A DNA stretch of 64,000 nt, from positions 6,339-70,338 of the forward strand of contig JAIBAG010000013.1 in NCBI GenBank assembly GCA_019695305.1. The letters run 5' to 3'. Origin of the DNA: a bacterium. Lineage in GTDB: Bacteria; UBA10199; JAIBAG01. The notes under the pieces were generated by a model that worked only from the letters and a program-made list of their open reading frames with translations, did not search any database and was not told the DNA's origin. How positions within the stretch are numbered: the stretch's first letter is position 1; each line of letters starts with the position of its first letter. This document shows positions 1-64,000 of this stretch, piece by piece. A program made the position numbers and the translations under genes.

Positions 1-562
1 CGGCAAAGACTTTAATCTTTTTACCTTGTTCCTGGGCGGCGTAAATCACCCCTAATGCGGTGCCAAAACCGGCTGTGGCCAAAGCTCCGGCATTACAGTG
101 GGTTAAAATTGTGTCTCCATTTTGAATAAGAGTGGCACCATTCGATCCCATCTTTTTATTAATGGCTACATCTTCGTTTCCAATGCGGATGGATTCGTCG
201 ATAATTTTTTGAGTGAGCGTTTTGATGTCATCCGTTTTGTTGGCATCGATAAATGCCAACATCTTCGTCACAGCCCAGGATAAATTCACCGCCGTAGGGC
301 GGGCGTTGCTGATGTTGTGTGCAAGAGGTTTTAATTGCGACAGAAAACTATCAAAATTATTCGCTTTAATTTCTAACGCGGCTAAAGCCACACCCATTGC
401 TCCCGCAACACCAATAGCCGGAGCGCCACGGATGACCATTTCTTTAATGGCGTAAATCATCTCCTGATGATTCTTGGCCGTAAAATATTCTTCCATGCGC
501 GGCAGCTTGCGCTGGTCAATCATTTCGGCTGTGTTGTTTTTCCAGAGAATGGTGTGAAACAT
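1..562 (-). CDS. mtnA: S-methyl-5-thioribose-1-phosphate isomerase / eIF-2B-family sugar-phosphate isomerase. N-terminal ~187 aa only; the 3' end runs off the window start.
   Basis: I translated the minus strand by hand from the ATG whose reverse complement sits at 560-562. The product reads MFHTILWKNNTAEMIDQRKLP...VIRGAPAIGVAGAMGVALAA...SNARPTAVNLSWAV...THCNAGALATAGFGTALGVIYAA. These match MtnA/eIF-2B family motifs (RGAPAIG, RPTAVNL, CNAG..AT..GTAL). The gene is missing from the ORF track because the window edge truncates it. Confidence 0.65.
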   Translation of the reverse strand, partial: MFHTILWKNNTAEMIDQRKLPRMEEYFTAKNHQEMIYAIKEMVIRGAPAIGVAGAMGVALAALEIKANNFDSFLSQLKPLAHNISNARPTAVNLSWAVTKMLAFIDANKTDDIKTLTQKIIDESIRIGNEDVAINKKMGSNGATLIQNGDTILTHCNAGALATAGFGTALGVIYAAQEQGKKIKVFA

Positions 563-568
563 ATTTAG

Positions 569-626
569 TGGATAGTGGATGGTGAATAGTGAATGGAAAG
601 AATTTCTTCCTGCCATCCACTATCCA
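569..626. other. Inverted-repeat hairpin with 13-14 bp arms (TGGATAGTGGATGG / CCATCCACTATCCA) and a ~30-nt loop. It lies between the gatB stop and the mtnA start. It could be a terminator or an operator.
   Basis: The perfect inverted repeat is directly visible in the sequence. No clear U-tract follows on the minus strand. Confidence 0.4.
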
Positions 627-629
627 CCA

Positions 630-2063
630 TTAACCATTTAATTTCTTTTTTAATAAATCATTAATCACGCCCGGATTCCCTTGGCCCTTCATGGCTTTCA
701 TGGTTTGACCCACAAAGAAGCCAAAAAGTTTATCTTTGCCCGATTTGTATTGCGCTAATTGTCCGGGATTTTCTTTCATCACCTGATCAATCACGGCTTC
801 GATAGCGCCTGTGTCTGATACCTGTACCAGGTTCTTTTCCTTGATGATCGTGTCGGCATCTTTACCGTCGGCATACATGTCGGCAAATACAGTTTTGGCA
901 ATCTTGCCACTGATTTCGCCCGATTCAATCAAGCTCACCAGGCGCGAGAGATTTTTAGCCGGAATAGGGGAATCGGTAATTTCTTTATCAGAATTTTTCA
1001 GCTCACGCAGCAGCTCGGTCATAATCCAGTTACTCACAAGCTTAGCATTGGTGCCACGGGCTGCCTCTTCAAAATAATCGGAGAGTTCACGTTCGGCCGT
1101 CAGCACGCCAGCATCGTATTCGGGTAAGCCTAGTTCACTCACAAAACGTGCTGCTTTTTGGGCGGGCATTTCGGGTACTTCCTTTTTAACACCTTCAATC
1201 CATTTGTCGTCCAAAATAAGAGGCACGAGATCCGGATCGGGAAAGTAGCGATAATCGTGTGCCTGTTCTTTACCACGCATCGATTCGGTAATATTTTTGG
1301 TAGTGTTCCACAGGCGTGTTTCCTGCACAATCTTTTCGCCGGTTTCGTTCGCTTGAATTTGGCGGGCTACTTCGTATTCAATGGCCTTTTCTACAAACTT
1401 AAACGAGTTGATATTTTTAAGCTCGACACGGGTTCCAAATTCCTTCTGTCCTACGGGACGAACAGATACGTTGGCATCACAACGCAGGCTTCCTTCTTCC
1501 ATGTTGCCATCGCACACATCGGCATAGCGCACAATGCTGCGCAGCTGGCGCAGGTAAGCCCCGGCTTCGGCGCTGCTTCTCATATCGGGTTCGCTCACAA
1601 TTTCACAAAGAGGTGTTCCGGCACGGTTTAAATCAACATGCGATGTGGCACCGGTACCATGATCGTGCAACAACTTGCCGGCATCTTCTTCCATATGAAT
1701 GCGTGTTACACCAATGCGCTTGGTTTTTCCGTCCACATTAATATCTAAATAACCCTTGGTGCAGATGGGTTCTTCATACTGAGTGATTTGGTAGCCTTTT
1801 GGGAGGTCGGGATAGAAGTAGTTTTTACGGGCCCAGATAGATCTATGATTAATTGTGCAGTTTAGGGCGAGCCCCGCCTTAATCGCTAAATTCACTACCT
1901 CGCGATTTAACACAGGGAGAGCTCCTGGCAGGCCCAGGCAAACGGGGCAGGTGTTCTTATTGGGGGGCGCGCCGAACTCCGTGGAACAACTACAGAAAAT
2001 CTTGGTTTTTGTCTTTAACTGGGCATGGACTTCAAGCCCGATAATGGTTTCATAAGCGGTCAT
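630..2063 (-). CDS. gatB: Asp-tRNA(Asn)/Glu-tRNA(Gln) amidotransferase subunit B
   Basis: The 477-aa ORF begins [27 protein letters not shown]...[20 protein letters not shown], the canonical GatB N-terminus. A GatB/YqeY-like C-terminal region follows. Confidence 0.95.
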
Positions 2064-2151
2064 TTTAATCCTTTTCTGGTCTTGACAGTGAGTGTTTCAC
2101 TTGGTATCACGTAAGCCATTCTAAATAATAGGTTTTTATATTTTTGTAAAC

Positions 2152-2307
2152 CTAGATCTTATCCAGAGTGACTGAGGGATTGGCCCGATGACGTCACAGC
2201 AACCGCTTCCTCAAAATTAGGAAGGCCTGGTGCTAATTCCAACCCTGTACGGGTTAAGATAAGAAGAGCTGTTTGATAACCTCTTCTTAGCGAAGAGGTT
2301 TTTTTTT
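2152..2307 (+). promoter_or_regulatory. SAM-I (S-box) riboswitch: aptamer at about 2152-2266 plus a terminator/antiterminator expression platform.
   Basis: The sequence reads aucuuAUCCAGAGUGACUGAGGGAUUGGCCCGAUGACGUCACAGCAACC...GGUGCUAAUUCCAACCC...GAUAAGAAG. This contains the S-box hallmarks: P1 CUUAUC/GAUAAG, GAGGGA...GGCCCGAUGA (kink-turn/pseudoknot), GCAACC and GGUGCUAAUUCC. The 3' P1 strand AAGAAGAG can alternatively pair with CTCTTCTT of the downstream terminator. Confidence 0.85.
2280..2307 (+). terminator. Intrinsic terminator of the S-box expression platform (CCTCTTC tta gc GAAGAGG + T9)
   Basis: GC-rich hairpin followed by TTTTTTTTT, immediately before the ATG at 2308. Confidence 0.8.
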
Positions 2308-3243
2308 ATGCAGGTTTTTGACGACATTTTAAAAACGGTAGGGAATACACCAGTTCTTTCGCTAGACCGTTTGACTAGTCCTAACGCTGCGTCTCTTTTT
2401 GGCAAGTTCGAAGCGGCTAACCCCAGTTTATCGGTAAAAGACCGCACGGCCTTAGCGATGATTGAAAAAGCCGAGGCGGATGGACTTATCAAAAAAGATA
2501 CGCAAATTGTAGCCGCCACTGCGGGTAATACGGGTGTGGCGCTGGCCATGGTGTGTGCGGTTAAAAAATATCCTCTTGTTTTATTTATGCCCGAAGATGC
2601 GAGTCTGGAGCGTCGCAAAATGTTTGAAGCTTTTGGGGCTACTCTTCACCTGACTTCTAAAAATGATGGGGTGAGCGGGGCCGTGAAGGCTGCTGAAGAA
2701 TTTAAGGCTAAAAATAAAAATACTTTTGATCCCAAACAGTTTGAAAACCCCGCTGCTGTGGAAGCTCATCGTCGTGCCACGGCTCAGGAGATACTTGCTG
2801 ATTTCCCGGATGGTTTAGATGCCTTAGTGGTAGGTGTAGGAACAGCCGCCACCATTACAGGCGTGGGTGAAGAGTTAAAAAAGAAATTTCCGTCACTCCG
2901 TGTGATCGCTGTAGAGCCCCAGAGCTCGGCCGTGTTATCGGGCGGGGTTGCAGGTTCGCATCGTATTCAGCAATTGGGCCATGGTTTTATTCCTAAAAAT
3001 TATAATCCCAAAATTGTGGAGAAGATCATCCAAGTATCCGATGCCGATGCCTACACAACAACCAAACGTCTTTCACGTCAGATGGGGCTGCTTCTGGGCT
3101 TGTCCTCGGGAGCCAATGTTTTTGCAGCTCTGCAAGTGGCAGAAAAATTGGGAAAAGGAAAAAAGGTACTCACGTTTTTATGTGATGCGGGTCAGCGCTA
3201 TTTCAGTATCGAAAAGTTTTTTACGAAAGGAACAACTGTATGA
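2308..3243 (+). CDS. Cysteine synthase / cystathionine-beta-synthase family, PLP fold type II (CysK-like)
   Basis: 311 aa. It carries the PLP-lysine motif SVKDR, the GNTG glycine loop and overall CysK/CysM similarity. It is the first gene downstream of the S-box. Confidence 0.85.
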   Translation: MQVFDDILKTVGNTPVLSLDRLTSPNAASLFGKFEAANPSLSVKDRTALAMIEKAEADGLIKKDTQIVAATAGNTGVALAMVCAVKKYPLVLFMPEDASLERRKMFEAFGATLHLTSKNDGVSGAVKAAEEFKAKNKNTFDPKQFENPAAVEAHRRATAQEILADFPDGLDALVVGVGTAATITGVGEELKKKFPSLRVIAVEPQSSAVLSGGVAGSHRIQQLGHGFIPKNYNPKIVEKIIQVSDADAYTTTKRLSRQMGLLLGLSSGANVFAALQVAEKLGKGKKVLTFLCDAGQRYFSIEKFFTKGTTV

Positions 3244-4475
3244 GTTATGCACGTGGTTTAAAATGTCGCGAATGCGGCCATGAGTATCCTAAAACACCCA
3301 CACATGTGTGTGAGTTTTGTTTTGGACCTCTCGAAGTGGTTTATGACTATGACAAAATTAAAGGTGTTTTAACACGCGATGTAATCACCTCACGCCTCCC
3401 AAACATGTGGCGCTATAAAGAGCTTCTGCCTATTGATAACGATCCCACCGTGGGTAAGCAAGTGGGTTACACACCGCTACGCCGGGCTAATCGCCTGGCT
3501 AAAGTTTTGGGTGTGGACGAACTCTATATTAAAAACGATGCGGTTAATTATCCTACCTTATCTTTCAAAGACCGTGTGGTGTCTGTAGCCTTATCCAAAG
3601 CTAAAGAATTTGGTTTTAAGACCGTGGCCTGTGCTTCTACAGGCAACTTGGCTAACTCGGTGGCTGCTAATGCGGCTGCGGCCGATCTGGATAGTTTCGT
3701 TTTTATCCCGTACGATCTCGAAGCCACCAAAGTAATGGGCACTATGATATACGGTACTAACCTGGTAGGTATTAAAGGCACGTATGATGAAGTGAATCGC
3801 TTGTGCAGCGAAATTGGCAACCAGTACAAATGGGCTTTTGTGAACATCAACATGCGCCCGTATTACGCCGAAGGTTCTAAATCGATGGGTTATGAAATTG
3901 TAGAACAATTGGGATGGAAAACGCCACAACACGTGGTGGTACCCATGGCCAGTGGTTCGCTTTTAACCAAAATTGATAAATCGTTTAAGGAAATGGAAAA
4001 GATCGGTCTTATTTCCGAAAATAACGCCAAAATTTATGGTGCTCAGCCTACGGGTTGTTCGCCCATTTCTACGGCCGTTAAAAATAAATGGGAAATCTTT
4101 AAGCCGGTTAAACCCAACACGCTGGTGAAATCACTCGCAATCGGAAACCCGGCCGACGGTTTTTATGCCGCGCGTTCCATGGCCGAAACACAGGGATGGA
4201 GTGAAGATGTGACGGATGATGAAGTGGTAGATGCGATCCGGCTCCTCGCCGAAAGCGAAGGAATTTTTGCCGAAACTGCTGGTGGTGTTACCGTGGGTGT
4301 GGCCAAAAAACTGATTGAGCAGGGAAGAATCCCGCGCAATGAATCCATCGTGCTGTGTATTACCGGTAACGGTTTAAAAACACAGGAAGTAGTGGTGGAT
4401 CGTTTAGGGAAACCTCCCGTGATTGATCCTAAAATTGGTGCTTTTAACGAATTTATGGGTAGTATTAAGAAATAA
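3240..4475 (+). CDS. Threonine-synthase-family PLP enzyme with an N-terminal CxxC...CxxC zinc ribbon. This is ThrC itself or an MA1821-like ThrC homolog used for sulfide-dependent homocysteine synthesis.
   Basis: 411 aa. It begins MSYARGLKCRECGHEY...CEFC and has the LSFKDR PLP-lysine motif. It overlaps the upstream gene by 4 nt and sits inside a SAM-riboswitch operon next to a NIL-domain gene. Confidence 0.8.
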   Translation: MSYARGLKCRECGHEYPKTPTHVCEFCFGPLEVVYDYDKIKGVLTRDVITSRLPNMWRYKELLPIDNDPTVGKQVGYTPLRRANRLAKVLGVDELYIKNDAVNYPTLSFKDRVVSVALSKAKEFGFKTVACASTGNLANSVAANAAAADLDSFVFIPYDLEATKVMGTMIYGTNLVGIKGTYDEVNRLCSEIGNQYKWAFVNINMRPYYAEGSKSMGYEIVEQLGWKTPQHVVVPMASGSLLTKIDKSFKEMEKIGLISENNAKIYGAQPTGCSPISTAVKNKWEIFKPVKPNTLVKSLAIGNPADGFYAARSMAETQGWSEDVTDDEVVDAIRLLAESEGIFAETAGGVTVGVAKKLIEQGRIPRNESIVLCITGNGLKTQEVVVDRLGKPPVIDPKIGAFNEFMGSIKK

Positions 4476-4499
4476 CTTACAAACAATAGGAGAGCATTT

Positions 4500-4751
4500 A
4501 TGAGCAAAGTTGTAGAACGCAAAGTGTATTTAACATTCCCCGAAAAACAAACCAAAGAAGCAATTATTTGCGATATGTACGATAAGTTTAAAGTGCGCTT
4601 TAACATTCGTTCAGCCTCAGTAAATTCGCAAGTAGGCTTGATGGCCGTACTCCTTGAAGGGCCGGATGATAAAGTGGTGGAAGCGATGAAATACTTCCGT
4701 GAACGCGGCGTTCAAGTTGAGCCGATCGAAATGAATGTGATCGAAGGCTAA
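4500..4751 (+). CDS. Small NIL-domain protein (MA1822-like, without a ferredoxin domain)
   Basis: 83 aa. The ...SQVGLMAVLLEGPDDKVVEAMKYFRERGVQVEPIE pattern resembles the NIL domain found at MetN C-termini. A good RBS (AGGAGAG) precedes the ATG. Confidence 0.5.
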   Translation: MSKVVERKVYLTFPEKQTKEAIICDMYDKFKVRFNIRSASVNSQVGLMAVLLEGPDDKVVEAMKYFRERGVQVEPIEMNVIEG

Positions 4752-4752
4752 C

Positions 4753-5643
4753 TTGATTATCAACTCCATCCTAGACCGCATCGGCAATACGCCGCTCGTT
4801 AAAATTCGGGAAATCACCAAAGATTTACCGAAAGGGGTGGAGGTGTATGCGAAGCTCGAATATTTTAACCCGGGTGGTTCGGTAAAAGATCGTGCGGCGT
4901 ACCGCATGATTCAGGAAGGCTTAAAAAGCGGCAAACTTACCAGGGGAAAAACGATTATGGATCCTACCTCGGGTAATACCGGTGTAGCGTATTCCATGAT
5001 TGGGGCAGCGTTAGGATATCCCGTAGAATTGGTGATGCCTAAAAACGTATCGCAGCAGCGTAAAGATATTGCCGAATCGTTTGGGGCCAGCATTACTTTT
5101 AGTAGCCCTTTTGAAGGGTCGGATGGGGCGATACGTTTGGCGCACAAATTGTACGCCGAAAACCCCGAAAAATATTTCATGCCCGATCAGTACAATAACC
5201 CGTTTAACCCGCAAGCGCATGTGGACACAACAGCTCCCGAAATTTGGAATCAGACTCATCACAAGGTAACACATTTTGTAGCGACGATGGGAACCAGCGG
5301 TACAGCCATGGGAACTACCCGTGGTTTAAAGGCTTTTAATAAAAATATTGTATGCTATGGTGCCCAGCCGGCGCACTCGTTACACGGCTTGGAAGGTTTA
5401 AAGCACATGCCCTCATCCATTGTGCCGGGAATTTATAACGAAAGTAGTCTCGACCATGTGCTGTGGATGGAAACTGAAGAAAGTTATGACATGGTAGACC
5501 GTTTGGGGCGTGAAGAAGGGATTATTGTCGGTTACTCCAGTGGTGCTGCCATGCTGGCGGCTTTAAATGTAGCCAAAACTTTAAAGAGTGGCGTGGTGGT
5601 GACAATTTTTGCCGATCATGGAGATCGGTATTTTGAATTGTAG
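4753..5643 (+). CDS. cysM: Cysteine synthase family, CysM-like (candidate sulfur-carrier-dependent sulfhydrylase)
   Basis: 296 aa. It has GSVKDR, SGNTG and a fold-II PLP signature. The start is TTG at 4753, directly after the upstream stop. It is followed by JAMM protease and ThiS-like carrier genes, as in the mec-cysO-cysM clusters. Confidence 0.8.
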   Translation: MIINSILDRIGNTPLVKIREITKDLPKGVEVYAKLEYFNPGGSVKDRAAYRMIQEGLKSGKLTRGKTIMDPTSGNTGVAYSMIGAALGYPVELVMPKNVSQQRKDIAESFGASITFSSPFEGSDGAIRLAHKLYAENPEKYFMPDQYNNPFNPQAHVDTTAPEIWNQTHHKVTHFVATMGTSGTAMGTTRGLKAFNKNIVCYGAQPAHSLHGLEGLKHMPSSIVPGIYNESSLDHVLWMETEESYDMVDRLGREEGIIVGYSSGAAMLAALNVAKTLKSGVVVTIFADHGDRYFEL

Positions 5644-5653
5644 TTTGCATGGA

Positions 5654-5807
5654 AAAGCTTTAGGCATGTTCTTTTTTATTTCAAGACACACTTACGACTG
5701 GGACGACCCAGTCGACGCTCCGCTGTTGCCAATTGGAGCTATTTATCCCGATTGTTCCAATTGACAACAGAGGGTCTTAAAATAAAAAAGAACACACCTA
5801 AAGCTTT
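5654..5807. repeat. Nested inverted-repeat element. The outer arms are ~32 bp (AAAGCTTTAGGCATGTTCTTTTTTATTTCAAG vs rc AAAGCTTTAGGTGTGTTCTTTTTTATTTTAAG). They flank a ~90-bp core with inner palindromes (CTGGGacgaCCCAG; GTTGCCAATTGG...CCAATTGaCAAC).
   Basis: Read directly from the sequence. It occupies the whole cysM-like/JAMM intergenic region. Confidence 0.6.
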
Positions 5808-5824
5808 AAGAGTTTTATTTAGAT

Positions 5825-6289
5825 ATGATTAAGATTGAAGAAAAATTATTAAACGAAATTTACGCCGAAGCAGAAAAAACTTATCCCAATGAAGGTTGCG
5901 GCTTTGTGTTGGGCACGGTAGACGGTGGCCGCAACGCTGTGCAGTTTATTGCTGTTGAAAATATTCAAGATAAGCTTCATGCGCAGGATCCCAAGCGTTA
6001 TCCGCGTGAAGCCAAAACGGCTTATGCGATTGATCCTAAAGCGATGGAAGCTATCGAAAAAGACGCCAAGGCCAAGGGTTTAAGTATTATCAGTATTTTT
6101 CATTCGCATCCCGAACATGGTGTTTATTTTTCGGATGAAGATAAGGGGATGGCAGCACCCTGGGGTGAGCCTCTTTTCCCTCATTTGTCGTATCTGGTGG
6201 TATCGGTGTATAGCGGCAAAGTGAAAAATTCGTCCGAGTTTTTGTGGAGTACTGACAAAAAAGATTTTGTAGAACATACAATTTTGTAA
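5825..6289 (+). CDS. JAMM/MPN+ (Mov34) zinc metalloprotease, Mec+/CysO-processing type
   Basis: 154 aa. It carries EGCGFVLG and the JAMM motif HSHPEHGVYFSDED (H-x-H-x7-S-x2-D). Confidence 0.8.
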   Translation: MIKIEEKLLNEIYAEAEKTYPNEGCGFVLGTVDGGRNAVQFIAVENIQDKLHAQDPKRYPREAKTAYAIDPKAMEAIEKDAKAKGLSIISIFHSHPEHGVYFSDEDKGMAAPWGEPLFPHLSYLVVSVYSGKVKNSSEFLWSTDKKDFVEHTIL

Positions 6290-6362
6290 GGCGTGGCGTC
6301 AGTGACGCTCTTTGTGATTCTTTTGCGATTCACGATGAGCGATCAGCGATTCACGAGTCAAT

Positions 6363-6641
6363 ATGGCAATCAAAGTAAGAATTCCTACTCCTTTGCAAAC
6401 CTTAACGGCTAACCAAAGTGAAGTATCGGTAGATGGTAAAAATGTAGCGGACGTGCTTGCCGCTTTGGAAAAGCAATTTGGTGGTTTCCGTCAACGTTTG
6501 TACGACGATGCCGGTGCATTACGCCGCTTTGTTAATTTTTACGTGAATGATGAAGATATCCGTTTTTTAGACGGTGATAAAACTGCTCTGAAAGACGGTG
6601 ATGAGTTAAGTATCGTTCCTGCTATTGCCGGCGGTATATAA
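6363..6641 (+). CDS. ThiS/MoaD/CysO-like sulfur-carrier protein with a C-terminal GG followed by one extra residue (…VPAIAGGI)
   Basis: 92 aa. It has a beta-grasp carrier-like C-terminus, ...GDELSIVPAIAGG-I. The extra residue after Gly-Gly implies proteolytic maturation by the adjacent JAMM protease. Confidence 0.7.
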   Translation: MAIKVRIPTPLQTLTANQSEVSVDGKNVADVLAALEKQFGGFRQRLYDDAGALRRFVNFYVNDEDIRFLDGDKTALKDGDELSIVPAIAGGI

Positions 6642-6643
6642 AG

Positions 6644-6997
6644 ATGTCACAAATTGTTTATCTCATTGGCCCTAACCGCTATTCAACCGAGGGTCTTCAC
6701 TGGTGTTTACACAAAGCCAAAGAAGGCAGTAAAGCCTTGCGTGTGGTTTACGCGGGTGGGGACGATGAGGCGCTATTAGCTGAAATTGACAAGCAGGGGG
6801 CAACGTTTGCGCATAAAATTGAAATTCAAAAATTAAATGCTAACTATCTGGCTGCGTGTGAGCAGGCGGCTCAATTTCCTGATACTGTTTTGTTGGTATT
6901 GGTAGCTTTAAAGAAGAGTTTCATGGGTAAACTTTTTGGGACTGACGAGTTTGAAGTTCTTAAGGGCAAGATTAACTGCGAATTAAAAATATATTAA
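6644..6997 (+). CDS. Hypothetical 117-aa protein, translationally coupled to the carrier gene. Possibly DsrE/DsrF/TusBCD-like fold (tentative).
   Basis: The N-terminal pattern IVYLIGPNRYSTEGLHWCLHKAKEG...RVVYAGGD resembles the DsrE-family N-terminus. There is a 2-nt gap from the upstream stop. No confident family call is possible by eye. Confidence 0.45.
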   Translation: MSQIVYLIGPNRYSTEGLHWCLHKAKEGSKALRVVYAGGDDEALLAEIDKQGATFAHKIEIQKLNANYLAACEQAAQFPDTVLLVLVALKKSFMGKLFGTDEFEVLKGKINCELKIY

Positions 6998-7004
6998 AAC
7001 TGCG

Positions 7005-7763
7005 TCAGCCATCCGTGTTATCGGTAGCATTCACATGCAGTCCACATTCTTTTTTATCAGGGTCATTCTGGTTAAACCAGCGCCAGCGCCCGGCGCGGCG
7101 GGGTTCGTGTGGACCAATAGGGGTGGTGCATAAAATGCATCCCAGCGATTCGTAATACCAGCCATTTTCATTCCAGCTTAACAGCTTGTGCATGGGTACT
7201 TTGTATTTGGCAATGTAATCGCGCAAATCTTTCTCGGTCCAGTTAAACAGAGGGGCAATTTTTAAAATAGGTTTTCCTGTGGGACCTGTAATAATCTGGA
7301 ACTTTTTGCCATCGGCGCGCGTGGCTGATTGATCGCTTCTTAAACCGGTAATCCATACATCTAAAGTTTCCAAAACTCTATTATTGGGTTCTACTTTACG
7401 TAAGTGGCAGCAAAATTTTTGTTTGTCGGGCGTGTCAAAAAACAAATACTCACCGTGCTGCTTAATCATCCGGTCTATTTTAACGGGGTCTGGTTTTATT
7501 TTTTCAATTTTGATTTTGTATTTCTTTTCTATTTTGCCAAATAGTTCGTAAGTTTCCGGAAAGAGACGAAGTGTATCAATGGTAAAAATACGAGGTTTGA
7601 TTTTGGCGCGGACAGCAAGATCAATCAGCGCAACGCCTGTGAGTTGACCGCTGGTACCAATAGCCGCCCGTTTTTTAAAGCGCTTGAATACCTCCTTTAA
7701 GAGGGCGCTGGTATCGTTGATTTGTTCCAGTTCGGCAATCAGTTGTTCGTTAATTGCGGTCAT
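7005..7763 (-). CDS. cysH: Assimilatory adenylyl-sulfate / phosphoadenylyl-sulfate reductase (thioredoxin-dependent, Fe-S type)
   Basis: 252 aa. It has the C-terminal ECGLH motif plus a CC...CxxC cysteine set (KFCCHLRK, SLGCILCT) typical of [4Fe-4S] APS reductases. Confidence 0.85.
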   Translation of the reverse strand: MTAINEQLIAELEQINDTSALLKEVFKRFKKRAAIGTSGQLTGVALIDLAVRAKIKPRIFTIDTLRLFPETYELFGKIEKKYKIKIEKIKPDPVKIDRMIKQHGEYLFFDTPDKQKFCCHLRKVEPNNRVLETLDVWITGLRSDQSATRADGKKFQIITGPTGKPILKIAPLFNWTEKDLRDYIAKYKVPMHKLLSWNENGWYYESLGCILCTTPIGPHEPRRAGRWRWFNQNDPDKKECGLHVNATDNTDG

Positions 7764-7772
7764 GTTGTGAAG

Positions 7773-7865
7773 AGTAACCCCCTCCCGTCCTCCCCCTTAA
7801 TTTAAGTGGGAGGGGCTAAGAAAGTCCTCCTCCCTTAAATTAAGGGAGGAGACAGAGGTGGGTTA
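7773..7865. repeat. MITE-like palindromic repeat element, copy A (second copy at 48934-49025). Termini are GAGTAACC...GGGTTAC. There are two internal CCCCCTTAAnTTAAGGGGG-type palindromes.
   Basis: It shares ~80% identity over ~90 bp with 48934-49025. It lies between the cysH start and the cysC stop. The cysC TAA stop codon is within the terminal GGGTTAC. Confidence 0.8.
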
Positions 7866-8462
7866 CACAATCTTATTCTTTTTCAGCATTTCAATTACGG
7901 CCTTTGCACACTCCTCAATACTCAACTGCGCTGTTTCCAAATTAAGTTCCGGTTTTAACGGTTCTTCGTAAGGAGACGAAATGCCGGTAAAATCTTTAAT
8001 CTCTCCCTTGCGTGCTTTTTGGTAAAGGCCTTTAGGGTCTCGTTTTTCACATTCTTCGATGGGTGTATTTACAAAAATTTCAAAAAAATGACCTTGCGGA
8101 ATAATGGCCCGCACATCATCGCGGTTTTTTCTAAAAGGCGAGATGAGCGAAACGAGAGTAATCACATTGGCATCACAAAAAAGTTTGGCTACTTCGCCCA
8201 CGCGACGTATATTTTCGGATCTGCTTTTATCATCAAAACTCAAATCTTTATTAAGCCCATGGCGCAAATTATCACCATCTATTACGTAGGCGTGAAAACC
8301 TTGGGTTATAAGAGCTTTTTCTACACTTGATGCAATGGTGGATTTGCCAGAGCCCGATAAACCTGTAAACCAAAGGACGGCTCCTTTTTGTTTTAAACTT
8401 TTAGAGCGCTCTTCAGCATTTACATGGCCCTGATGCCAAACGATATTGGTGGACTTAGACAT
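7863..8462 (-). CDS. cysC: Adenylyl-sulfate (APS) kinase
   Basis: The sequence reads MSKSTNIVWHQGHV...GAVLWFTGLSGSGKSTIA (P-loop) ...DGDNLRHGLNKDL. I moved the start to the internal Met (ATG rc at 8460-8462), because the ORF-track start at 8588 would overlap cinA. Confidence 0.85.
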   Translation of the reverse strand: MSKSTNIVWHQGHVNAEERSKSLKQKGAVLWFTGLSGSGKSTIASSVEKALITQGFHAYVIDGDNLRHGLNKDLSFDDKSRSENIRRVGEVAKLFCDANVITLVSLISPFRKNRDDVRAIIPQGHFFEIFVNTPIEECEKRDPKGLYQKARKGEIKDFTGISSPYEEPLKPELNLETAQLSIEECAKAVIEMLKKNKIV

Positions 8463-8523
8463 TGGTCTTCTTTCTAATTCTTTCGTATTGAGAGTGTCAA
8501 ACACATTTGTTACAAGTGTTTTT

Positions 8524-9777
8524 ATGCAAGCTGAAATTATCACAGTAGGTGATGAAATTGTTTCCGGTAATATAGTAGATACTAACAAGGCCTATTTGTC
8601 CGATAAGCTATGGGCTGGTGGAATCAAAGTAGTATGGCATACCTCGGTGCGGGATGACGCGGCCGATATTAAGGCGGCTTTATTGCTTGCTAATCAGCGT
8701 GCTGATATTGTTTTAGTTTCTGGTGGGTTGGGGCCTACAGCTGATGATTTTACCTTAGAAATAGCCGCTAAAACTTTTCGTAAAAAAATGGTGAGGCATC
8801 AGCCTACCTTAAACCGTTTAGAAACCCTCATGAAAAAGCTGGGGCGAACACTGCACGAAAATAATAAGAAACAAGCAGATGTTCCTGAAGGCGCTGATGT
8901 TTTTGACAATAAATGGGGTACGGCGCCGGGTATTGGTATTACCTTTAAAAAGAAACGATATTATTTTTTACCGGGCGTACCACGTGAAATGAAGCAGCTT
9001 TTTGAAGATTCTGTTTTCGCGGAAATTATTCAAAATAATCCCGATAAAAAAATCTTTGTGAGTAAATTCCTCAAATGTTTTGGCACCAGTGAGGCCGATT
9101 TAGATTTGGCTCTTAAAGAACTCTATTCGGGAGTAACCGAAATTAACAATGTGCGTGTGGGCTTTAGAGCGCAGTTTCCCGAAACCACCATTAAACTTTC
9201 GGCCTGGGACAAAACAGAAGAAAATGCCGTTCAGGCCTTAGCGGCAGTTGAAGATCAAGTTCGTCAAAAAATAGGGGAGGCTATTTACGGTGAAGGTGAG
9301 GATACGCTTGAAAAAGTGGTAGGTGAACTTTTGAATAAAAGTAAAAAAACTTTAGCCCTGGCCGAATCGTGCACGGGTGGGCTTATTGCCAGCCGCGTTA
9401 CCAATGTGCCCGGATCAAGCGCTTATTTTTTAGGTGGTGCAGTAAGTTATAGTAATGAATCTAAAGTAAAACTTTTAGGTGTGAGCGAGGCCACACTTAA
9501 AACCCATGGCGCGGTAAGCAGCCAGTGTGCCATTGAAATGGCTCAAGGCATTCGTCGCCAATTAAAAAGTGATTATGGTATTGCGGTAACCGGAATTGCT
9601 GGGCCTAGTGGCGGCTCTGTTGCTAAACCTGTGGGTACGGTTTATGTGGCACTTGCTAGCCCCAACGGAACCAAAGAAAAACTGTTTAATTTTCCGCGTA
9701 ACCGCGACATGTTTAAGCTTTTAGTGAGCTCCATCGCCTTGAATTGGTTGAGAAAGGAGCTTATCGTGGTTCGCTGA
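8524..9777 (+). CDS. cinA: CinA-family protein (competence/damage-inducible protein A; NMN deamidase PncC domain)
   Basis: It has the MoCF-binding N-domain (MQAEIITVGDEIVSGNIVDTN) and a C-terminal CinA domain (LALAESCTGGLIA...YFLGG). The start was chosen at ATG 8524. Confidence 0.8.
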   Translation: MQAEIITVGDEIVSGNIVDTNKAYLSDKLWAGGIKVVWHTSVRDDAADIKAALLLANQRADIVLVSGGLGPTADDFTLEIAAKTFRKKMVRHQPTLNRLETLMKKLGRTLHENNKKQADVPEGADVFDNKWGTAPGIGITFKKKRYYFLPGVPREMKQLFEDSVFAEIIQNNPDKKIFVSKFLKCFGTSEADLDLALKELYSGVTEINNVRVGFRAQFPETTIKLSAWDKTEENAVQALAAVEDQVRQKIGEAIYGEGEDTLEKVVGELLNKSKKTLALAESCTGGLIASRVTNVPGSSAYFLGGAVSYSNESKVKLLGVSEATLKTHGAVSSQCAIEMAQGIRRQLKSDYGIAVTGIAGPSGGSVAKPVGTVYVALASPNGTKEKLFNFPRNRDMFKLLVSSIALNWLRKELIVVR

Positions 9778-9885
9778 TCGCTAATCGCGAAGAGAAAAGG
9801 GTCTTTTTTATGCGATCTGCGATAAGCGATAAACGATTCGCGAGAATCCTCTTTACAAATTTTGTTTACGTATTAGGCATAGGGC

Positions 9886-10353
9886 ATGGTTATTTACGAT
9901 CTCCAATGCTTGTTTGGGCACCGCTTTGAAGGCTGGTTTCCCAATGCCGATGCTTTTGATAAGCAACGTGCAGAGGGGCTTGTGGCCTGTTCTGAATGTG
10001 GTTCGCTTGATATTAAAAAAGTAGTTTCGGGCGGTCACATTGCCAAACATGCGGGAGCCTCCAAAAAACGGGTTGTTAAACATGCCGATGCCCTCGTGTC
10101 GGCGCCTTCACACGATTCGATGAATGTTAATTTTGATCCGGTGACGGTTGTAAAAGCCATGACCCAGTACATCAAAAATAACTGTAAAAACGTGAGCGAT
10201 AAATTTGCCGAAACCGCTATTAAAATGCACAAAGGTGAAGCCCCGCATGAAGCTATCTACGGCAGTGCCACGGAAGATGATTATCAAAAAATGGAAGATG
10301 AAGGCGTGCCTTACGCCGTAGTGCCTAAACTGGGTGAAGAGTTTGAGAATTAA
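9886..10353 (+). CDS. DUF1178-family zinc-ribbon protein
   Basis: MVIYDLQCLFGHRFEGWFPNADAFDKQ...CSECGS matches the DUF1178 N-terminal signature. Confidence 0.55.
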   Translation: MVIYDLQCLFGHRFEGWFPNADAFDKQRAEGLVACSECGSLDIKKVVSGGHIAKHAGASKKRVVKHADALVSAPSHDSMNVNFDPVTVVKAMTQYIKNNCKNVSDKFAETAIKMHKGEAPHEAIYGSATEDDYQKMEDEGVPYAVVPKLGEEFEN

Positions 10354-10356
10354 ATT

Positions 10357-11445
10357 TTATGCCTTTGGCCTATAGATATAATAAAGAGCAACAAGTAGCC
10401 CAATAAAGCCCACAACAATAAGCCAGAATAATTTAATAAATAGCACGGCTAGCACAACGCAAATTAGACTAAAAATAAAACAGAGAACGCCAAGAGCCGT
10501 GTGAGCTATTTTTCCAAAAAAGGGAACTACTTCAAAAACGTGTCTAAAGGGTTTTGCCAAAAGGTAAAACGCCAACCAAAGAAATAAAAAACTAAAAAAG
10601 CGACCCGCATAAAACATGGCTGTATCGGCTTGAGTGAGCCATCGTTGCATTTCAGTTTTTGAGCCTGGATAAATAGATATATGGCAAGGACGGATTTTAG
10701 AGAGACATAATGGTACAAGCGAAGAGCCATCCCACGCACCCATCACAGTTACTTGTTTGTTTAACGGGAAGCTTTCATATGTAAATTTAAGATCCCCCAC
10801 TGTAAAAGCTTGGCTCTCTGATTGAGCACTATTACTTTTGTATAAGGTTACCAAGTCGCTACCAATAAACAAATTGGAATTGTCAGGAGCTACTTTGTTG
10901 ATCATTGAGGGCGATAAGGTAAAGGGAAGGGTTTGCGCTATTTGTAACGAAAAAAGTTGGTCGGGTTCTATAAGCAAGGGAATATTGCCAACGCGAATGT
11001 CTTGTCCTAAAAAAATCTGGGTTGATTTAAAAGGGGATGATGGATTTTGATGCCCATCTTTAATGAAAAAAGTACTGCTGTTAGGGACGTTATCGCTAAA
11101 CCATTCGGTGGTATATTGGTAATCTTCAAGCTGTTTAGGCGGGTTTTTAAGCGTTTTTTGTTGCCAGGCATAAATTTGAGCCGATCTCTTTAAATAGAGT
11201 GGGGGATAGTTTGCAATGCTTGTATGGGGTAAAAAGTTTTCATCAACAGCAGGTTTTGAGGCTGTAATAGTCCCCGATATCCAAAACGATTTTTTGAATG
11301 AAGGTTCTGTGGGCTTATCTGTGCTTAGATTTATGGCGCTATTCATTATTTTTCCATATTCGGGTGCTGTTTCCGAATAAAAAAGAATGAGCAAGGCAAA
11401 GGGGATAAAGAGAGTTCCAAAAATAACGGATGTTGCTGGTTTCAT
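10357..11445 (-). CDS. Hypothetical membrane protein. It has an N-terminal TM, a large extracytoplasmic domain and C-terminal TM helices.
   Basis: 362-aa ORF with hydrophobic N- and C-terminal segments. No recognisable family. Confidence 0.45.
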   Translation of the reverse strand: MKPATSVIFGTLFIPFALLILFYSETAPEYGKIMNSAINLSTDKPTEPSFKKSFWISGTITASKPAVDENFLPHTSIANYPPLYLKRSAQIYAWQQKTLKNPPKQLEDYQYTTEWFSDNVPNSSTFFIKDGHQNPSSPFKSTQIFLGQDIRVGNIPLLIEPDQLFSLQIAQTLPFTLSPSMINKVAPDNSNLFIGSDLVTLYKSNSAQSESQAFTVGDLKFTYESFPLNKQVTVMGAWDGSSLVPLCLSKIRPCHISIYPGSKTEMQRWLTQADTAMFYAGRFFSFLFLWLAFYLLAKPFRHVFEVVPFFGKIAHTALGVLCFIFSLICVVLAVLFIKLFWLIVVGFIGLLVALYYIYRPKA

Positions 11446-11564
11446 AAGTCATGTTTATATGACGAAACTAATAGAGAGTCTAAAACTTTTCTTGTCTGTT
11501 TGCTGTTTTTTGTTACATTACCTGCAGATTTTTTCTTTATATCTAAAATAGCGGGGGCTTAATT

Positions 11565-14321
11565 ATGAAAAGGGCGTTGCTTGTATTTTTTGTTGTCGCT
11601 TTTTTTGTTCCCTCCTTAGTTTTTGCCGAAGATCTGGCTATTTATGTCACCAACAATTTCGATAATACGGTATCAGTCATTGACCCTGCCACTGATACGG
11701 TGACGGATACGATTAACGTGGGTACTGGCCCCCGAGGTGTAGCGGTGTTGCCGGATGCGAGTGCTGTGTATGTGGCCAATAATGGAAGTAACAATGTTTC
11801 GGTGATTGATCCAACGGATAATACAGAGGTAGATACAATTTCTGTGGGGGCCGAACCTGATTCGGTGGTGGCAAACCCTAATAGTACCACCGTGTATGTG
11901 ACCAACAATGGAGATAACTCGGTATCTATTATTGATGTTGAATCAGGTACTGTTACCGATACGGTGCTAGTGGGAAATTCCCCTCGTGGTTTGGCGATTA
12001 CTCCTGATGGTGCTTTTTTATATGTGGCCAATACCGCAAGCGATTCAGTGTCGGTGGTGGATTTATCCGATAATAGTGTTTCTTCCATCAATATAGGAGG
12101 CGGTTCTTTTCCTATTAACGTTACTATTAGCCATGACGGTGCTTTTGCTTATGTGAGCGAATTTTTGGGTTCGGATGTAGATAAGATTGATACGTCTAAC
12201 AATACTATTGTTGATTCGGCACTCTCAGGTTTTGAAACTTTTAGCACCGTTATCACAAACGATGATGGCTTGGTATATGCTGTTGATGCCGCGAGCCAAG
12301 AAGTTGATTTAATCACGACAGATCCCATGACACTTGAAGATAATGTGTCTGTGGGTGCTTTTCCGCGTTATGGAGCTCTCAATGAAGACGAAACAAAGCT
12401 TTATGTTACCGAGAGTGATAATGCTACGGTGGGTATTGTAAATACCGATACTTTGGTGCGCACATCTGTGGCTGTTGGTCTTACACCTTATGGTATTGCT
12501 ATTTTACGTGATGTTTCTGCTGGTGCAGGGGCTTTAACGGTAACCATCACAACTCCCTTTGATGCTAATATCACGGCGTCTGGCGAAGTGACGCCCGACC
12601 GATCTTTTTCTTATCAGGTTGTTGTTGCCAATACAGGCGGGGCAGATTTGGACGATACACAATTAGTGCTTACCAGTGGCCCCTATACAATGGTTGGTGG
12701 CAGAATTCATATGGAAGAAAATCAAATTTATGAATTAAGCGGTGACGCTGGAACTTCTACATCTACTATTACATGTACGGAGAGCGGCGCAAAAATACTT
12801 ACTTGTGATATTGGAACCTTAACTGCGGGAGATACCCGTTATTTTAAAGTGGCGATGCATGTAGGCGATTTAACCAGTGGAGAAGTGGATGATGATTTTA
12901 CGGCAACGGCCACGTCGGATTCTATCACGGCTAACGATAGTTCAACCCTTACTACGCTGGGTGCTGGTTATTCATCGGGGTGTGCTTTTAACATAGCGGG
13001 TAACCGCCTTTTTGACGGGAGTCGCGAAATGAAAAATACTTTATTATTATTCTCTTTTCTTATTATGCCTGTTTTAATTTTACGTTGGCGTAGGGCAAAA
13101 ATATTTTTATCTCTTTTATTACTTATCTTTCTTTATAGTGCTCCGTCTATAGCTTCTACAAGCCGTTTTTCGGTTAATCCCGATGCGCCCACTCTGGGGA
13201 GTAGCGGTATTATTTATACTTTGGGAGCCAAAGCACCCCAAAAGCCGTATCATTTTAGCTTTGATACCGAATACGGGTATAATCATGCCAAAGTACAAGG
13301 TGTGACCGATGGCATTGTTACTCATTTAGTGACGCATTATTTAGGTTTTGGTTTTTATCCCAAGCAAAAACTGGGCATTGATGTAGTTGTTCCCGTTTTA
13401 TCGGTGAACCAAATTCATTTAATAAATCATGATGGCAATAAACCCGGAATAGGGGATATAACCGTGCGTGGACGTATTCCTCTGGTAAAAAGTAAAAGTG
13501 GCAAAACAAATTTTGCCATCATTCCTTACATGAGTATACCCACGGGTAACGATCAGTATTTTGTATCCGATAAATATCCTCGTGGCGGGCTAGTGGGTGC
13601 GCTTGATTGGGAAATGGGAGAGAAATGGTATTCGGCCATTAACTTGGGTTTTGAGGCGCGGCAGAGTATTGATTCGAGAAATTTTAATGAAAAAGGTCGT
13701 GCTTTAGGACGTATTGGAACAGCTTACGCTGTTTCTAAACAGGTAAAAGTAAAAGCCGATTTAGTAGGAGCAACCGCGGTCAATAAACCTTTTAAAGATC
13801 AACCGGCAACGGTGCTTGAAGCTATGGGTGGTGTTGAGATTGATTTAAAAAATCATCCCGTTTCTTTTAACGTAAACGCCGGTGGACCTTTGGTGCGTGG
13901 GGCTACTTCGCCCAGCTTTAGAGCTGATGCCGGTGTGACTGTTGGTTGGGGGAAGGGCGAAAAAGGGCTTGGAAAAGCGGAACTTAAAGCGTTGCAGCCC
14001 ACACTTTATTTTAATTCGGCCTCGGCAAAAATTGGTAAAGACGACCAGGCCAAATTAAATCAGGTGGCTGCTCTCTTAAAGCAATACCCCAAGATTAAAT
14101 TAATGGTAGCCGAAGGTCATACCGATAATAAAGGTTCATCCAGGGTGAATCAAAAGTTATCTGTTAAACGTGCAACGGCAGTTAAAAATTATTTGGTAAA
14201 ACAAAAAATTGCCTCTAACCGCATTGAGGTGACAGGTTTTGCTGATACTAAACCGGTAGCCAGCAATAATACCGATAAGGGGCGTGCTCAAAATCGTCGT
14301 GTTGAGTTAAGGGTAAAGTAA
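11565..14321 (+). CDS. Large surface/outer-membrane protein. Order of parts: signal peptide, YVTN beta-propeller repeats, DUF11-like domain, internal TM-RWRRAK-TM hairpin, beta-barrel region, C-terminal OmpA peptidoglycan-binding domain.
   Basis: 918 aa. The N-terminus is MKRALLVFFVVAFFVPSLVFA. There are repeated ~40-aa units (YVTNN..N.VSVID..T.TVTDTI.VG..P.G.A). The C-terminus reads ...LMVAEGHTDNKGS...NQKLSVKRA..V..YL....I...R.EVTGFADTKP...N.....NRRVELRV (OmpA_C). Confidence 0.7.
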   Translation: MKRALLVFFVVAFFVPSLVFAEDLAIYVTNNFDNTVSVIDPATDTVTDTINVGTGPRGVAVLPDASAVYVANNGSNNVSVIDPTDNTEVDTISVGAEPDSVVANPNSTTVYVTNNGDNSVSIIDVESGTVTDTVLVGNSPRGLAITPDGAFLYVANTASDSVSVVDLSDNSVSSINIGGGSFPINVTISHDGAFAYVSEFLGSDVDKIDTSNNTIVDSALSGFETFSTVITNDDGLVYAVDAASQEVDLITTDPMTLEDNVSVGAFPRYGALNEDETKLYVTESDNATVGIVNTDTLVRTSVAVGLTPYGIAILRDVSAGAGALTVTITTPFDANITASGEVTPDRSFSYQVVVANTGGADLDDTQLVLTSGPYTMVGGRIHMEENQIYELSGDAGTSTSTITCTESGAKILTCDIGTLTAGDTRYFKVAMHVGDLTSGEVDDDFTATATSDSITANDSSTLTTLGAGYSSGCAFNIAGNRLFDGSREMKNTLLLFSFLIMPVLILRWRRAKIFLSLLLLIFLYSAPSIASTSRFSVNPDAPTLGSSGIIYTLGAKAPQKPYHFSFDTEYGYNHAKVQGVTDGIVTHLVTHYLGFGFYPKQKLGIDVVVPVLSVNQIHLINHDGNKPGIGDITVRGRIPLVKSKSGKTNFAIIPYMSIPTGNDQYFVSDKYPRGGLVGALDWEMGEKWYSAINLGFEARQSIDSRNFNEKGRALGRIGTAYAVSKQVKVKADLVGATAVNKPFKDQPATVLEAMGGVEIDLKNHPVSFNVNAGGPLVRGATSPSFRADAGVTVGWGKGEKGLGKAELKALQPTLYFNSASAKIGKDDQAKLNQVAALLKQYPKIKLMVAEGHTDNKGSSRVNQKLSVKRATAVKNYLVKQKIASNRIEVTGFADTKPVASNNTDKGRAQNRRVELRVK

Positions 14322-14353
14322 ATTATTTATGTGTTTAAAATAGAGGGAGAACT

Positions 14354-17146
14354 ATGCGTTTGAAATTCTTGTTTGTTTTTTTTGTGTGTCTTGTTTGTAG
14401 TTTATTCACCCATTCAGTTAAAAGTTGGGCCGATGATTTAGGCCTCTATGTAGGCGATACTGCCCTTGGCGTGGTTACAGTGTTTGATCCGGAATCGGAT
14501 ACAGCGACCGATACAATTGATGTGGGAGACGAACCCAAAGGTATTGTGGCCTTGCCCGATGCCAGCGCTTTGTATGTAGCCAATAGTTTAACCAGTGATG
14601 TGTCGGTGATTGACCCAACCGACAATACGGTGAGTGCTACCATTGACGTAGGTATAGCCCCCGAGCAACTAGTGGCTACTCCCGATAGTTCTACTGTTTA
14701 TGTAACTTGCTCCATTGATGATATTGTTTATGTAATCGACACAGCAAGTAATACCGTTACCGATACAATTGCTGTAGGTAATTCGCCCGTTGGTATTGCT
14801 ATTAACCCGGCCGGAACAAAAGTGTATGTGGGTAATTCAGCTGACAGCACCATTTCGGTAATTGATACTTCTAGTAATACGGTTACTGCTACCATCACCT
14901 TGCCAGGTGGTTCCAGCCCGCTTAATTTGTTGGTGAATCATGCGGGCACTATTCTTTATTCTTCCAACAATGGAACAGCGGATATTACGGAGATTAGCAC
15001 CTCTAACAACACTATTAGTACAACTATTGAAGTGGGAGTTTTTCCATTAGGGTTGGTATTAAATGACGATGATAGTCTTTTATTTGTACTCAATTCGGGA
15101 GATAACGATATCGATGTCATATCAACAGCTACACGCACTATCGTTGAAACCATCGCTGTAGGTAATTTTCCGCGCCAGGCTATTTTAAATGAAGATGAAA
15201 CTAAACTTTATTTAACCGAGGATGCTTCCGGAACCTTAGGGATCATCAGTGTTGATGGACTCACTCACACTACGGTGGCTGCGGGTAACCAGCCATATGG
15301 CATTGCCATGTTGCACTTTAATAACACTCCCACTTTAACAGTTGCGGTCAGCACCTATCTCTCCGAGCTCTACAAAGCAGGGCTGGCAAAAATGGGAACT
15401 AAATTCCACTATCAGGTGGCCATCAGTAATACAGGGGAGTTCGATTCACTCAATACCATATTACGTCTTTATACGCCTGACGAACATCGTGGAAACGGAA
15501 ATATTTTGCGTGAGAATGATACACTTGAAATCTTAGATGGTGATGCAGGCACTGTAACAGGAACGATAGCTTGCACACCCACCTCCGACAATTTGACCAT
15601 TATTTGTGATATTGGAACGATAGACGCAGGCAGTACCGTGTATTTTAGAATTAATATGAGGGTGGGATTTTATAACGACAATGGTGCTACGTATCAAAGA
15701 TACTTCAATACTTTTTATGCCACGGTTGCAAATCCTGATATCGACGAAATAGACACCGACATTACGTTTACAACTGCGGTGGATCCTACTTATCCCGATT
15801 GCACCTGCCATGTTGACCCAAGCCGGCAGTTTGATGTGGGCCAGGAAATAAAAAATACTCTGCTCATGCTTGCTTTCCTTGTTTTGCCGCTCTTTGCTCT
15901 GCGTTTACGCAAAGGCAAAATGCTGCTTTCTCTAGTGCTGATGTTTTTGCTTTATAACTCCAGTTCTATGGCGGCAACGGACCAATTTTCGGTAAATCCC
16001 GATGCCCCTGTTTTGGGTTCTCCGGGTATTATTTATACCTTGGGAGCTAAAAAACCCACATCGCCCTATACTTTTTCGTTTGATACTCAGTATGGGTACA
16101 ATCATTTAAAATGGAGCGGTGTGAGTAAGGGACTTATCAACCACCTGGTTACCCATAATTTGGGTTTTAGTTTTTCTCCCAAACAAAAACTGGGGCTCGA
16201 TGTGATTGTGCCTATTGTATCGGTCAATAAACGATTAGCCCCATCGCTTTCAACTTATGCCAACAAAGCCACGTTAGGCGATGTTTTGTTACGAGGGCAT
16301 ATTCCTGTTGCTCATAGCCAGAGTGGTAAAACTCATTTTGCACTGGTGCCGTATCTCACTATTCCCACCGGTATGGAAAAATATTATGTGGCCGATAAAT
16401 ATCCCCGTGGCGGGCTTATTGGAGCCCTCGATTGGGAAATGGGCGACAAATGGTATTCGGCTTTAAACGTGGGTGTAGAAGCGCGGCAAAGTGTTAGCTA
16501 TAGCAATTACAACCAGAAGGGGCGTATTTTAGGCAGTATCGGTTCGGCCTATGCTGTATCCAAACAAGTAAAACTGAAAGTGGATCTGGTAGGCTCAACG
16601 GCCATCAACAAACCCTTAACACATCAGGTAAGCTCTCCGCTTGAGGCGATGGGTGGCGTGGATGTGGAACTTAAAAATCATCCGGTTAGTTTTAATGTAA
16701 GCGGCGGTGTTCCCTTGGTGCGCGGCGCTACATCGCCTACGTTTAGAGCCGATGCGGGTGTGACCGTTGGCTGGGGGAAGGGCGAAAAAGGTTTAGGACG
16801 TGATGCTTTGCGTGCCTTGCAACCCACCATTTATTTTGCCAGCAACTCGTCTAAAATTTCTAAAGACGATAAGGCAAAACTGGATACGGTGGTTTCACTT
16901 TTAAAACAAAATCCAAAAGTAAAATTAATTGTAGCTGAAGGGCATACCGATAATACGGGTACGCACAAGGCCAATCAAAAATTATCGTTGGGCCGGGCTA
17001 ATGCGGTTAAAAAATATTTAACGGGTAAGGGGATTACGCCTTTGCGTATTGAAGTAAGCGGTTTTGCCGATACAAAACCTGCTGTTTCTAATTCTAATGA
17101 TACAGGCAAAGCTAAAAACCGTCGGGTGGAACTGAGAGTGCGCTAG
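14354..17146 (+). CDS. Paralog of the upstream gene, with the same YVTN beta-propeller/DUF11-like, TM hairpin, beta-barrel and OmpA_C architecture
   Basis: 930 aa. The C-terminal half is collinear with 11565-14321 (FSVNPDAP.LGS.GIIYTLGAK...KYPRGGL.GALDWEMG.KWYSA.N.G.EARQS...VELRV). The N-terminal half has divergent YVTN repeats. Confidence 0.7.
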   Translation: MRLKFLFVFFVCLVCSLFTHSVKSWADDLGLYVGDTALGVVTVFDPESDTATDTIDVGDEPKGIVALPDASALYVANSLTSDVSVIDPTDNTVSATIDVGIAPEQLVATPDSSTVYVTCSIDDIVYVIDTASNTVTDTIAVGNSPVGIAINPAGTKVYVGNSADSTISVIDTSSNTVTATITLPGGSSPLNLLVNHAGTILYSSNNGTADITEISTSNNTISTTIEVGVFPLGLVLNDDDSLLFVLNSGDNDIDVISTATRTIVETIAVGNFPRQAILNEDETKLYLTEDASGTLGIISVDGLTHTTVAAGNQPYGIAMLHFNNTPTLTVAVSTYLSELYKAGLAKMGTKFHYQVAISNTGEFDSLNTILRLYTPDEHRGNGNILRENDTLEILDGDAGTVTGTIACTPTSDNLTIICDIGTIDAGSTVYFRINMRVGFYNDNGATYQRYFNTFYATVANPDIDEIDTDITFTTAVDPTYPDCTCHVDPSRQFDVGQEIKNTLLMLAFLVLPLFALRLRKGKMLLSLVLMFLLYNSSSMAATDQFSVNPDAPVLGSPGIIYTLGAKKPTSPYTFSFDTQYGYNHLKWSGVSKGLINHLVTHNLGFSFSPKQKLGLDVIVPIVSVNKRLAPSLSTYANKATLGDVLLRGHIPVAHSQSGKTHFALVPYLTIPTGMEKYYVADKYPRGGLIGALDWEMGDKWYSALNVGVEARQSVSYSNYNQKGRILGSIGSAYAVSKQVKLKVDLVGSTAINKPLTHQVSSPLEAMGGVDVELKNHPVSFNVSGGVPLVRGATSPTFRADAGVTVGWGKGEKGLGRDALRALQPTIYFASNSSKISKDDKAKLDTVVSLLKQNPKVKLIVAEGHTDNTGTHKANQKLSLGRANAVKKYLTGKGITPLRIEVSGFADTKPAVSNSNDTGKAKNRRVELRVR

Positions 17147-17215
17147 TCCGACTTGTCTGACGAGTCCGACGCGTCGGACCTGTCGGACTCAGAATCGGAC
17201 TCTGAAGAATTTTTC
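17147..17215. repeat. Array of five GTC(N)GAC-containing 9-mers followed by TGAAGAA. A second copy lies in-frame inside the downstream gene at 17634-17700.
   Basis: gtccgacttgtctgacgagtccgacgcgtcggacctgtcggac...tctgaagaa (17150-17212) compared with gtccgacctgtcagacccgtcggacaagtctgacttgtctgacaagattttgaagaa (17637-17691). Confidence 0.6.
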
Positions 17216-17289
17216 TAAAAACACTTCCTTTAAAATTCAAAGAGTTATCGTTTTGTGCTTTTTGGCATAAGCTTTGCTTTAGCCAAAGC

Positions 17290-17853
17290 ATGAACGAAGC
17301 ACCCAAACTTATTTCTGTCCATGGTGGTTATCGCAACTTGCGGAGCTTTCAGTGTGCCCAATTGGTTTACGATAATACGGTAATTTTTTGTAACCGTTTG
17401 GTAAGTAAGTATTCGCGTACTCACGATCAAATGGTGCAAGCCGCGCGGAGTGGGGTGCAGAATATTGCCGAAGCCAGTATGGCTTCGGGAATTTCTAAAA
17501 AAACGGAATTAAAATTAACCGGTGTGGCCCGCGCCAGCCTAGAAGAACTCTTGCTCGATTACGAAGATTTTTTAAGACAAAATAGTTTGCGCTTGTGGGG
17601 TAAGAACGAAGAAAAAACTCTTCAAGTCCGAAAGTTTTTGTCCGACCTGTCAGACCCGTCGGACAAGTCTGACTTGTCTGACAAGATTTTGAAGAAAACT
17701 CCGGAAGTGGCAGCCAATATTTTAATTTGTTTAACTCACCAAAGTATTTACCTGTTAAGGCAACAGCTCAAACATTTAGAACTCAAATTTCTTAAAGAAG
17801 GAGGTTTTACCGAAAAACTGTATCAGGTACGTTCTCGGGCGCGGCATTTTTAG
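17290..17853 (+). CDS. Four-helix-bundle protein (TIGR02436 / 23S-rRNA-IVS / Avd-like family) with a C-terminal extension and an LSDLSDPSDKSDLSDK repeat insertion
   Basis: The DQMVQAARSGVQNIAEAS...GVARASLEELLLDYEDFL pattern matches the four-helix-bundle family. The repeat insertion is encoded by the 9-mer array. Confidence 0.5.
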   Translation: MNEAPKLISVHGGYRNLRSFQCAQLVYDNTVIFCNRLVSKYSRTHDQMVQAARSGVQNIAEASMASGISKKTELKLTGVARASLEELLLDYEDFLRQNSLRLWGKNEEKTLQVRKFLSDLSDPSDKSDLSDKILKKTPEVAANILICLTHQSIYLLRQQLKHLELKFLKEGGFTEKLYQVRSRARHF

Positions 17854-18398
17854 CGCCACTTAATAGAACAGCCCATGGAAGGTTTTTGATTGCTAGTGAT
17901 AGCTTTGCCCTCTTTTAACGCCAGCATCGCATTGCGCAGTTCTTGCACTTGCACTTTTTCGGGTTCTTTCCAGTTGTCATCCAAACGGCCGTGGTAAACG
18001 AGTTTTCCGGTAGGGTCCAGCAAATACAAATCGGGTGTGCATTGGGCTTTGTAACTTTGCGCTACCTGTTGGCTTTCATCTATTAAGTACGGAAATTTTA
18101 TTCCCCATTCTTTAATTTTGATTTTCATTTTATCGGGAGCATCATCGGGATAGTTGGGGTGGATATTGGGATTGATGCCCACGGTGTTAATGCCCCAGGT
18201 TTTGGCTTCATCCGCAAGCTTAATCAAACGAGGCCAAATAGCGATAGCGTAGGGGCAGTGGTTACAAGTGAAAGCAACCAGCAAGCCTTTGGGGCCATTT
18301 ATGCTAGCACTATTATAGAGAGCACCATCGGGTGAGGGCAGGTTAAATGCCGGCATGGTTGTGCCTAAGGGGATGTCTAATGATTCAACTAAAGCCAT
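17850..18398 (-). CDS. Thioredoxin-fold thiol-disulfide oxidoreductase (AhpC/TSA-like family)
   Basis: 182 aa. It has the CNHC redox motif in a thioredoxin-like context (LLVAFTCNHCPYA). Confidence 0.7.
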   Translation of the reverse strand: MALVESLDIPLGTTMPAFNLPSPDGALYNSASINGPKGLLVAFTCNHCPYAIAIWPRLIKLADEAKTWGINTVGINPNIHPNYPDDAPDKMKIKIKEWGIKFPYLIDESQQVAQSYKAQCTPDLYLLDPTGKLVYHGRLDDNWKEPEKVQVQELRNAMLALKEGKAITSNQKPSMGCSIKWR

Positions 18399-18510
18399 AA
18401 AAACCTCTTTTTTATTTTTTTTAAAAAAAGTCTTGCAATGTGAACTGAGCCTGCTTCATAAAAAGTAAATCACGGAAGAATTACTTAACATAACGAAAGG
18501 AAAAAACAAT

Positions 18511-19587
18511 ATGCAAGCCATCGACAATAACAATACCGATAAAAACAAAGCCATCTCTCTGGCTGTTTCTACCATTGAAAAACAGTTTGGCAAAGGTTCT
18601 ATCATGCGTTTAGGAGAAGGGGAGATCACAAAAAACTCTCAGATTGATACCATTCCCACCGGCTCTTTAGGTTTAGATATTGCTTTAGGAGTGGGTGGTT
18701 TACCCCGTGGTCGTATTATTGAAATTTACGGGCCAGAATCGTCCGGTAAAACAACATTAACATTACATGTGGTGGCTGAGGCTCAAAAGAAGGGTGGTAT
18801 TTGCGCCTTTGTGGATGCCGAACATGCTTTAGATGTTAACTATGCCCGCAAGCTGGGTGTTAAAACCGAAGATTTACTGATCAGCCAGCCCGATAATGGC
18901 GAACAAGCTTTAGAAATTGCCGAAACTTTGGTGCGTTCCAATGCGGTGGATGTGGTGGTGGTGGATTCTGTTGCCGCTTTGGTGCCCAAAGCCGAAATTG
19001 AAGGTGAAATGGGCGATGCGCAAATGGGTGCTCAAGCACGTCTCATGAGTCAGGCTCTTCGTAAGCTGACTGCTACGGTCAGTCGTTCGCAAACCATGCT
19101 TATTTTCATTAACCAAATTCGTATGAAAATTGGTGTGATGTTTGGTAACCCCGAAACAACTACGGGAGGCAATGCGCTTAAATTTTATTCTAGCGTGCGC
19201 ATGGATATACGTCGTATTGGAGCCATTAAAAACGGTGACGATGTTATTGGTAACCGTACCCGCGTTAAGATTGTTAAAAACAAGGTAGCCCCTCCTTTCC
19301 GTGAGGTTGAATTTGATATGATTTACGGTGAAGGAATCAGTAAAGAGGCCGATCTCATTGATTTAGCTGTAAAAAATGAAATCATCGAGAAAAGTGGTTC
19401 GTGGTTTTCGTATGGGCCCGAACGGATTGGGCAGGGTACTGAGAATGTAAAAGAGTACTTGAAGACTCATCCCGAAGTAGTGAAAAAGATTGAGTTTCAA
19501 ATTAAACAAAAAGCTGGGCTTTTGCCTGTGGAAGAGGTAAAAACTTCGGCTGAGGCTAAGGCTAAAAAAGAAGCCAAAGCCTCATAA
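18511..19587 (+). CDS. recA: Recombinase A
   Basis: Canonical RecA features: GPESSGKTT Walker [10 protein letters not shown], and the L2 loop [26 protein letters not shown]. Confidence 0.97.
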
Positions 19588-19656
19588 GTTTGGCACCCAT
19601 GGATTGTCCCGCTTCTTGTAGGGGTCGACTTTGGTGTCGCCCCTACGAGAGGTCTC

Positions 19657-21066
19657 ATGCAAAATACCGCCGTTAAGCAGTCGTCATCTCCCATTGTTTC
19701 ACTCATTCAAAGCCAGCGCGATTTTTTTAGAACAGGTAAAAGCAAAGAGTATGCTTTTCGCGTTGAACAGCTTAAAAAGTTAAAAGAGCTTGTTGAAAAA
19801 CATGAGCTCGATTTTGAAGCTGCTTTAAAAAGTGATTTGGGTCGTTGCCCGGCCGAAGCGTATTTGGGTGAAACCATCATCATCTCCAAGGAAATTAAAC
19901 ACACCTTAAAATGTCTAAAAGGCTGGATGAAGCCCCAAAAGGTTTCTACCGATTTTCCACTTTTACCTGGTACCAGTAAAATTCATCCCGAACCTTACGG
20001 CGTGGCTCTTATTATAGCTCCTTGGAATTATCCTTTGCAGTTAGCTTTAGGGCCTGCTGTCGCTTCCATCGCTGCCGGTAACTGCAATATTATTAAACCG
20101 TCTGAGTTGGCTCCGGCAACATCGGCATTACTGGCTCGTTTAGTGAATAATAATTTCCCTTCCGAATTTTTAGCAGTGGTAGAAGGCGGCGTGCCCGAAA
20201 CAACCGAATTATTAAATGAAAAATTCGACACCATTTTTTACACGGGTTCTTCGCAAGTGGGCCGTATTGTAATGGCTGCAGCTGCTAAACACTTAACACC
20301 TGTTACTCTTGAACTAGGTGGCAAGAGTCCGTGTATTGTAGATGAAGAAATTCATTTGGATTTTGCCCTAAACCGTATTGTGTGGGGCAAATTTTTAAAT
20401 GCGGGTCAAACTTGTGTGGCTCCCGATTATCTTTTGATCAACGAAAAGATTAAAGACAAATTTATTGATGCGCTTCGTAAAAAGATTGAAAGTTTTTATG
20501 GAAAAGATGTAAAAGCTAGCCCTGATTTTGCCCGTATTATCAATAAGCGTCATTTTGACCGTATCCTTAAATTATTGGACGGTGAGAAAGTAGTGATTGG
20601 TGGTAAGTCTGACGTTAATAACCTTTTTATCGAACCAACTATCGTCGAATTGAAAAACGCCGAAACCCCTCTCATGCAGGAAGAAATTTTTGGACCGGTT
20701 CTTCCATTTACCACTTACAAAAATTTGGACGAAGCCATTAACTTTATTAATGATCGTTCCAAACCCTTAGCCTTGTATCTCTTTACAACCAATAAGAGTG
20801 TGCAGGAAAAAGTAATTAAAGAAACCAGTGCGGGTGGCATGGCTATTAACGACACGGTGGTGCATTTAGCGATCAGTGAATTACCGTTTGGTGGAGTAGG
20901 GGATAGCGGGATGGGTTCGTATCATGGCAAACCTGGCTTTGATGCTTTTAGTCATTTCAAAAGTATTTTAGCCCGTCCGTTCTGGGGCGAAAACGCCATG
21001 CGTTATCCGCCGTATGCCAAAAACTTTGGGTTGGTGCGAAAGTTGTATAATTTTTTATATCGTTAA
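19657..21066 (+). CDS. NAD(P)-dependent aldehyde dehydrogenase (ALDH3-like / fatty or coniferyl aldehyde dehydrogenase family)
   Basis: 469 aa. It has the catalytic ELGGKSP...CVAPDY architecture and FGGVG.SGMG.YHG. Confidence 0.85.
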   Translation: MQNTAVKQSSSPIVSLIQSQRDFFRTGKSKEYAFRVEQLKKLKELVEKHELDFEAALKSDLGRCPAEAYLGETIIISKEIKHTLKCLKGWMKPQKVSTDFPLLPGTSKIHPEPYGVALIIAPWNYPLQLALGPAVASIAAGNCNIIKPSELAPATSALLARLVNNNFPSEFLAVVEGGVPETTELLNEKFDTIFYTGSSQVGRIVMAAAAKHLTPVTLELGGKSPCIVDEEIHLDFALNRIVWGKFLNAGQTCVAPDYLLINEKIKDKFIDALRKKIESFYGKDVKASPDFARIINKRHFDRILKLLDGEKVVIGGKSDVNNLFIEPTIVELKNAETPLMQEEIFGPVLPFTTYKNLDEAINFINDRSKPLALYLFTTNKSVQEKVIKETSAGGMAINDTVVHLAISELPFGGVGDSGMGSYHGKPGFDAFSHFKSILARPFWGENAMRYPPYAKNFGLVRKLYNFLYR

Positions 21067-21605
21067 ATCTTACTGACGAGCGATTTAAAATAGCCGGGGT
21101 TTGAATTTTTAATCGTCACCACTTCGGTAGGTTCGTTATCTTCATCGTGTTCTTCTTCGCCGTTTTGAGACTGATGAGAGTTTTTTTCCTGTTTTTCTTC
21201 TTCAAGCGCTAAAAAAACATATTCTTCTAACTTATCTTTTGTGATCATGGGATTACCTCCATAATGAGTTGTTGCCTGTACTTCATTTAAAATGGTCAAA
21301 AGTTGATCCTGCTTTTTTATCAAATCTTCATGATGACCGTCGTTTACCAGTTTGTCGTAAGTTTTTGCTTTATCAGCTTCGCGAATAACAGTGCTTTGCA
21401 AGGCATCACCAAAATAGGGTGTTTCTTTTTTAACAGGCGTTTCCGGTGCAGCCTCGCTTGCAAAATTTTGAGTTCCATGCCCATCGCCCATTTCAAGAGT
21501 AGGCTCTATATCGCTGGTTGGAGCCATGGCTTCTATCATGGTTTTTTTAGCGTCGTTGATTGTTTCCAGCATTTTAATTACTGGGCCCAGATTACTCATA
21601 AACAC
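21063..21605 (-). CDS. Hypothetical acidic protein
   Basis: 180-aa ORF. Its 4-nt overlap with the ALDH stop is convergent. No family recognised. Confidence 0.35.
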   Translation of the reverse strand: MFMSNLGPVIKMLETINDAKKTMIEAMAPTSDIEPTLEMGDGHGTQNFASEAAPETPVKKETPYFGDALQSTVIREADKAKTYDKLVNDGHHEDLIKKQDQLLTILNEVQATTHYGGNPMITKDKLEEYVFLALEEEKQEKNSHQSQNGEEEHDEDNEPTEVVTIKNSNPGYFKSLVSKI

Positions 21606-21741
21606 GTCCTTCAGGTTATAATTAAAGCAAGATTAATACCAAAAGGCACAATATTAACTATATGATATTATTGTATATTTTAAATTTAGAACTTGAAAAA
21701 TAAAGAGATTTTGGTGTGTGGATACCCAAGGCTGGGGAGTA

Positions 21742-24700
21742 TTATAGCTTAAGTCCGCAGCCCGATCCTGTAAAGCGGCTACTTTGTTCTGGCGAAGTAT
21801 CTCGTGCAGCCTCTGCCTCTTCTTTAACGGGGGTGCTGGAGCCTCCTGCTGGTGGTGCAGGAGGAGGAAGTATTAAAGGCTCCGGTGCTACTGCTCCTTC
21901 CATAAACTTGACCTGGCTTACATAAAAACGCCATTCGCGTTCATCATAGCGCATGAGTTCGGCAACAATTTGGTTATTACCTTTCTTTAAATTCACCTCT
22001 ACTTTTAATTCATCCTTCATGAGTCCTTTACTATTTGGATCGTATGCCCATAATTTCCCATTTACATATAATCTCATCCAGCTTGTGGCCCCCAGCGAAA
22101 ATGTTCCCACGCCATCGGCGTCGGCATATACATTAGCAACAGCATATACAACATCGCCCATACTGGTTTTATTTTGTGTTCCCAAGCTTACAACAGGGTA
22201 ACCTTCTGTGGGTATGCTTAAGGTTTGTAAATTTCCAAGGCTAGCAACATCATTCCCATTTTTTGTAAAGGGAGTTTTAATTTGGTTAAGGGGGTAAAAA
22301 TCTGGATTTTCAAACCTGCCCGATATTTTCCAGTTGCGGATACCCCCCAGCATCATCGGTTTATTTTGCTCATCAAGGTATTCGTCTTCTGTTGCTGGAT
22401 AAATAACCAGGCCTGCTACATTCCATTCGGCCATTGCGAGAGTTAATCCATCGTCTTCGGTACTTACATGTGCAACAAAAGTATCAGCATTGTAATCACC
22501 AGCTCTGCCGGCGGTATGGAGCAACATGGCTTTATTGTTAGCCCAGACCATGCTCGAGGCCCTGTAAGCATTGGTTGCATTCGAATTGTTGGTACGGATC
22601 ATTTTTACCTTGTAATATCCTGGTGAAAAACCAAATTTTAATTTGTAACGAGCTAGCGAACACAAGGTACGGTTAAAAGGGCTTTCTAACAAAATAGGAG
22701 TGCCCAGTAAAAATTCTCCGGCGTTTAAGGTGGCTGTGCATTCGGTAGTAGAAATAAGGTCACCATTAGCAGGATGAAGTTGATAAAGCGTTTCTTCGTA
22801 AGTAGGTAGGGAGTCGTCATCAAAAGGAAGCCAGCCGTAGCGAATACCTTCCGGATAAGTTCTGTAAGTGCCCGACTCGTAGGTGTAGTTTGGCATAAGC
22901 CCGTCCCATCCCGATTTCAGTAAAGCGCTTCCCGGAATGGTGTCTGTGTCATCGTTTTTGTTAAAATCAAGAGCCAATATGGAGCCGTTGTTTTCTTGGT
23001 AATCGTCAATAAGTGTTTCGGCAAAGTTTATATCGAGTTCGCCTATTTGGCTATTAAGAGCATTGGTTAAAGTAGTCGAATCTGATATGGAAAGTTCCTC
23101 CCATTCGGGGGTATTTGCGTTGTCGATTTTATCTTCTTTTCCCTGGGCGTGCAGTATTTTACGGGCCAGGCGCTCCTGCATGAGTATGCTATTTATGTTG
23201 TTAACCGAAGCTGCGTTGCCGCAAACAAGGATGCCTTCTACTTTTATTTGGGGAATTGTTACCGTACACTCATTATTGTTAGTAGCCTGATTTCTAAGTG
23301 TGGTACGTGTTCCGGTTGCCGGGTCAAACCAGTAGGCTATATCTGCTCTTATCCCTTGAGGCATGTTTAAGGTAAGAGTTTGGTTATTAACCGGTGTTAT
23401 GCTGGCTTGTCTTACTTTTGTAAAATCCATTTCGGTGCACAGTTTCCCGTACGGCCATGAATCTACCATATCAGGAGGAATAGTATAAATGGTGTTAGGA
23501 TCATTGTCGGTGTCCCAAGCGGGTCTACCATAAAGATTAACCCATGTCTGGCACCCGTTGTCATACTTTTCACATGTATAATCTAGTCCGGTTGTGCCAT
23601 TTTTATAAGTAACGGTCTTGCTTAACCAGTTGGTACAACTCGTTTCAAAATGATCTTGTACCTGATAATTTAAGAAGCTTGCCGAAAGAAAGTTGTTTTG
23701 GTTTTTTTCATGTATCCAGGTGTTAATCCAAAGAGTGTCGGGAATGCTGCCAGGAGTAGATTTAACAATGGGGTTAGCAACGTTTTGTAAAAGGATGTCT
23801 CTTACTGCTTCAGATTCTGTTTTTGAATATGAGAAAAACCCGCCTCTGTATCCGCTAAAGTTAGCACCGCCCAAAACCTGTATTAACTTTTGGCTTGTTA
23901 TATAATTATATAATGTTCCACCGCTTGTTGTAGGGTCGTTTCTGGTTTTATTGTAGGCATCTTTTGTGCCCAAACTGGCGGTGTAAAAAACTTTGCCCCC
24001 ATTATCCATATAATTTTTAAGTAGAATAATTTGTTCGTCGGTAAGGTTAGTGCCAGCAGGAATGACCAGGGCCTTATATTTTAAAAGGTCATTAGTGTTT
24101 AGTTTTTGCATCGGAAATTCAGGATGCCCAAAAAAAACAACTTCGTATTGCAAATGAGCAATTTCAAGAGCGCGTGAAAACCCAAACAAATTGTAATAGT
24201 TTGGAGACGTGAACATGTCGGTTTGGTAATAGGTTTGGTTTAAGAAAGTGGGTAGCGAATAAACAAAGCCAACTTCGGCAAATTTGTTGCGATACGGTTT
24301 TTCAAAGAGGGCTGGGTTTTTATAGCGGAACTCGGCAATTTTATGCATGAGTTCATAAATATCGGTGCGCACCGGAGGCATTTCGTCATTTTTGAGGTTG
24401 AACATGAAAGCGGCACCATTGCTGGTAGCAATAGCCTCGGCAAATTCAAAGATTTCGGGAGGCGCATTTAATCCCTGAAAAAAATTAGTTTGAGCGCGTC
24501 GGCCGAGTGCCATCACTGGTTTATTTTGTCCATCAAGTTTAGACAAAGCTTCAGCCATTTTAAATTTGAGTGTTTCAAAAGTGTTGGAGGTATAGGATAA
24601 AGTTTTTTGCTTGTTTACATTACCGGTGATATCGTGACTGTCATTTTTCTCTATCCAAATGGCATCAGCAACACTTCCCAACATGAGGGTGTAGGGGAAA

Positions 24701-25638
24701 TATAAATTGCCATAATTGCCATACATAAGATACCCACGCCCCAAAGATTTAGCCATAATGCGCGAATCGGCCAGATAGGTTTCAAAATTATGAAGATGAG
24801 AAAGATGGTTGAATAGGTTAAAGCTATTCATCACAGCATCTTCGTTTATTAAAGTTGTTCCATCAAACTTATGCCCTTGTGCAATTAATTGAGAGAGAGA
24901 AGTGTTTTGAGCAATATATTCGCGGATACCCTGGCAAGCACTTGTAGTATCAACCGTATCGCTTTTCATTTTAGAATATTCACAAAATTTAAAACTACTG
25001 TAAGGATCGTAGCGGCCGTCTACTGTTGGGCCATCGTCTATAATAGATCCTCCAATATTATCGTGTTGTATTCCAAATGAACTGGGAATGAGCGCGGAAG
25101 AATTAAAATCAAAACCGGTAATGTTAGACCACATAGGGATTAAGGCATTGGCATAATAACTATATGTGCCTGAGATCAATATTGGATTTCCAAGGTAGTC
25201 AATGGCCACTCCGTTTTGTAAAAGTTCGTGGTCCGGGTTTAAGGGTATAGTATGAATAGTGCTGTTATATTCGTTACCGCCTTCAACGGTACTATACATT
25301 CCATGATTTTGAGCCCAGTTGTAGTTGTTGCCATTGGCACATCGATCGCAATGGTCGATGAATAAATAATTTTGTCCCAACCAACCGTTTTCGCCATCGG
25401 CTTTAAACGTGGCATTGATGATGTGCTCTGCCCATGTGGGGTATCCAGCTTTACTTTGTTTGCGTATGAAATCGAGTTCGTTGCTGTAATCAGGTGACTT
25501 ATATTCAACCGATCCAGATACAGGGATATTTTGTAGCTCAAGCTCGGGTGTGGTGTGGGCACTTAAAATAGGGAATAAAACTACCCAAAAACCTAATAAA
25601 ATTGACCATTTTAAGCATTTTTGAATCACGTCATTCAT
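21742..25638 (-). CDS. Very large secreted protein (~1298 aa from MNDVIQ...) of unknown function. It has a proline-rich C-terminus. It is possibly carbohydrate-active (tentative).
   Basis: A signal-peptide-like segment (KWSILLGFWVVLFPILSAHT) follows the internal Met at 25636-25638. It is a single uninterrupted 3.9-kb ORF. The C-terminus reads ...PLILPPPAPPAGGSSTPVKEE. Confidence 0.55.
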   Translation of the reverse strand: MNDVIQKCLKWSILLGFWVVLFPILSAHTTPELELQNIPVSGSVEYKSPDYSNELDFIRKQSKAGYPTWAEHIINATFKADGENGWLGQNYLFIDHCDRCANGNNYNWAQNHGMYSTVEGGNEYNSTIHTIPLNPDHELLQNGVAIDYLGNPILISGTYSYYANALIPMWSNITGFDFNSSALIPSSFGIQHDNIGGSIIDDGPTVDGRYDPYSSFKFCEYSKMKSDTVDTTSACQGIREYIAQNTSLSQLIAQGHKFDGTTLINEDAVMNSFNLFNHLSHLHNFETYLADSRIMAKSLGRGYLMYGNYGNLYFPYTLMLGSVADAIWIEKNDSHDITGNVNKQKTLSYTSNTFETLKFKMAEALSKLDGQNKPVMALGRRAQTNFFQGLNAPPEIFEFAEAIATSNGAAFMFNLKNDEMPPVRTDIYELMHKIAEFRYKNPALFEKPYRNKFAEVGFVYSLPTFLNQTYYQTDMFTSPNYYNLFGFSRALEIAHLQYEVVFFGHPEFPMQKLNTNDLLKYKALVIPAGTNLTDEQIILLKNYMDNGGKVFYTASLGTKDAYNKTRNDPTTSGGTLYNYITSQKLIQVLGGANFSGYRGGFFSYSKTESEAVRDILLQNVANPIVKSTPGSIPDTLWINTWIHEKNQNNFLSASFLNYQVQDHFETSCTNWLSKTVTYKNGTTGLDYTCEKYDNGCQTWVNLYGRPAWDTDNDPNTIYTIPPDMVDSWPYGKLCTEMDFTKVRQASITPVNNQTLTLNMPQGIRADIAYWFDPATGTRTTLRNQATNNNECTVTIPQIKVEGILVCGNAASVNNINSILMQERLARKILHAQGKEDKIDNANTPEWEELSISDSTTLTNALNSQIGELDINFAETLIDDYQENNGSILALDFNKNDDTDTIPGSALLKSGWDGLMPNYTYESGTYRTYPEGIRYGWLPFDDDSLPTYEETLYQLHPANGDLISTTECTATLNAGEFLLGTPILLESPFNRTLCSLARYKLKFGFSPGYYKVKMIRTNNSNATNAYRASSMVWANNKAMLLHTAGRAGDYNADTFVAHVSTEDDGLTLAMAEWNVAGLVIYPATEDEYLDEQNKPMMLGGIRNWKISGRFENPDFYPLNQIKTPFTKNGNDVASLGNLQTLSIPTEGYPVVSLGTQNKTSMGDVVYAVANVYADADGVGTFSLGATSWMRLYVNGKLWAYDPNSKGLMKDELKVEVNLKKGNNQIVAELMRYDEREWRFYVSQVKFMEGAVAPEPLILPPPAPPAGGSSTPVKEEAEAARDTSPEQSSRFTGSGCGLKL

Positions 25639-25794
25639 ATTGTGCAAAATAGGGGCCAAAAAAGCCAACGGGTCTAAAAAATAAGGATATGATTTTATTA
25701 GCTATTTTTATAAAAAAAGAGAGTTTGTAAAAAATGGATTGTCAAAAAGATAACGCTTTTCAGATTGAGAAAAAACTTATAAAACCAGCCCCCT

Positions 25795-28434
25795 ATGACG
25801 CTTACAGGAAATGAAATTAGAGAAAAGTTTTTAAGTTACTTTGGATCCAAAAAGCACGCCCGTGTGGCTAGCGGAAGTTTGCTTCCCTTTAACGATCCCA
25901 CGCTCTTTTTTGTGAATGCAGGGATGGTGCCTTTTAAAGATCTTTTTTTAGGCTTGGAAAAACGCGATTATACCCGCGCTACCAGTTCTCAAAAGTGCAT
26001 GCGTGTTTCCGGTAAGCATAACGATTTGGAAAACGTAGGCCGTACCCCGCGCCATCACACCTTTTTTGAAATGCTCGGTAATTTTTCGTTTGGCGATTAT
26101 TTTAAAAAAGATGCCATTTCGTTTGCGTGGGAGTTTCTCACTCAAGTAATCAAATTACCTGCCGAACCTTTATGGATAACGGTGTTTCGCGAAGATGACG
26201 AGGCCGAAAAGTTATGGACGGAAGTGGCCGGTGTTCCCAAAAATAAAATTGTTCGTTTGGATGAAGCCGATAATTTTTGGTCGATGGGGCCCACAGGTCC
26301 TTGCGGCCCTTGCAGTGAAATTCATGTTGATCTCCAGTTGTATTGGGGCACAGGTAAATCGGCCGGTAATCCTGGAACACATCCCGATGATTTCATGGAA
26401 ATCTGGAACTTGGTTTTCATGCAATTTAACCGCGATGAAAGCGGCAAGATGACACCGCTTCCTAAGCCCTCTATTGATACCGGGATGGGGCTCGAACGTT
26501 TAGCCGCTGTGGTGCAAAAGAAGAAATCCAATTTCGAAACCGATTTGTTTTGGCCTGTGATGGAAGAAATTTTAAAAGTGGCCGGTAAAACTTATGGTAA
26601 TAATTCCGAAGACGATGTGTCGGTGCGTGTAATTGCCGATCACTTGCGCGCGATGACTTTTCTTATTTCCGACGGTGTGCAACCCGCTAACGAAGGAAGA
26701 GGTTATGTATTACGCCGCATCATGCGTCGCGCCATCCGCCATGGTAAAATGTTAGGGCTCACCAAACCGTTTATTTTTCAAATTGCCGATATTCTTATTG
26801 AGCAAATGAAGAGTGCTTATCCCGAACTTTCTAAAAACAAGTCGTTTATCCAAAAGGTAATTCAAAACGAAGAGCAGAGCTTTCTTCAAACCTTAGATAA
26901 AGGTTTGGCGATGATTGGTGAAGAGTTTGCGCGTCTCACAAAGGAGAAAGAAAAAACCTTAAGTGGCGAACTGGCTTTTAAACTTTACGATACTTTTGGT
27001 TTTCCTATCGATCTCACACAAATTATTTCGGAAGAAAAAGGTTTTGTGGTGGATATGGAAGGTTTTAGTAAAGCCATGGACGAGCAGAAGGAACGGGCCC
27101 GTGCCAATTGGAAGGGGTCAGGCGAAGCCAAAGTAGAAGCCATTTATCATGAGCTTGCTAGTCAAAATAAAAAAACTAAGTTTTTAGGTTACGAAACACT
27201 GAATGCCGATGCAACGGTTCTTACTCTCATTGCCGACGGGAAAGTAGCGAGTGAAGCTGGCGAGGGTGATTTGGTAGAAGTGCTTGTGGATCAAACGCCG
27301 TTTTACGGTGAAGGTGGCGGGCAGGTAGGCGATGTTGGGTTTATTGAAGCGCCTACCGGTAAGGTAGAAGTGATTGATACACAAAAGCCCGTGGATGGTA
27401 TTTTTGCGCATCGTGGAAAAGTAGTGGAAGGTAAAATTACCTCGGGCGCCAAAGTAAAAATGAAGGTTACCACGCCTACACGTCAGGCGATTATGAAAAA
27501 TCACACGGCTACGCACATTATGCATGCGGCGCTGCGCGAAATTTTGGGTGATCACGTTAAACAGGCGGGATCAGTTGTAAAGCCGGATTATCTACGTTTT
27601 GATTTTAGCCATTTTGAACCTGTATCGCGCGAACAACTTGAAAAAATTGAAAACCGTGTAAACGAAGTGATTTTGGCTAATTATCCCGTCACAAAAGAAG
27701 AGTTGGGATATAAAGAAGCGATTGCCAAAGGCGCGCTCGCGTTTTTTGGTGATAAGTATGGCGATAAAGTGCGCATGGTGCAGATTGGGCCTTATTCTAC
27801 CGAGCTTTGCGGTGGAACACATCTTAATGCCAGCGGTGAAATAGGATTATTTAAAATTACCTCTGAATCCTCGGTAGCCAGCGGTGTGCGTCGTATTGAA
27901 GCGGTCACTGGTTTTGGTGCGTTAAAAGAATTCCGTACAGCGACACATCGTTTAGGAGAGCTTGCCGAACTCGTTAAAGCTACGCCTCAAGAAATTGCGG
28001 GTCGTGTTAAAAAAATGAACGATAGAATTAAAGAGCTGAATAGTGAAATTGCAGCTCTTAAAACCAAGATGGCCAGTGGGGGCGGTGGTGGTAGTGATTA
28101 CATGGACAAAGTAGAAACCATCAACGGTGTAAAATTTTTAGCTTTTGAAACGGATATTGATGACCCCAAACTCTTGCGTGAGTTTTCAGATACCGTAAAA
28201 AATCGCCTGCAAAGTGGTATTGCCGTCATTGCTGCTAAAGCGGGTGATAAAGTTTCTCTCATTGTTACCGTGAGTAAAGATTTAGCCGATAAATATCACG
28301 CCGGTAAAATCATAGGCGAGGTCGCTCAAGTTGTAGGCGGCAAAGGTGGTGGTCGGCCCGATATGGCGCAAGCTGGCGGGAGTGATCCTTCCAAAATTAA
28401 CGAGGCCTTGGCTAAGGCTAAGTCTCTGATATAA
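25795..28434 (+). CDS. alaS: Alanine--tRNA ligase
   Basis: 879 aa. The N-terminus is MTLTGNEIREKFLSYFGSKKHARVASGSL. It has the class II aaRS core and a C-terminal DHHA1-like region. Confidence 0.95.
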   Translation: MTLTGNEIREKFLSYFGSKKHARVASGSLLPFNDPTLFFVNAGMVPFKDLFLGLEKRDYTRATSSQKCMRVSGKHNDLENVGRTPRHHTFFEMLGNFSFGDYFKKDAISFAWEFLTQVIKLPAEPLWITVFREDDEAEKLWTEVAGVPKNKIVRLDEADNFWSMGPTGPCGPCSEIHVDLQLYWGTGKSAGNPGTHPDDFMEIWNLVFMQFNRDESGKMTPLPKPSIDTGMGLERLAAVVQKKKSNFETDLFWPVMEEILKVAGKTYGNNSEDDVSVRVIADHLRAMTFLISDGVQPANEGRGYVLRRIMRRAIRHGKMLGLTKPFIFQIADILIEQMKSAYPELSKNKSFIQKVIQNEEQSFLQTLDKGLAMIGEEFARLTKEKEKTLSGELAFKLYDTFGFPIDLTQIISEEKGFVVDMEGFSKAMDEQKERARANWKGSGEAKVEAIYHELASQNKKTKFLGYETLNADATVLTLIADGKVASEAGEGDLVEVLVDQTPFYGEGGGQVGDVGFIEAPTGKVEVIDTQKPVDGIFAHRGKVVEGKITSGAKVKMKVTTPTRQAIMKNHTATHIMHAALREILGDHVKQAGSVVKPDYLRFDFSHFEPVSREQLEKIENRVNEVILANYPVTKEELGYKEAIAKGALAFFGDKYGDKVRMVQIGPYSTELCGGTHLNASGEIGLFKITSESSVASGVRRIEAVTGFGALKEFRTATHRLGELAELVKATPQEIAGRVKKMNDRIKELNSEIAALKTKMASGGGGGSDYMDKVETINGVKFLAFETDIDDPKLLREFSDTVKNRLQSGIAVIAAKAGDKVSLIVTVSKDLADKYHAGKIIGEVAQVVGGKGGGRPDMAQAGGSDPSKINEALAKAKSLI

Positions 28435-28589
28435 GTCTGTTGCTTTAACGAAAGCTCTCCATTATCATAAGTTTATGCAGGATTTCAAAAAAACTGTAGG
28501 TAAACCTTCCGAAGTAAGCCCTCTTGAACGCGTGTATCAGCTCAATTTATTCATTAAAAAATTAAACAAAAAAATTAATACCGAGCCCA

Positions 28590-28896
28590 ATGTTAAACCC
28601 ATTCGAAAAATTGTTGGTCGGCCTCACAAAGGCTAACATCGATTACATCACCGTTGGCGGTATGGCCTGTGTGATGAATGGCCATGTGCGTGCTACTGAA
28701 GATGTTGATATTTTGGTAAAACGTGATTTGTCTAATCTTCAAAAATTACTCTCGTTTCTTTCTTCTTATGGCAACTGATTTAAACGGTATATTGATTCCT
28801 TTCCTTAATGCCGATGGTCTCATTTTACTTAAATCGGGCTCTGTTCGGGAAAAAGATAAATTAGACGTTTTGCATCTCTCACAATTAAAAAGTTAA
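28590..28896 (+). pseudogene. Small pol-beta-superfamily (minimal nucleotidyltransferase-like) gene interrupted by a +1 frameshift near 28776
   Basis: Frame 0 gives MLNPFEKLLVGLTKANIDYITVGGMACVMNGHVRATEDVDILVKRD...SYGN* (the G[GS]x9-13DxD NTase motif). The protein continues in the +1 frame as ...TDLNGILIPFLNADGLILLKSGSVREKDKLDVLHLSQLKS* up to 28896. Confidence 0.4.
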
Positions 28897-28987
28897 TAAA
28901 ATTAAGCTCTTATGAGGATTTTCCGTTTTATTATTTTTTACCCATTTTTCTTATAATTCCCATCTTTCCCACACAACTTTTTAAAAG

Positions 28988-29000
28988 CTTTACCGATAAC
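28988..29000 (+). promoter_or_regulatory. Conserved 13-mer CTTTACCGATAAC (copy 1 of 3), 41 nt upstream of the lipoprotein gene ATG. It resembles a sigma-28/FliA -10 element (GCCGATAA).
   Basis: Near-identical 13-mers occur at 28988-29000, 29851-29863 and 54116-54128, each immediately upstream of a + strand gene. Confidence 0.4.
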
Positions 29001-29040
29001 ATACGCTCACGAGCTTTCTATTATAAATGGAGAATAAATT

Positions 29041-29814
29041 ATGAAATTTAAAATTTTTACAGCGCTTAGTTTAATGACTACCTTTATTGCTTGCGGCGGC
29101 GGTGGTGGTGGTAGTGTAGATACGATAGATTTTGATACTCTTACTACTACTCAATCATTTGATGTGATCGATAAAACCGGTGGGCCAGCTAGTGCCATCT
29201 ATTATTATTACACAAAAGCTGTCATCGATGCTGAAGATGGTGGATCGTCAGCTGGGGCCGATACTGGTGTGTCCATGGTTATTAGCCGTTCGGTACAAAC
29301 AAGTATTAAAAAATCTTTTACCAAAAGCGAAAGTTTGACGGTACCTATTAATGAAAGTTACACATGCGATAATGGTGGTACGGTGAAGGTGACGGGTACG
29401 CTTAGGGGTGTTGGTGGTAGTAGCGGCGTAAAGGTTACAGGAAACTTATCTATGATGATGTCGGGTTGTGATGTTGATTTTGAATACGATAATTGTACCG
29501 ATCATGCCCGTATTAGCGGTTCGTCAAGTTTAGCCGTGAGTGAAAACTACGATGCTTATGGTTATTTTACGAGTGGCATCTCTAAACTGAGCGCTAGCAA
29601 TTTAACGGTAACAAAATCGGGTACTACTTATTCGTTGGGAATGAATCTTACTTTAGACGAAGACGAAGGTAGTGTAGATGGTTTTTATACCTATGACGGC
29701 GATAATTACGATGCTAACGAATTGGATATGGCCTCTAGCAGTTATAGCGATGAAGAAGTATGTGACACACTGGGATTAAGTGCCCCAGAAGGTGATGTTA
29801 ACGTAGACTTTTGA
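29041..29814 (+). CDS. Hypothetical lipoprotein (lipobox FIAC followed by a Gly run)
   Basis: The sequence begins MKFKIFTALSLMTTFIACGGGGGGS. An RBS (GGAG) precedes the ATG. Confidence 0.55.
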   Translation: MKFKIFTALSLMTTFIACGGGGGGSVDTIDFDTLTTTQSFDVIDKTGGPASAIYYYYTKAVIDAEDGGSSAGADTGVSMVISRSVQTSIKKSFTKSESLTVPINESYTCDNGGTVKVTGTLRGVGGSSGVKVTGNLSMMMSGCDVDFEYDNCTDHARISGSSSLAVSENYDAYGYFTSGISKLSASNLTVTKSGTTYSLGMNLTLDEDEGSVDGFYTYDGDNYDANELDMASSSYSDEEVCDTLGLSAPEGDVNVDF

Positions 29815-29850
29815 TTTTATTAAGAATTTACATCAGCAACTTTTCCCGTT

Positions 29851-29863
29851 CTTTACCGATAAC
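29851..29863 (+). promoter_or_regulatory. Conserved 13-mer CTTTACCGATAAC (copy 2), ending only 7 nt before the annotated ATG of the 29870 ORF
   Basis: Read directly from the sequence. It implies either a leaderless transcript or a downstream true start. Confidence 0.35.
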
Positions 29864-29869
29864 TAAGGT

Positions 29870-30736
29870 ATGGGCGACGTTACACCAGTATCACCATATC
29901 CGGGATCTGACCAAACAAGACAAGCGGATGATTTCTCCATCAATAGCTGCGATGAATCGCTTTTTATTAATGCATTAGGTAAAGACTCATTTATTTGCAT
30001 TGAAGGCACTCGCTTCAATTGTGTTCGTGTACAAGTGCAGGCTTTAGCTCTTTTAGATGGTGGTGCTCACGTAGCTCATCTTGTTCCACAACTTGTTCAA
30101 AACGCCCTCATGTATCCAAATAAAAATGAATATACTTATGCTTTAGCAGCCTTGTTATATCCTACGGCCGATAAATTATTTGTAGAGTCGGCGCAAACGC
30201 AGATACAGGGAGGCTTTAATCGTTTAAAAGAGGGGAACCCAGAAACGGTGATTGCTGTTTTATCAAACTTACCCGGTGGGGATGTAGCCCTTTGGAATTT
30301 ATTTACACATCCCGATCATGTTCCTCTTAAAGCAAAAGTTGATTTATTTGATTATTTTTTAAGAGTAAACGATCAGCATTTACGTGAAGAAGATAAAAAA
30401 TTATTTTATACACTTACCGATAGTACAAAAACACCCCAAGAACGTATTGCAGCACTGCAAAAAATTCCTTTCGATTTTAGCACTCATTACGGACAAAAAA
30501 ATTATTTGCTGCTTTTGTGGCTTGCCTATAATGGAACAACAAAGGGAGATTTCCCGCCTTCCATTCAGCAGGCGATTGCGCCTTATCTGACATCCTTTCA
30601 GGCTCCTTCTCTTTTTAACCCCGAAATGGTTTTTGCTTTTGGGGCACCTAATTTGTATCGTGACCGCCTGGCGGAAAGTATGTCTTTAGAAGCAATTTTT
30701 AGCAGGATTCGATCATATCAATTAAGTTCAAATTAA
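29870..30736 (+). CDS. Hypothetical protein
   Basis: 288-aa ORF with no recognisable family. The start is uncertain (see the motif placement above). Confidence 0.45.
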   Translation: MGDVTPVSPYPGSDQTRQADDFSINSCDESLFINALGKDSFICIEGTRFNCVRVQVQALALLDGGAHVAHLVPQLVQNALMYPNKNEYTYALAALLYPTADKLFVESAQTQIQGGFNRLKEGNPETVIAVLSNLPGGDVALWNLFTHPDHVPLKAKVDLFDYFLRVNDQHLREEDKKLFYTLTDSTKTPQERIAALQKIPFDFSTHYGQKNYLLLLWLAYNGTTKGDFPPSIQQAIAPYLTSFQAPSLFNPEMVFAFGAPNLYRDRLAESMSLEAIFSRIRSYQLSSN

Positions 30737-30765
30737 TCCTTCCCAAAACGGATTTCCCATCTTAA

Positions 30766-32291
<1,526 letters not shown>

Positions 32292-32292
32292 T

Positions 32293-34014
32293 ATGAACTC
32301 AACCTGGAAATGGAAAACCTGGGGAACCGTATTTGCCGTAATCTTATCGGTTTACCTCTTGGTACCAACCTTGTTTAATTTTAAAACTCGTTTTCCGGAT
32401 GCCGATAAAAAACCGGCATGGGCCAAGTTGTTTCCGGAAAAATCCATCAATTTGGGTCTCGATTTAAGAGGGGGCCTTTATTTGGAAATGTTGATTGCTG
32501 TAGACGAAGCCATCGATAACCGTATCGATATTTTAACTCTCGAAATTGAACGCCAATCTAAAGATAAAATTGAACCGGTAAAAGTTAACAGCTTTAAAGG
32601 TGAAAAAAGAGCAACGCTTGAATTTCCCGCTGCTAAAGCTTCCGAAATGGATGCTCTTTTAAAAGAAAACTTTAATGATGTGTTTTCTATAGCAAGGGGA
32701 GAAGCTCCCGATACCAACACCACGGTTTATAATTTAACGCTTACCAAAAAATACGAAAAATATATTACCGACAACACTCTTAAGCAGGCTGTAGAATCGG
32801 TGCGTAATCGTATCGATCGTTATGGAGTTTCGGAAGCTTCTATTATACAACAGGGCAGCGATCGTCTTATTGTGGAGTTACCCGGTATTGACGATCCTAC
32901 TCGTGTTATTGACCTCATTCGCAAAACAGCTCTTTTAGAATTTAAGATGGTGGACGATAGCTTGGGCGACGGATTAGCAGGTCTTGTTGCTAAGGCCCGT
33001 GAAGAAGCAGGAATAAAAGAAGGTTATACTAAAGAGGATGTTGATAAAATTAATGTGCAATTAAAAGGCAAAATTCCTGAGGGAACCGAAGTGGTGTTTG
33101 AATTACGTCGCGATCCGGTTACCAAAGAAATTATTGGTGGTGCTCCACTTCTTTTAAAAACACGCGCTGAGGTAACAGGCGATATGTTGCGTAATGCCCA
33201 GGTGGGAGTAAACAACAACGAGCCTCATGTGTCGCTATCGTTTAACAAGGTGGGAACAACTAATTTTGGAGAACTTACAAAAAAGAACGTGGGTAAAAGG
33301 CTTGCTATTGTTTTAGATGGTGTTGTTTTTTCGGCACCCGTTATTCAAACGGCCATTATGAATGGTGAGGCTCAAATTACTCTGGGCTATGGCGATTATC
33401 AAAACCTGCTTAAAGAAGCCGATGATTTAGCCTTGGTTTTACGTGAAGGCGCTTTGCCGGCCACTCTTACTGTAGCCAGTAAAACGGTAGTGGGCCCGTC
33501 GCTTGGGCTCGATTCCATTAATCAGGGTATGATGTCGGTTGTAGTGGCTACTGTAGTTATCATTATATTCATGGTGTTGTATTACAAACTGGGCGGTATT
33601 GTTTCTACCGTAGGTTTGGTGCTTAACATGATTTTTATTTTGGCTATCATGGCACTTCTTCAGGCTTCGTTAACCCTTCCTGGTATTGCCGGGATTGTGC
33701 TTACTTTGGGGATGGCGGTGGATGCCAATATTATTATTTTTGAGCGCATGCGCGAAGAAATACGCGCCGATCGCTCGGCACGCGCCATTATTGAAAACGG
33801 TTACGGTCATGCGATGTCGGCCATTATCGATTCGAACGTGACAACGCTTATTGCTGGTGTGGTGTTGTATCAGTTTGGTACGGGTTCTATTAAGGGTTTT
33901 GCCACAACCCTCATGATTGGAATTGTGACCACTATGTTTACAGCTATTACGGTGACACGTTTAATTTACGATTATTATGTGCATGTTAAAAAGGTAAAGC
34001 AGATTACTATATAG
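32293..34014 (+). CDS. secD: Protein translocase subunit SecD
   Basis: 573 aa. It has an N-terminal TM, a large periplasmic domain and a C-terminal six-TM SecD core (LGLD...GIAGIVLTLGMAVDANIIIFERMREE). Confidence 0.92.
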   Translation: MNSTWKWKTWGTVFAVILSVYLLVPTLFNFKTRFPDADKKPAWAKLFPEKSINLGLDLRGGLYLEMLIAVDEAIDNRIDILTLEIERQSKDKIEPVKVNSFKGEKRATLEFPAAKASEMDALLKENFNDVFSIARGEAPDTNTTVYNLTLTKKYEKYITDNTLKQAVESVRNRIDRYGVSEASIIQQGSDRLIVELPGIDDPTRVIDLIRKTALLEFKMVDDSLGDGLAGLVAKAREEAGIKEGYTKEDVDKINVQLKGKIPEGTEVVFELRRDPVTKEIIGGAPLLLKTRAEVTGDMLRNAQVGVNNNEPHVSLSFNKVGTTNFGELTKKNVGKRLAIVLDGVVFSAPVIQTAIMNGEAQITLGYGDYQNLLKEADDLALVLREGALPATLTVASKTVVGPSLGLDSINQGMMSVVVATVVIIIFMVLYYKLGGIVSTVGLVLNMIFILAIMALLQASLTLPGIAGIVLTLGMAVDANIIIFERMREEIRADRSARAIIENGYGHAMSAIIDSNVTTLIAGVVLYQFGTGSIKGFATTLMIGIVTTMFTAITVTRLIYDYYVHVKKVKQITI

Positions 34015-34022
34015 GTTCTAAT

Positions 34023-34970
34023 ATGAAACAAATTACTATTCCTCCATCTACTACCAAGTTCCATTTTCCGTTCATGCAGTTTAGGAACTATTTTATGGTG
34101 TTATCGCTTGTTTTTGTGATTTTGGGTGTGTACGCCATGGTAAATAAGGGCTTTAATTATGGTATCGACTTTATGGGGGGTGTGAAGCTGGTCTATAAAT
34201 TTTCAAATCCTATTGGCGATTCCGATATTAGAAGGGCTCTTGAAAAAATAAATTTGGCCGATGCCGAAGTGGTGCGTTTTGGCGATGCTAAAGATAATTC
34301 TTACCTCATTAAAGTGAGAACGCTTGAAAATAAAGATACAGCCAAGGAAGTTACCGATAAATTAACCCAAGAGTTATCCACCCAAAAAATCACTTTGTTA
34401 TCGGAAGAAACAGTGGGGCCTAAAGTAGGAGCCGAGTTAAGGCAAAAGGGATTGATGGCTGTCGTGTTATCGTTGGCGCTTATTTTGGTGTATATTGGCT
34501 GGCGTTTTGATTTCTTATTCTCACCCGGCGCTATTGCGGCTTTGGCTCACGATACTATTTTTGCGCTTGGTCTTTTTGTATTTTTAGGAAAAGAATTTAA
34601 CCTTACTATTTTAACGGCGGTGTTAACGCTTATTGGTTATTCTAATAATGACACCATTATTATTTATGATCGTGTGCGCGAAAATTTGAAAAAACTGCCA
34701 GCGGGCGTTCCTTTAGTAGATATTATTGACCGTTCTCTTAATGAAACTTTGTCACGTTCTATTATTACCCACTTAACTGTTTTGTTTTCCATGATTGTGC
34801 TTTTTATTTTTGGTGGTGGAGTTATACACGACTTTGCTTTTTTTATGATTATTGGTGTTATTGTGGGAAGTTATTCGTCTATGTTTATTGCGTCTCCCAT
34901 CTATTTATGGATGCAAAAACTATTTCCCCACAAGGGGCTTTTGGCGGATGCTAGCCGTTATAAAAAATGA
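34023..34970 (+). CDS. secF: Protein translocase subunit SecF
   Basis: 315 aa. It has the SecF TM core (GYSNNDTIIIYDRVREN). It is adjacent to and co-oriented with secD. Confidence 0.92.
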   Translation: MKQITIPPSTTKFHFPFMQFRNYFMVLSLVFVILGVYAMVNKGFNYGIDFMGGVKLVYKFSNPIGDSDIRRALEKINLADAEVVRFGDAKDNSYLIKVRTLENKDTAKEVTDKLTQELSTQKITLLSEETVGPKVGAELRQKGLMAVVLSLALILVYIGWRFDFLFSPGAIAALAHDTIFALGLFVFLGKEFNLTILTAVLTLIGYSNNDTIIIYDRVRENLKKLPAGVPLVDIIDRSLNETLSRSIITHLTVLFSMIVLFIFGGGVIHDFAFFMIIGVIVGSYSSMFIASPIYLWMQKLFPHKGLLADASRYKK

Positions 34971-36697
34971 CCAAGGAATGGTTTATAAAACCTGCCTCCG
35001 ATACCCTCATTCACAATCTTGTTCATAACCTTCATATTAGCCCTCTTTTAGCTAGGCTTTTTGTTAATCGTGGGCTTACTACGCCCGATGCAGTGGATGC
35101 TTTTTTAAATTCTAATTTATCCCACTTGCCTAACCCGTTTTTATTAAAGGATATGGATAAAGCCGTTTTGCGTATTGTGCAGGCCATTTATAAAAAGGAA
35201 AAAATTGTTATTTACGGCGATTACGATGTGGATGGGACGGTATCTACCAGTTTGTTATGGCATTTTTTTAACGAGTTAGGACATCCGGTTTCTTTTTATG
35301 TGCCGCACCGTGTGCGGGAAGGGTATTCACTTAACAATGCGGCACTCCAAAAATTAAAAGAAGAAGGCGCCGGTTTAGTGATTACCGTTGATAACGCTAT
35401 TGCAGCACATGGCGCCATTGATTTTGCAAACACATTAAATCTCGATGTGATTATAACCGATCATCACGAGGTCCCACCAAGCATTCCGCAGGCCTTGGCG
35501 GTAGTGAATCCACAACGGCGCGACTGTGATTATCCGGCTAAAGAAATTTGTGGAGCGGGTGTTGCCTATAATCTGATGATGGCGCTTCGCATGAGGCTAA
35601 GGGAGGAAGGCTATTTTAAAGAGAGGCACGAGCCAAACTTAAGAAAGTATCTCGATTTGGTAGCGCTAGCTACGGTAGCCGATGTAATGCCTTTAATGGG
35701 TGTAAACCGCATTTTTGTACGTTACGGCATGGAGCAAATGGCCCGTACCGAATGGAAAGGGCTTAAAGCCCTTATGGATGTGGCTAAAGTGAGCGTTCCA
35801 GTAGATGCTCAGGCTCTTGGGTTTTATTTGGGGCCACGGCTTAATGCTTGTGGGCGTTTATATGAGGCTTCTACCGGTGTAAAAATGCTGATTAGTAGGG
35901 ATGAAGCCGAAGCCAGAAGATTAGCCAGTGAGCTAGACAAGGCTAATTTTGAACGTCGTGAAATTGAAAAGGGGATTGTGGCTGAGGCTATGGCCATGTA
36001 CGAAAGTGATACTGTCTATCAAAAGCGGTCGGCTGTGGTTCTTTTTTCACAAAACTGGCATCCGGGTGTGGTTGGAATTGTAGCTAGTCGTCTGATGAAC
36101 AAATATCAAAAACCCTTTATAGTTATGGCACCCGATACTGTGGGTGGTGATCATTTAAAAGGATCGGCTCGGTCTTTTGGTGGTATCAATATTACGGAGT
36201 CTATCCGGGCTTGTGGAGATTTGGTTTTAAAGTGCGGTGGTCACATGGCAGCTAGTGGGTTGACGATTACGGCTAAAAATAAAGCGTTGTTTGAGGAAAA
36301 GCTGGATCAGATTGTGTTTAATAAAAATAAGGAAAACCCGCCTCAGGTGGGGCTTGCCTTAGATGGCGAATTGTCTTTGTCGGAAATGACGCTTGCGTTT
36401 TGGAATGAGCTTAATCGTTTAGCCCCCTTTGGTAACGGTAACCCCGAACCTGTTTTTAGTGCCCGTGGACTAGTTCCGCAGGAAGCGCGCGTGGTGGGAG
36501 AGAAGCACCTCAAATTAAAATTTAAGGAAAAAGATAAACCATTTTTTTATGGCGCTATTGCTTTTGGAAAGGCCGAAGCGCTTCCCTTGTTAGCTCCTTT
36601 TATGGATGTAGCCTTCCATTGCCAAAAAAATACCTTTAACAATCGCACTTCTATTGAGCTTAAAGTTATTGATTTTAAAACACGTATAAGTATTTGA
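34967..36697 (+). CDS. recJ: Single-stranded-DNA-specific exonuclease RecJ
   Basis: 576 aa. It has the DHH family motifs (IYGDYDVDG; DHH at ITDHHEV) and a DHHA1 domain. Confidence 0.9.
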   Translation: MTKEWFIKPASDTLIHNLVHNLHISPLLARLFVNRGLTTPDAVDAFLNSNLSHLPNPFLLKDMDKAVLRIVQAIYKKEKIVIYGDYDVDGTVSTSLLWHFFNELGHPVSFYVPHRVREGYSLNNAALQKLKEEGAGLVITVDNAIAAHGAIDFANTLNLDVIITDHHEVPPSIPQALAVVNPQRRDCDYPAKEICGAGVAYNLMMALRMRLREEGYFKERHEPNLRKYLDLVALATVADVMPLMGVNRIFVRYGMEQMARTEWKGLKALMDVAKVSVPVDAQALGFYLGPRLNACGRLYEASTGVKMLISRDEAEARRLASELDKANFERREIEKGIVAEAMAMYESDTVYQKRSAVVLFSQNWHPGVVGIVASRLMNKYQKPFIVMAPDTVGGDHLKGSARSFGGINITESIRACGDLVLKCGGHMAASGLTITAKNKALFEEKLDQIVFNKNKENPPQVGLALDGELSLSEMTLAFWNELNRLAPFGNGNPEPVFSARGLVPQEARVVGEKHLKLKFKEKDKPFFYGAIAFGKAEALPLLAPFMDVAFHCQKNTFNNRTSIELKVIDFKTRISI

Positions 36698-36906
36698 TAA
36701 ATATATATTTATTAATTAACTTTAAACGTCTTTCCCATTCTATTAGTTTTTCCTGTCTTAAGATATTATCAGTTGTATACACAAAATTATGCAATGCGTT
36801 AATTTATGGTTGACAATCTTTGACGCAACGTGTTACCCGTAATTCCGCTGGGGGGGAAATTTAATAACAGGGGAATTATCCCCCAAATCATTTAGAGGAG
36901 TAATTT

Positions 36907-37416
36907 ATGGCAAAAAGAAACATTAAGACTGATTTTTTTAAAGAACGTTTAACTCAAGTGAATAAGGTTTTGGAAAAGCTGGAAGGCGAAGTAGAAAAAG
37001 CCGTCGAACGCTTGATGAAGCGTGGTGAAAAATCGAGCAAGGTTATCCGTAAAAACTTGGATGAAGTTTTAAACAAGTTGGGCGGATTAGATATTTATTC
37101 TAAAGCCAGCGAAAAGAAGGACGAATTAACCGCTGAACTTAAAACCTTGGCCGATGATGTAGTAGCCAAGCTTAAAAAGTTTGACCTTAAAGCTGCTAAC
37201 ACTGTTTTAAAAGAAGTGCGTGGCAATATTGATCAAATTATCGACAAATTACAAGATTCCAACATTGTGGAATTTGCTAAAGACAAAGCTTTAAGTACCA
37301 AAAAGCAAGTACTTCAGGTTTTAAGCATTCCTTCTCAAGAAGAAGTAGACGCTTTAAACCGTAAAGTGGTGAATTTGGAAAAGAAGTTAAAAACCATCAC
37401 CAAGAAGGCTGCTTAA
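36907..37416 (+). CDS. Phasin-family (PHA granule-associated) protein (tentative). It is a coiled-coil protein.
   Basis: 169-aa alpha-helical protein. The C-terminal SIPSQEEVDALNRKVVNLEKKL resembles the TIGR01837 phasin motif. It is monocistronic, with a terminator downstream. Confidence 0.4.
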   Translation: MAKRNIKTDFFKERLTQVNKVLEKLEGEVEKAVERLMKRGEKSSKVIRKNLDEVLNKLGGLDIYSKASEKKDELTAELKTLADDVVAKLKKFDLKAANTVLKEVRGNIDQIIDKLQDSNIVEFAKDKALSTKKQVLQVLSIPSQEEVDALNRKVVNLEKKLKTITKKAA

Positions 37417-37443
37417 CCTATAACAAGCTACCTCCCTCTAAAA

Positions 37444-37490
37444 AGGCCTGTAAGGCGTACGAAAGTGCGACTTGCGGGCCTTGTTTTTTT
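37444..37490 (+). terminator. Rho-independent terminator (AGGCC...GGCCT stem + T8)
   Basis: aaaaAGGCCtgtaaggcgtacgaaagtgcgacttgcgGGCCTtgtttttttt. Confidence 0.6.
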
Positions 37491-37506
37491 TCTGTATGAA
37501 TAAATA

Positions 37507-37887
37507 ATGGATGTAAAAATTATCGTGATGCTTGTTTCGGCTATTCTATTATTTGTTTTGCTTCTGGTATCGGGAATTTTACTAATAGTTCGTACATCCA
37601 TAATTCGATCTGAACCTTATCAAAAAAGTATTCGCTTTATACAAGATAGTCCCGACATTAAGACCCAAGTGGGTGAGATTGAAGGCTTTGGCTGGTTTCC
37701 AACCGGACGTATAAGAGGCGCTCTCAATGGTGGGCTGGCTCATTTTTTTATTACCATTTATGGAAGTAGGGGTGAAGGTCGTGTGCATGCAGAACTTATT
37801 TCATTGGGCTATGGTTGGGAAATACAAAAAGTAGAATTTGCCAACAAGGCTAATCCGTCTGGAATCATTTTATTTGAAAAAAAATAA
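37507..37887 (+). CDS. Hypothetical small membrane protein (single N-terminal TM). First gene of the queuosine operon.
   Basis: 126 aa. The N-terminus is MDVKIIVMLVSAILLFVLLLVSGILLIV. The stop is 2 nt before the queC start. Confidence 0.4.
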   Translation: MDVKIIVMLVSAILLFVLLLVSGILLIVRTSIIRSEPYQKSIRFIQDSPDIKTQVGEIEGFGWFPTGRIRGALNGGLAHFFITIYGSRGEGRVHAELISLGYGWEIQKVEFANKANPSGIILFEKK

Positions 37888-37889
37888 AT

Positions 37890-38585
37890 ATGAAAACATC
37901 TCATCCATCATCCATTACTCTTTTGTCGGGCGGTCTTGATTCATATGCTTCATTTCATTGGGCACGCGAAAATACCGATATTGTTTGTGCCGTTACTTTT
38001 GATTATGGGCAGTTTGCTGCTCCTCAAGAAATGGCAGTAGCTAAGAAAATATGCGAACGTTACGAGGTAAATCACCGTATTATTGAGTTGACGTGGTTTA
38101 AAGGAATGACTGGGCAGGGATTAATTGACAAAAAAGTAATGTTGCCGGCTCTTAGCGAAAATGATTTGGATAATGTGAACATTACTAAAAATACGGCCAA
38201 ACAAGTGTGGATTCCCAACCGTAATGGTGTGTTTATTAATGTGACAGCCTCTCTTGCCGAGGAAAAAATGGCTAATATGCTGGTTGTGGGTTTTAATGCT
38301 GAAGAGGCCGTTACTTTTCCTGATAACTCTTTAGCTTTTGTTGAAAAAAGTAATCAGGCATTGGCTTATTCTACACTCAATCAGGTAAAAGTGATGGCGC
38401 CCATGGGAGATAAAAATAAAACAGAAATTGTTAAATGGCTTCTTAAAAATGACGTTCCCCTCGATCTCTTGTGGAGTTGTTATCAGGCCGAACAAAAAAT
38501 GTGTGGGGTTTGTGAATCGTGTTTGCGTCTTAAGCGTGCCCTCAAGTCGGCCGGGGCTAGTGCTTCTATGGAGGTTTTGTTTTGA
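37890..38585 (+). CDS. queC: 7-cyano-7-deazaguanine synthase
   Basis: It has an LLSGGLDS PP-loop and the C-terminal zinc site CGVCESCLRL. Confidence 0.88.
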   Translation: MKTSHPSSITLLSGGLDSYASFHWARENTDIVCAVTFDYGQFAAPQEMAVAKKICERYEVNHRIIELTWFKGMTGQGLIDKKVMLPALSENDLDNVNITKNTAKQVWIPNRNGVFINVTASLAEEKMANMLVVGFNAEEAVTFPDNSLAFVEKSNQALAYSTLNQVKVMAPMGDKNKTEIVKWLLKNDVPLDLLWSCYQAEQKMCGVCESCLRLKRALKSAGASASMEVLF

Positions 38586-39136
38586 ATATCCATTTTATAG
38601 AAAAAGAAACAGCTTACAATGGCTCGCAGTTGCGCTCCCATTTTATTTTAAATAATACGGGGTTATATGGCGACGGGATTGTGGCCTTTATTGGCCCTTG
38701 TGATGTTAAGCTTGATCACATGGTAGATTTGGAAGATGTGATTGCTAAAAAAAGTATTTATTCGGAAAGCATGCTTCATTTCATTGTTGAACATTTTGAT
38801 ATGGATTTGGAGCGCATGGTGTTACGTCAGCGACTTCTGATTTCGCTGATACAAACGGAACTTCTCGATCAATTAGACCAAAAGATTGTACGTCGTGGGG
38901 ATGATCTTTATTTAGATGAATATAAGCTCACGGTTTCTATTGCCACTACTACGCCCGTATCGTGTGTGATTCATACCGGCATCAATATTAATAGTAACAA
39001 TACACCTGTACTCACCCAAGGCTTAAATGATTTTGGTATTAACCCGCAGGCCTTTGCCCGCGCGGTGATGAACCGTTATGCCGAAGAAATAGCGGGTGTG
39101 ACTAAAGCCTGTACCAAAGTAAGAGGGGTTCAGTGA
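38582..39136 (+). CDS. DUF366-like hypothetical protein, translationally coupled between queC and queE
   Basis: 184 aa. It overlaps both neighbours by 4 nt (ATGA-type coupling). No PTPS/QueD CxxxHGH motif is present. Confidence 0.5.
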   Translation: MNIHFIEKETAYNGSQLRSHFILNNTGLYGDGIVAFIGPCDVKLDHMVDLEDVIAKKSIYSESMLHFIVEHFDMDLERMVLRQRLLISLIQTELLDQLDQKIVRRGDDLYLDEYKLTVSIATTTPVSCVIHTGININSNNTPVLTQGLNDFGINPQAFARAVMNRYAEEIAGVTKACTKVRGVQ

Positions 39137-39852
39137 AAGGCCGTATCATCGAAATTTTTTCCTCCGTTCAGGGGGAGGGCTTGTGGTTGGGAATTGAACA
39201 AATTTTTGTACGTTTTCATGGCTGTAAACTCAAATGCTCCTATTGTGATACGCCCCTCACGCATCACGCGATTACAAAATCACGTGTTGAAGTTTTTCCT
39301 TATACTCAAGAATTTGAAAATCATGCTTTGGAATATGGTGTGGAAGAACTCAACGCCACGCTTTCTTCTTTTAAACTTCAATCCATAGCTATTACCGGTG
39401 GTGAACCACTAGAGCAGGTAGAGTTTTTGGAAGCATGGCTTCCTACGCTAAAAACCCAGTACCAAATTCTTTTGGAAACCAGTGGAATAGAGGTGGAAGC
39501 CTTTAAACTTATTAAGCAATACGTGGATATGGCCAGCATGGATATTAAGCTTCCTTCTTCAAGCGGAGAAAAACCCTATTGGAAAGAGCATGATTTGTTT
39601 TTGGAACAAACATTACCCCATAAGGTTTATGCCAAAATTGTATTTAACGAAAAAATGACCCCTGAAGAAGAGGGGCATCTGGAAACGCTTTTTAACAAAT
39701 ATCCCGAACTTCCTGTTGTTTTTCAGCCGGTATCACCGCTGAGAAGCATAAATCTTCAAGAAGCGCTTTTAAAGGCGCGCCGGTTTTCCCAAAAATTTGG
39801 CCCTCGCATCCGGGTAATTCCTCAGGTCCATAAATATCTGGCCGTCATGTAG
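39133..39852 (+). CDS. queE: 7-carboxy-7-deazaguanine synthase (radical SAM)
   Basis: The sequence reads FSSVQGEGLWLGIEQIFVRFHGCKLKCSYCDTP, the QueE Cx14CxxC-type cluster region. Confidence 0.85.
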   Translation: MKGRIIEIFSSVQGEGLWLGIEQIFVRFHGCKLKCSYCDTPLTHHAITKSRVEVFPYTQEFENHALEYGVEELNATLSSFKLQSIAITGGEPLEQVEFLEAWLPTLKTQYQILLETSGIEVEAFKLIKQYVDMASMDIKLPSSSGEKPYWKEHDLFLEQTLPHKVYAKIVFNEKMTPEEEGHLETLFNKYPELPVVFQPVSPLRSINLQEALLKARRFSQKFGPRIRVIPQVHKYLAVM

Positions 39853-39858
39853 TTTCTT

Positions 39859-41064
39859 TTGTATGATGCCCCGATGCCTATTCAAACACGGGACGAATAC
39901 GAAAAATTTGAAAAAGCCCATCTGGCACCCTATGCCGTGGCCAGCCTCGACTCATCCGGTCGTATGTATAAGGAAGAGGAGCATCCCTTACGAAGTCGTT
40001 TTCAGCGCGATCGTGATCGCATTATCCATTCCCGTGCTTTTCGTCGCCTCGAATATAAAACCCAGGTTTTTGTGAATCACGAGGGCGATTATTATCGTAC
40101 CCGTTTAACCCATACTTTAGAAGTAGCCCAAATTGCCCGCACCATTGCTCGGGGACTCAAACTCAATGAAGATTTAGCCGAAAGTATTTCTCTAGCTCAC
40201 GATTTAGGCCACACTCCCTTTGGGCATTCGGGTCAGGATGTGATGAACCATTTGATGAAAACGTTTGGTGGTTTTGAGCATAACCGGCAGTCTTTTCGTG
40301 TGGTTACTTTATTAGAAGACCGTTACCCTGATTTTCCGGGGCTTAATCTCACCTATGAAGTTCTTGAAGGCATTACCAAACATGTGACCGAATACGACAT
40401 GCCTGATGGTTCTTTTTTTACACGCAAGGGTTATCCCACGCTAGAAGCCCAGGTGGCTAATTTTGCCGATGAAATTGCCTATAACAATCACGATATCGAC
40501 GATGGCTTAAAGTCGGGTATGATTGTGCTGAAAGATTTAAAAACAATTGAGTTATGGGAAGATAATTTTCAAATTGTTAAAAAGAAATACCCCGATCACC
40601 ATCTCAATCACCAAATATCACAGACGGTAAGGATGATCATCAACTATTTGGTGATGGATTTGATGGAAGAAACTATTCGTAATATTGGATCTAAAAAAAT
40701 TAAGAGTTCTGACGATGTAAAAGAAAAAGGGCTTAACTGCGTGTCTTTTTCGCCTGCTGTTAAAAAGAAAAATCACGAGTTAAAACGGTTTTTGCTGAAT
40801 AAAATGTACAGGCATTATCGGGTGATACGCATGGCCGATAAAGCCGAGAGGATTATTACTGAACTTTTTAAAGCGTACACACACAATTCTAAAATTTTAC
40901 CTCCCGATTTTCTGGAACGATATCAAAAGAAAACAAGGTCGCCAAAAGAAGATCTCTCGAAAGAAAAAATTGAACGGATTGTGTGCGATTATATTGCTGG
41001 TATGACCGACCGTTTTGCTTTGGATGAATATAAGAAGCTTTTTGACCCTCATGAAAAAGTTTAG
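39859..41064 (+). CDS. dgt: dGTPase-like HD-domain deoxynucleoside triphosphate triphosphohydrolase
   Basis: It has the HD domain (RTRLTHTLEVAQIAR...AHDLGHTPFGH) typical of Dgt-family proteins. Confidence 0.8.
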   Translation: MYDAPMPIQTRDEYEKFEKAHLAPYAVASLDSSGRMYKEEEHPLRSRFQRDRDRIIHSRAFRRLEYKTQVFVNHEGDYYRTRLTHTLEVAQIARTIARGLKLNEDLAESISLAHDLGHTPFGHSGQDVMNHLMKTFGGFEHNRQSFRVVTLLEDRYPDFPGLNLTYEVLEGITKHVTEYDMPDGSFFTRKGYPTLEAQVANFADEIAYNNHDIDDGLKSGMIVLKDLKTIELWEDNFQIVKKKYPDHHLNHQISQTVRMIINYLVMDLMEETIRNIGSKKIKSSDDVKEKGLNCVSFSPAVKKKNHELKRFLLNKMYRHYRVIRMADKAERIITELFKAYTHNSKILPPDFLERYQKKTRSPKEDLSKEKIERIVCDYIAGMTDRFALDEYKKLFDPHEKV

Positions 41065-41163
41065 AGCCTGTTAAGCAGCAAATGCGTAGCATTTGGTGCT
41101 GTTACAGGGTCTTATCCCGAAACTGAAAGTTTCGGGGGTAGAGCTTCCACTGAAAGGCTAGAT

Positions 41164-41391
41164 ATGAAAAATAAAACTGTAACCATTAACCTCAATACCC
41201 CACTTGCAAAAATCAATGTCGATAATGATGAGTTGATCATCCAGATTCAAGGAAAAGTAATTTCTACCGATGATGGTGGTTTAACTGTTGAAATCAAAAC
41301 GGTTTCCAATGGAAAAAAGTGGTTTTCTACCAGCCAGTTTAAGGAAATTTTTATTCCTATGTCTAAAGTTGATTTTGTAGTCCTTTCATAA
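41164..41391 (+). CDS. Hypothetical small protein (75 aa)
   Basis: ORF only. Confidence 0.3.
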   Translation: MKNKTVTINLNTPLAKINVDNDELIIQIQGKVISTDDGGLTVEIKTVSNGKKWFSTSQFKEIFIPMSKVDFVVLS

Positions 41392-41459
41392 AACGTGAAG
41401 AAACTTTTTATCATTATATCGTTTTTTTTATTCCTTTTGCGTATTCTCAGGAAAAATCA

Positions 41460-41861
41460 GTGTTTTTAACCGGTAGTGACGCTACCTTAAACATGGTTGA
41501 ACAGGATGATGTTGATGGTGTTTATAGGCAAAATCATCTTTTGGAATTAACTAGTAAAGATGGCAAGAAAACAGTGTTTGAGCTACAGCCCAGTTCGGAA
41601 GCTCATTGTGCGGTGTTAATGCCCGATAAAAAGAAATTATTGGTGTCGGGTGTGTCTGGTGGTTCTGGAACGTGGTGGCTTAAAGAATATAACATTTCAC
41701 AAAAAAAACCGGTTCAAGATTTATCAAAAATTATTTCTTCCGGTTTTTCTTATCCTTTATGTATTCAGCTTGTTCATGGTGAGCTCATTATCCCTGGAGA
41801 CGAAACCGATTTTGTGGTGGATCTTGTTAAAAAAACAACTCAGAAAAAACCAAAAACTTAA
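41460..41861 (+). CDS. Hypothetical protein (133 aa, GTG start)
   Basis: ORF only. An upstream out-of-frame signal-peptide-like ORF (VKKLFIIISFFLFLLRIL) suggests a possible frameshift or misplaced start. Confidence 0.3.
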   Translation: MFLTGSDATLNMVEQDDVDGVYRQNHLLELTSKDGKKTVFELQPSSEAHCAVLMPDKKKLLVSGVSGGSGTWWLKEYNISQKKPVQDLSKIISSGFSYPLCIQLVHGELIIPGDETDFVVDLVKKTTQKKPKT

Positions 41862-43156
41862 TGTGGCGATTTCTTTTTTACTTCCCCGCCAAAAGTATAG
41901 CTAAGTTGGGCGCCCACGCGTGAGTTGTTGTCGAAGTACGAAATAGGCGAGTAGGTAATATCACCCTGTGTAAGAATAAGAGCTGTTAGTGAAGCTTTTA
42001 AATCCTTATAAATCTTGGTTTCGGCATCAAACAAAATAGCCGTTTCGGCATTGGATAGATCTTTGATAACTCCAAGCTTAAGGGCACTCATGAGTTTATT
42101 TTGAAAATCCCAGGTTACACCTAAAAATACATCATTTTTAAACGGTCTAAAGTTTTTTAAATTGGATTCGTGAGAATCTTCACCCAAGTATTCGGCTGCC
42201 AGCGTCACATTGCTTTTGCCCAGTACACCATAAAAAGTGTAATCGGCACCTGGTACAAATTGAAAGTAATTGCCGGGCAAAGCATTGCCCCCTTCAAAAT
42301 TGATGGCATGGGCCTTGTCGCTATCGTTATCGGTATGAGTATAGGCACTTTCAAAATAAAAGCGAAACCCCTTGTAGGGTACTTCGGCATTAAAAGCGAT
42401 AATGTCGGCCGTGTAATAAAAAGGACGAACTCTTAGTCCACCGGTTCCATCAAGCATAAGTAAATATGCCGGATCGTGATGAGGGCCGTGATAATACAAG
42501 AGAGAAGCATCGCCAAAAGAAAAATTACTTTTAATGGCTAAAGCTCCTGCCAAGGTATTGGCCCCATTGGGGCTATCCTGATTTTCAAAAAGACTATAGT
42601 CAATGCCGTTAGCCTGGCCCCGTAGGCCAAAACGTGTATCACGGTTGGGAAGAGGGGTGGTTAAAAATAATGGAAAAAACATGCCTTCAAACGAGATGTT
42701 TTTTAACACACCTTGGGTTTCTAAAGAATATTGATACGCCACTTGCACCTCGCCCATGAGAGGAGGGTTGTAAAAGTCGGTTTCGTAATCTTTGCGGTTT
42801 AATACCTGTGACGGGTTAAAAGAATTAGCAACGCCCCATTCTCGTATTTTTTCGCCAGCTAAAATTTGATGATGAGATGTATAGTATAAAAAGTAAGCTT
42901 CTTGAGGATCGTAACGATTACGACTTGCATCTAATACATCCACTTGAATGCGGGGATGAAGATCAATTTTAATATTTTTTTCATTGCCGTACATTAAGTC
43001 GATATCGGCGGCAATGGTATCGGTATCGTTGTGTGAATGAACATTGCGGTTTTTTAAAAAGCTTTGGTGTTCAAAAGAGGCCGTTGCTGTGTAATCCACA
43101 CGGGCTAATGCCGGAAGCGATAAAAAAAGAAGGAAAGCTAGAGTAAAAAATTTCAT
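41858..43156 (-). CDS. Hypothetical outer-membrane beta-barrel protein (signal peptide, aromatic C-terminus)
   Basis: It begins MKFFTLAFLLFLSLPALA and ends ...GAQLSYTF(GGEVKKKSPH). Alternating amphipathic strands are visible. Confidence 0.5.
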   Translation of the reverse strand: MKFFTLAFLLFLSLPALARVDYTATASFEHQSFLKNRNVHSHNDTDTIAADIDLMYGNEKNIKIDLHPRIQVDVLDASRNRYDPQEAYFLYYTSHHQILAGEKIREWGVANSFNPSQVLNRKDYETDFYNPPLMGEVQVAYQYSLETQGVLKNISFEGMFFPLFLTTPLPNRDTRFGLRGQANGIDYSLFENQDSPNGANTLAGALAIKSNFSFGDASLLYYHGPHHDPAYLLMLDGTGGLRVRPFYYTADIIAFNAEVPYKGFRFYFESAYTHTDNDSDKAHAINFEGGNALPGNYFQFVPGADYTFYGVLGKSNVTLAAEYLGEDSHESNLKNFRPFKNDVFLGVTWDFQNKLMSALKLGVIKDLSNAETAILFDAETKIYKDLKASLTALILTQGDITYSPISYFDNNSRVGAQLSYTFGGEVKKKSPH

Positions 43157-43893
43157 CGCGTTAGAGCCTCCATTTTAAACGTACTTTCGGGAAATGTTTG
43201 GCCAATAGTGTGGCTTTTAAGACGCATGGTGGTAAAGCGCCCACTTTTGGTTTCGGTCATGGTTACTTCTAAAGGTCTCCAAAATTTACCTTCAAGCCTT
43301 GCGTAATGCTCAAATACAGCTGTTTTTAAAAGAGTGTTATTTTTGGCATAAAATTCTGTTTTTAAAGTTTGATAGGTATTGGTGGTAATCCACGAAATGG
43401 TTTTAGAGTAAGAGGAGGATGTACGTGCCGGGATGGCTTCAACAACAGTACAATCTTTGTTACCTATTGTTTCATTTTTTAATAAATTATAATCGTACAA
43501 AGCGGTATTTTTTGGAGCTAAATCTTCATGAGTAAATTCGGTGCCCAAAAAAAATCCGTTTTGGGTGCCGGATGCAAGTCTTCGTGTTTTACCCAACGAT
43601 GGCAAATACAGCCATTGAATATCTTGGCCCAAACTTAAAAGTTTAGCCCCTTTTACATCGTCTGGAGAGGTTACTATAAGTAAGGTTTTTCCGCTTTCTT
43701 CGCGGTAAATTTCAAACCCGCGTTCTGTAACGCTTTTGTTTTTTTCTGTGGTAACAAAAGTACCAGCAATAAATTCGGTTTTATATCCCTTATTAGAATT
43801 ATTTTGAGCTTCAATTATTTCTAATCCTGTTTGTGCATAAACAACAGGGCATAAAAATACAAAAAGAATAAAATAGGAAAAGGATTTTATCAT
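43153..43893 (-). CDS. LolA-like outer-membrane lipoprotein-sorting-fold protein (secreted)
   Basis: 246 aa with a signal peptide. The ...LLSLGQDIQWLYLPSLGKTRRLASGT... pattern is typical of the LolA-like family. It overlaps the downstream OMP gene by 4 nt. Confidence 0.5.
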   Translation of the reverse strand: MIKSFSYFILFVFLCPVVYAQTGLEIIEAQNNSNKGYKTEFIAGTFVTTEKNKSVTERGFEIYREESGKTLLIVTSPDDVKGAKLLSLGQDIQWLYLPSLGKTRRLASGTQNGFFLGTEFTHEDLAPKNTALYDYNLLKNETIGNKDCTVVEAIPARTSSSYSKTISWITTNTYQTLKTEFYAKNNTLLKTAVFEHYARLEGKFWRPLEVTMTETKSGRFTTMRLKSHTIGQTFPESTFKMEALTR

Positions 43894-43910
43894 CAGATCT
43901 TTAATACTAG

Positions 43911-44552
43911 TTAAGACGCGGCTCTGTAGTTTTCGTGCGTCTTTTCAAATTTATCGATGGCATCGGTAAATTTGAGTGAAATACCAATGTCATCTAGGCC
44001 TTCTAGCAATTTTTTACGCACGGCTTCATCAATAGAAAACGAAAAAGTTGTTTCGGGCTGGGTAAGGAAGGAAACGGTTTTGTTTTCCAAATTTACCGTA
44101 GCTTTAATGCCGGGGTTTTTTAAGACAATACCTTTAATGGTGGCATATTGCTCTTCGCTTAGTTCAATAAGCAATAAACCGTTTTTAGAAGAATTGTTTT
44201 TAAAGATATCGGCAAAGCCGGGAATAATTTCGCCGTCACTTTTCTTTTGAGGGGCTAATACTACTTTATAACCGTATTGAGCAATGGCCCAAACAGCGTG
44301 TTCGCGCGAAGAACCACAACCAAAATTATTGCCGGCAACCAAAATAGAGGTGCCTTTATAGGCAGGATTATTGAGTTCAAAATCGGGGTTAAGACTGCCA
44401 TCCGGTTTTCTTTTCCAATGCTCAAAAAGAGATTCTCCAAAACCGGTTTTTTTGATCGATTTCAAAAATTCTTTTGAAATGATTTGGTCGGTATCAATAT
44501 TACCGCGATCGAGTAGCGAAACAATGCCTGTATGGGTTTTAAATGGTTCCAT
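43911..44552 (-). CDS. leuD: 3-isopropylmalate dehydratase small subunit
   Basis: The sequence reads MEPFKTHTGIVSLLDRGNIDTDQIISKEFLK...GNNFGCGSSREHA. Confidence 0.9.
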   Translation of the reverse strand: MEPFKTHTGIVSLLDRGNIDTDQIISKEFLKSIKKTGFGESLFEHWKRKPDGSLNPDFELNNPAYKGTSILVAGNNFGCGSSREHAVWAIAQYGYKVVLAPQKKSDGEIIPGFADIFKNNSSKNGLLLIELSEEQYATIKGIVLKNPGIKATVNLENKTVSFLTQPETTFSFSIDEAVRKKLLEGLDDIGISLKFTDAIDKFEKTHENYRAAS

Positions 44553-44553
44553 A

Positions 44554-45957
44554 TTATTTCCAATTCCTTAAATCAACAAAGTGTCCGGCAACTGCAGCCG
44601 CCGCAGCCATTTCGGGGCCTACAAGATGTGTGCGTCCGCCTGTGCCCTGACGACCTTCAAAGTTACGGTTAGAGGTAGAAGCGCAACGTTCCTGCGGTTT
44701 TAATTTATCCGGGTTCATGGCTAAGCACATGCTACAACCGGCTTCGCGCCATTCGGCGCCCGATTCCAAAAAGATTTTATCCAAACCTTCAAGCTCGGCT
44801 TGTTTTTTAACCTGTTCACTGCCAGGCACAATTAAAGCGCGTACTTTTCCATTTACCTTTTTACCTTTTAAAATGTTGGCGGCGGCACGCAAGTCTTCAA
44901 TGCGTGAGTTGGTACAGCTGCCAATAAACACAGTATCAATGGTAATGTCGGTAATTTTGGTTCCTGCTTTAAGTCCCATGTATTCGAGTGCTTTTTCGGC
45001 ATCGCCAGCAGTAACGTTTTTGGCTTTATCAGGGAAGGGCACAATATCATCTACGCTGGTTACCATCGACGGGCTGGTTCCCCAGGTTACTTGCGGGGCC
45101 ATTTTGGATACATCAATGGTAATTTCACGATCAAAATGAGCGCCTTCGTCACTTACCAGTTTTTTCCAAAAGGCAATGGCTTCTTCCAGTTTTTTTCCTT
45201 TGGGAGCAAAGGGACGGTTAGAATTTGAAACATAGGCAAAAGTTGTTTCGTCGGGGGCAATCATGCCGGCACGGGCACCGGCTTCGATGCTCATGTTACA
45301 AATGGTCATGCGTGCTTCCATGGATAAATTGCGTATGGCTTCACCGGCAAATTCTAATACATAACCGGTGCCACCGGCGGTTCCAATTTCGCCAATGAGT
45401 TTTAATACAAAATCTTTGGCTGTTACCCAGGCGGCCGGTTTACCAATAAAATTTACACGAAAGTTTTTTGCTTTCTTTTGAACCAAACATTGTGTGGCTA
45501 GCACATGCTCTACTTCGCTTGTGCCAATACCAAAAGCTAATGCTCCAAAAGCACCATGAGTAGATGTGTGTGAGTCACCGCAAACAATAGTGGCTCCAGG
45601 TAACGTAATACCTAATTCGGGGCCAATCACATGCACAATGCCTTGTTTATCGGAGTTAAGGCCATAAAGCGTAACACCGGTTTCGTTACAATTTTTTTCC
45701 AGCGTTTCAATTTGCGCTTTGGCAATTGCGTCTTTAATATTTGTTTTGTCTTTTGTAGGAACGTTATGGTCCATGGTGGCAAAGGTTAAATCGGGACGGC
45801 GTACCTTGCGACCGGCCAGTTTAATGCCTTCAAAAGCCTGAGGACTTGTTACCTCGTGCACCAAGTGACGATCGATATAGAGGAGGGTAGAACCATCGGG
45901 AAGTGTAGTTACCACGTGGTTTTCCCATACTTTGTCGTATAGAGTTTTTTTGTTCAT
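44554..45957 (-). CDS. leuC: 3-isopropylmalate dehydratase large subunit
   Basis: It has aconitase-family motifs (VCGDSHT, GSCTNSR) and the LeuC N-terminus [16 protein letters not shown]. Confidence 0.92.
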
Positions 45958-46005
45958 GACGCTGGCTTCCTAACATGCTAGGGATGGATAAATCAAGGAG
46001 CTTTT

Positions 46006-46998
46006 ATGAAAGCATTTGTTATTGGGGCAACGGGTATTATTGGTAATCATGTGGTGCGCAGCCTTGTGGCCCGTGGGCTTCCTGTCCGTGTGTTTTCGCG
46101 CGGGCTTACGCCGTCTAAAAATTTAGAAGATTTAAACACGGTGGAAATCGTCAAAGGTGATTTGTACGACACCGATTCGCTGGCGCGCGCCATGGAAGGC
46201 TGTACTCATCTTTTTCACACCGCTCCTTATTATCCGCTCAACATGTTTGATACGCCTGGGCATCTTAAAAGTGCCATGCAGGGGATTGAATCGGTTCTGA
46301 CCGCTGCAAAAAAAGTGGGTATTAAACGCATGGTGTATACCAGCACGCTCACCACCATTGGCAAACCGCATCACTCCACAGAACTGGCCGATGAAACCTG
46401 TGTTTATGATTTAACGGCCAAACAGCCTCACCCTTACTTTGCCATCAAGCCTCTTATGGAAGCCCGTATGCGTGAGGCAGCTTTAAAGGGGGAGATGGAT
46501 GTGGTGATGGTAAACCCAACCGGCTGTTTTGGGCCCTACGAGCTTAAACCAGTGGAATTGTGCCTTATCCCTCAACTCATCAATAAAAAGATACCGGCTT
46601 ATATCGAGTGCCCTATGAACGTGGTGAACGTGGCCGATGTGGGTGAAGGGCATGTGCTAGCCATGGAAAAGGGGCGTTCGGGCGAACGTTATATTTTGGG
46701 AGGTTTTAACACCACCACTGGCGATACTATTAAAAAAATATGTGAGGTAGCGGGAGTATCGCCGCCTAAAGTTAAAGTACCGGTTAAAATGGCTTTGGTG
46801 CCTACCTTGCTTTCGGAATATATGGCTCGAATGACTCATTCTATTCCCAAATTAACAAGTTTAGGAATTCGATTTGCTCAATATGGCCAGCATTTATCCA
46901 TTCAAAAAGCGGTGACCGAGTTAGGATATCAGCCCACTTCCATGGAAAAATGCTATGAAAAAGCCATTAATTGGTACCAAAAAATAGGATATTGTTGA
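46006..46998 (+). CDS. NAD-dependent epimerase/dehydratase family protein (SDR, extended)
   Basis: It has the MKAFVIGATGIIGNHVV Rossmann motif. Confidence 0.75.
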   Translation: MKAFVIGATGIIGNHVVRSLVARGLPVRVFSRGLTPSKNLEDLNTVEIVKGDLYDTDSLARAMEGCTHLFHTAPYYPLNMFDTPGHLKSAMQGIESVLTAAKKVGIKRMVYTSTLTTIGKPHHSTELADETCVYDLTAKQPHPYFAIKPLMEARMREAALKGEMDVVMVNPTGCFGPYELKPVELCLIPQLINKKIPAYIECPMNVVNVADVGEGHVLAMEKGRSGERYILGGFNTTTGDTIKKICEVAGVSPPKVKVPVKMALVPTLLSEYMARMTHSIPKLTSLGIRFAQYGQHLSIQKAVTELGYQPTSMEKCYEKAINWYQKIGYC

Positions 46999-47064
46999 AA
47001 AAATGCTAGATAAGCTAACAATATTACTTGTCTTTCGGCTAAATCCTGCTACAAAAGCGTAAGC

Positions 47065-47781
47065 ATGGAAAACCGCATTAAAAAGGCTCGGGAAGACGAA
47101 GTTATTAAATTAGATGGGGAAGGTAACTGGTTTCATGGCGAATTTCCCATTTTACACGACCGAACTATTCAATTTTTATACAAAAATATCGAACGCGACG
47201 ACCAAGGCTTTTACTATTTAACGGGTGAAGATAAACCCGTATATTTTAAAGTAGAAGAAGTTCCTTTTTGGGTGGTGAAAATTGAGCGTACTATTGCCGG
47301 TTATTTGATCACCTTAACTGATGGCGGTATGGAATTGCTCCAGCCCGATTCGATGTGGGTGGGAAAAAATGATGCTCTTTATTGTGTGGTAAAGGGTGAT
47401 ATCCCGGCCAAGTTTTCTCGGGCGGCCTATAACGACATCACGCGCGATTTGCAAAAAGAAGGGGCTAAATACATTTTGGCGTTGGGTAAAAAGCGTCATC
47501 CTTTAGCAACTAAAGCCCCCGATGGTATTGTTTTAGGCAGTAAAGATTTAAAACATGCCGGTGCCAAAAAACCTGAACGTGATTTAAAAGCTTATTACCA
47601 AGAAAAAATTACTTCCGAATCAGAGGCTTCTTCCAAAAAAGCAAAGGGTTCCGAGAAAAAGAAAAAGCAAAAGCAAAAAGTAGAAAAAAAGGCCAAAAAA
47701 GTAAAAGCTGCCAAAAAACAGCTAAAAAAACCCGCCAAGAAGCCTCAAAAAAAAGCCGCTAAGAAGAAATTAAAAAAATAA
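47065..47781 (+). CDS. DUF1285-family protein with a C-terminal lysine/alanine-rich histone-H1-like tail
   Basis: The N-terminal ~170 aa have a DUF1285-like pattern (GEGNWFHGEFPILHDRTIQFLYKNI). The C-terminus reads KKAKGSEKKKKQKQKVEKKAKKVKAAKKQLKKPAKKPQKKAAKKKLKK. Confidence 0.5.
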   Translation: MENRIKKAREDEVIKLDGEGNWFHGEFPILHDRTIQFLYKNIERDDQGFYYLTGEDKPVYFKVEEVPFWVVKIERTIAGYLITLTDGGMELLQPDSMWVGKNDALYCVVKGDIPAKFSRAAYNDITRDLQKEGAKYILALGKKRHPLATKAPDGIVLGSKDLKHAGAKKPERDLKAYYQEKITSESEASSKKAKGSEKKKKQKQKVEKKAKKVKAAKKQLKKPAKKPQKKAAKKKLKK

Positions 47782-47787
47782 TTTTTA

Positions 47788-48936
47788 ATGTTTCTCTATA
47801 TTCATTTTCCCTATTGTCTGTACAAGTGCGTTTATTGCGATTTTAATTCGTATGCAAGTAAAGCTCATAATATTCCATTTAAGGAATATAACGAGACGCT
47901 TAAAAAAGATTTTTTACACAAGCTGCCCTTTTACCCAAAGCAACCACTTAAAACTATTTTTTTTGGAGGAGGAACGCCTTCGTTAATGGAGCCTTCCGGC
48001 GTGCGTGATCTTCTTGATTTTATAAGAGGGCATGTAGGGTTTGAATCGGATATTGAAATTACCCTGGAAGCAAATCCTAAAACGATTGCACTCGATAAGC
48101 TAAAAGCTTTTAGAGATGCTGGTATTAATCGCATCTCTCTGGGTGTTCAAAATTTAAACGAAAAGTATTTGCAAAGCTTTGGCCGTATTCATTCCGCCCA
48201 AGATGCCTTAACGGCTATGGATGATATTATGGAGGCCGGTTTTAAAAATTGGAGCGTAGATCTTATTTTTGGTTTTCCCGGCGAAACTTTAGATGAGTGG
48301 ACAAAAACCCTGGAGAAAATTCTTACTTATTCCATGCCGCATCTTTCGGCCTATGCCTTTACGGTGGAAGAAGAAGCCCCCTACGGTAAAATGGTGAGAG
48401 AAGGGCGTGCTGTAAAGCCCAATCAGGATCTTCAGGACGATTTGTTTTGGCTAACCCGTAAAAAGATGCAGAAAGCCGGTTTTATGGCTTACGAAGTATC
48501 TAATTTTGCAAAGCCAGGCTACCAGTCGCGCCATAATATAAACTACTGGCGTTATGGCGCCTTTATAGGCATTGGTGCGGGGGCTTATGGGCAATACTTT
48601 ACGGGGGAGGAAGCTTGTTTTGCCAAGCGTTTGTTTACCGTTAAAACTCCCGATTTATATCAAAAAGCAGTGGGTTGCGGAGATGCTTTTTATACAGAAG
48701 AAAAGATATCTAAAAAAACAGCCATGTTTGAGTATCTGATGATGGGTTTGCGTTTGGAAGATGGGGTTAAGGCAGACGATTTTGAAGAGAAATTTGGGGT
48801 GCCACTGTTGGATGTTTATGGAAAAGCTGTTGATGAAGCGCGGAGGAGAGGGTTGATAACGACGGATGGTTTTTGTTTAACACGGGAGGGGATTGGGTTA
48901 CTTAATACGGTGTTGCTTTTGTTCCAGGGAGAGTAA
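47788..48936 (+). CDS. hemW: Radical SAM heme chaperone HemW (HemN-like, oxygen-independent coproporphyrinogen oxidase family)
   Basis: It has the YIHFPYCLYKCVYCDF radical-SAM motif and a HemN_C-like tail. The TAA stop lies inside the repeat terminus GAGTAACC. Confidence 0.85.
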   Translation: MFLYIHFPYCLYKCVYCDFNSYASKAHNIPFKEYNETLKKDFLHKLPFYPKQPLKTIFFGGGTPSLMEPSGVRDLLDFIRGHVGFESDIEITLEANPKTIALDKLKAFRDAGINRISLGVQNLNEKYLQSFGRIHSAQDALTAMDDIMEAGFKNWSVDLIFGFPGETLDEWTKTLEKILTYSMPHLSAYAFTVEEEAPYGKMVREGRAVKPNQDLQDDLFWLTRKKMQKAGFMAYEVSNFAKPGYQSRHNINYWRYGAFIGIGAGAYGQYFTGEEACFAKRLFTVKTPDLYQKAVGCGDAFYTEEKISKKTAMFEYLMMGLRLEDGVKADDFEEKFGVPLLDVYGKAVDEARRRGLITTDGFCLTREGIGLLNTVLLLFQGE

Positions 48937-49025
48937 CCCCCTCCAACTCCCCCTTAACTTAAGGGGGAGAGAAAAGAAAGCTCCCTCCCTTAGACTAAGG
49001 GAGGGTTGGGGTGGGTTACTCTGCA
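48934..49025. repeat. MITE-like palindromic repeat element, copy B (see 7773-7865)
   Basis: gagtaaccccctccaactcccccttaacttaagggggagagaaaagaaagctccctcccttagactaagggagggttggggtgggttactc. Confidence 0.8.
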
Positions 49026-49063
49026 GGCTTGACAGTGCCGATATTGGAAATTATTAAGGAATT

Positions 49064-49711
49064 ATGAAAAAGAATGTCGATAATTTTGCAGGTGATAAAG
49101 TACAGGAATTAAAAGATGTTTTGGGCGGCAATAAAACCGTATCCGATTCGTCCGAAAATGATTTGAGTTCCGGCGAAGCTCTTCCCTCTGGTGATGTTCA
49201 AGACTTTTTAGACAAGATTAAAACCCTGGAAGAAGAACTGGCTAAAGCACAAGAAATGGCCACGCTTCAAAAAGAACAGGCTTTGCGGATGATGGCCGAA
49301 TTTGAAAACTCCAAAAAGCGGATGCAGCGTGAAAAAGAGGAAATGACCAAATACAGTAACGAAAAAATTTTAAATGAGCTTTTTCCCATTTTGGATAATT
49401 TAGAAATGACCGTGTTTCATGGTAAAACCGGCAAGGGTGATGCCAAAGACCCTTTTATTGAAGGCGTGGCCATGGTTATTAAACAATTTGTTTCGGTATT
49501 AGATAAATACGGTGTAGAGGTGGTGAGTGGCGAAGGTCTTCCGTTTAACCCCCATGTTCAAGAAGCTATTGGTTATGAAGACTCAGACTGCATTCCTCCT
49601 GGCAATGTGGTAACTGTTCACCGAAAAGGATATTTGCTTAATAAACGTTTGGTGCGCCCAGCCAGTGTAACGGTAGCCAAAGAAGCCGGAGAAGAACCTA
49701 CTGTGCATTAA
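49064..49711 (+). CDS. grpE: Nucleotide exchange factor GrpE
   Basis: It has a coiled-coil N-terminal region and the GrpE core (RMMAEFENSKKRMQREKEE...NEKILNELFPILDNLE). Confidence 0.85.
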   Translation: MKKNVDNFAGDKVQELKDVLGGNKTVSDSSENDLSSGEALPSGDVQDFLDKIKTLEEELAKAQEMATLQKEQALRMMAEFENSKKRMQREKEEMTKYSNEKILNELFPILDNLEMTVFHGKTGKGDAKDPFIEGVAMVIKQFVSVLDKYGVEVVSGEGLPFNPHVQEAIGYEDSDCIPPGNVVTVHRKGYLLNKRLVRPASVTVAKEAGEEPTVH

Positions 49712-49723
49712 TAAGGAGTTTTT

Positions 49724-50752
49724 TTGAACTTTAAGCGGGCGGTTAAAATTTTGGAAATTGACGATCAGGTTTCGCCTTCTGTTCTTAAAACTTCTTTTCG
49801 TAAATTAGCCCTTAAGTATCATCCCGATCGAAATCTTGGCGATATCAAGGCCGAAAAAAAGTTCCGTGACTGTCTTGATGCCTATAATTTTTTGGTGGAG
49901 CACATTGCCAATTTTTCGGATGTTACCGAAATAGACGAGGCTAAATCGTATGCCGATAAAATAGTTAATTTAGACAATGTGTTTGATGATATTTTTGGTT
50001 TTTCTAGCCAGGGGCGCATTTTAGGGTTTCATGCTCCCCAAAATGTAGAACTGCCACTTACTACTTTTGTTTTAGGTTTAAACCAAAAAATGACTCTTGC
50101 TGTTTATGAGTTATGCCCGCAATGCGAGGGCAAAGGCTCGCGTCATCAGGCTATAGACCGTGTTTGTTCGTACTGCTTTGGCCGTGGTTCTATTACAGCC
50201 AAAAGCGGCAATACTTCGTTCCCTAAAAAATGTACCAAGTGTAAAGGTCGAGGGCGGGTGATAGAAAACCCGTGTTTAACCTGCGATGGTTTTGGCAAAA
50301 AGGGTTCTTCCAAAAAGGTAGATGTGCATAACGCGGCGGGTTTTTGGCCTGGAGAAACCTATACCTGGACAGTGAAAGACTTTAAAGGAAAACAATATGA
50401 GGCTTTTGTACATTTAACACTGCCTGTACGCACATTCTTTCATGTTGAAAACGGTACTTTGGTATGCCATTACCCTGTTACATCTAAAGATTGGCAAACT
50501 GACATTGAATTTCCAACACCGTGGGGCTGGCATAGGCTTAAAATTAGCGATAAACCAGAACGTTTGGCGCAAGCGGGCTTGATGCAAAACCCAGGAACGC
50601 GGGAAAAATCGGCCCTGGTAATTTTTTTTAAGGAAGTAAAATTAAAGGATGCCGAGCGCTTAAAAAAAGAATTTTTAAAAGAAGTAAGTTTTTGTAATCC
50701 TTATTATGGTTATGTTGAAAAAATTCCCTGGTATAAAAAGTTTTTTACTTAG
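49724..50752 (+). CDS. DnaJ-like protein: J domain plus a four-repeat CxxCxGxG zinc finger, lacking a typical G/F region
   Basis: It has the HPD motif (KYHPDRNLGD) and the zinc-finger repeats CPQCEGKG, CSYCFGRG, CTKCKGRG and CLTCDGFG. Confidence 0.7.
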   Translation: MNFKRAVKILEIDDQVSPSVLKTSFRKLALKYHPDRNLGDIKAEKKFRDCLDAYNFLVEHIANFSDVTEIDEAKSYADKIVNLDNVFDDIFGFSSQGRILGFHAPQNVELPLTTFVLGLNQKMTLAVYELCPQCEGKGSRHQAIDRVCSYCFGRGSITAKSGNTSFPKKCTKCKGRGRVIENPCLTCDGFGKKGSSKKVDVHNAAGFWPGETYTWTVKDFKGKQYEAFVHLTLPVRTFFHVENGTLVCHYPVTSKDWQTDIEFPTPWGWHRLKISDKPERLAQAGLMQNPGTREKSALVIFFKEVKLKDAERLKKEFLKEVSFCNPYYGYVEKIPWYKKFFT

Positions 50753-52673
50753 TTTTTTACTTTTTTTTCTTGCTGGCTGTGGCGCGGGAGGTGGAGGAGG
50801 GCGTCCGGCCCCAGAATATTCGGGAAAAGTAAATGCCGTTGTGCAAGATTCGTTTGCCGTTGGCGATACTTTGTATAAAAAGCACGAATACGATGCTGCT
50901 CTTAATGCTCTTTTAGAGTTTATTAAAACATTTCCACATAATCGTTTAACCGACGAAGCCTTGTATAAAACAGGGAAAATTTATATTCTTAAAAAAGATT
51001 ATAGCAATGCCAATAATCAGCTTAATTCACTTATTACTTTATCGCCCGACCCTGAATACCGTGCCAAGGCGCAGCTATTGCGTGCTCAGGCCTATTCACT
51101 TGCAGGCGATGATCTGTCTTCTTTAGAAGCTATTAAAAAATGTACCTTGGCCGATTTGCCCACACGCATGCAAATCCAGTATTTTTCACTTTTTATTACC
51201 ACTGCTAAAAAACTAAAAGTGCAGCAAGATAAAATAGATTATGCCTATTTGAGATTACTCGATTTATATCAAGATAGCTCCGACCGTGATTTAGAAGCTT
51301 TGTCGCAAGAAGGTATTGTTACTAAAATCATGGCGTCGCAAATGGTTAATTTGTGGGTTAATAGTGCTACACCCCTCGATCAAATTGCCGATTGGATGAA
51401 AGCCTACCCGCGTGGTTATGCCCGACCTTATGTAGATTTTAAAATTGCTAAAATTTATTTTGATGCCAAAAATACAAAGGCTAAAAATAAATTGGAAGAT
51501 TTTGTGAGTGGTTATCCAAGGCATGAACTTGCCGAGCGTGCTAAAAAAATGTTGGCCATTTTAGCGGGGGCTAAAACCAGCATGCTAGGCGGTGGACTTA
51601 AAATTGGCGTGGTGTTGCCGCTTTCGGGAAGCCTAGCTCCTTTTGGCGAGGCAGCTTTACGTGGCATAAAATGTGCGGCCGGTTTAACTCCCGAATGTTT
51701 GCCTCTTGTCAATCCCGTTACTAGTGCTTTGGGTTCAATCGATTTGGTTATCCGTGATTCAGGAACTTCGGTAGATCAGATGGATGGTATTTTATCGGAA
51801 ATGGCGTCACTGAATGTATCGGCTGTGATTGGCCCTATGTCCTCTCAGCAGGCTATGGCTGGTGCGCGAAAAGCGAACGAGTTAAAAATGGTGTTGCTAC
51901 CTATCACTCAAAAAGACGGGCTGATGCGAGATAATCCTTATGTGTTCCAAATGGGTTACGATACTTTTCATCAAATTGATTCTCTTGTAACGCAGGCGCT
52001 AAATCGTGGCTACAAAACTTTTGGTATTTTTTATCCCCAAAATAATTATGGTCGTGAGATGCAGCTCAGTTTTGAAAATAGGGTAAAAGATGGCGGCGGT
52101 AAAATTATTGCTAAAGCCGGATACAACCCAACCTCATCCGATTATTCCGATGCTATTAGAGAGTTAAAGTTATCGTCGTCTACGGCCGACCCCAGCCGTA
52201 GTGTGGCTTTTGATGCATTATTTATTCCCGACAGTTTTAGTGCCATTAACCGTATTGTGCCACAATTGCGCAATGCCTCTATTAACAATGTGGTTCTTTT
52301 TGGAGGCAGTGCCTGGAATGATGATAGTTTGAGTGCTCAAAATTTTGATGTGTTTCCTCAAAGCTTTTACGTAGATCTTTTTTCCAATAATCGGACATCC
52401 GATTTTGTAAGTCAGGTGTCGAGTGCCTTTAGCACTGCTAATGCGCACAAACCTACCAGTGTAGAAGCCTTGGGTTTTGACGCTGCATGGTTTGTGATGA
52501 ATGCGGCTAAAAATATTGAAGACACAACAGGAGAAATGATTCGCAATGAACTGGCTTCACAAAGAAATCTGAGTGGTCTTACTACTATACGTTCTTTTGA
52601 AAGTTCGCAGGGAGCTACAGTAGAACCTTTAGTTTTTTTACCTACGCCACAGGGAATCAATTTATCACAATAA
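50706..52673 (+). CDS. LpoA-like lipoprotein: TPR-like N-domain plus a type-1 periplasmic-binding-fold C-domain
   Basis: It has a lipoprotein signal (LLFFLAGCGAGGGG). The architecture resembles the PBP activator LpoA. Its start overlaps the 3' end of the dnaJ-like gene. Confidence 0.45.
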   Translation: MVMLKKFPGIKSFLLSFLLFFLAGCGAGGGGGRPAPEYSGKVNAVVQDSFAVGDTLYKKHEYDAALNALLEFIKTFPHNRLTDEALYKTGKIYILKKDYSNANNQLNSLITLSPDPEYRAKAQLLRAQAYSLAGDDLSSLEAIKKCTLADLPTRMQIQYFSLFITTAKKLKVQQDKIDYAYLRLLDLYQDSSDRDLEALSQEGIVTKIMASQMVNLWVNSATPLDQIADWMKAYPRGYARPYVDFKIAKIYFDAKNTKAKNKLEDFVSGYPRHELAERAKKMLAILAGAKTSMLGGGLKIGVVLPLSGSLAPFGEAALRGIKCAAGLTPECLPLVNPVTSALGSIDLVIRDSGTSVDQMDGILSEMASLNVSAVIGPMSSQQAMAGARKANELKMVLLPITQKDGLMRDNPYVFQMGYDTFHQIDSLVTQALNRGYKTFGIFYPQNNYGREMQLSFENRVKDGGGKIIAKAGYNPTSSDYSDAIRELKLSSSTADPSRSVAFDALFIPDSFSAINRIVPQLRNASINNVVLFGGSAWNDDSLSAQNFDVFPQSFYVDLFSNNRTSDFVSQVSSAFSTANAHKPTSVEALGFDAAWFVMNAAKNIEDTTGEMIRNELASQRNLSGLTTIRSFESSQGATVEPLVFLPTPQGINLSQ

Positions 52674-52674
52674 T

Positions 52675-53631
52675 ATGAAACGCTTGGAGCATGAACTCAT
52701 TAGCCGTATTGCGTCTCTTTTTGAAAAAAAGGGCGAGGGTGTAGTGCTGGGTATAGGTGATGATGCCGCTGTTTTACATTATGATCACGAGCGCTATATG
52801 GTGCTTACTACCGATAGTCTTGTGGAGGATGTTCATTTTAGATTAGAAGCCTGGAGTGCTCGTGAATTAGCTATAAAAGCGGTACGTTCTAATATGAGCG
52901 ATATTCATGCTATGGGAGCTATACCGCATACAGTTCTAATTTCTCTGGCTCTTCCTACTTTTATCAAAGATGAATGGGTGGATGAGTTTTTTGAAACTGT
53001 TAAAGGTGAAGCTCAAACTTTTAATTTCACTGTTATTGGTGGTAATTTAACGCGCGCTTCTGAGCTGTCTATTTCTCTTACTGCTACAGGTCTTGTTCCC
53101 TGTCAGCATCTTAAAAAAAGAATGGGTGCCGCACTAGGGCAGGCGCTGTATCTTTCGGGGCCAGTGGGCTATGCGTCGCTAGGTTTATGTGAGTTGGAAA
53201 AAGGAAAGAAAGAAAGTTTTTTTATAAGCGCTCATAAAAAAACGGGAGTAGATATTAAAAAAGCAGCTTTTCTTTCTTCATCGCCTTGCGTAACAGCTAT
53301 GATAGATGTGAGTGATGGTTTAATTCAAGATTTGGGTCATCTTTTAAAGGCTAGTGGTGTGGGAGCCAGGCTGGATATGAGTGGGTTAGCTCAGGATTTA
53401 CAATATCAACAAGCGTCTATAGGAGTGGCGCAAAATCCCTTGGAGCTTGCTTTATATGGTGGGGAAGACTATGTCCTTCTTTTTAGTGTAGAAAAAGAGA
53501 AAGAATTTTTAAAACAATCGTCTTCTTTTAACTTTATCCGTTTGGGGGATGTAACGGCATCGGGTGTATCGGTGGTGTATGGCGGTAATGAAGTGGTTCT
53601 TAGTCAAAAGGGATTTGATCATTTTAAATGA
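52675..53631 (+). CDS. thiL: Thiamine-monophosphate kinase
   Basis: It has the AIR-synthase-related fold with GIGDDAAVL and DSLVEDVHF. Confidence 0.85.
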   Translation: MKRLEHELISRIASLFEKKGEGVVLGIGDDAAVLHYDHERYMVLTTDSLVEDVHFRLEAWSARELAIKAVRSNMSDIHAMGAIPHTVLISLALPTFIKDEWVDEFFETVKGEAQTFNFTVIGGNLTRASELSISLTATGLVPCQHLKKRMGAALGQALYLSGPVGYASLGLCELEKGKKESFFISAHKKTGVDIKKAAFLSSSPCVTAMIDVSDGLIQDLGHLLKASGVGARLDMSGLAQDLQYQQASIGVAQNPLELALYGGEDYVLLFSVEKEKEFLKQSSSFNFIRLGDVTASGVSVVYGGNEVVLSQKGFDHFK

Positions 53632-54038
53632 CAACGCAAACTAATAAAATTGAGCGTGGCATTATAAACCCGCAAGTGATTGATCTTATCACGCGTGATT
53701 CTAAAACTAACGAAGTGGTGTTAGTCATGATGGAACCCCGTGCATGGGGCAGTGATCCTAAACAATTGTATCAGTTGGAAGATAAAGTTAATCGCTACCT
53801 GGCGTATGTGCTGGATGGATTTTTAGTAAAACATTATCCGCAGTATGCGCAGTCGCTCATTCGTTTTAGACTAGATTGCACAGCTCTCCCCACTGGCCAA
53901 ATTGAACATCTTTTAGAAAAAGCTTCCGATTTTTGTTCAACTCAAAATATTGCGTTTGAAATACGAGTTGTTTCTGAAAGTGATATTAGAGAGAGATTAG
54001 GGCAAAATTTAAAAGAGGGTAAAGATCTAAAAGGATAA
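53628..54038 (+). CDS. Hypothetical protein (136 aa)
   Basis: ORF overlapping the thiL stop by 4 nt. No family recognised. Confidence 0.4.
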   Translation: MTTQTNKIERGIINPQVIDLITRDSKTNEVVLVMMEPRAWGSDPKQLYQLEDKVNRYLAYVLDGFLVKHYPQYAQSLIRFRLDCTALPTGQIEHLLEKASDFCSTQNIAFEIRVVSESDIRERLGQNLKEGKDLKG

Positions 54039-54115
54039 AGTATAATAAAATCAATAACTTGTATTCCGTCCCTTTGTCTTTCTTCTTTTTAAAAAACGCA
54101 ACCTTTACAAGCACT

Positions 54116-54128
54116 TTGCCGATAACTA
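54116..54128 (+). promoter_or_regulatory. Conserved 13-mer CTTTGCCGATAAC (copy 3), 13 nt upstream of the ATG at 54142. It contains an exact GCCGATAA.
   Basis: Read directly from the sequence. Confidence 0.4.
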
Positions 54129-54141
54129 GTATAGGTACTCT

Positions 54142-54828
54142 ATGAAGGTTGATAAACTTAGTCTTACCAGTTCGCAGCTTTCGCTTAACCGGCCCATTAC
54201 GCCGGTAAGTGGTGGACATGCGGCTGAAGCTTCCAAATCTTTGGGTGAAGCGCCTCCGGTTCAATTGTCGCTTTCCGAAATTGGTGATTTAGCGTCTCTC
54301 TTTGCTGCCACCGGTTTGGTGGGGCGTCTTAAAAAACGTCTTAATTATTTAAAAAAGAAAAAGTGTAATGTGGTTCCGGCTCAGGGAACGGTAGCTTGTA
54401 TTGACGATACCGATACGGTTTTTTTAGGTGTAGAATTTTTGGAAAAATATCAAAACGAAGAAGAAACCTTAGCTGGCGTACTAGCGCATGAGTGGGGGCA
54501 TTCGTGTGCGCTAAAACCCAACAACGAAGATTTGCAGAAAATGAATTGGAACGAAATTTTTGATTTACGCCGTGCGCACGAAACCTTGGCCGACGAAATT
54601 TCGGGACGCTTGTTGTTTATGATGGGTTATACTACCGAAGGGATTAAAAAGTTTTTGCTTAAAGGTAAAGAAACACACAATTTAAAATACCATCCGCCCG
54701 AAATGCGCGCTAAAATTATTGAATACGGTTTTGAAGCCGAAAAAAACAAAGGCCATCTGGCGCGTGAACTATTTAAAGATTCCGTTTACGAAAACGAATA
54801 TAAATCCATTTTGCTTGATATCTCCTAG
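54142..54828 (+). CDS. Hypothetical protein with an HExxH motif (HEWGH), a putative zinc metallopeptidase
   Basis: 228 aa. ...LAGVLAHEWGHSCAL... is the only recognisable signature. Confidence 0.4.
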   Translation: MKVDKLSLTSSQLSLNRPITPVSGGHAAEASKSLGEAPPVQLSLSEIGDLASLFAATGLVGRLKKRLNYLKKKKCNVVPAQGTVACIDDTDTVFLGVEFLEKYQNEEETLAGVLAHEWGHSCALKPNNEDLQKMNWNEIFDLRRAHETLADEISGRLLFMMGYTTEGIKKFLLKGKETHNLKYHPPEMRAKIIEYGFEAEKNKGHLARELFKDSVYENEYKSILLDIS

Positions 54829-55967
54829 TGTCTTCTTTTAACGTCACCATCGAAAAAATAACCTCCGAAGGGATGGGCATGGCCCGTCACCAGGGTAAGA
54901 TTGTGTTTGTGTCTTTTGTGATGCCCGGCGAAGAGGTGCGTGTGCGTGTGGTGAGGTCTCATAAGTCGTACGATGAAGCGGAGTTGATTGATGTGATCAA
55001 ACCTTCATCGTCTCGTTTAAAAGCTCCCTGTGCTTATTATGGTGTGTGTGGTGGCTGCAATTTGCAGCATATGACGTATGAGGCGCAACTCGCTGCCAAA
55101 AAACAAATTGTAGCTGATGCTTTAACCCGTATTGCTAAACTTAATGTGTTACCAATAGCCGATGTGCTGCCGTCTCCTGTGGAGTATGGCTATCGGTCGC
55201 GGATTCAATTGCATCAGGGGGATGCGGGTGTGTGGGGTTTTCATCAAAGAAAAAGTAATGCGGTAGTTGAAATCGACAAGTGTTTGCTCGCGTCGGATGC
55301 TGTTAATAAGAAGTTACATTCTTTTCACCCCCCTTTGCAAAAGGGGGGAAGGGGGGATTTAGCCCAGGTTGATAGAAAGAAAATCCCCCTCAGTCCCCCT
55401 TTTTCAAAGGGGGAGGTAAGAAAAGAAATCCGAGAAGATGACGAAAACTTTTTTACTCAAGTTAATCAAATTCAAAATAGGAATCTTGTCGATTTAGTAA
55501 TGAGGCTAGCCCGTGAGTTAAAGCCGAATGTAGCGTTAGAACTTTATGCGGGCGCGGGGAATTTTACTTTTCCTTTATCCAAAATCTGCGAAAAAATATG
55601 GGCGGTAGAGTCGTCACGCGAGGCGGTGGCTTTTGCTCAATCAAAAAATAGCGATATAATTGAATGGCATGCGGCAGATGCCGCCTCTTTTACCAAAAAG
55701 TTTCTCACTAAAAATATAATTCCCGATTTACTCTTGGTGGATCCCCCACGAGCTGGCTTGGAAGGAGCTGTGGAGAGTATTATCAAACTTCAATCCAAAG
55801 CTATTATTTATGTATCGTGCGATCCCGCTACCTTTGCGCGTGATATTAAAAAAATGATGGATGATGGGAAATATAGTTTAGAACGCGTGTATCCTGTTGA
55901 TATGTTTTCGCAGACGGCCCATGTGGAGGTAGTAGGTTTACTACTTTGTCGCAAAGATACTTTTTGA
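54828..55967 (+). CDS. rlmD: 23S rRNA (uracil-C5)-methyltransferase RlmD/RumA family (TRAM + [4Fe-4S] + SAM MTase), carrying an in-frame low-complexity insertion
   Basis: It has the TRAM N-terminus, the Cx5CGGC cluster (CAYYGVCGGCNLQH) and a SAM-binding C-domain (LELYAGAGNFTFPL...LLVDPPRAGL). It also has a ~35-aa insertion (HPPLQKGGRGDLAQVDRKKIPLSPPFSKGEVRKE) encoded by palindromic repeat DNA. Confidence 0.8.
   Translation: MSSFNVTIEKITSEGMGMARHQGKIVFVSFVMPGEEVRVRVVRSHKSYDEAELIDVIKPSSSRLKAPCAYYGVCGGCNLQHMTYEAQLAAKKQIVADALTRIAKLNVLPIADVLPSPVEYGYRSRIQLHQGDAGVWGFHQRKSNAVVEIDKCLLASDAVNKKLHSFHPPLQKGGRGDLAQVDRKKIPLSPPFSKGEVRKEIREDDENFFTQVNQIQNRNLVDLVMRLARELKPNVALELYAGAGNFTFPLSKICEKIWAVESSREAVAFAQSKNSDIIEWHAADAASFTKKFLTKNIIPDLLLVDPPRAGLEGAVESIIKLQSKAIIYVSCDPATFARDIKKMMDDGKYSLERVYPVDMFSQTAHVEVVGLLLCRKDTF
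55321..55420. repeat. Palindromic repeat element inserted in-frame within rlmD. The palindromes are CCCCCCTTTGCAAAAGGGGGG and CCCCCTTTTTCAAAGGGGG, with an AGAAAGAAAAT spacer. It is related in organisation to the MITE-like copies at 7773 and 48934.
   Basis: Read directly from the sequence. There is no stop codon in the rlmD frame. Confidence 0.65.
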
Positions 55968-56018
55968 AGTGTTTGCATTTTGAAGAGGATTTGTCTTTAG
56001 AACAGCTTTTAAGTGGGA

Positions 56019-56420
56019 TTAGTTTGTTATTAATTCAGGTTTTTGAGGATTGGAGCAATTTATTTCGAACGCGACATGTTTAAGAGAAAAGCGCCCTTCG
56101 TTAAATGGATCTGGAGAGACAATAATGCCACTTACCTTGAGAATGTGATCTGACCATGAAGCCGTAAAGGGTAGGTACCAATGGGTTTCATCTTTATAAA
56201 TTTCTGATTGATTGTATGTTATTTTTAAAAACGAAGCCTCACTAGACATAGCATATTCAAAACTATCATAGAATATCGCTTCCAGTGTTTTCTCACGGCT
56301 TATTACTTTATGATGATAGGTTCCATGTTGGTTGTAGCCTCCGATTGAAATAGATTTGTTGGGCTCTAAAGGGCCGCCATAACCAGTAACCTTGCCAATT
56401 TCATTTTTATCACGGCTCAT
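56019..56420 (-). CDS. Hypothetical protein (133 aa)
   Basis: ORF directly downstream of the thiolase gene (stop and start adjacent at 56420). Confidence 0.4.
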   Translation of the reverse strand: MSRDKNEIGKVTGYGGPLEPNKSISIGGYNQHGTYHHKVISREKTLEAIFYDSFEYAMSSEASFLKITYNQSEIYKDETHWYLPFTASWSDHILKVSGIIVSPDPFNEGRFSLKHVAFEINCSNPQKPELITN

Positions 56421-57565
56421 TATAAGCGCTCAATAATCGTCGTCACACCCATGCCCATGCCAATACACAGGGTGATGAGGCCGTAGCGCTTATCCTGGCG
56501 TTCCAGTTCATCTAAAACAGTTCCCACCAGCATAGCACCGGTGGCACCCAGGGGATGGCCCAAGGCAATCGCACCGCCGTTGACGTTGACGCGATCCAGG
56601 GGAATTTCTAAATCTTTGGCACAAGCTAAAACCACGGGAGCAAAAGCTTCGTTGATTTCTACTAAGTCGATATCTTTCATCGTTAATCCCGCTTTTTTAA
56701 GAGCTTTGCGGGTAGAAGGAATAGGGCCCAGTAACATGATAACAGGATCGGAACCATAAGTAGCCATGCTCACTACTTTAGCACGTGGTTTTAAACCCAG
56801 TTCGTCACATTTCTTTTTAGAAGCAAATAAAACACCCGCAGCACCATCAACAATCCCGCTGGAATTACCGGCATGAATCACGCCGTCTTCTTTGAAGGCC
56901 AGTTTTAAATTTTTTAAAGTTTCTACAGTAGTGCCAGGACGGAAGTGTTCGTCTTTTTCAAAAGTAAAAGTAGAGCCGTCTTCTTTTTTGGCTGTTACCG
57001 GGATAATGCTCTTTTTAAAACGACCCTCGGCCCACGATTTAGCGGCTAAATCTTGCGAGCGGGCAGCGTATTCGTCTAATTGAGTGCGGGTAAAACCATA
57101 TTTTTGGGCAATCATCTCGGCCGAAATACCTTGAGGCACCAAGTTAGGGTAATGAGTCATCAGCCCCGAATCGCCACAGAAAAAATTAATATCCATGGGA
57201 ACTTTGGTCATGTGCTCTACACCGCCACCAATCACTAAATCTTCACTGCCGGCCATCACCGATTGTGCTGCCATGTTGCAGGCGGTGAGGCCTGACGCAC
57301 AAAAGCGATTTAAGGTCACGCCAGGTATTTCAATGGGAAGTCCAGCGGCAAGAACGGCACCGCGGGCAATGTCGTTATCTTGTTCGTTACGCTGCGACAC
57401 ACAACCATAGATGACATCTTCAATTTGTTTAGGATCGATTTTATTGCGTTCGATAAGTGCTTTTAAGGGAAGAGAGGCCAGATCGATGGGGTGAACATAC
57501 GATAAAGATCCTTTACGTTTTCCACGAGGGGTTCTTACAGCATCAACGATAAAAGCTTCGGACAT
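56420..57565 (-). CDS. Acetyl-CoA C-acetyltransferase (thiolase II family)
   Basis: It has the catalytic Cys motif NRFCASGL and C-terminal GGAIALGHPLGATG and CIGMGMG. Confidence 0.9.
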   Translation of the reverse strand: MSEAFIVDAVRTPRGKRKGSLSYVHPIDLASLPLKALIERNKIDPKQIEDVIYGCVSQRNEQDNDIARGAVLAAGLPIEIPGVTLNRFCASGLTACNMAAQSVMAGSEDLVIGGGVEHMTKVPMDINFFCGDSGLMTHYPNLVPQGISAEMIAQKYGFTRTQLDEYAARSQDLAAKSWAEGRFKKSIIPVTAKKEDGSTFTFEKDEHFRPGTTVETLKNLKLAFKEDGVIHAGNSSGIVDGAAGVLFASKKKCDELGLKPRAKVVSMATYGSDPVIMLLGPIPSTRKALKKAGLTMKDIDLVEINEAFAPVVLACAKDLEIPLDRVNVNGGAIALGHPLGATGAMLVGTVLDELERQDKRYGLITLCIGMGMGVTTIIERL

Positions 57566-57588
57566 ACAGACTCCTTTTATGGGGTTGG

Positions 57589-58770
57589 TTATTTTGCGCG
57601 TTTGATTTCTTCAGCTATAGCGGTTCTTAAGGCTTTAATATTTCTCCAGGGGCCAAACTTACGACCGTTAATAAAAACAGTGGGGGTTCCGCTAATGTCC
57701 AGTTTGCTGGCAGCTTCCAAATCGAGAGTAATTGCATTTTTGGTGCTATCACTAGCTACACATTCGTTAAAAGCCTTTTCATCGATGCCTATCGATTTAG
57801 CAAACTCGGTAGGCTTTTGAGGATTTAAACTTTTTTGATTGGCAAAAACTAAATCGTGATACTCCCAAAACTTGTTAGATTGGTTAGCGCAAACGCCTCC
57901 AAAAGCAGCCGCACAGGCAAACTGATGCATAGGGCGCTGCATGTTGGGGTTGCACGAGTTGTCGAGCGGGTAATTAAAAAAGTAGATGGCGATATCTTTT
58001 TTATATTCGGTTAAAAAAGGTTTTAAATTGATAGCCGCCAAACGGCAAAAGGGGCATTGAAAATCGGAAAATTCCACAATTTTAACCTTGGCATTGGGAT
58101 TACCCCAAAAAGGACGACCTGTAGTATCAATTTGCGATTGAGGTTGTTTAAAATAAAAATCCAAAAACTGGGTAGCATTAAAATTTTTATCTTTTTCGGC
58201 CGTAGGAGATATGTTGGAAAATACAAGCCCGCCTAATACCATAACGGCTAAGGCGATAGGAATTTGTGTGAGTACCTTGGATTTTTTTAAAATGCCATTC
58301 CAGATAAACGAAGGGATGGCTGCATAGGAAATACCTAAAGCCCTTGGAGTTAATATAAGGATAAGCAGGTTAATGACATAGAGGCCCGTGCAAAACAGGC
58401 ATAACATTTGCAGCACACTAAAAGAAATGTAGGCCATGTAGGCACTAAAAGCTACCGAAGCTAACGAAGGTAAAAGTGAAAAGCTAAGCCCAGCACTTTT
58501 TTCTTGGGAATTGTTCCAGTAAGCGCCAAGGGCATAAAACACCATTAATAAGTAATACAGAAAAGCAAAAATAGAAACAGGAGTATTAAAAATTTCGGCG
58601 TAAGAACTGGCATTTACAGCATCACAGTTAATGTATTCGTTGATGGAACAGAAGCTTTTTTCTTCAAAACCTTTTTTAGTGATTTGAAAGTGCTGGTAGG
58701 TAAGCCAAGACGATAAAGCCATCCCTAAAAGGGATAAACACAAGATAATCGTAACAAATGTTTTTTTCAT
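57589..58770 (-). CDS. Vitamin K epoxide reductase (VKOR) domain fused to a periplasmic thioredoxin/DsbA-like domain
   Basis: The N-terminal VKOR TM core has CSINEYINC. The C-terminal Trx-like domain has a CPFC active site (FQCPFCR). The start was chosen at ATG (MKKTFVTII). Confidence 0.7.
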   Translation of the reverse strand: MKKTFVTIILCLSLLGMALSSWLTYQHFQITKKGFEEKSFCSINEYINCDAVNASSYAEIFNTPVSIFAFLYYLLMVFYALGAYWNNSQEKSAGLSFSLLPSLASVAFSAYMAYISFSVLQMLCLFCTGLYVINLLILILTPRALGISYAAIPSFIWNGILKKSKVLTQIPIALAVMVLGGLVFSNISPTAEKDKNFNATQFLDFYFKQPQSQIDTTGRPFWGNPNAKVKIVEFSDFQCPFCRLAAINLKPFLTEYKKDIAIYFFNYPLDNSCNPNMQRPMHQFACAAAFGGVCANQSNKFWEYHDLVFANQKSLNPQKPTEFAKSIGIDEKAFNECVASDSTKNAITLDLEAASKLDISGTPTVFINGRKFGPWRNIKALRTAIAEEIKRAK

Positions 58771-58847
58771 CTTAAAGGGATACGTCAAAATGTGAAGGTT
58801 TATTCACCGGCGGAGTAATCCGCCGGTGAATAAATAAAACTATACTC

Positions 58848-59036
58848 TTAGTGAGCTTCTGCAGGAGCTTCGGCAGGTGCTTCAGCGGGAGCAGCAGGAG
58901 CTTCAGCTGGAGCAGCGGGGGCTTCAGCAGCGGCAGGTGCTTCGGGAGCAGAGCCTTCTTCAGCTTTTTGAGGCATTTTGCAGGCAAATGTAGATGCCAT
59001 AACCAATAATGCAGCGATCAGTGATAATTTTTTCAT
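58848..59036 (-). CDS. Small lipoprotein with (E/A)APA(A/E) repeats
   Basis: The sequence begins MKKLSLIAALLVMASTFAC (lipobox). A tandem APAEAPAAP repeat region follows. A good RBS (GGAG) is present and a strong hairpin lies downstream. Confidence 0.5.
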   Translation of the reverse strand: MKKLSLIAALLVMASTFACKMPQKAEEGSAPEAPAAAEAPAAPAEAPAAPAEAPAEAPAEAH

Positions 59037-59281
59037 AGTATCTCCTTGAGGTTTATTGAAATGCCGCCCATATTGACGACGTGGGCCGAAAACTAAAAGG
59101 TTTTTAAATACTTTGCAAGAAGAATTACGGGGATTTTATGGGGATAGGGGGCAAGGGTTGTCTGAAATATGCGCCCTTAATGCTTTATTGGGAAAATGCC
59201 CTTGTCCCTTTGGGCCAAGGACAATTTTTTTCTAAAGTTCTAGCCGCGCCTTACAGGCACGTCTATAACTTAAGAAAAAAA

Positions 59282-59365
59282 TGCGCGAGGGGGGACTTGA
59301 ACCCCCATGCCCTTTCGAGCACTAGAACCTGAATCTAGCGTGTCTGCCAATTCCACCACCCGCGC
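59282..59365 (-). tRNA. tRNA-Leu (anticodon CAG)
   Basis: I folded it by hand. The acceptor is GCGCGGG/CTCGCGC plus discriminator A. The D-arm is present. The anticodon stem ctaga/tctag has loop ttCAGgt. There is a long variable arm. The T-arm is gggggTTCAAGTccccc. Confidence 0.85.
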
Positions 59366-59466
59366 TTACAGCAGGAAGTTGATATAGATACAGCTCAAGG
59401 CTTTTGCAAGCAATTTCCCAAGGGATTTCCCTTGTACTCACAGCTAAACTCGCTTACTTCTTTTAT

Positions 59467-61635
59467 ATGAAAGACAACATCCTCAAACTTCTCAATGTCA
59501 AACCCAATCACGCGTTCCACATCCAAGAAATTCTCAAAGTTCTTAAAATTAAACCCGTTTATAAAAAGGATGTTAAAAATCTGCTTAAGCGTTTGGCGGG
59601 AGACGGCAAAATTATCAAAGTTGCTCCCAAAATTTATCAAGCGCTTTCAAACGATAACCGTCTCATTGGCACCCTCAAAATGCATTACGATGGATTTGGA
59701 TTTTTAATTCCCGAAAAATCAGGCGAGCAGGATGTCTTTATTCCGGCTAAATATATGGCCGGAGCACTTTCACAAGATAAGGTTGCTGTTGTTTGGGAGG
59801 AAGATCCCAAGGGGCGCAGTGGCCGTGTGGTGGAAATTTTAGAACGTGGCCGAAAAACTTGGGTTGGTATCTTAGGCCGTGAAGGCAAACATTATGTGGT
59901 TACTAATCGCGATTTTAACGACGAACTTAAGATTGTGGTGGATGCCGAAGGAATAAGTCACGACGATTTGGGTAATTTAGTTTTAGTGGAGGTGACGTCT
60001 TATCCCTCAGCACATCATTCTATCATGAAGGGCAAGGTATTGCGCATTATTGGCAATGCCAAATCCGACAAAGCTTTAATTGAAGCGGTGCTGGCAAAAC
60101 ATAATCTCTCGCCCGATTTTCCCGACGCTGTTCGTCACGAAACCGAAAAAACACCCAAAAAAATTACTAAAAAAGATCTGGCTGGTCGCGTTGATCTTAC
60201 CAAACTCCCCATTATTACTATTGATGGACTCCATGCGCGTGATTTTGATGATGCAGTGTGTGTGCTTAAAGAAAAGGGGGGGTATCGTTTATATGTGAGC
60301 ATTGCCGATGTGGCTCATTATGTAAAACCCAAAACGGCGCTGGATGCCGAAGCGCTCTCTCGTGGTAATTCCACGTATTTTGCTAACCGCGTTATTCCCA
60401 TGCTGCCCGAGGAACTTTCCAACGAAATGTGCAGTCTTAAGCCTTACGAAATTCGTCTTACACTCACCAGTGAGCTTTTTTACGATACCGAAGGCACGCT
60501 TAAGTCTGCTCGTTATTACGAAAGTTTTATTAAAAGCGCCAAGCGGGGCATTTACGAAAATATTCAGGCTTTTTTTGATAGAGGAGAAACACCATCCGAT
60601 CATTACGATAAAGAAGTGCGTGAGAGCTTGATTAATATGAAGCATCTGGCACAGGCTCTCATGCAAAAGCGTAAAAAACGAGGTACGCTTGATTTTGAAT
60701 TGCCCGAAGCTCAGGTGGTGTTTTCGCCCGAAGGGGATGTAGAAACCATCGCCGTTGCCGAACGTTTTTTTGCCAATCAGCTCATCGAAGAATTTATGAT
60801 TGCGGCCAACGTGGCTGTAGCCGAACTTTTCTGTGCTTTAAAAGTACCGGCGCTGTATCGTGTGCACGATGAACCAAACCCCGAAAAACTTTATGCCTAT
60901 CTGCAAACTCTGCATTTGTTAGGTTTTAAAACCGACCGACACAAATTAAAAGAGCCTGGCGATTTTAAACCCGTGATGGAAAAACTTAAAGGGCATCCCA
61001 TGGAAGAGTTTTTGCACTTTATGTTTTTGCGCTCGCTGAAGCAGGCTCAGTATAGCGAAGAAACGCTGGGTCATTTTGGTTTAAATTTGCGCCATTATTC
61101 TCATTTCACCTCACCCATCAGGCGTTATCCCGATCTTATTGTTCATCGTTTGCTTAAAGATTTGGTTCAGCGTGCCGATAAAGGAATAATTGAAGCCGAG
61201 TTTACGGTAAAAAATAAAAAAGTAGGCGTGAAGGTTAAAACCAAGATTAAAAAGGAAAAGATTTTATATTCGCCCGAATTTTTGGCGCGGGTAGGGCAGG
61301 CTACCTCCAAAACCGAGCGGAATTCGATGGAGGCCGAACGTGAAATTTTAGATTTGAATCGCCTGTTTTTTATCCGCAATCATGTGAACGAAGTGTTTCA
61401 CGGACGTATACGTCGCATCGTCAAATTTGGTTTGTTTATTGAACTCACCCCTCATTTTGTGGAAGGGCTAGTGCATGTAAAAGACTTAAACGACGACTAT
61501 TATATCTTTGATGAAGGCCGGATTGAAATGTTTGGTCGCCGTCGGAAGAAGAAGTATAAGATTGGGGATAAGGTGAAGGTGCGAGTAGTGGGGTATTCGC
61601 TGGAAAAACGCAGTATTGAGCTGGCTTTGGAGTAG
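59467..61635 (+). CDS. rnr: Ribonuclease R (RNB-family 3'-5' exoribonuclease with a C-terminal S1 domain)
   Basis: It has RNB domain motifs (ITIDGLHARDFDDAV) and a C-terminal S1 domain. The start was set at ATG 59467 (MKDNILKLL), which is downstream of the tRNA on the opposite strand. Confidence 0.9.
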   Translation: MKDNILKLLNVKPNHAFHIQEILKVLKIKPVYKKDVKNLLKRLAGDGKIIKVAPKIYQALSNDNRLIGTLKMHYDGFGFLIPEKSGEQDVFIPAKYMAGALSQDKVAVVWEEDPKGRSGRVVEILERGRKTWVGILGREGKHYVVTNRDFNDELKIVVDAEGISHDDLGNLVLVEVTSYPSAHHSIMKGKVLRIIGNAKSDKALIEAVLAKHNLSPDFPDAVRHETEKTPKKITKKDLAGRVDLTKLPIITIDGLHARDFDDAVCVLKEKGGYRLYVSIADVAHYVKPKTALDAEALSRGNSTYFANRVIPMLPEELSNEMCSLKPYEIRLTLTSELFYDTEGTLKSARYYESFIKSAKRGIYENIQAFFDRGETPSDHYDKEVRESLINMKHLAQALMQKRKKRGTLDFELPEAQVVFSPEGDVETIAVAERFFANQLIEEFMIAANVAVAELFCALKVPALYRVHDEPNPEKLYAYLQTLHLLGFKTDRHKLKEPGDFKPVMEKLKGHPMEEFLHFMFLRSLKQAQYSEETLGHFGLNLRHYSHFTSPIRRYPDLIVHRLLKDLVQRADKGIIEAEFTVKNKKVGVKVKTKIKKEKILYSPEFLARVGQATSKTERNSMEAEREILDLNRLFFIRNHVNEVFHGRIRRIVKFGLFIELTPHFVEGLVHVKDLNDDYYIFDEGRIEMFGRRRKKKYKIGDKVKVRVVGYSLEKRSIELALE

Positions 61636-61645
61636 TTTGTAGAAA

Positions 61646-61677
61646 TAAAAAAGGCCCACGATAGTGGGCTTTTTTTG
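61646..61677 (+). terminator. Rho-independent terminator after rnr (AGGCCCAC gata GTGGGCT + T7)
   Basis: Hairpin plus U-tract, visible directly. Confidence 0.7.
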
Positions 61678-61679
61678 TT

Positions 61680-61755
61680 TGGAGCGGGAGACGGGACTTG
61701 AACCCGCGACATCTTCGTTGGCAACGAAGTGCTCTACCAACTGAGCTACTCCCGC
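61680..61755 (-). tRNA. tRNA-Gly (anticodon GCC), CCA encoded
   Basis: Cloverleaf: acceptor GCGGGAG, D-arm gctcagttggtagagc, anticodon loop ttGCCaa, T-arm gcgggTTCAAGTcccgt, 3' tCCA. Confidence 0.9.
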
Positions 61756-61882
61756 ACTTGCTAAAATCTAACGCCGGGTTGTCCCGATTTATCGGGCTCC
61801 CGCAATCTTTATTCTTAAAGAGGGACCCTTTTTACAAAAAAGACCTGTATTGTCAATATGAAAGAGCTGAATGCTTCTTAAT

Positions 61883-61911
61883 AAAAAAGCCCCTATTTTA
61901 GGGGCTTTTTT
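61883..61911. terminator. Bidirectional intrinsic terminator (AAAAAAGCCCCTAttttAGGGGCTTTTTT)
   Basis: A perfect GC hairpin is flanked by an A-tract and a T-tract. It terminates the minus-strand response-regulator operon. Confidence 0.7.
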
Positions 61912-61939
61912 ATTGGAGATGAAGTGGTAACTCCACTTC

Positions 61940-62320
61940 CTATGCATACTCATAAATCATCGGTATCAAATCTTTCACCATATGACTTTTGGCCACATAG
62001 CCGCGTGCCCCTAAATTAATTGATTCTAAAGCCAAAGTATTGTCGGTATTGCCGGTGAGCATAATCACGGGTATATCTTTTAAATCTTTTCTTTTTTTTA
62101 AACGCTTTAATAAACTTAACCCCGAAATTTGGGGCATGTGTAAATCGAGTAAAATGAGATCGGGTCTGAAACGTTTGGCAAAACGAGTTAATTCTTGCGC
62201 TTTGGTGGTAACATGACACTGAATGGCATGTAGTTTAAGCCAGCGTTTAACCGAATGAGCTGTGTTTTCATCATCATCCACAAATAACACTTTTTTATGC
62301 TGGAGCAGCTGTGTTTTCAT
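61940..62320 (-). CDS. Single-domain response regulator (CheY-like receiver)
   Basis: It has a REC domain: VLFVDDDE, a phospho-acceptor D in LILLDLHMP, and the conserved T and K. The start is at ATG with an RBS (GGAG). Confidence 0.75.
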   Translation of the reverse strand: MKTQLLQHKKVLFVDDDENTAHSVKRWLKLHAIQCHVTTKAQELTRFAKRFRPDLILLDLHMPQISGLSLLKRLKKRKDLKDIPVIMLTGNTDNTLALESINLGARGYVAKSHMVKDLIPMIYEYA

Positions 62321-63491
62321 AAGAAACTCCTTTATCTGTTTTGAGGGGATTATTTCTAAAAACAAAAATGCCTTCAATAAAGGGATGGGCTGCCAAATAT
62401 TTTTGTGTTTGCAGAAAATTTTCGGCCGTTATTAAAGTGTCTTTGGCCAAAAGTAAAACACCTGTAAGTGTTTTAATATCGCGCGATAAAGTCATGCCGG
62501 CAGTTAAATCGTAGGGTTTTACTTCTATTTCACTATCGTAATCGCGGTTTATTAAAAAGCCACGGGCACATTCCTTTAAAACCAAAACAATAGATTTATC
62601 CAAAATTTTGGGCGTTAAACTGGTGACATACTCCAGAGCATTTTCCAGTGTGGATGATTTAAAGACTTCTTTGGTGTTTAAGGCTTTATCAAAAGCGTCT
62701 GCCGCTGCAATGATGCGGCTTCCAACTGGTATAAGCGACGATTGCAAGCGGTCGGGATAGCCCGTGCCATCCATGTTTTCGTGATGATGGCGCACAATTT
62801 TACTGGCTTCCAGTAAATTGGGCATGCTTCTCAAAATGCCTTCTCCAAATTCGGGATGGCGTTTTAAGATGGCTCGTTCGGTATCTTTTAATTTGTCTTC
62901 CTTTGTTTCTAAAATAGGGGAGGGTACCAGCATTTTACCCACATCATGCAGGAGGGCCGCCATTTCAATTTGAAAAATATCCTTGGCTTTTAGTCCCATT
63001 TTCTTGGCAATTTCCACAGCAAGCTTAGCTACACGTTTAGAGTGATGTCCCATAAACGAATTGGCTTTTTCAGAAACTAACGACAAAGCTTTTACGCTGC
63101 CCATAAAGCTTTGTTCCAGCTCGGCATATTGGAGTGCTGCGCGCACTTCCGATTTTAAACTGTCATCATTCCAGGGTTTTGTTAAAAAGCGGTAAATGCC
63201 GCCTTTATTTACCGAATCCATGGCGGCTTTGATGTCGGTGTAACCGGTTAATAAAATGCGAACCGATTGAGGTGAGATTTCTTTGATTTTTTCCAACAGT
63301 TCGGCGCCTTCCATTTCGGGCATACGTTGGTCAGATATCACAAGCGTATAATTTTTCTTTTCCACCATTTTAAGGGCTTCGAGTGGTGAATTGATGGTGT
63401 CAATTTCTATATGTTCCTGGCGCAGTAAGCGTTTTAGAGAATTCAGGATTCCCTGTTCATCATCAACTATCAGTACATTTCTTAAATTCAT
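62295..63491 (-). CDS. Response regulator with HD-GYP domain (c-di-GMP phosphodiesterase family)
   Basis: An N-terminal REC domain (VLIVDDEQ...LVISDQRMPEMEG) is followed by an HD-GYP domain (LLHDVGK...HHHENMDGTGYP). Confidence 0.85.
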   Translation of the reverse strand: MNLRNVLIVDDEQGILNSLKRLLRQEHIEIDTINSPLEALKMVEKKNYTLVISDQRMPEMEGAELLEKIKEISPQSVRILLTGYTDIKAAMDSVNKGGIYRFLTKPWNDDSLKSEVRAALQYAELEQSFMGSVKALSLVSEKANSFMGHHSKRVAKLAVEIAKKMGLKAKDIFQIEMAALLHDVGKMLVPSPILETKEDKLKDTERAILKRHPEFGEGILRSMPNLLEASKIVRHHHENMDGTGYPDRLQSSLIPVGSRIIAAADAFDKALNTKEVFKSSTLENALEYVTSLTPKILDKSIVLVLKECARGFLINRDYDSEIEVKPYDLTAGMTLSRDIKTLTGVLLLAKDTLITAENFLQTQKYLAAHPFIEGIFVFRNNPLKTDKGVSYENTAAPA

Positions 63492-63646
63492 ATTCCCTCC
63501 ATTTTTTGTTCCGTTGTGCAGAACAAAGTAGAAGTGTTAATCAGCCTTTTAGACTGGTTCGTGTAAGCCCAAACCCCGATAAACGGGATAAGTCTCTTAT
63601 CTAAAAATATTTTGTGCATTCTGCACAAAATATTTTTTGTAAGAGA

Positions 63647-64000
63647 CTAAAAAAAAGGTGCAAGTCCCCTCCGAATAATGTCTTTTAAATCGTCATCCTT
63701 CCATGGTTTGTTAATAAAAAGATTAATATCTCTATTTTTTAGCCCTTCACTCACAGCTGCCGAATCGGCGTAGCCCGATAGAATGATGCGTATGCATTCT
63801 GGTCGCATACGGCGGATTTCTTTTAAAAAATCAACTCCGTTCATGCCCGGCATTTTAAAATCGGATACAACAAGTTGAATGTCGTATTCTTTAAATTTTT
63901 CCAAACCTTCCTGTGCACTGCTTGCTGTAATAATAAAATAGGGCTCGCTGCGTAAAATGCGTTTGATTGAATTTTGAATATTGGTTTCGTCATCCACCAG
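63647..64000 (-). CDS. Response-regulator receiver-domain protein. The 5' end runs off the window end.
   Basis: The REC domain (…LVDDETNIQNSIKRIL...LVVSDFKMPGMNG...KPW) continues upstream beyond position 64000. Confidence 0.7.
   Translation of the reverse strand: MVDDETNIQNSIKRILRSEPYFIITASSAQEGLEKFKEYDIQLVVSDFKMPGMNGVDFLKEIRRMRPECIRIILSGYADSAAVSEGLKNRDINLFINKPWKDDDLKDIIRRGLAPFF

Follow-up and report, generated by a model that had tools for sequence, protein, structure and literature searches.

Which amino acid is made by an operon that places, behind one SAM riboswitch, a ThrC-like enzyme, two enzymes of the cysteine synthase type, a small NIL-domain protein, a JAMM protease and a ubiquitin-like sulfur carrier, and does such an operon hold one sulfur-transfer system or two? 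The preliminary description of the window (the whole 64,000-nucleotide stretch of DNA that was analysed) saw two systems in it. The observation itself is confirmed by the present analysis and that interpretation is supported in part: the locus is likely to be one SAM-repressed sulfur amino-acid operon built around a single carrier, whose product is most likely homocysteine made from carrier-borne sulfur and probably cysteine too.

The leader carries a SAM-I (S-box) aptamer at 2156-2265 on the plus strand, whose match to RF00162 spans the complete model (1-108) and scores 79.2 bits (E 5.6e-17; gathering score 44.4; Rfam search of the window). An intrinsic terminator follows on the same strand (2278-2307), made of a 9-bp GC-rich stem at 2278-2300 with a 5-nt loop and a T-run to 2307. 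ViennaRNA folding of 2256-2290 gives a putative antiterminator helix (2260-2289, plus strand), in which 2260-2268 would pair with 2281-2289 at -10.1 kcal/mol; as this candidate overlaps the 3' strand of P1 and the 5' arm of the terminator, it would rival both helices. With this hairpin and alternative helix, the riboswitch described earlier is borne out together with its switch. The sole SD-like GAGG of the first gene (2295-2298) lies inside the 3' arm of the terminator, and the ATG at 2308 follows 9 nt on. At high SAM, the aptamer would lock P1 and the terminator would form, and because the terminator hairpin would also bury the ribosome-binding site, the operon would be off; at low SAM, the antiterminator would form and allow transcription of all seven genes. 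A weak sigma-70-like promoter upstream of the leader (2101-2129, plus strand; 9 of 12 consensus positions) is to be taken as a candidate, because such sites are rarer in the region than in shuffled sequence. Among 33 loci scanned with Rfam, from several lineages, 29 have RF00162 ahead of the homologous cassette, with none detected at the other four; control by a SAM riboswitch is shared by lineages from Actinomycetota to Planctomycetota.

Seven tightly packed plus-strand genes, not eight as first counted, lie behind the riboswitch (2308-6997), in the order CysK, ThrC-like, NIL, CysM-like, JAMM, ThiS/CysO-like carrier and a Usp-like protein, and profile matches bear out the domain assignments made previously. 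The first gene (2308-3243) encodes a cysK-type O-acetylserine sulfhydrylase of 311 aa (PALP 231 bits; TIGR01139 358.5 bits, cutoff 350.95), whose top PDB matches are cysteine synthases; 12 of the 16 close cassette loci have this gene. The CysM-like cysteine synthase (4753-5643, 296 aa) starts with TTG 1 nt past the NIL stop and scores 357 bits with TIGR01138, under the cutoff of 394; in the PDB it is matched best by CysM of Salmonella and E. coli (234 bits), with M. tuberculosis CysM at 172 bits. Enterobacterial CysM takes free sulfide or thiosulfate as sulfur source; gene position suggests that the CysM-like enzyme probably uses the carrier. The Mec/HcyD-like JAMM/MPN+ metalloprotease (5825-6289, 154 aa; Prok-JAB 71.8 bits) has an intact E...HxHx7Sx2D motif, with E23 and HSHPEHGVYFSDED readable in the sequence. 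The ThiS/MoaD-type carrier (6363-6641, 92 aa; PF02597 64.7 bits) ends in PAIAGG-I and has M. tuberculosis CysO as its top PDB match (3dwg_C, E 1e-20). The CysO-like carrier, JAMM and CysM-like set noted before is present. At loci with a JAB gene, the carrier extends beyond the Gly-Gly in 32 of 34 cases. The last gene (6644-6997) encodes a 117-aa protein for which profile searches gave no direct family match. With its positional counterpart in locus L003 it shares 40% identity (E 1e-33); that counterpart matches PF00582 Usp with 26.7 bits (cutoff 24), and through this homolog the window protein is classed as divergent Usp-like. It was seen only in the closest relatives, suggesting a lineage-specific accessory.

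Beyond the operon lie, on the minus strand, a cysH-type (P)APS reductase gene (7005-7763; PAPS_reduct 113.6 bits; NF002537 193.6 bits, cutoff 154) and, upstream of it on that strand, a cysC APS kinase gene (7863-8588; APS_kinase 225 bits). The kinase domain begins at residue 68, and the true start of cysC is probably Met43, near 8462. These genes, formerly called divergent, are convergent with the operon, with 7 nt between the stop codons; they are context and stand outside it.

The partners of the carrier were examined at 33 of the 55 NIL loci, namely those that lie in species-representative genomes and are flanked by 4 kb or more on both sides. The relatives are all metagenome-assembled genomes, labelled UBA10199, Deltaproteobacteria or Myxococcota, and farther off Planctomycetota, Binatia and Thermodesulfobacteriota. 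ThiS stands near NIL in 32 of the 33 loci and the ThrC-like gene in 30. CysM and JAB are both found at 16/16 close loci, but at 7/17 and 1/17 of the distant ones, respectively, and Planctomycetota operons consist of ThrC-like, ThiS and NIL genes only. In locus L057, ThiS (ending GG-V) and NIL are fused in a single ORF. Because NIL travels with the ThrC-like and ThiS genes across phyla, with or without CysM and JAMM, a single carrier-thiocarboxylate system is indicated.

Such a system calls for an E1. As stated previously, the window holds none: Pfam scans of its remaining ORFs down to 150 aa in length (three ORFs of 918-1308 aa at 11565-25668 excluded) turned up neither an E1 nor a sulfite reductase or ATP sulfurylase, and three E1 sequences used as tblastn queries gave no match across all 64 kb. 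This had been read as a sign of a variant pathway, a view countered by the relatives, whose operon itself includes a ThiF-type E1 at 8 of the 33 well-flanked loci (11 of all 55), for example after the riboswitch and ahead of the ThrC-like gene (L040) or straight after NIL (L057 and L059). The putative E1 of the window organism would simply be unlinked to the operon. Against MoeZ-type profiles, the in-operon E1s match in the adenylation part only, and profile search detected no rhodanese domain in them.

These arrangements bear on a different assignment of the sulfur sources, in which the ThrC-like enzyme would form homocysteine straight from free sulfide, or join O-phosphohomoserine to cysteine, the carrier would serve just CysM or another thio-cofactor, and NIL would be a methionine-sensing regulator. 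The CysK and ThrC-like genes are translationally coupled (the CysK stop overlaps the ThrC-like start in ATGA), a 72%-identical ThrC-like gene adjoins CysK in locus L005, where riboswitch, NIL and carrier are all missing from the neighbourhood, and the lack of an E1 in the window would fit as well. This assignment is nevertheless unlikely, as ThiS adjoins the ThrC-like gene in operons devoid of CysM, the E1 of relatives belongs to the same transcription unit, and the Streptomyces route, as summarised in bioRxiv 10.1101/2024.10.14.618325, runs from O-phosphohomoserine by way of MetO, the E1 MoeZ and a MetO-thiocarboxylate-dependent MetM.

The ThrC-like enzyme itself (3240-4475, plus strand, 411 aa; PALP) has an N-terminal four-Cys CxxC...CxxC ribbon and the SFKDR PLP-lysine motif. 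It is 53 and 51% identical to the riboswitch-linked ThrC-like proteins of Nonomuraea and Micromonospora, respectively; to canonical ThrC its identity is only 32-35%. In a neighbor-joining tree it falls in a paralog clade apart from canonical threonine synthase, a point on which the preliminary description had made its reading depend. Nonomuraea holds both paralogs: a canonical thrC product, 58% identical to the ThrC of the Brevibacillus hom-thrC-thrB cluster and 32% to the window protein, and a SAM-riboswitch/ThrC-like/ThiS operon whose carrier ends in GG and is 47% identical to that of the window. In Micromonospora, a riboswitch accompanies the ThrC-like gene. From this context and its 51-53% identity to actinomycete homologs, themselves uncharacterised, the enzyme is proposed to be a MetM-type, carrier-thiocarboxylate-dependent homocysteine synthase.

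That it is instead the real threonine synthase of the organism, merely co-transcribed, with the carrier, JAMM and CysM serving cysteine synthesis only as in M. tuberculosis, seems improbable. The protein does pass the NCBIfam threonine synthase model TIGR00260 (276 bits, cutoff 167) and is annotated so by all sources, its L005 counterpart stands apart from any carrier cassette, and both threonine synthase and deaminase activity were seen in vitro for a MetM homolog from a cyanobacterium (PMC12172450). Against this stand the separate clade and the genome holding both paralogs, the conserved riboswitch control and the occurrence of ThrC-like/ThiS/NIL operons without any CysM; moreover, repression at high SAM would steer O-phosphohomoserine to methionine, contrary to feedback logic.

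The stand-alone NIL protein (4500-4751, plus strand, 83 aa) matches PF09383 with 58 bits, as the preliminary description required, and has 112 stand-alone homologs of at least 59% identity. Some sources label such homologs 'L-aspartate semialdehyde sulfurtransferase ferredoxin' or 'FeS-binding protein'. Its AF2 model (pLDDT 75) has a beta-alpha-beta-beta-alpha-beta fold whose best structural match is the C2 domain of MetN (TM 0.78; range 0.72-0.78), which is also matched by profile (E 0.005). N35 aligns with MetN N295, and the N295A mutation of MetN abolishes L-Met binding; Planctomycetota NILs have Asp in place of Asn35. On this model, the protein is most likely MetN-C2-like and would bind a ligand, methionine or homocysteine, or act as an adaptor. 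The linkage data suggest a conserved role for it as third partner to the ThrC-like enzyme and the carrier, apparently undescribed before. As actinomycete MetM/MetO loci have no NIL, it would not be essential to the chemistry.

A more active part for NIL, as a persulfide relay that replaces the missing rhodanese domain of the E1 and feeds the adenylated carrier, is very unlikely. All 113 close homologs keep Cys24, the in-operon E1s match the adenylation part alone and a methanogen NIL-ferredoxin takes part in sulfur incorporation, but Cys24 is replaced by Tyr or Trp in Binatia-type and Planctomycetota NILs, leaving no Cys conserved family-wide, and the fold and key Asn fit the ligand-binding MetN C2 domain. 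Least probable of all are two independent systems, a methanogen-type sulfide route (ThrC-like plus NIL as the MA1821/MA1822 signature) beside a CysO/JAMM/CysM module: MA1822 does contain a NIL domain, some homologs carry ferredoxin-type labels and the gene order CysM-JAB-ThiS is reminiscent of the cluster in M. tuberculosis, but MA1821 is a DUF39/COG1900 protein, not ThrC, and MA1822 a NIL-ferredoxin fusion (PMC5764234), whereas profile scans found no DUF39 or ferredoxin (Fer4) domain in the scanned ORFs of the window, its NIL protein is the NIL domain alone, and NIL and ThiS keep together without CysM or JAB and are even fused.

In the single-carrier scheme favoured here, JAMM would trim the residue after the carrier Gly-Gly, and a ThiF/MoeB-type E1 encoded elsewhere in the genome would adenylate the carrier, which would then become a thiocarboxylate. 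With this thiocarboxylate, the ThrC-like enzyme would exchange the phosphate of O-phosphohomoserine to yield homocysteine, NIL probably tuning or scaffolding the enzyme-carrier step. The CysM-like enzyme probably makes cysteine from the same carrier, JAMM probably also frees the amino acid from the carrier adduct, and CysK would add the ordinary sulfide route to cysteine.

In the M. tuberculosis CysO/CysM/Mec+/MoeZ pathway to cysteine, the E1 lies outside the CysO/CysM/Mec+ cluster. The window likewise clusters a CysO-like carrier, a JAMM protease and a CysM-family enzyme, but its CysM is nearer to enterobacterial CysM than to Rv1336, the operon is under a SAM riboswitch, and ThrC-like and NIL proteins are present as constant carrier partners across lineages. 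In the HcyS/HcyD/HcyF/MetY system of Wolinella succinogenes, attributed to Krishnamoorthy and Begley in 2011, the JAMM protease is said to trim an extra C-terminal residue from the carrier; the carrier thiocarboxylate reportedly leads to homocysteine, with sulfate-assimilation genes nearby, and the PLP enzyme is reportedly MetY, acting on O-acetylhomoserine. The window shares the extra carrier residue, the JAMM protease, the nearby sulfate-assimilation genes and, on the proposed scheme, homocysteine formation from the thiocarboxylate, but its enzyme is ThrC-like and of fold type II, whereas MetY is of fold type I; we know of no report of NIL or a SAM riboswitch in the Wolinella pathway.

The DUF39 plus NIL-ferredoxin system of methanogens and Desulfovibrio also places a NIL domain in a non-canonical homocysteine route, but that route begins with aspartate semialdehyde and involves no carrier protein. 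The MetN C2 domain of the methionine ABC importer ATPase shares with NIL its fold and an aligned NI[RIL]SA motif including the L-Met-binding Asn, at about 20% identity, whereas the window NIL is a free protein of a biosynthetic operon.

The closest likeness is to the O-phosphohomoserine thiocarboxylate pathway of Streptomyces albulus MetM/MetO (Hasebe et al., 2024, AEM 90:e01247-24, as described in bioRxiv 10.1101/2024.10.14.618325 and PMC12172450), where metM also has a SAM riboswitch. On those accounts, both place a ThrC-homologous PLP enzyme beside a ThiS/MoaD carrier under such a riboswitch, with JAMM (Mec) and E1 helpers, and this match of the ThrC-like/carrier pair supports the earlier proposal that the carrier feeds methionine synthesis. 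The window operon differs in adding NIL, CysM-like, CysK, JAMM and Usp-like genes, in having a single carrier gene alongside two candidate PLP enzymes and an extra residue after the carrier GG, in the ThiF/MoeB-like E1 of related operons, in which rhodanese was undetected, and in its uncultured hosts. Thus, the type of pathway was already described in 2024, and what is new is the small NIL protein that travels along with it in several uncultured bacterial phyla.

The feature is real: a coherent operon for sulfur amino-acid metabolism under SAM control. The model that accounts for it best, and that we consider reasonably probable, is one carrier-thiocarboxylate homocysteine system of the type formed by the ThrC-homologous enzyme MetM and the carrier MetO of Streptomyces albulus, accompanied by a CysM-like enzyme that probably uses the same carrier, a JAMM protease, CysK and, as a new conserved partner, a NIL-domain protein. 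In this model, the ThrC-like enzyme would use O-phosphohomoserine and the carrier thiocarboxylate (carrier-COSH) to produce homocysteine.

The preliminary description placed a SAM-I riboswitch ahead of the operon, and the Rfam search bears this out: the aptamer at 2156–2265 on the plus strand is a full-length match to RF00162 (79.2 bits against a gathering score of 44.4, E = 5.6e-17, model positions 1–108). On the same strand, a terminator at 2278–2307 consists of a 9-bp hairpin (2278–2300) and a T-run up to 2307, and the predicted fold includes an antiterminator helix of 2260–2268 with 2281–2289 (−10.1 kcal/mol). The segment 2260–2268 overlaps the 3' strand of P1 and can pair instead with 2281–2289, which is the 5' arm of the terminator; the leader thus reads as a conventional terminator/antiterminator switch with a putative response to SAM. 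The sole Shine-Dalgarno-like sequence, GAGG at 2295–2298, is 9 nt ahead of the start codon (ATG at 2308) and forms part of the terminator's 3' arm, suggesting that the OFF state would also mask the ribosome-binding site. In relatives, Rfam scans of 33 loci bearing the cassette (genes for the ThrC-like enzyme, a ThiS-type carrier and NIL) found a SAM-I riboswitch on the same strand and 5' of the first gene in 29.

The leader is followed by seven plus-strand genes, the number that the preliminary description itself listed under the heading of an eight-gene operon. These encode CysK (2308–3243), the ThrC-family enzyme with a CxxC...CxxC N-terminus (3240–4475), the NIL protein of 83 aa (4500–4751), the CysM-like enzyme (4753–5643), the JAMM protease (5825–6289), the ThiS/MoaD-type carrier ending in AGG-I (6363–6641) and a 117-aa protein without a family match (6644–6997). 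Adjacent genes overlap or are separated by a few bases, except for 182 nt before the JAMM gene and 73 nt before the carrier gene. By score, CysK is a standard cysteine synthase A. At the same position in one related locus (L003), a gene encodes a protein that exceeds the Pfam threshold for Usp and shares 40% identity with the 117-aa protein; the Usp-like 117-aa protein is limited to the nearest relatives. A hairpin with a T-run (5610–5630) falls within the 3' end of the CysM-like coding sequence, and the 182-nt gap after it is AT-rich. The interval 5610–5824 may hold an attenuator within the operon or another promoter dividing the operon into two expression units.

The neighboring cysH and cysC had been described as divergent from the operon; both are minus-strand genes that run toward the operon end, with stop codons 7 nt apart. 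The cysH product (7005–7763, minus strand) contains the cysteine motifs KFCCH and GCILC, which are typical of Fe-S APS reductases, yet the gene adjoins the APS kinase gene cysC. A CysQ-like inositol-phosphatase gene also adjoins cysH/cysC in relatives, which suggests that PAPS is made. The longest ORFs of cysC (7863–8588, minus strand) and cinA (8446–9777, plus strand) lie head to head and share about 140 nt. As the APS-kinase domain begins at residue 68 of the long cysC ORF, and MoCF_biosynth, the first CinA domain, at residue 30 of the cinA ORF, the true starts are probably internal, at about 8462 and 8527, respectively; a short divergent promoter region would then lie between them.

The ThrC-like enzyme scores 276 bits with the threonine synthase profile TIGR00260 (cutoff 167); MetM is "often misannotated" as threonine synthase (GapMind 2026 preprint, bioRxiv 10.1101/2024.10.14.618325). 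More than 120 cluster representatives, all metagenomic, are at least 71% identical to the window enzyme. An exhaustive HMMER search also detected full-length relatives at 40–56% identity, one of which led to homologs in Micromonosporaceae. The ThrC-like gene of Micromonospora coriariae is located directly behind a SAM riboswitch. In Nonomuraea gerenzanensis, a SAM riboswitch (4825–4966 of locus L062) precedes a ThrC-like gene whose product is 53% identical to that of the window, and 24 nt past the ThrC-like stop codon begins a gene for a 91-aa ThiS-like protein that ends in GG and has 47% identity with the window carrier. The same genome carries a separate canonical thrC elsewhere, the product of which has 58% identity with ThrC of a Brevibacillus hom-thrC-thrB cluster but just 32% with the window protein. 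PLSDB lists the source sequence of this actinomycete (NZ_LT559118.1, loci L062 and L064; 11.85 Mb) as a plasmid bearing 10 annotated features; the sequence carries housekeeping genes (groEL, thrC) and evidently represents the chromosome.

Identity between the window enzyme and canonical ThrC proteins is 32–35%. In a neighbor-joining tree, the window protein, all NIL-linked ThrC-like proteins and the two actinomycete riboswitch-linked proteins form one clade, which a long branch divides from two canonical ThrCs; the enzyme that the preliminary description had assigned to homocysteine synthesis thus does not group with bona fide threonine synthases. The TIGR00260 score would suit a canonical threonine synthase, an identity made unlikely by the separate clade and by the setting among sulfur-metabolism genes controlled by a SAM riboswitch. 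Judging from its context and its homology to uncharacterised actinomycete genes, the window enzyme would be of the MetM type. Cysteate synthase of the coenzyme M pathway is dismissed by a TIGR03844 score of 65 bits against a cutoff of 324.9. The Zn-ribbon N-terminus is of no use as a marker of MetM: for several NCBIfam "threonine synthase" profiles, the alignment starts at the very N-terminus of the query, so these profiles appear to include the ribbon region. A further ThrC-like gene, 72% identical and with a CysK-like gene upstream, is located between folP and bamE/hisS in one relative (L005, 3506–5753), with no riboswitch, NIL, CysM, JAB or carrier within 10 kb. This indicates that the enzyme clade is not always tied to the cassette.

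The distribution of the cassette was analyzed by scanning an alignment of NIL homologs against one genome per GTDB species, which gave 55 loci, all in MAGs, and by mapping the window proteins onto these loci by tblastn. Co-occurrence was counted where NIL has 4 kb or more on either side, giving 16 close loci (NIL at least 61% identical; depositor labels including UBA10199, Deltaproteobacteria, Myxococcota and Nitrospiraceae) and 17 distant loci. The ThrC-like gene is near NIL in 16/16 close and 14/17 distant loci, and the ThiS gene in 16/16 and 16/17. The corresponding counts are 16/16 and 7/17 for CysM, 16/16 and 1/17 for JAB (the JAMM gene), 12/16 and 0/17 for CysK, and 0/16 and 8/17 for the ThiF/MoeZ-type carrier-adenylating enzyme E1. 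Thus, the ThrC-like enzyme, the carrier and NIL are the constant set; CysM, JAMM and CysK are additions of particular lineages, and the E1 gene enters and leaves the operon.

Gene order differs among the groups. Close loci have the order [CysK]–ThrC-like–NIL–CysM–JAB–ThiS, often followed by a Usp-like, variant radical-SAM, Na/sulfate symporter or ATP sulfurylase gene. MAGs of Binatia, Thermodesulfobacteriota and "delta" type have riboswitch–E1–ThrC-like–ThiS–CysM–NIL–radical SAM. Those of Tepidisphaerales/Phycisphaerae (Planctomycetota) have riboswitch–ThrC-like–ThiS–NIL, sometimes with a ThiF E1 directly after, and no CysM or JAB within 10 kb. In Tepidisphaerales MAGs (L042–L044, L046, L048 and L051), unrelated genes for a glycosyltransferase, an FAD oxidoreductase or ribulose-phosphate epimerase split ThrC-like, ThiS and NIL, and NIL is solitary in L044. 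In about 15 loci, the gene directly after that for the carrier or NIL encodes a variant radical SAM protein (NF045502, cutoff 125), which scores above the cutoff in L040 (10788–11945, 130.5 bits) and below it in L001 (13175–14350, 91.9 bits). Its gene, which is absent from the window, is often followed by those for a Na/sulfate symporter and ATP sulfurylase.

The best solved relative of the window carrier is CysO of Mycobacterium tuberculosis (3dwg_C, E = 1e-20). The JAMM protease scores 71.8 bits with Prok-JAB, and the motif E...HxHx7Sx2D, read in the sequence, is intact. The CysM-like enzyme scores 234 bits with CysM of Salmonella/E. coli and 172 bits with M. tuberculosis CysM (Rv1336), and falls below the TIGR01138 cutoff; M. 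tuberculosis CysM uses O-phosphoserine and CysO (PMC12910592). To judge from the position of its gene between NIL and JAB–ThiS, the CysM-like enzyme probably shares the carrier.

At loci with a JAB gene, 32 of 34 carriers have at least one residue past GG. The strict rule that JAMM is present if and only if residues follow GG fails, as 11 of 18 carriers without JAB nearby are still extended, and the association is partial. Two fusions were observed, both at loci encoding JAB. One ORF (L057, 9659–11050) reads ThiS-GG-V-PDRSGKV-NIL, with a ThiF-family E1 directly after it and JAB upstream; it comes from a single MAG, and an assembly error is possible. In the complete MAG chromosome CP064976.1 (L032, 11634–13055), the carrier is fused in frame past GG to a full-length ATP sulfurylase, and at other loci the adjacent genes for these two proteins are separate. 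Cleavage of a MoaD–MoaE fusion by a JAMM protease has been described in Deinococcus (PMC8832034). The two fusions with a JAMM gene at the same locus would be further examples of the processing of prokaryotic ubiquitin-like precursors.

No E1 or sulfite reductase had been noticed in the window, and this holds for the regions searched. Pfam scans of the remaining window ORFs of at least 150 aa, three ORFs of 918–1308 aa at 11565–25668 excepted, detected no E1, sulfite reductase or ATP sulfurylase, and a tblastn search of the whole 64 kb with three E1 sequences gave no match. A ThiF-family E1 is encoded in the operon in 11 related loci; within these in-operon E1s, the adenylation part alone of MoeZ-type profiles was matched, and a rhodanese domain was not detected. 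In Wolinella, free bisulfide supplies sulfur to the adenylated carrier, and in M. tuberculosis MoeZ is unlinked to the carrier cluster. The absence of E1 here does not make the pathway unusual, contrary to the earlier suggestion of a variant pathway: members of the family make use of an E1, which in the clade of the window is probably just unlinked.

That the 83-aa ORF is a NIL-domain protein was proposed at the outset and is confirmed by PF09383 (58 bits against a cutoff of 24), which covers residues 9–74 and is the sole domain matched. Stand-alone homologs of 75–112 aa and at least 59% identity number 112, and conservation is very strong. In a search with the family profile, MetN C2 domains were the only solved structures matched (3dhx, E = 0.005). 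The AlphaFold model (pLDDT 75) has a ferredoxin-like fold with the predicted order beta-alpha-beta-beta-alpha-beta, and Foldseek placed MetN C2 domains first (TM 0.72–0.78, the highest with 3tui_C), followed by ACT and PII-like domains. Asn35, invariant in close NILs and Asp in Planctomycetota, aligns with E. coli MetN Asn295 in the profile alignment, and MetN N295A reduces L-methionine binding to an undetectable level (PMC6233128). Residue 51 (4650–4652) is Leu in the window and Glu in 110 of 113 homologs (LLEG vs ELEG).

The role of NIL is the weakest part of the overall model. In our reading, NIL would lie outside the core chemistry as a conserved accessory protein that binds either a small ligand (methionine or homocysteine) or the enzyme/carrier pair; at actinomycete loci of the MetM/MetO type, no NIL is encoded within 5–6 kb. 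A ligand-sensing regulator is a tentative possibility. The ThiS–NIL fusion argues for a physical or stoichiometric link between NIL and the carrier; that NIL is an adaptor seems rather unlikely. A sulfur relay is very improbable: Cys24 is invariant in 113 close homologs, but distant NILs have Tyr or Trp at this position and no cysteine in common, and NIL as a persulfide carrier was therefore rejected as the main model. A full-text literature search found no paper linking NIL to ThiS-type carriers or ThrC-like enzymes, and the classic survey of ThiS/JAB/E1 neighborhoods mentions neither NIL nor threonine synthase. A bolder proposal, which we regard as doubtful, is that stand-alone NIL is an unrecognised required subunit of the carrier-thiocarboxylate homocysteine synthase, acting as a brake that senses methionine or homocysteine or, where E1 has no rhodanese domain, as an adaptor docking the carrier to the enzyme. 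If so, NIL would be a methionine/homocysteine-recognition module common to three otherwise unrelated systems (the MetN importer and the DUF39 and MetM/MetO pathways), and several uncultured phyla would have a distinct NIL-dependent subtype with one carrier for homocysteine and cysteine synthesis.

These results are of value chiefly for the NIL protein and the natural fusions, and for correcting the "threonine synthase" label that is widespread among uncultured phyla. All homologs with a source name are labelled "threonine synthase", and NIL is labelled "FeS-binding protein" or "methionine ABC transporter ATPase"; corrected annotation would alter predictions of methionine prototrophy for UBA10199-labelled, Tepidisphaerales/Phycisphaerae and Binatia-type MAGs. 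Also, the range of the MetM/MetO pathway would extend far past actinomycetes, in a richer form that combines a single carrier with two PLP enzymes and a JAMM protease, and at times with an E1 encoded in the operon.

The preliminary description took the ThrC homolog and NIL as the signature of the methanogen homocysteine-pathway proteins MA1821 and MA1822, which does not stand: MA1821 is a DUF39 protein, and MA1822 contains NIL and ferredoxin domains (PMC5764234). The window NIL is a bare domain without ferredoxin, and DUF39/COG1900 was not found in the operon or other scanned window ORFs, so equivalence is rejected; conserved NIL could help explain the NIL domains of the DUF39/NIL–ferredoxin pathway. 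With the CysO/CysM/Mec system of M. tuberculosis, the window shares a carrier resembling CysO and a JAMM protease whose metal site is intact. In S. albulus, MetM, a threonine-synthase homolog, converts O-phosphohomoserine to homocysteine with the MetO thiocarboxylate, aided by Mec, a JAMM protease, and by the E1 enzyme MoeZ, according to the GapMind preprint reporting on Hasebe et al. (2024) (bioRxiv 10.1101/2024.10.14.618325), and a SAM riboswitch is located upstream of metM (PMC12172450). The window resembles this MetM/MetO system in its distinct ThrC paralog, its in-operon gene for a GG carrier and its control by a SAM riboswitch.

Follow-up and report, generated by a model that had tools for sequence, protein, structure and literature searches.

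The host gene

A gene of the rlmD type lies at 54828..55967 on the + strand of the 64-kb window, the term used here for the whole stretch of DNA that was analyzed. Its product of 379 amino acids was identified from Pfam matches, the TIGR00479 model and an alignment to the RumA structure 1uwv. Pfam places a TRAM domain at residues 4-53 and a tRNA_U5-meth_tr domain at residues 201-375, and the protein passes TIGR00479 (rumA) with 263.5 bits (cutoff 183.55). Three hallmarks of RumA/RlmD proteins are present: TRAM at the N-terminus, a four-cysteine [4Fe-4S] site, and a C-terminal class I SAM domain with catalytic Cys and Glu residues. The cysteines of the Fe-S type region (C68, C74, C77 and C152) are invariant in an alignment with 13 orthologs (A1), and catalytic-domain invariants such as C331, D358 and E367 are likewise kept. 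A protein of identical sequence (MBX7148924.1) is recorded from a bacterium known as a metagenome-assembled genome.

Judged by these sequence features, the protein is a 23S rRNA m5U methyltransferase of the RumA/RlmD family in a short form (340-395 aa) that it shares with the 13 orthologs. Residues 18-166 and 263-427 of RumA can be aligned to residues 5-156 and 209-370 of the host protein, and in this alignment the host protein has no counterpart of E. coli RumA central-domain residues ~167-262. The match to PRK13168 (264 bits) falls under the cutoff of 458 for that model. Because of the missing central residues and the PRK13168 score, U1939 is not part of the assignment as the target.

Structure of the inserted doublet

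A first-pass annotation of this DNA had described a palindromic segment of roughly 100 bp, located between the TRAM/Fe-S and SAM-methyltransferase domains of the gene. Pfam, the four cysteines, the start of the methyltransferase domain at F209-x-Q-V-N and the RumA alignment all bear out this location, past TRAM and the four-Cys region and ahead of the methyltransferase domain. The two palindromes and the core of that description are also present as reported: CCCCCCTTTGCAAAAGGGGGG at 55328-55348 and (T)CCCCCTTTTTCAAAGGGGG(A) at 55394-55414 each form a perfect 9-bp stem with a 3-nt loop, and AGAAAGAAAAT is found at 55374-55384. The region is translated without a stop codon as residues 167-200 of the 379-aa open reading frame (HPPLQKGGRGDLAQVDRKKIPLSPPFSKGEVRKE).

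The segment is best described as an inserted doublet of 87 nt, or 29 codons, at 55328..55414 (+ strand), as delimited by covariance-model matches, orthologs and pLDDT values. It runs from the third base of codon 167 to the second base of codon 196 and encodes (H)PPLQKGGRGDLAQVDRKKIPLSPPFSKG(E). The left unit (55328..55360, + strand) consists of the hairpin CCCCCCTTT-GCA-AAAGGGGGG (55328-55348), the dinucleotide AA, and the tail GGGGGGATTT (55351-55360); it is of the C6/G6/G6 type and its stem is inverted repeat I4. The right unit (55380..55414, - strand) has the hairpin TCCCCCTTT-GAA-AAAGGGGGA (55394-55414), CTGA, and the tail GGGGGATTTT (55380-55389); it is of the TC5/G5A/AG5 type and its stem is inverted repeat I5. 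Read on the + strand, the right unit is AAAATCCCCC (55380-55389), TCAG, and then TCCCCCTTT-TTC-AAAGGGGGA. Between the two units lies the spacer AGCCCAGGTTGATAGAAAG (55361..55379, + strand), a variable segment of 19-20 nt that occupies the position of the DUF559 gene in full-length elements elsewhere (see below). The whole insert thus repeats a ~33-nt unit in inverted order, with the tails facing inward; each copy joins a C/G-run hairpin of 9 bp to a tail of the form G-run-ATTT. The G-run tails GGGGGGATTT and AAAATCCCCC, and hence the unit structure, are absent from the first-pass annotation.

The palindromic make-up of the insert is no product of chance. The pattern CCCCC-N9-GGGGG is seen three times in the window against an expectation of 0.04 (~75-fold), and the 87 nt account for 6 of the 56 C5+/G5+ runs in the window. 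The GC content of the element is 0.54, 11 points above the 0.43 of the rest of the gene. Of the three + strand frames through the element, two contain stop codons, and the stop-free one is that of rlmD.

The first-pass annotation had raised the question of a stable mRNA hairpin, and one is indeed predicted. RNA folding of 55310-55435 gives a single long hairpin of -56.9 kcal/mol (z = -4.6), a stability reached by 0 of 200 shuffled sequences; the corresponding DNA fold is -31.2 kcal/mol (z = -5.6). The hairpin is extended by TTCTTTTC (55319..55326, + strand), which pairs with GAAAAGAA at 55420-55427 to add 8 bp (inverted repeat I7). The extension is probably host sequence, since TTCTTTTC codes for the end of a helix (residues 157-166) and its partner for a strand (residues 198-202).

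Several other types of hairpin-bearing element were considered for the segment and rejected. A translational bypass like that of T4 gene 60 is inconsistent with the open frame, and a hop from the GGA at 55347 to the one at 55412 would be out of frame and meet a stop after eight codons. The segment has no GTTRRRY/RYYYAAC ends as in an integron attC site, no T-run as in an intrinsic terminator, and no array as in CRISPR repeats.

Evidence for insertion

Alignment with orthologs, which the first-pass annotation had suggested, identifies the segment as an insertion. The distance from the near-invariant N160 to the invariant F209 is 48 residues in the host protein and ~26 residues in the 13 short orthologs, all of which lack the extra residues. 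The excess over these orthologs is therefore ~22 aa and not 29; the difference would reflect an ancestral loop shorter by ~7 aa or the loss of some residues of the host protein. When the 87 nt are deleted in silico, CA|G is rejoined as CAG and the protein reads ...LHSFQVRKEIRED..., which is 7 residues under the ortholog consensus. The exact boundaries and the timing of the insertion are matters that we infer, because no empty-site ortholog of the host gene was found and the best non-self homolog is 41% identical. The boundaries 55328-55414 are a good inference, short of proof.

Structure prediction points to the same stretch of the protein. The AlphaFold2 model of the host protein has a mean pLDDT of 91 and a pTM of 0.88, and pLDDT falls below 50 only at residues 169-191, all of which are element-encoded. 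This predicted disordered segment lies between the helix at 157-166 and the strand at 198-202; the element-encoded residues 192-197, which lead into that strand, are modeled with intermediate confidence. The proposal in the first-pass annotation of a tolerated, MITE-like insertion into a linker is thus supported by the short orthologs, by this sole segment of low pLDDT, and by the membership of both halves in a repeat family.

A repeat family shared with other genomes

Units of the same kind are widespread. A scan of GTDB, at one genome per species, with the pattern CCCCCTT-N5-AAGGGGG-N1-8-GGGGGWT returned at least 120 loci, against ~4 calculated by chance. The loci listed come from Desulfobacterota, Nitrospirota, Beta- and Gammaproteobacteria, Ignavibacteria, Omnitrophota, Patescibacteria, Chloroflexota and Bdellovibrionales, with isolates included. 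The consensus of the matches, CCCCCCTTTGnnAAAGGGGGG-Tn-GGGGGGGATTT, is more conserved than the search pattern demanded. Viral contigs of IMG/VR are likewise rich in units, and 120 such loci were examined. No paper with the unit sequence was found in the searchable literature, and Rfam returned nothing at threshold, the sub-threshold matches being to generic hairpin families (mostly microRNA precursors) far under their gathering scores.

The family can be defined as a 9-10-bp hairpin whose arms are runs of C5-6/G5-6, xCCCCCTTT-N3-AAAGGGGGy with x and y complementary, followed by 2-5 nt and GGGGG(G)ATTT. Three positions covary, one just ahead of the C-run, one just past the hairpin G-run and one just ahead of the tail G-run: 64 distinct units have the combination C/G/G, 45 have T/A/A, and any other combination is seen in at most 5. 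The alternation between C/G/G and T/A/A is a compensatory change that preserves the closing base pair. Both rlmD units fit the family definition over their full length, one in each of the two main covarying types. Among the sampled loci, a tails-inward doublet like that of rlmD occurs at 11, with a spacer of 12-44 nt and a total length of 74-106 nt.

A covariance model (R1), trained on 80 units taken from other genomes with the window excluded, was run on the window with filters off. Its top two matches are the rlmD units, the left at 55326-55362 (+ strand, 47.0 bits, E 8.5e-17) and the right at 55380-55416 (- strand, 49.5 bits, E 8.7e-18), and the identity of the insert as a copy of this element is thereby established. 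Units that flank DUF559 genes and are independent of the window score 35-54 bits with R1, which places the rlmD units in mid-range; they are not decayed. Further R1 matches in the window at E <0.1 were confined to two other doublets, described next, and to overlapping partial or opposite-strand matches, and the rlmD insert is the one tails-inward doublet of the ATTT type found in the 64 kb.

Both of the other doublets are intergenic and had been likened to the rlmD segment in the first-pass annotation. E2 (48933..49019) has its tails outward and GTAAC...GTTAC termini, and R1 matches it with 34.2 bits (48933-48970, - strand) and 24.2 bits (48982-49018, + strand). E1 (7774..7866) also has its tails outward but is more degenerate (14.4 and 13.1 bits). 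The likeness holds insofar as the same unit model finds all three, more weakly in E1 and E2; the layout, however, is opposite rather than the same, and the tails are GGGGGTTAC in E1 and E2 versus GGGGGATTT in the rlmD insert. Because of the opposite unit orientation and the different tails, E1 and E2 appear related to the rlmD insert at the superfamily level only. Elements of the GTAAC type were not found outside the window among the fetched loci. The TAA within the GTAAC of E2 (48934-48936) is the stop codon of an open reading frame at 47788..48936, and the TTA at 7863-7865 in E1 is the minus-strand stop codon of an open reading frame at 7863..8588.

In-frame copies in other proteins

The first-pass annotation had regarded an in-frame palindromic insertion of this kind as rare, which does not hold for this family. 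Of 174 sampled units, 37 lie at least 40 codons from both ends of open frames of at least 250 aa. Depending on their orientation, the units are read as the peptide PP[LF]xKGGxGG[FIL] or as [IN]PPxPP[LF]xKGG, and both readings are found in rlmD as well. Where Pfam domains before and after the unit were required as evidence of a real gene, in-frame units were found in a radical-SAM/DUF2344 protein (locus L007), RecJ (L054), a TIR-AAA-TPR protein (L061), RlpA (L060) and an amidase (L092), and a CbiG-methylase (L017) carries two units, both in linkers.

Association of the units with DUF559

The open reading frames adjacent to units provided a candidate for an associated gene. In a Pfam census of 150 such frames, DUF559 (PF04480) and MFS_1, a very common family, were at the top among those listed, with three members each; no Y1 transposase or RAYT was present among the 25 families listed, each with at least two members. 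Searches with phmmer found DUF559 frames exactly between two inverted units at two loci (L077 and L085), and at two more (L051 and L111) the sequence shows one or two variant hairpin units around the gene. A set of 80 metagenomic loci (L121-L200) encoding relatives of these DUF559 proteins was then fetched, of which 74 had usable flanks. A unit lies within 120 nt upstream of DUF559 in 56 of the 74, an inverted unit lies within 120 nt downstream in 57, and both are present in 46. DUF559 is thus associated with unit termini in other genomes.

The inner distance of paired units is bimodal, being either 12-44 nt or 368-433 nt (mode 380-383). The DUF559 protein of the longer cassettes is ~110 aa in length and carries no extra domain. 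Searched against the PDB, the DUF559 profile matches 3hrl (E 3.5e-25) and the homing-endonuclease domain of I-Bth0305I, 3r3p (E 0.0019), and residues E56, D58, H62 and D71 are invariant in three aligned DUF559 proteins (A3). These matches assign DUF559 to a predicted Vsr-like nuclease with the PD-(D/E)XK fold. DUF559 genes were not found in the 64-kb window or in the 120 unit loci from viral contigs, and were present in 5 of 120 unit-bearing genome loci (~4%) among the matches listed. No consistent target-site duplication or conserved target was detected in 45 paired elements, the rlmD copy included.

In the literature outside subscription journals, we found no report that links DUF559 to flanking repeats or ascribes transposition or homing activity to it. 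The nearest hint of such a link is the enrichment of the annotation "DUF559 domain-containing protein" among targets predicted for inversion (PMC9881135), where the prediction is understood to use flanking inverted repeats.

Interpretation and alternative explanations

We consider it probable (roughly 0.8) that the rlmD segment is a gene-less, non-autonomous copy of a mobile or repeated element that was inserted in frame and tolerated. It looks like a MITE- or REPIN-like derivative of a DUF559-bearing element, a reading suggested by the bracketing of DUF559 with like termini and by the bimodal spacing of units elsewhere. The insertion apparently owes its survival to its site and to the way in which it fits the gene. 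An element of 87 nt would preserve the reading frame, its orientation and phase would have made use of the element's sole stop-free forward frame, and it would have landed in a variable connector that joins the Fe-S/central region to the methyltransferase domain. Translation is predicted to yield a disordered, Pro/Gly/Lys-rich surface loop of 29 residues. The element itself could have arisen by internal deletion of a DUF559-bearing element and been spread or maintained in trans by such a nuclease, and it may have entered the gene by break-and-repair or by hairpin-directed processing, routes that would leave no target-site duplication. The effect on the rlmD gene is probably neutral; the enzyme is presumably still active and the insertion presumably recent.

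The view that the segment is instead a native, lineage-specific linker, with palindromes that arose locally by chance or duplication and are neither mobile nor repeated, could appeal to the lack of a second tails-inward ATTT-type copy in the window. It is effectively refuted by the matches of R1, a model built solely from other genomes, to both halves at E ~1e-17, by the occurrence of the doublet architecture in 11 unrelated genomes, and by the excess of C5-N9-G5 palindromes and the elevated GC content noted above. The first-pass annotation had named a linker of the same length in orthologs, together with palindromes unique to this site, as findings that would count against an insertion; instead, the orthologs are shorter and the units occur in many genomes. 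It is also very improbable that the structure is an assembly artefact, with reads joined through a repeat, or a decaying gene whose frame is open by luck. The source is a metagenome-assembled genome, repeats are the usual sites of misassembly, and one-third of insertions preserve the frame by chance. The flanks, however, share one frame and together make up a single RlmD-type protein, collinear with its orthologs, the invariant catalytic and Cys residues are all retained, and AlphaFold2 is confident on either side of the insert. Moreover, comparable insertions in frame are seen in isolates as well as in many assemblies made independently.

Two further possibilities concern what the element does rather than whether it was inserted. 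The insert might have been exapted and now be maintained by selection, whether its role is that of a linker within the protein or of an mRNA hairpin that delays translation or alters stability between the enzyme's two halves. The perfection of both 9-bp stems, the scores of the units (which are like those of typical family members), the predicted -56.9 kcal/mol hairpin and the intermediate model confidence at residues 192-197, leading into strand 198-202, could all be taken in this sense. Near-consensus units are explained equally well by a recent insertion, however, and the proposal of the first-pass annotation that the element became a protein linker gains no support from the orthologs, none of which has the segment. 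With residues 169-191 predicted to be disordered and like elements present in many unrelated proteins, which argues against an rlmD-specific function, we regard exaptation as improbable. A stronger rival, although less likely than the main reading, is that the doublet is the target of free-standing DUF559 homing genes, which would insert between units already paired, and that the units spread by other means. DUF559 is far rarer than the units in both the genome and the viral loci, its relatives include the Vsr-like EDxHD homing endonuclease I-Bth0305I (PMC3239194), and the cassette is very uniform in size, with inner distances of 380-383 nt. A surplus of gene-less copies over the parent element is, on the other hand, just as usual for MITEs and REPINs, and no alternative mobilizing gene was seen to be enriched beside the units. 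By analogy with those systems, DUF559 would be the function that mobilizes the units. Counting against so simple a model are the absence of target-site duplications, the lack of a DUF559 gene in the window, and the abundance of units at viral loci where no such gene was found.

Relationship to known repeat families

Palindromic repeats inserted in frame into genes were described as RPEs in Rickettsia (Ogata et al. 2000, 2002, as recounted in PMC10969869 and PMC3733652). The rlmD insert resembles them, as they are portrayed in these accounts, in being a translated palindrome within a housekeeping gene, in its surface or linker position, and in belonging to a family found in many unrelated proteins. 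RPEs differ in being 100-150 bp in length, confined to Rickettsia, and without a known associated nuclease gene, whereas the present family, whose units are 31-34 nt in length and form C5/G5 hairpins, is spread over many phyla, extends to viral contigs, and has termini that bracket DUF559. The resemblance is a functional one, that of a palindrome translated in frame.

There are also clear parallels with the REP/REPIN-RAYT systems (PMC3733652; Bertels and Rainey, PMC3337134), in which inverted, paired hairpin units separated by a spacer form a long hairpin, most copies are extragenic and near the 3' ends of genes, and a small nuclease gene can lie between two inverted units. GTAG/CGTC REP dimers located inside genes encode 20-30 aa (Di Nocera et al. 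2013, PMC3733652). The unit consensus of the present family, nnCCCCCCTTTGnnAAAGGGGGGTnGGGGGGGATTTn, differs in lacking a GTAG or CGTC tag, the bracketed gene is the Vsr-like DUF559 rather than an HUH/Y1 transposase, and the unit has nearly the same sequence across phyla, whereas REPs are lineage-specific.

Like MITEs (Correia, ERIC, Nezha and others; reviewed in PMC10969869), the insert is a non-coding derivative of less than 100 bp with termini like those of a longer, gene-bearing element, as seen in other genomes rather than in this window; both kinds of element outnumber their parent and form occasional in-frame fusions. Unlike MITEs, the family shows no target-site duplication and no recognized transposase in the parent, and each terminus is itself palindromic. 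I-Bth0305I (PMC3239194) shares with DUF559 a Vsr-like nuclease core, and DUF559 sits in a compact, selfish-looking cassette; I-Bth0305I, however, is intron-encoded and carries DNA-binding NUMOD repeats, whereas the DUF559 proteins described here are ~110 aa in length and bounded by hairpin inverted repeats. The translated palindromic insert is accordingly a fresh example of a known phenomenon, and the family and its association with DUF559 look new.

Significance of the family

Taken together with the bracketed DUF559 gene, the units may constitute a selfish or mobile family that extends over many phyla and is undescribed in the searchable literature. We put this forward tentatively, as a proposal that could well prove wrong. 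The family would be REPtron-like, with a Vsr-like endonuclease in place of the Y1 transposase, and its gene-less doublets would be common in bacterial and viral genomes and unusually often tolerated within proteins, where they leave the footprint PP[LF]xKGGxGG[FIL]. If this is correct, DUF559 (PF04480) would gain a biological role. The termini found around DUF559 in most of the loci examined provide a testable hypothesis for this domain and for a REP-like system that is free of RAYT.

In-frame palindromic repeats have so far been mostly a Rickettsia curiosity, with a few cases among REPs. Here one short element, near-identical across phyla, recurs in RecJ, CbiG, RlpA, an rRNA methyltransferase, an amidase and a radical-SAM enzyme, and it is a natural supply of disordered inter-domain loops. 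It is also a repeated hazard for annotation, as a source of spurious "PPLxKGG" peptides and shifted gene ends. The family and its association with DUF559 merit a dedicated survey.

Structure of the repeat unit and its in-frame copies

The repeat unit of about 33 nt, a hairpin followed by a tail of a G-run and ATTT, has three positions that covary among the unit-bearing loci from GTDB genomes (L001-L120): the base 5' of the C-run, the base 3' of the hairpin G-run and the base 5' of the tail G-run. These occur as C/G/G (n = 64) or as T/A/A (n = 45), and so the tail G-run is always able to replace the 3' arm of the hairpin opposite the C-run. Such pairing of the tail G-run with the C-run would allow an alternative hairpin to form within the unit.

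In-frame copies are found within Pfam-confirmed genes of unrelated bacteria, and most are located between domains. Single units lie in genes for a radical-SAM protein (L007, 7221-7262), RecJ (L054, 6771-6812), RlpA (L060, 676-706), a TIR-AAA-TPR protein (L061, 4665-4695) and an amidase (L092, 5092-5123), and a CbiG-methylase gene carries two (L017, 2417-2447 and 2887-2928). The sequence around the rlmD insert, probably that of the host gene, contains a perfect 8-nt inverted complement, TTCTTTTC (window 55319-55326) and GAAAAGAA (55420-55427), which lengthens the mRNA hairpin across the insert. This flanking pair could be due to chance or to a preference for palindromic targets.

Each of the two GTAAC-type doublets in the window (48933-49019 and 7774-7866) adjoins a gene end. 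The stop codons of the neighboring ORFs, 47788..48936 on the plus strand and 7863..8588 on the minus strand, are the TAA within the GTAAC terminus. In both ORFs the doublet may have taken the place of the original stop codon or have provided it.

The window also contains a SAM riboswitch (RF00162, 2156-2265, plus strand, 79 bits), two minus-strand tRNA genes (59282-59365 and 61683-61755) and two long inverted repeats with no relation to the G5/C5 family. One of the latter (5654-5807) has 39-nt arms, 87% complementary and separated by 76 nt; the other is a palindrome with 28-nt arms (59224-59282) whose end coincides with the boundary of the tRNA gene (59282).

Cassettes, possible arrays and viral copies

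Two inverted units also bracket genes for DUF559 (Vsr-like endonuclease) proteins of about 110 amino acids, in two GTDB loci (L077, 778-1215; L085, 3340-3771) and in metagenomic loci (L121-L200), where 46 of the 74 with usable flanks have units on both sides of the gene. The cassette, including its bracketing units, is very uniform in size at about 440 bp. Locus L167 differs from the otherwise identical L182 and L183 solely by a 10-nt deletion (TTGATCCCCC) 3' of the DUF559 gene. The deletion lies between two C-runs of the right unit and looks like slippage between repeated runs.

At three loci the units recur at regular spacing with conserved flanks (L111, 5212-6279, every 275 nt or so; L051, 595-1418, 236-559 nt; L084, 5149-5358, 181 nt), which suggests tandem cassette arrays or repeated short modules.

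The unit pattern is present at no fewer than 120 loci in IMG/VR viral contigs. None of the 120 viral loci listed (L201-L320; 1.05 Mb) has a DUF559 protein gene, and viruses may carry a gene-less form of the element.
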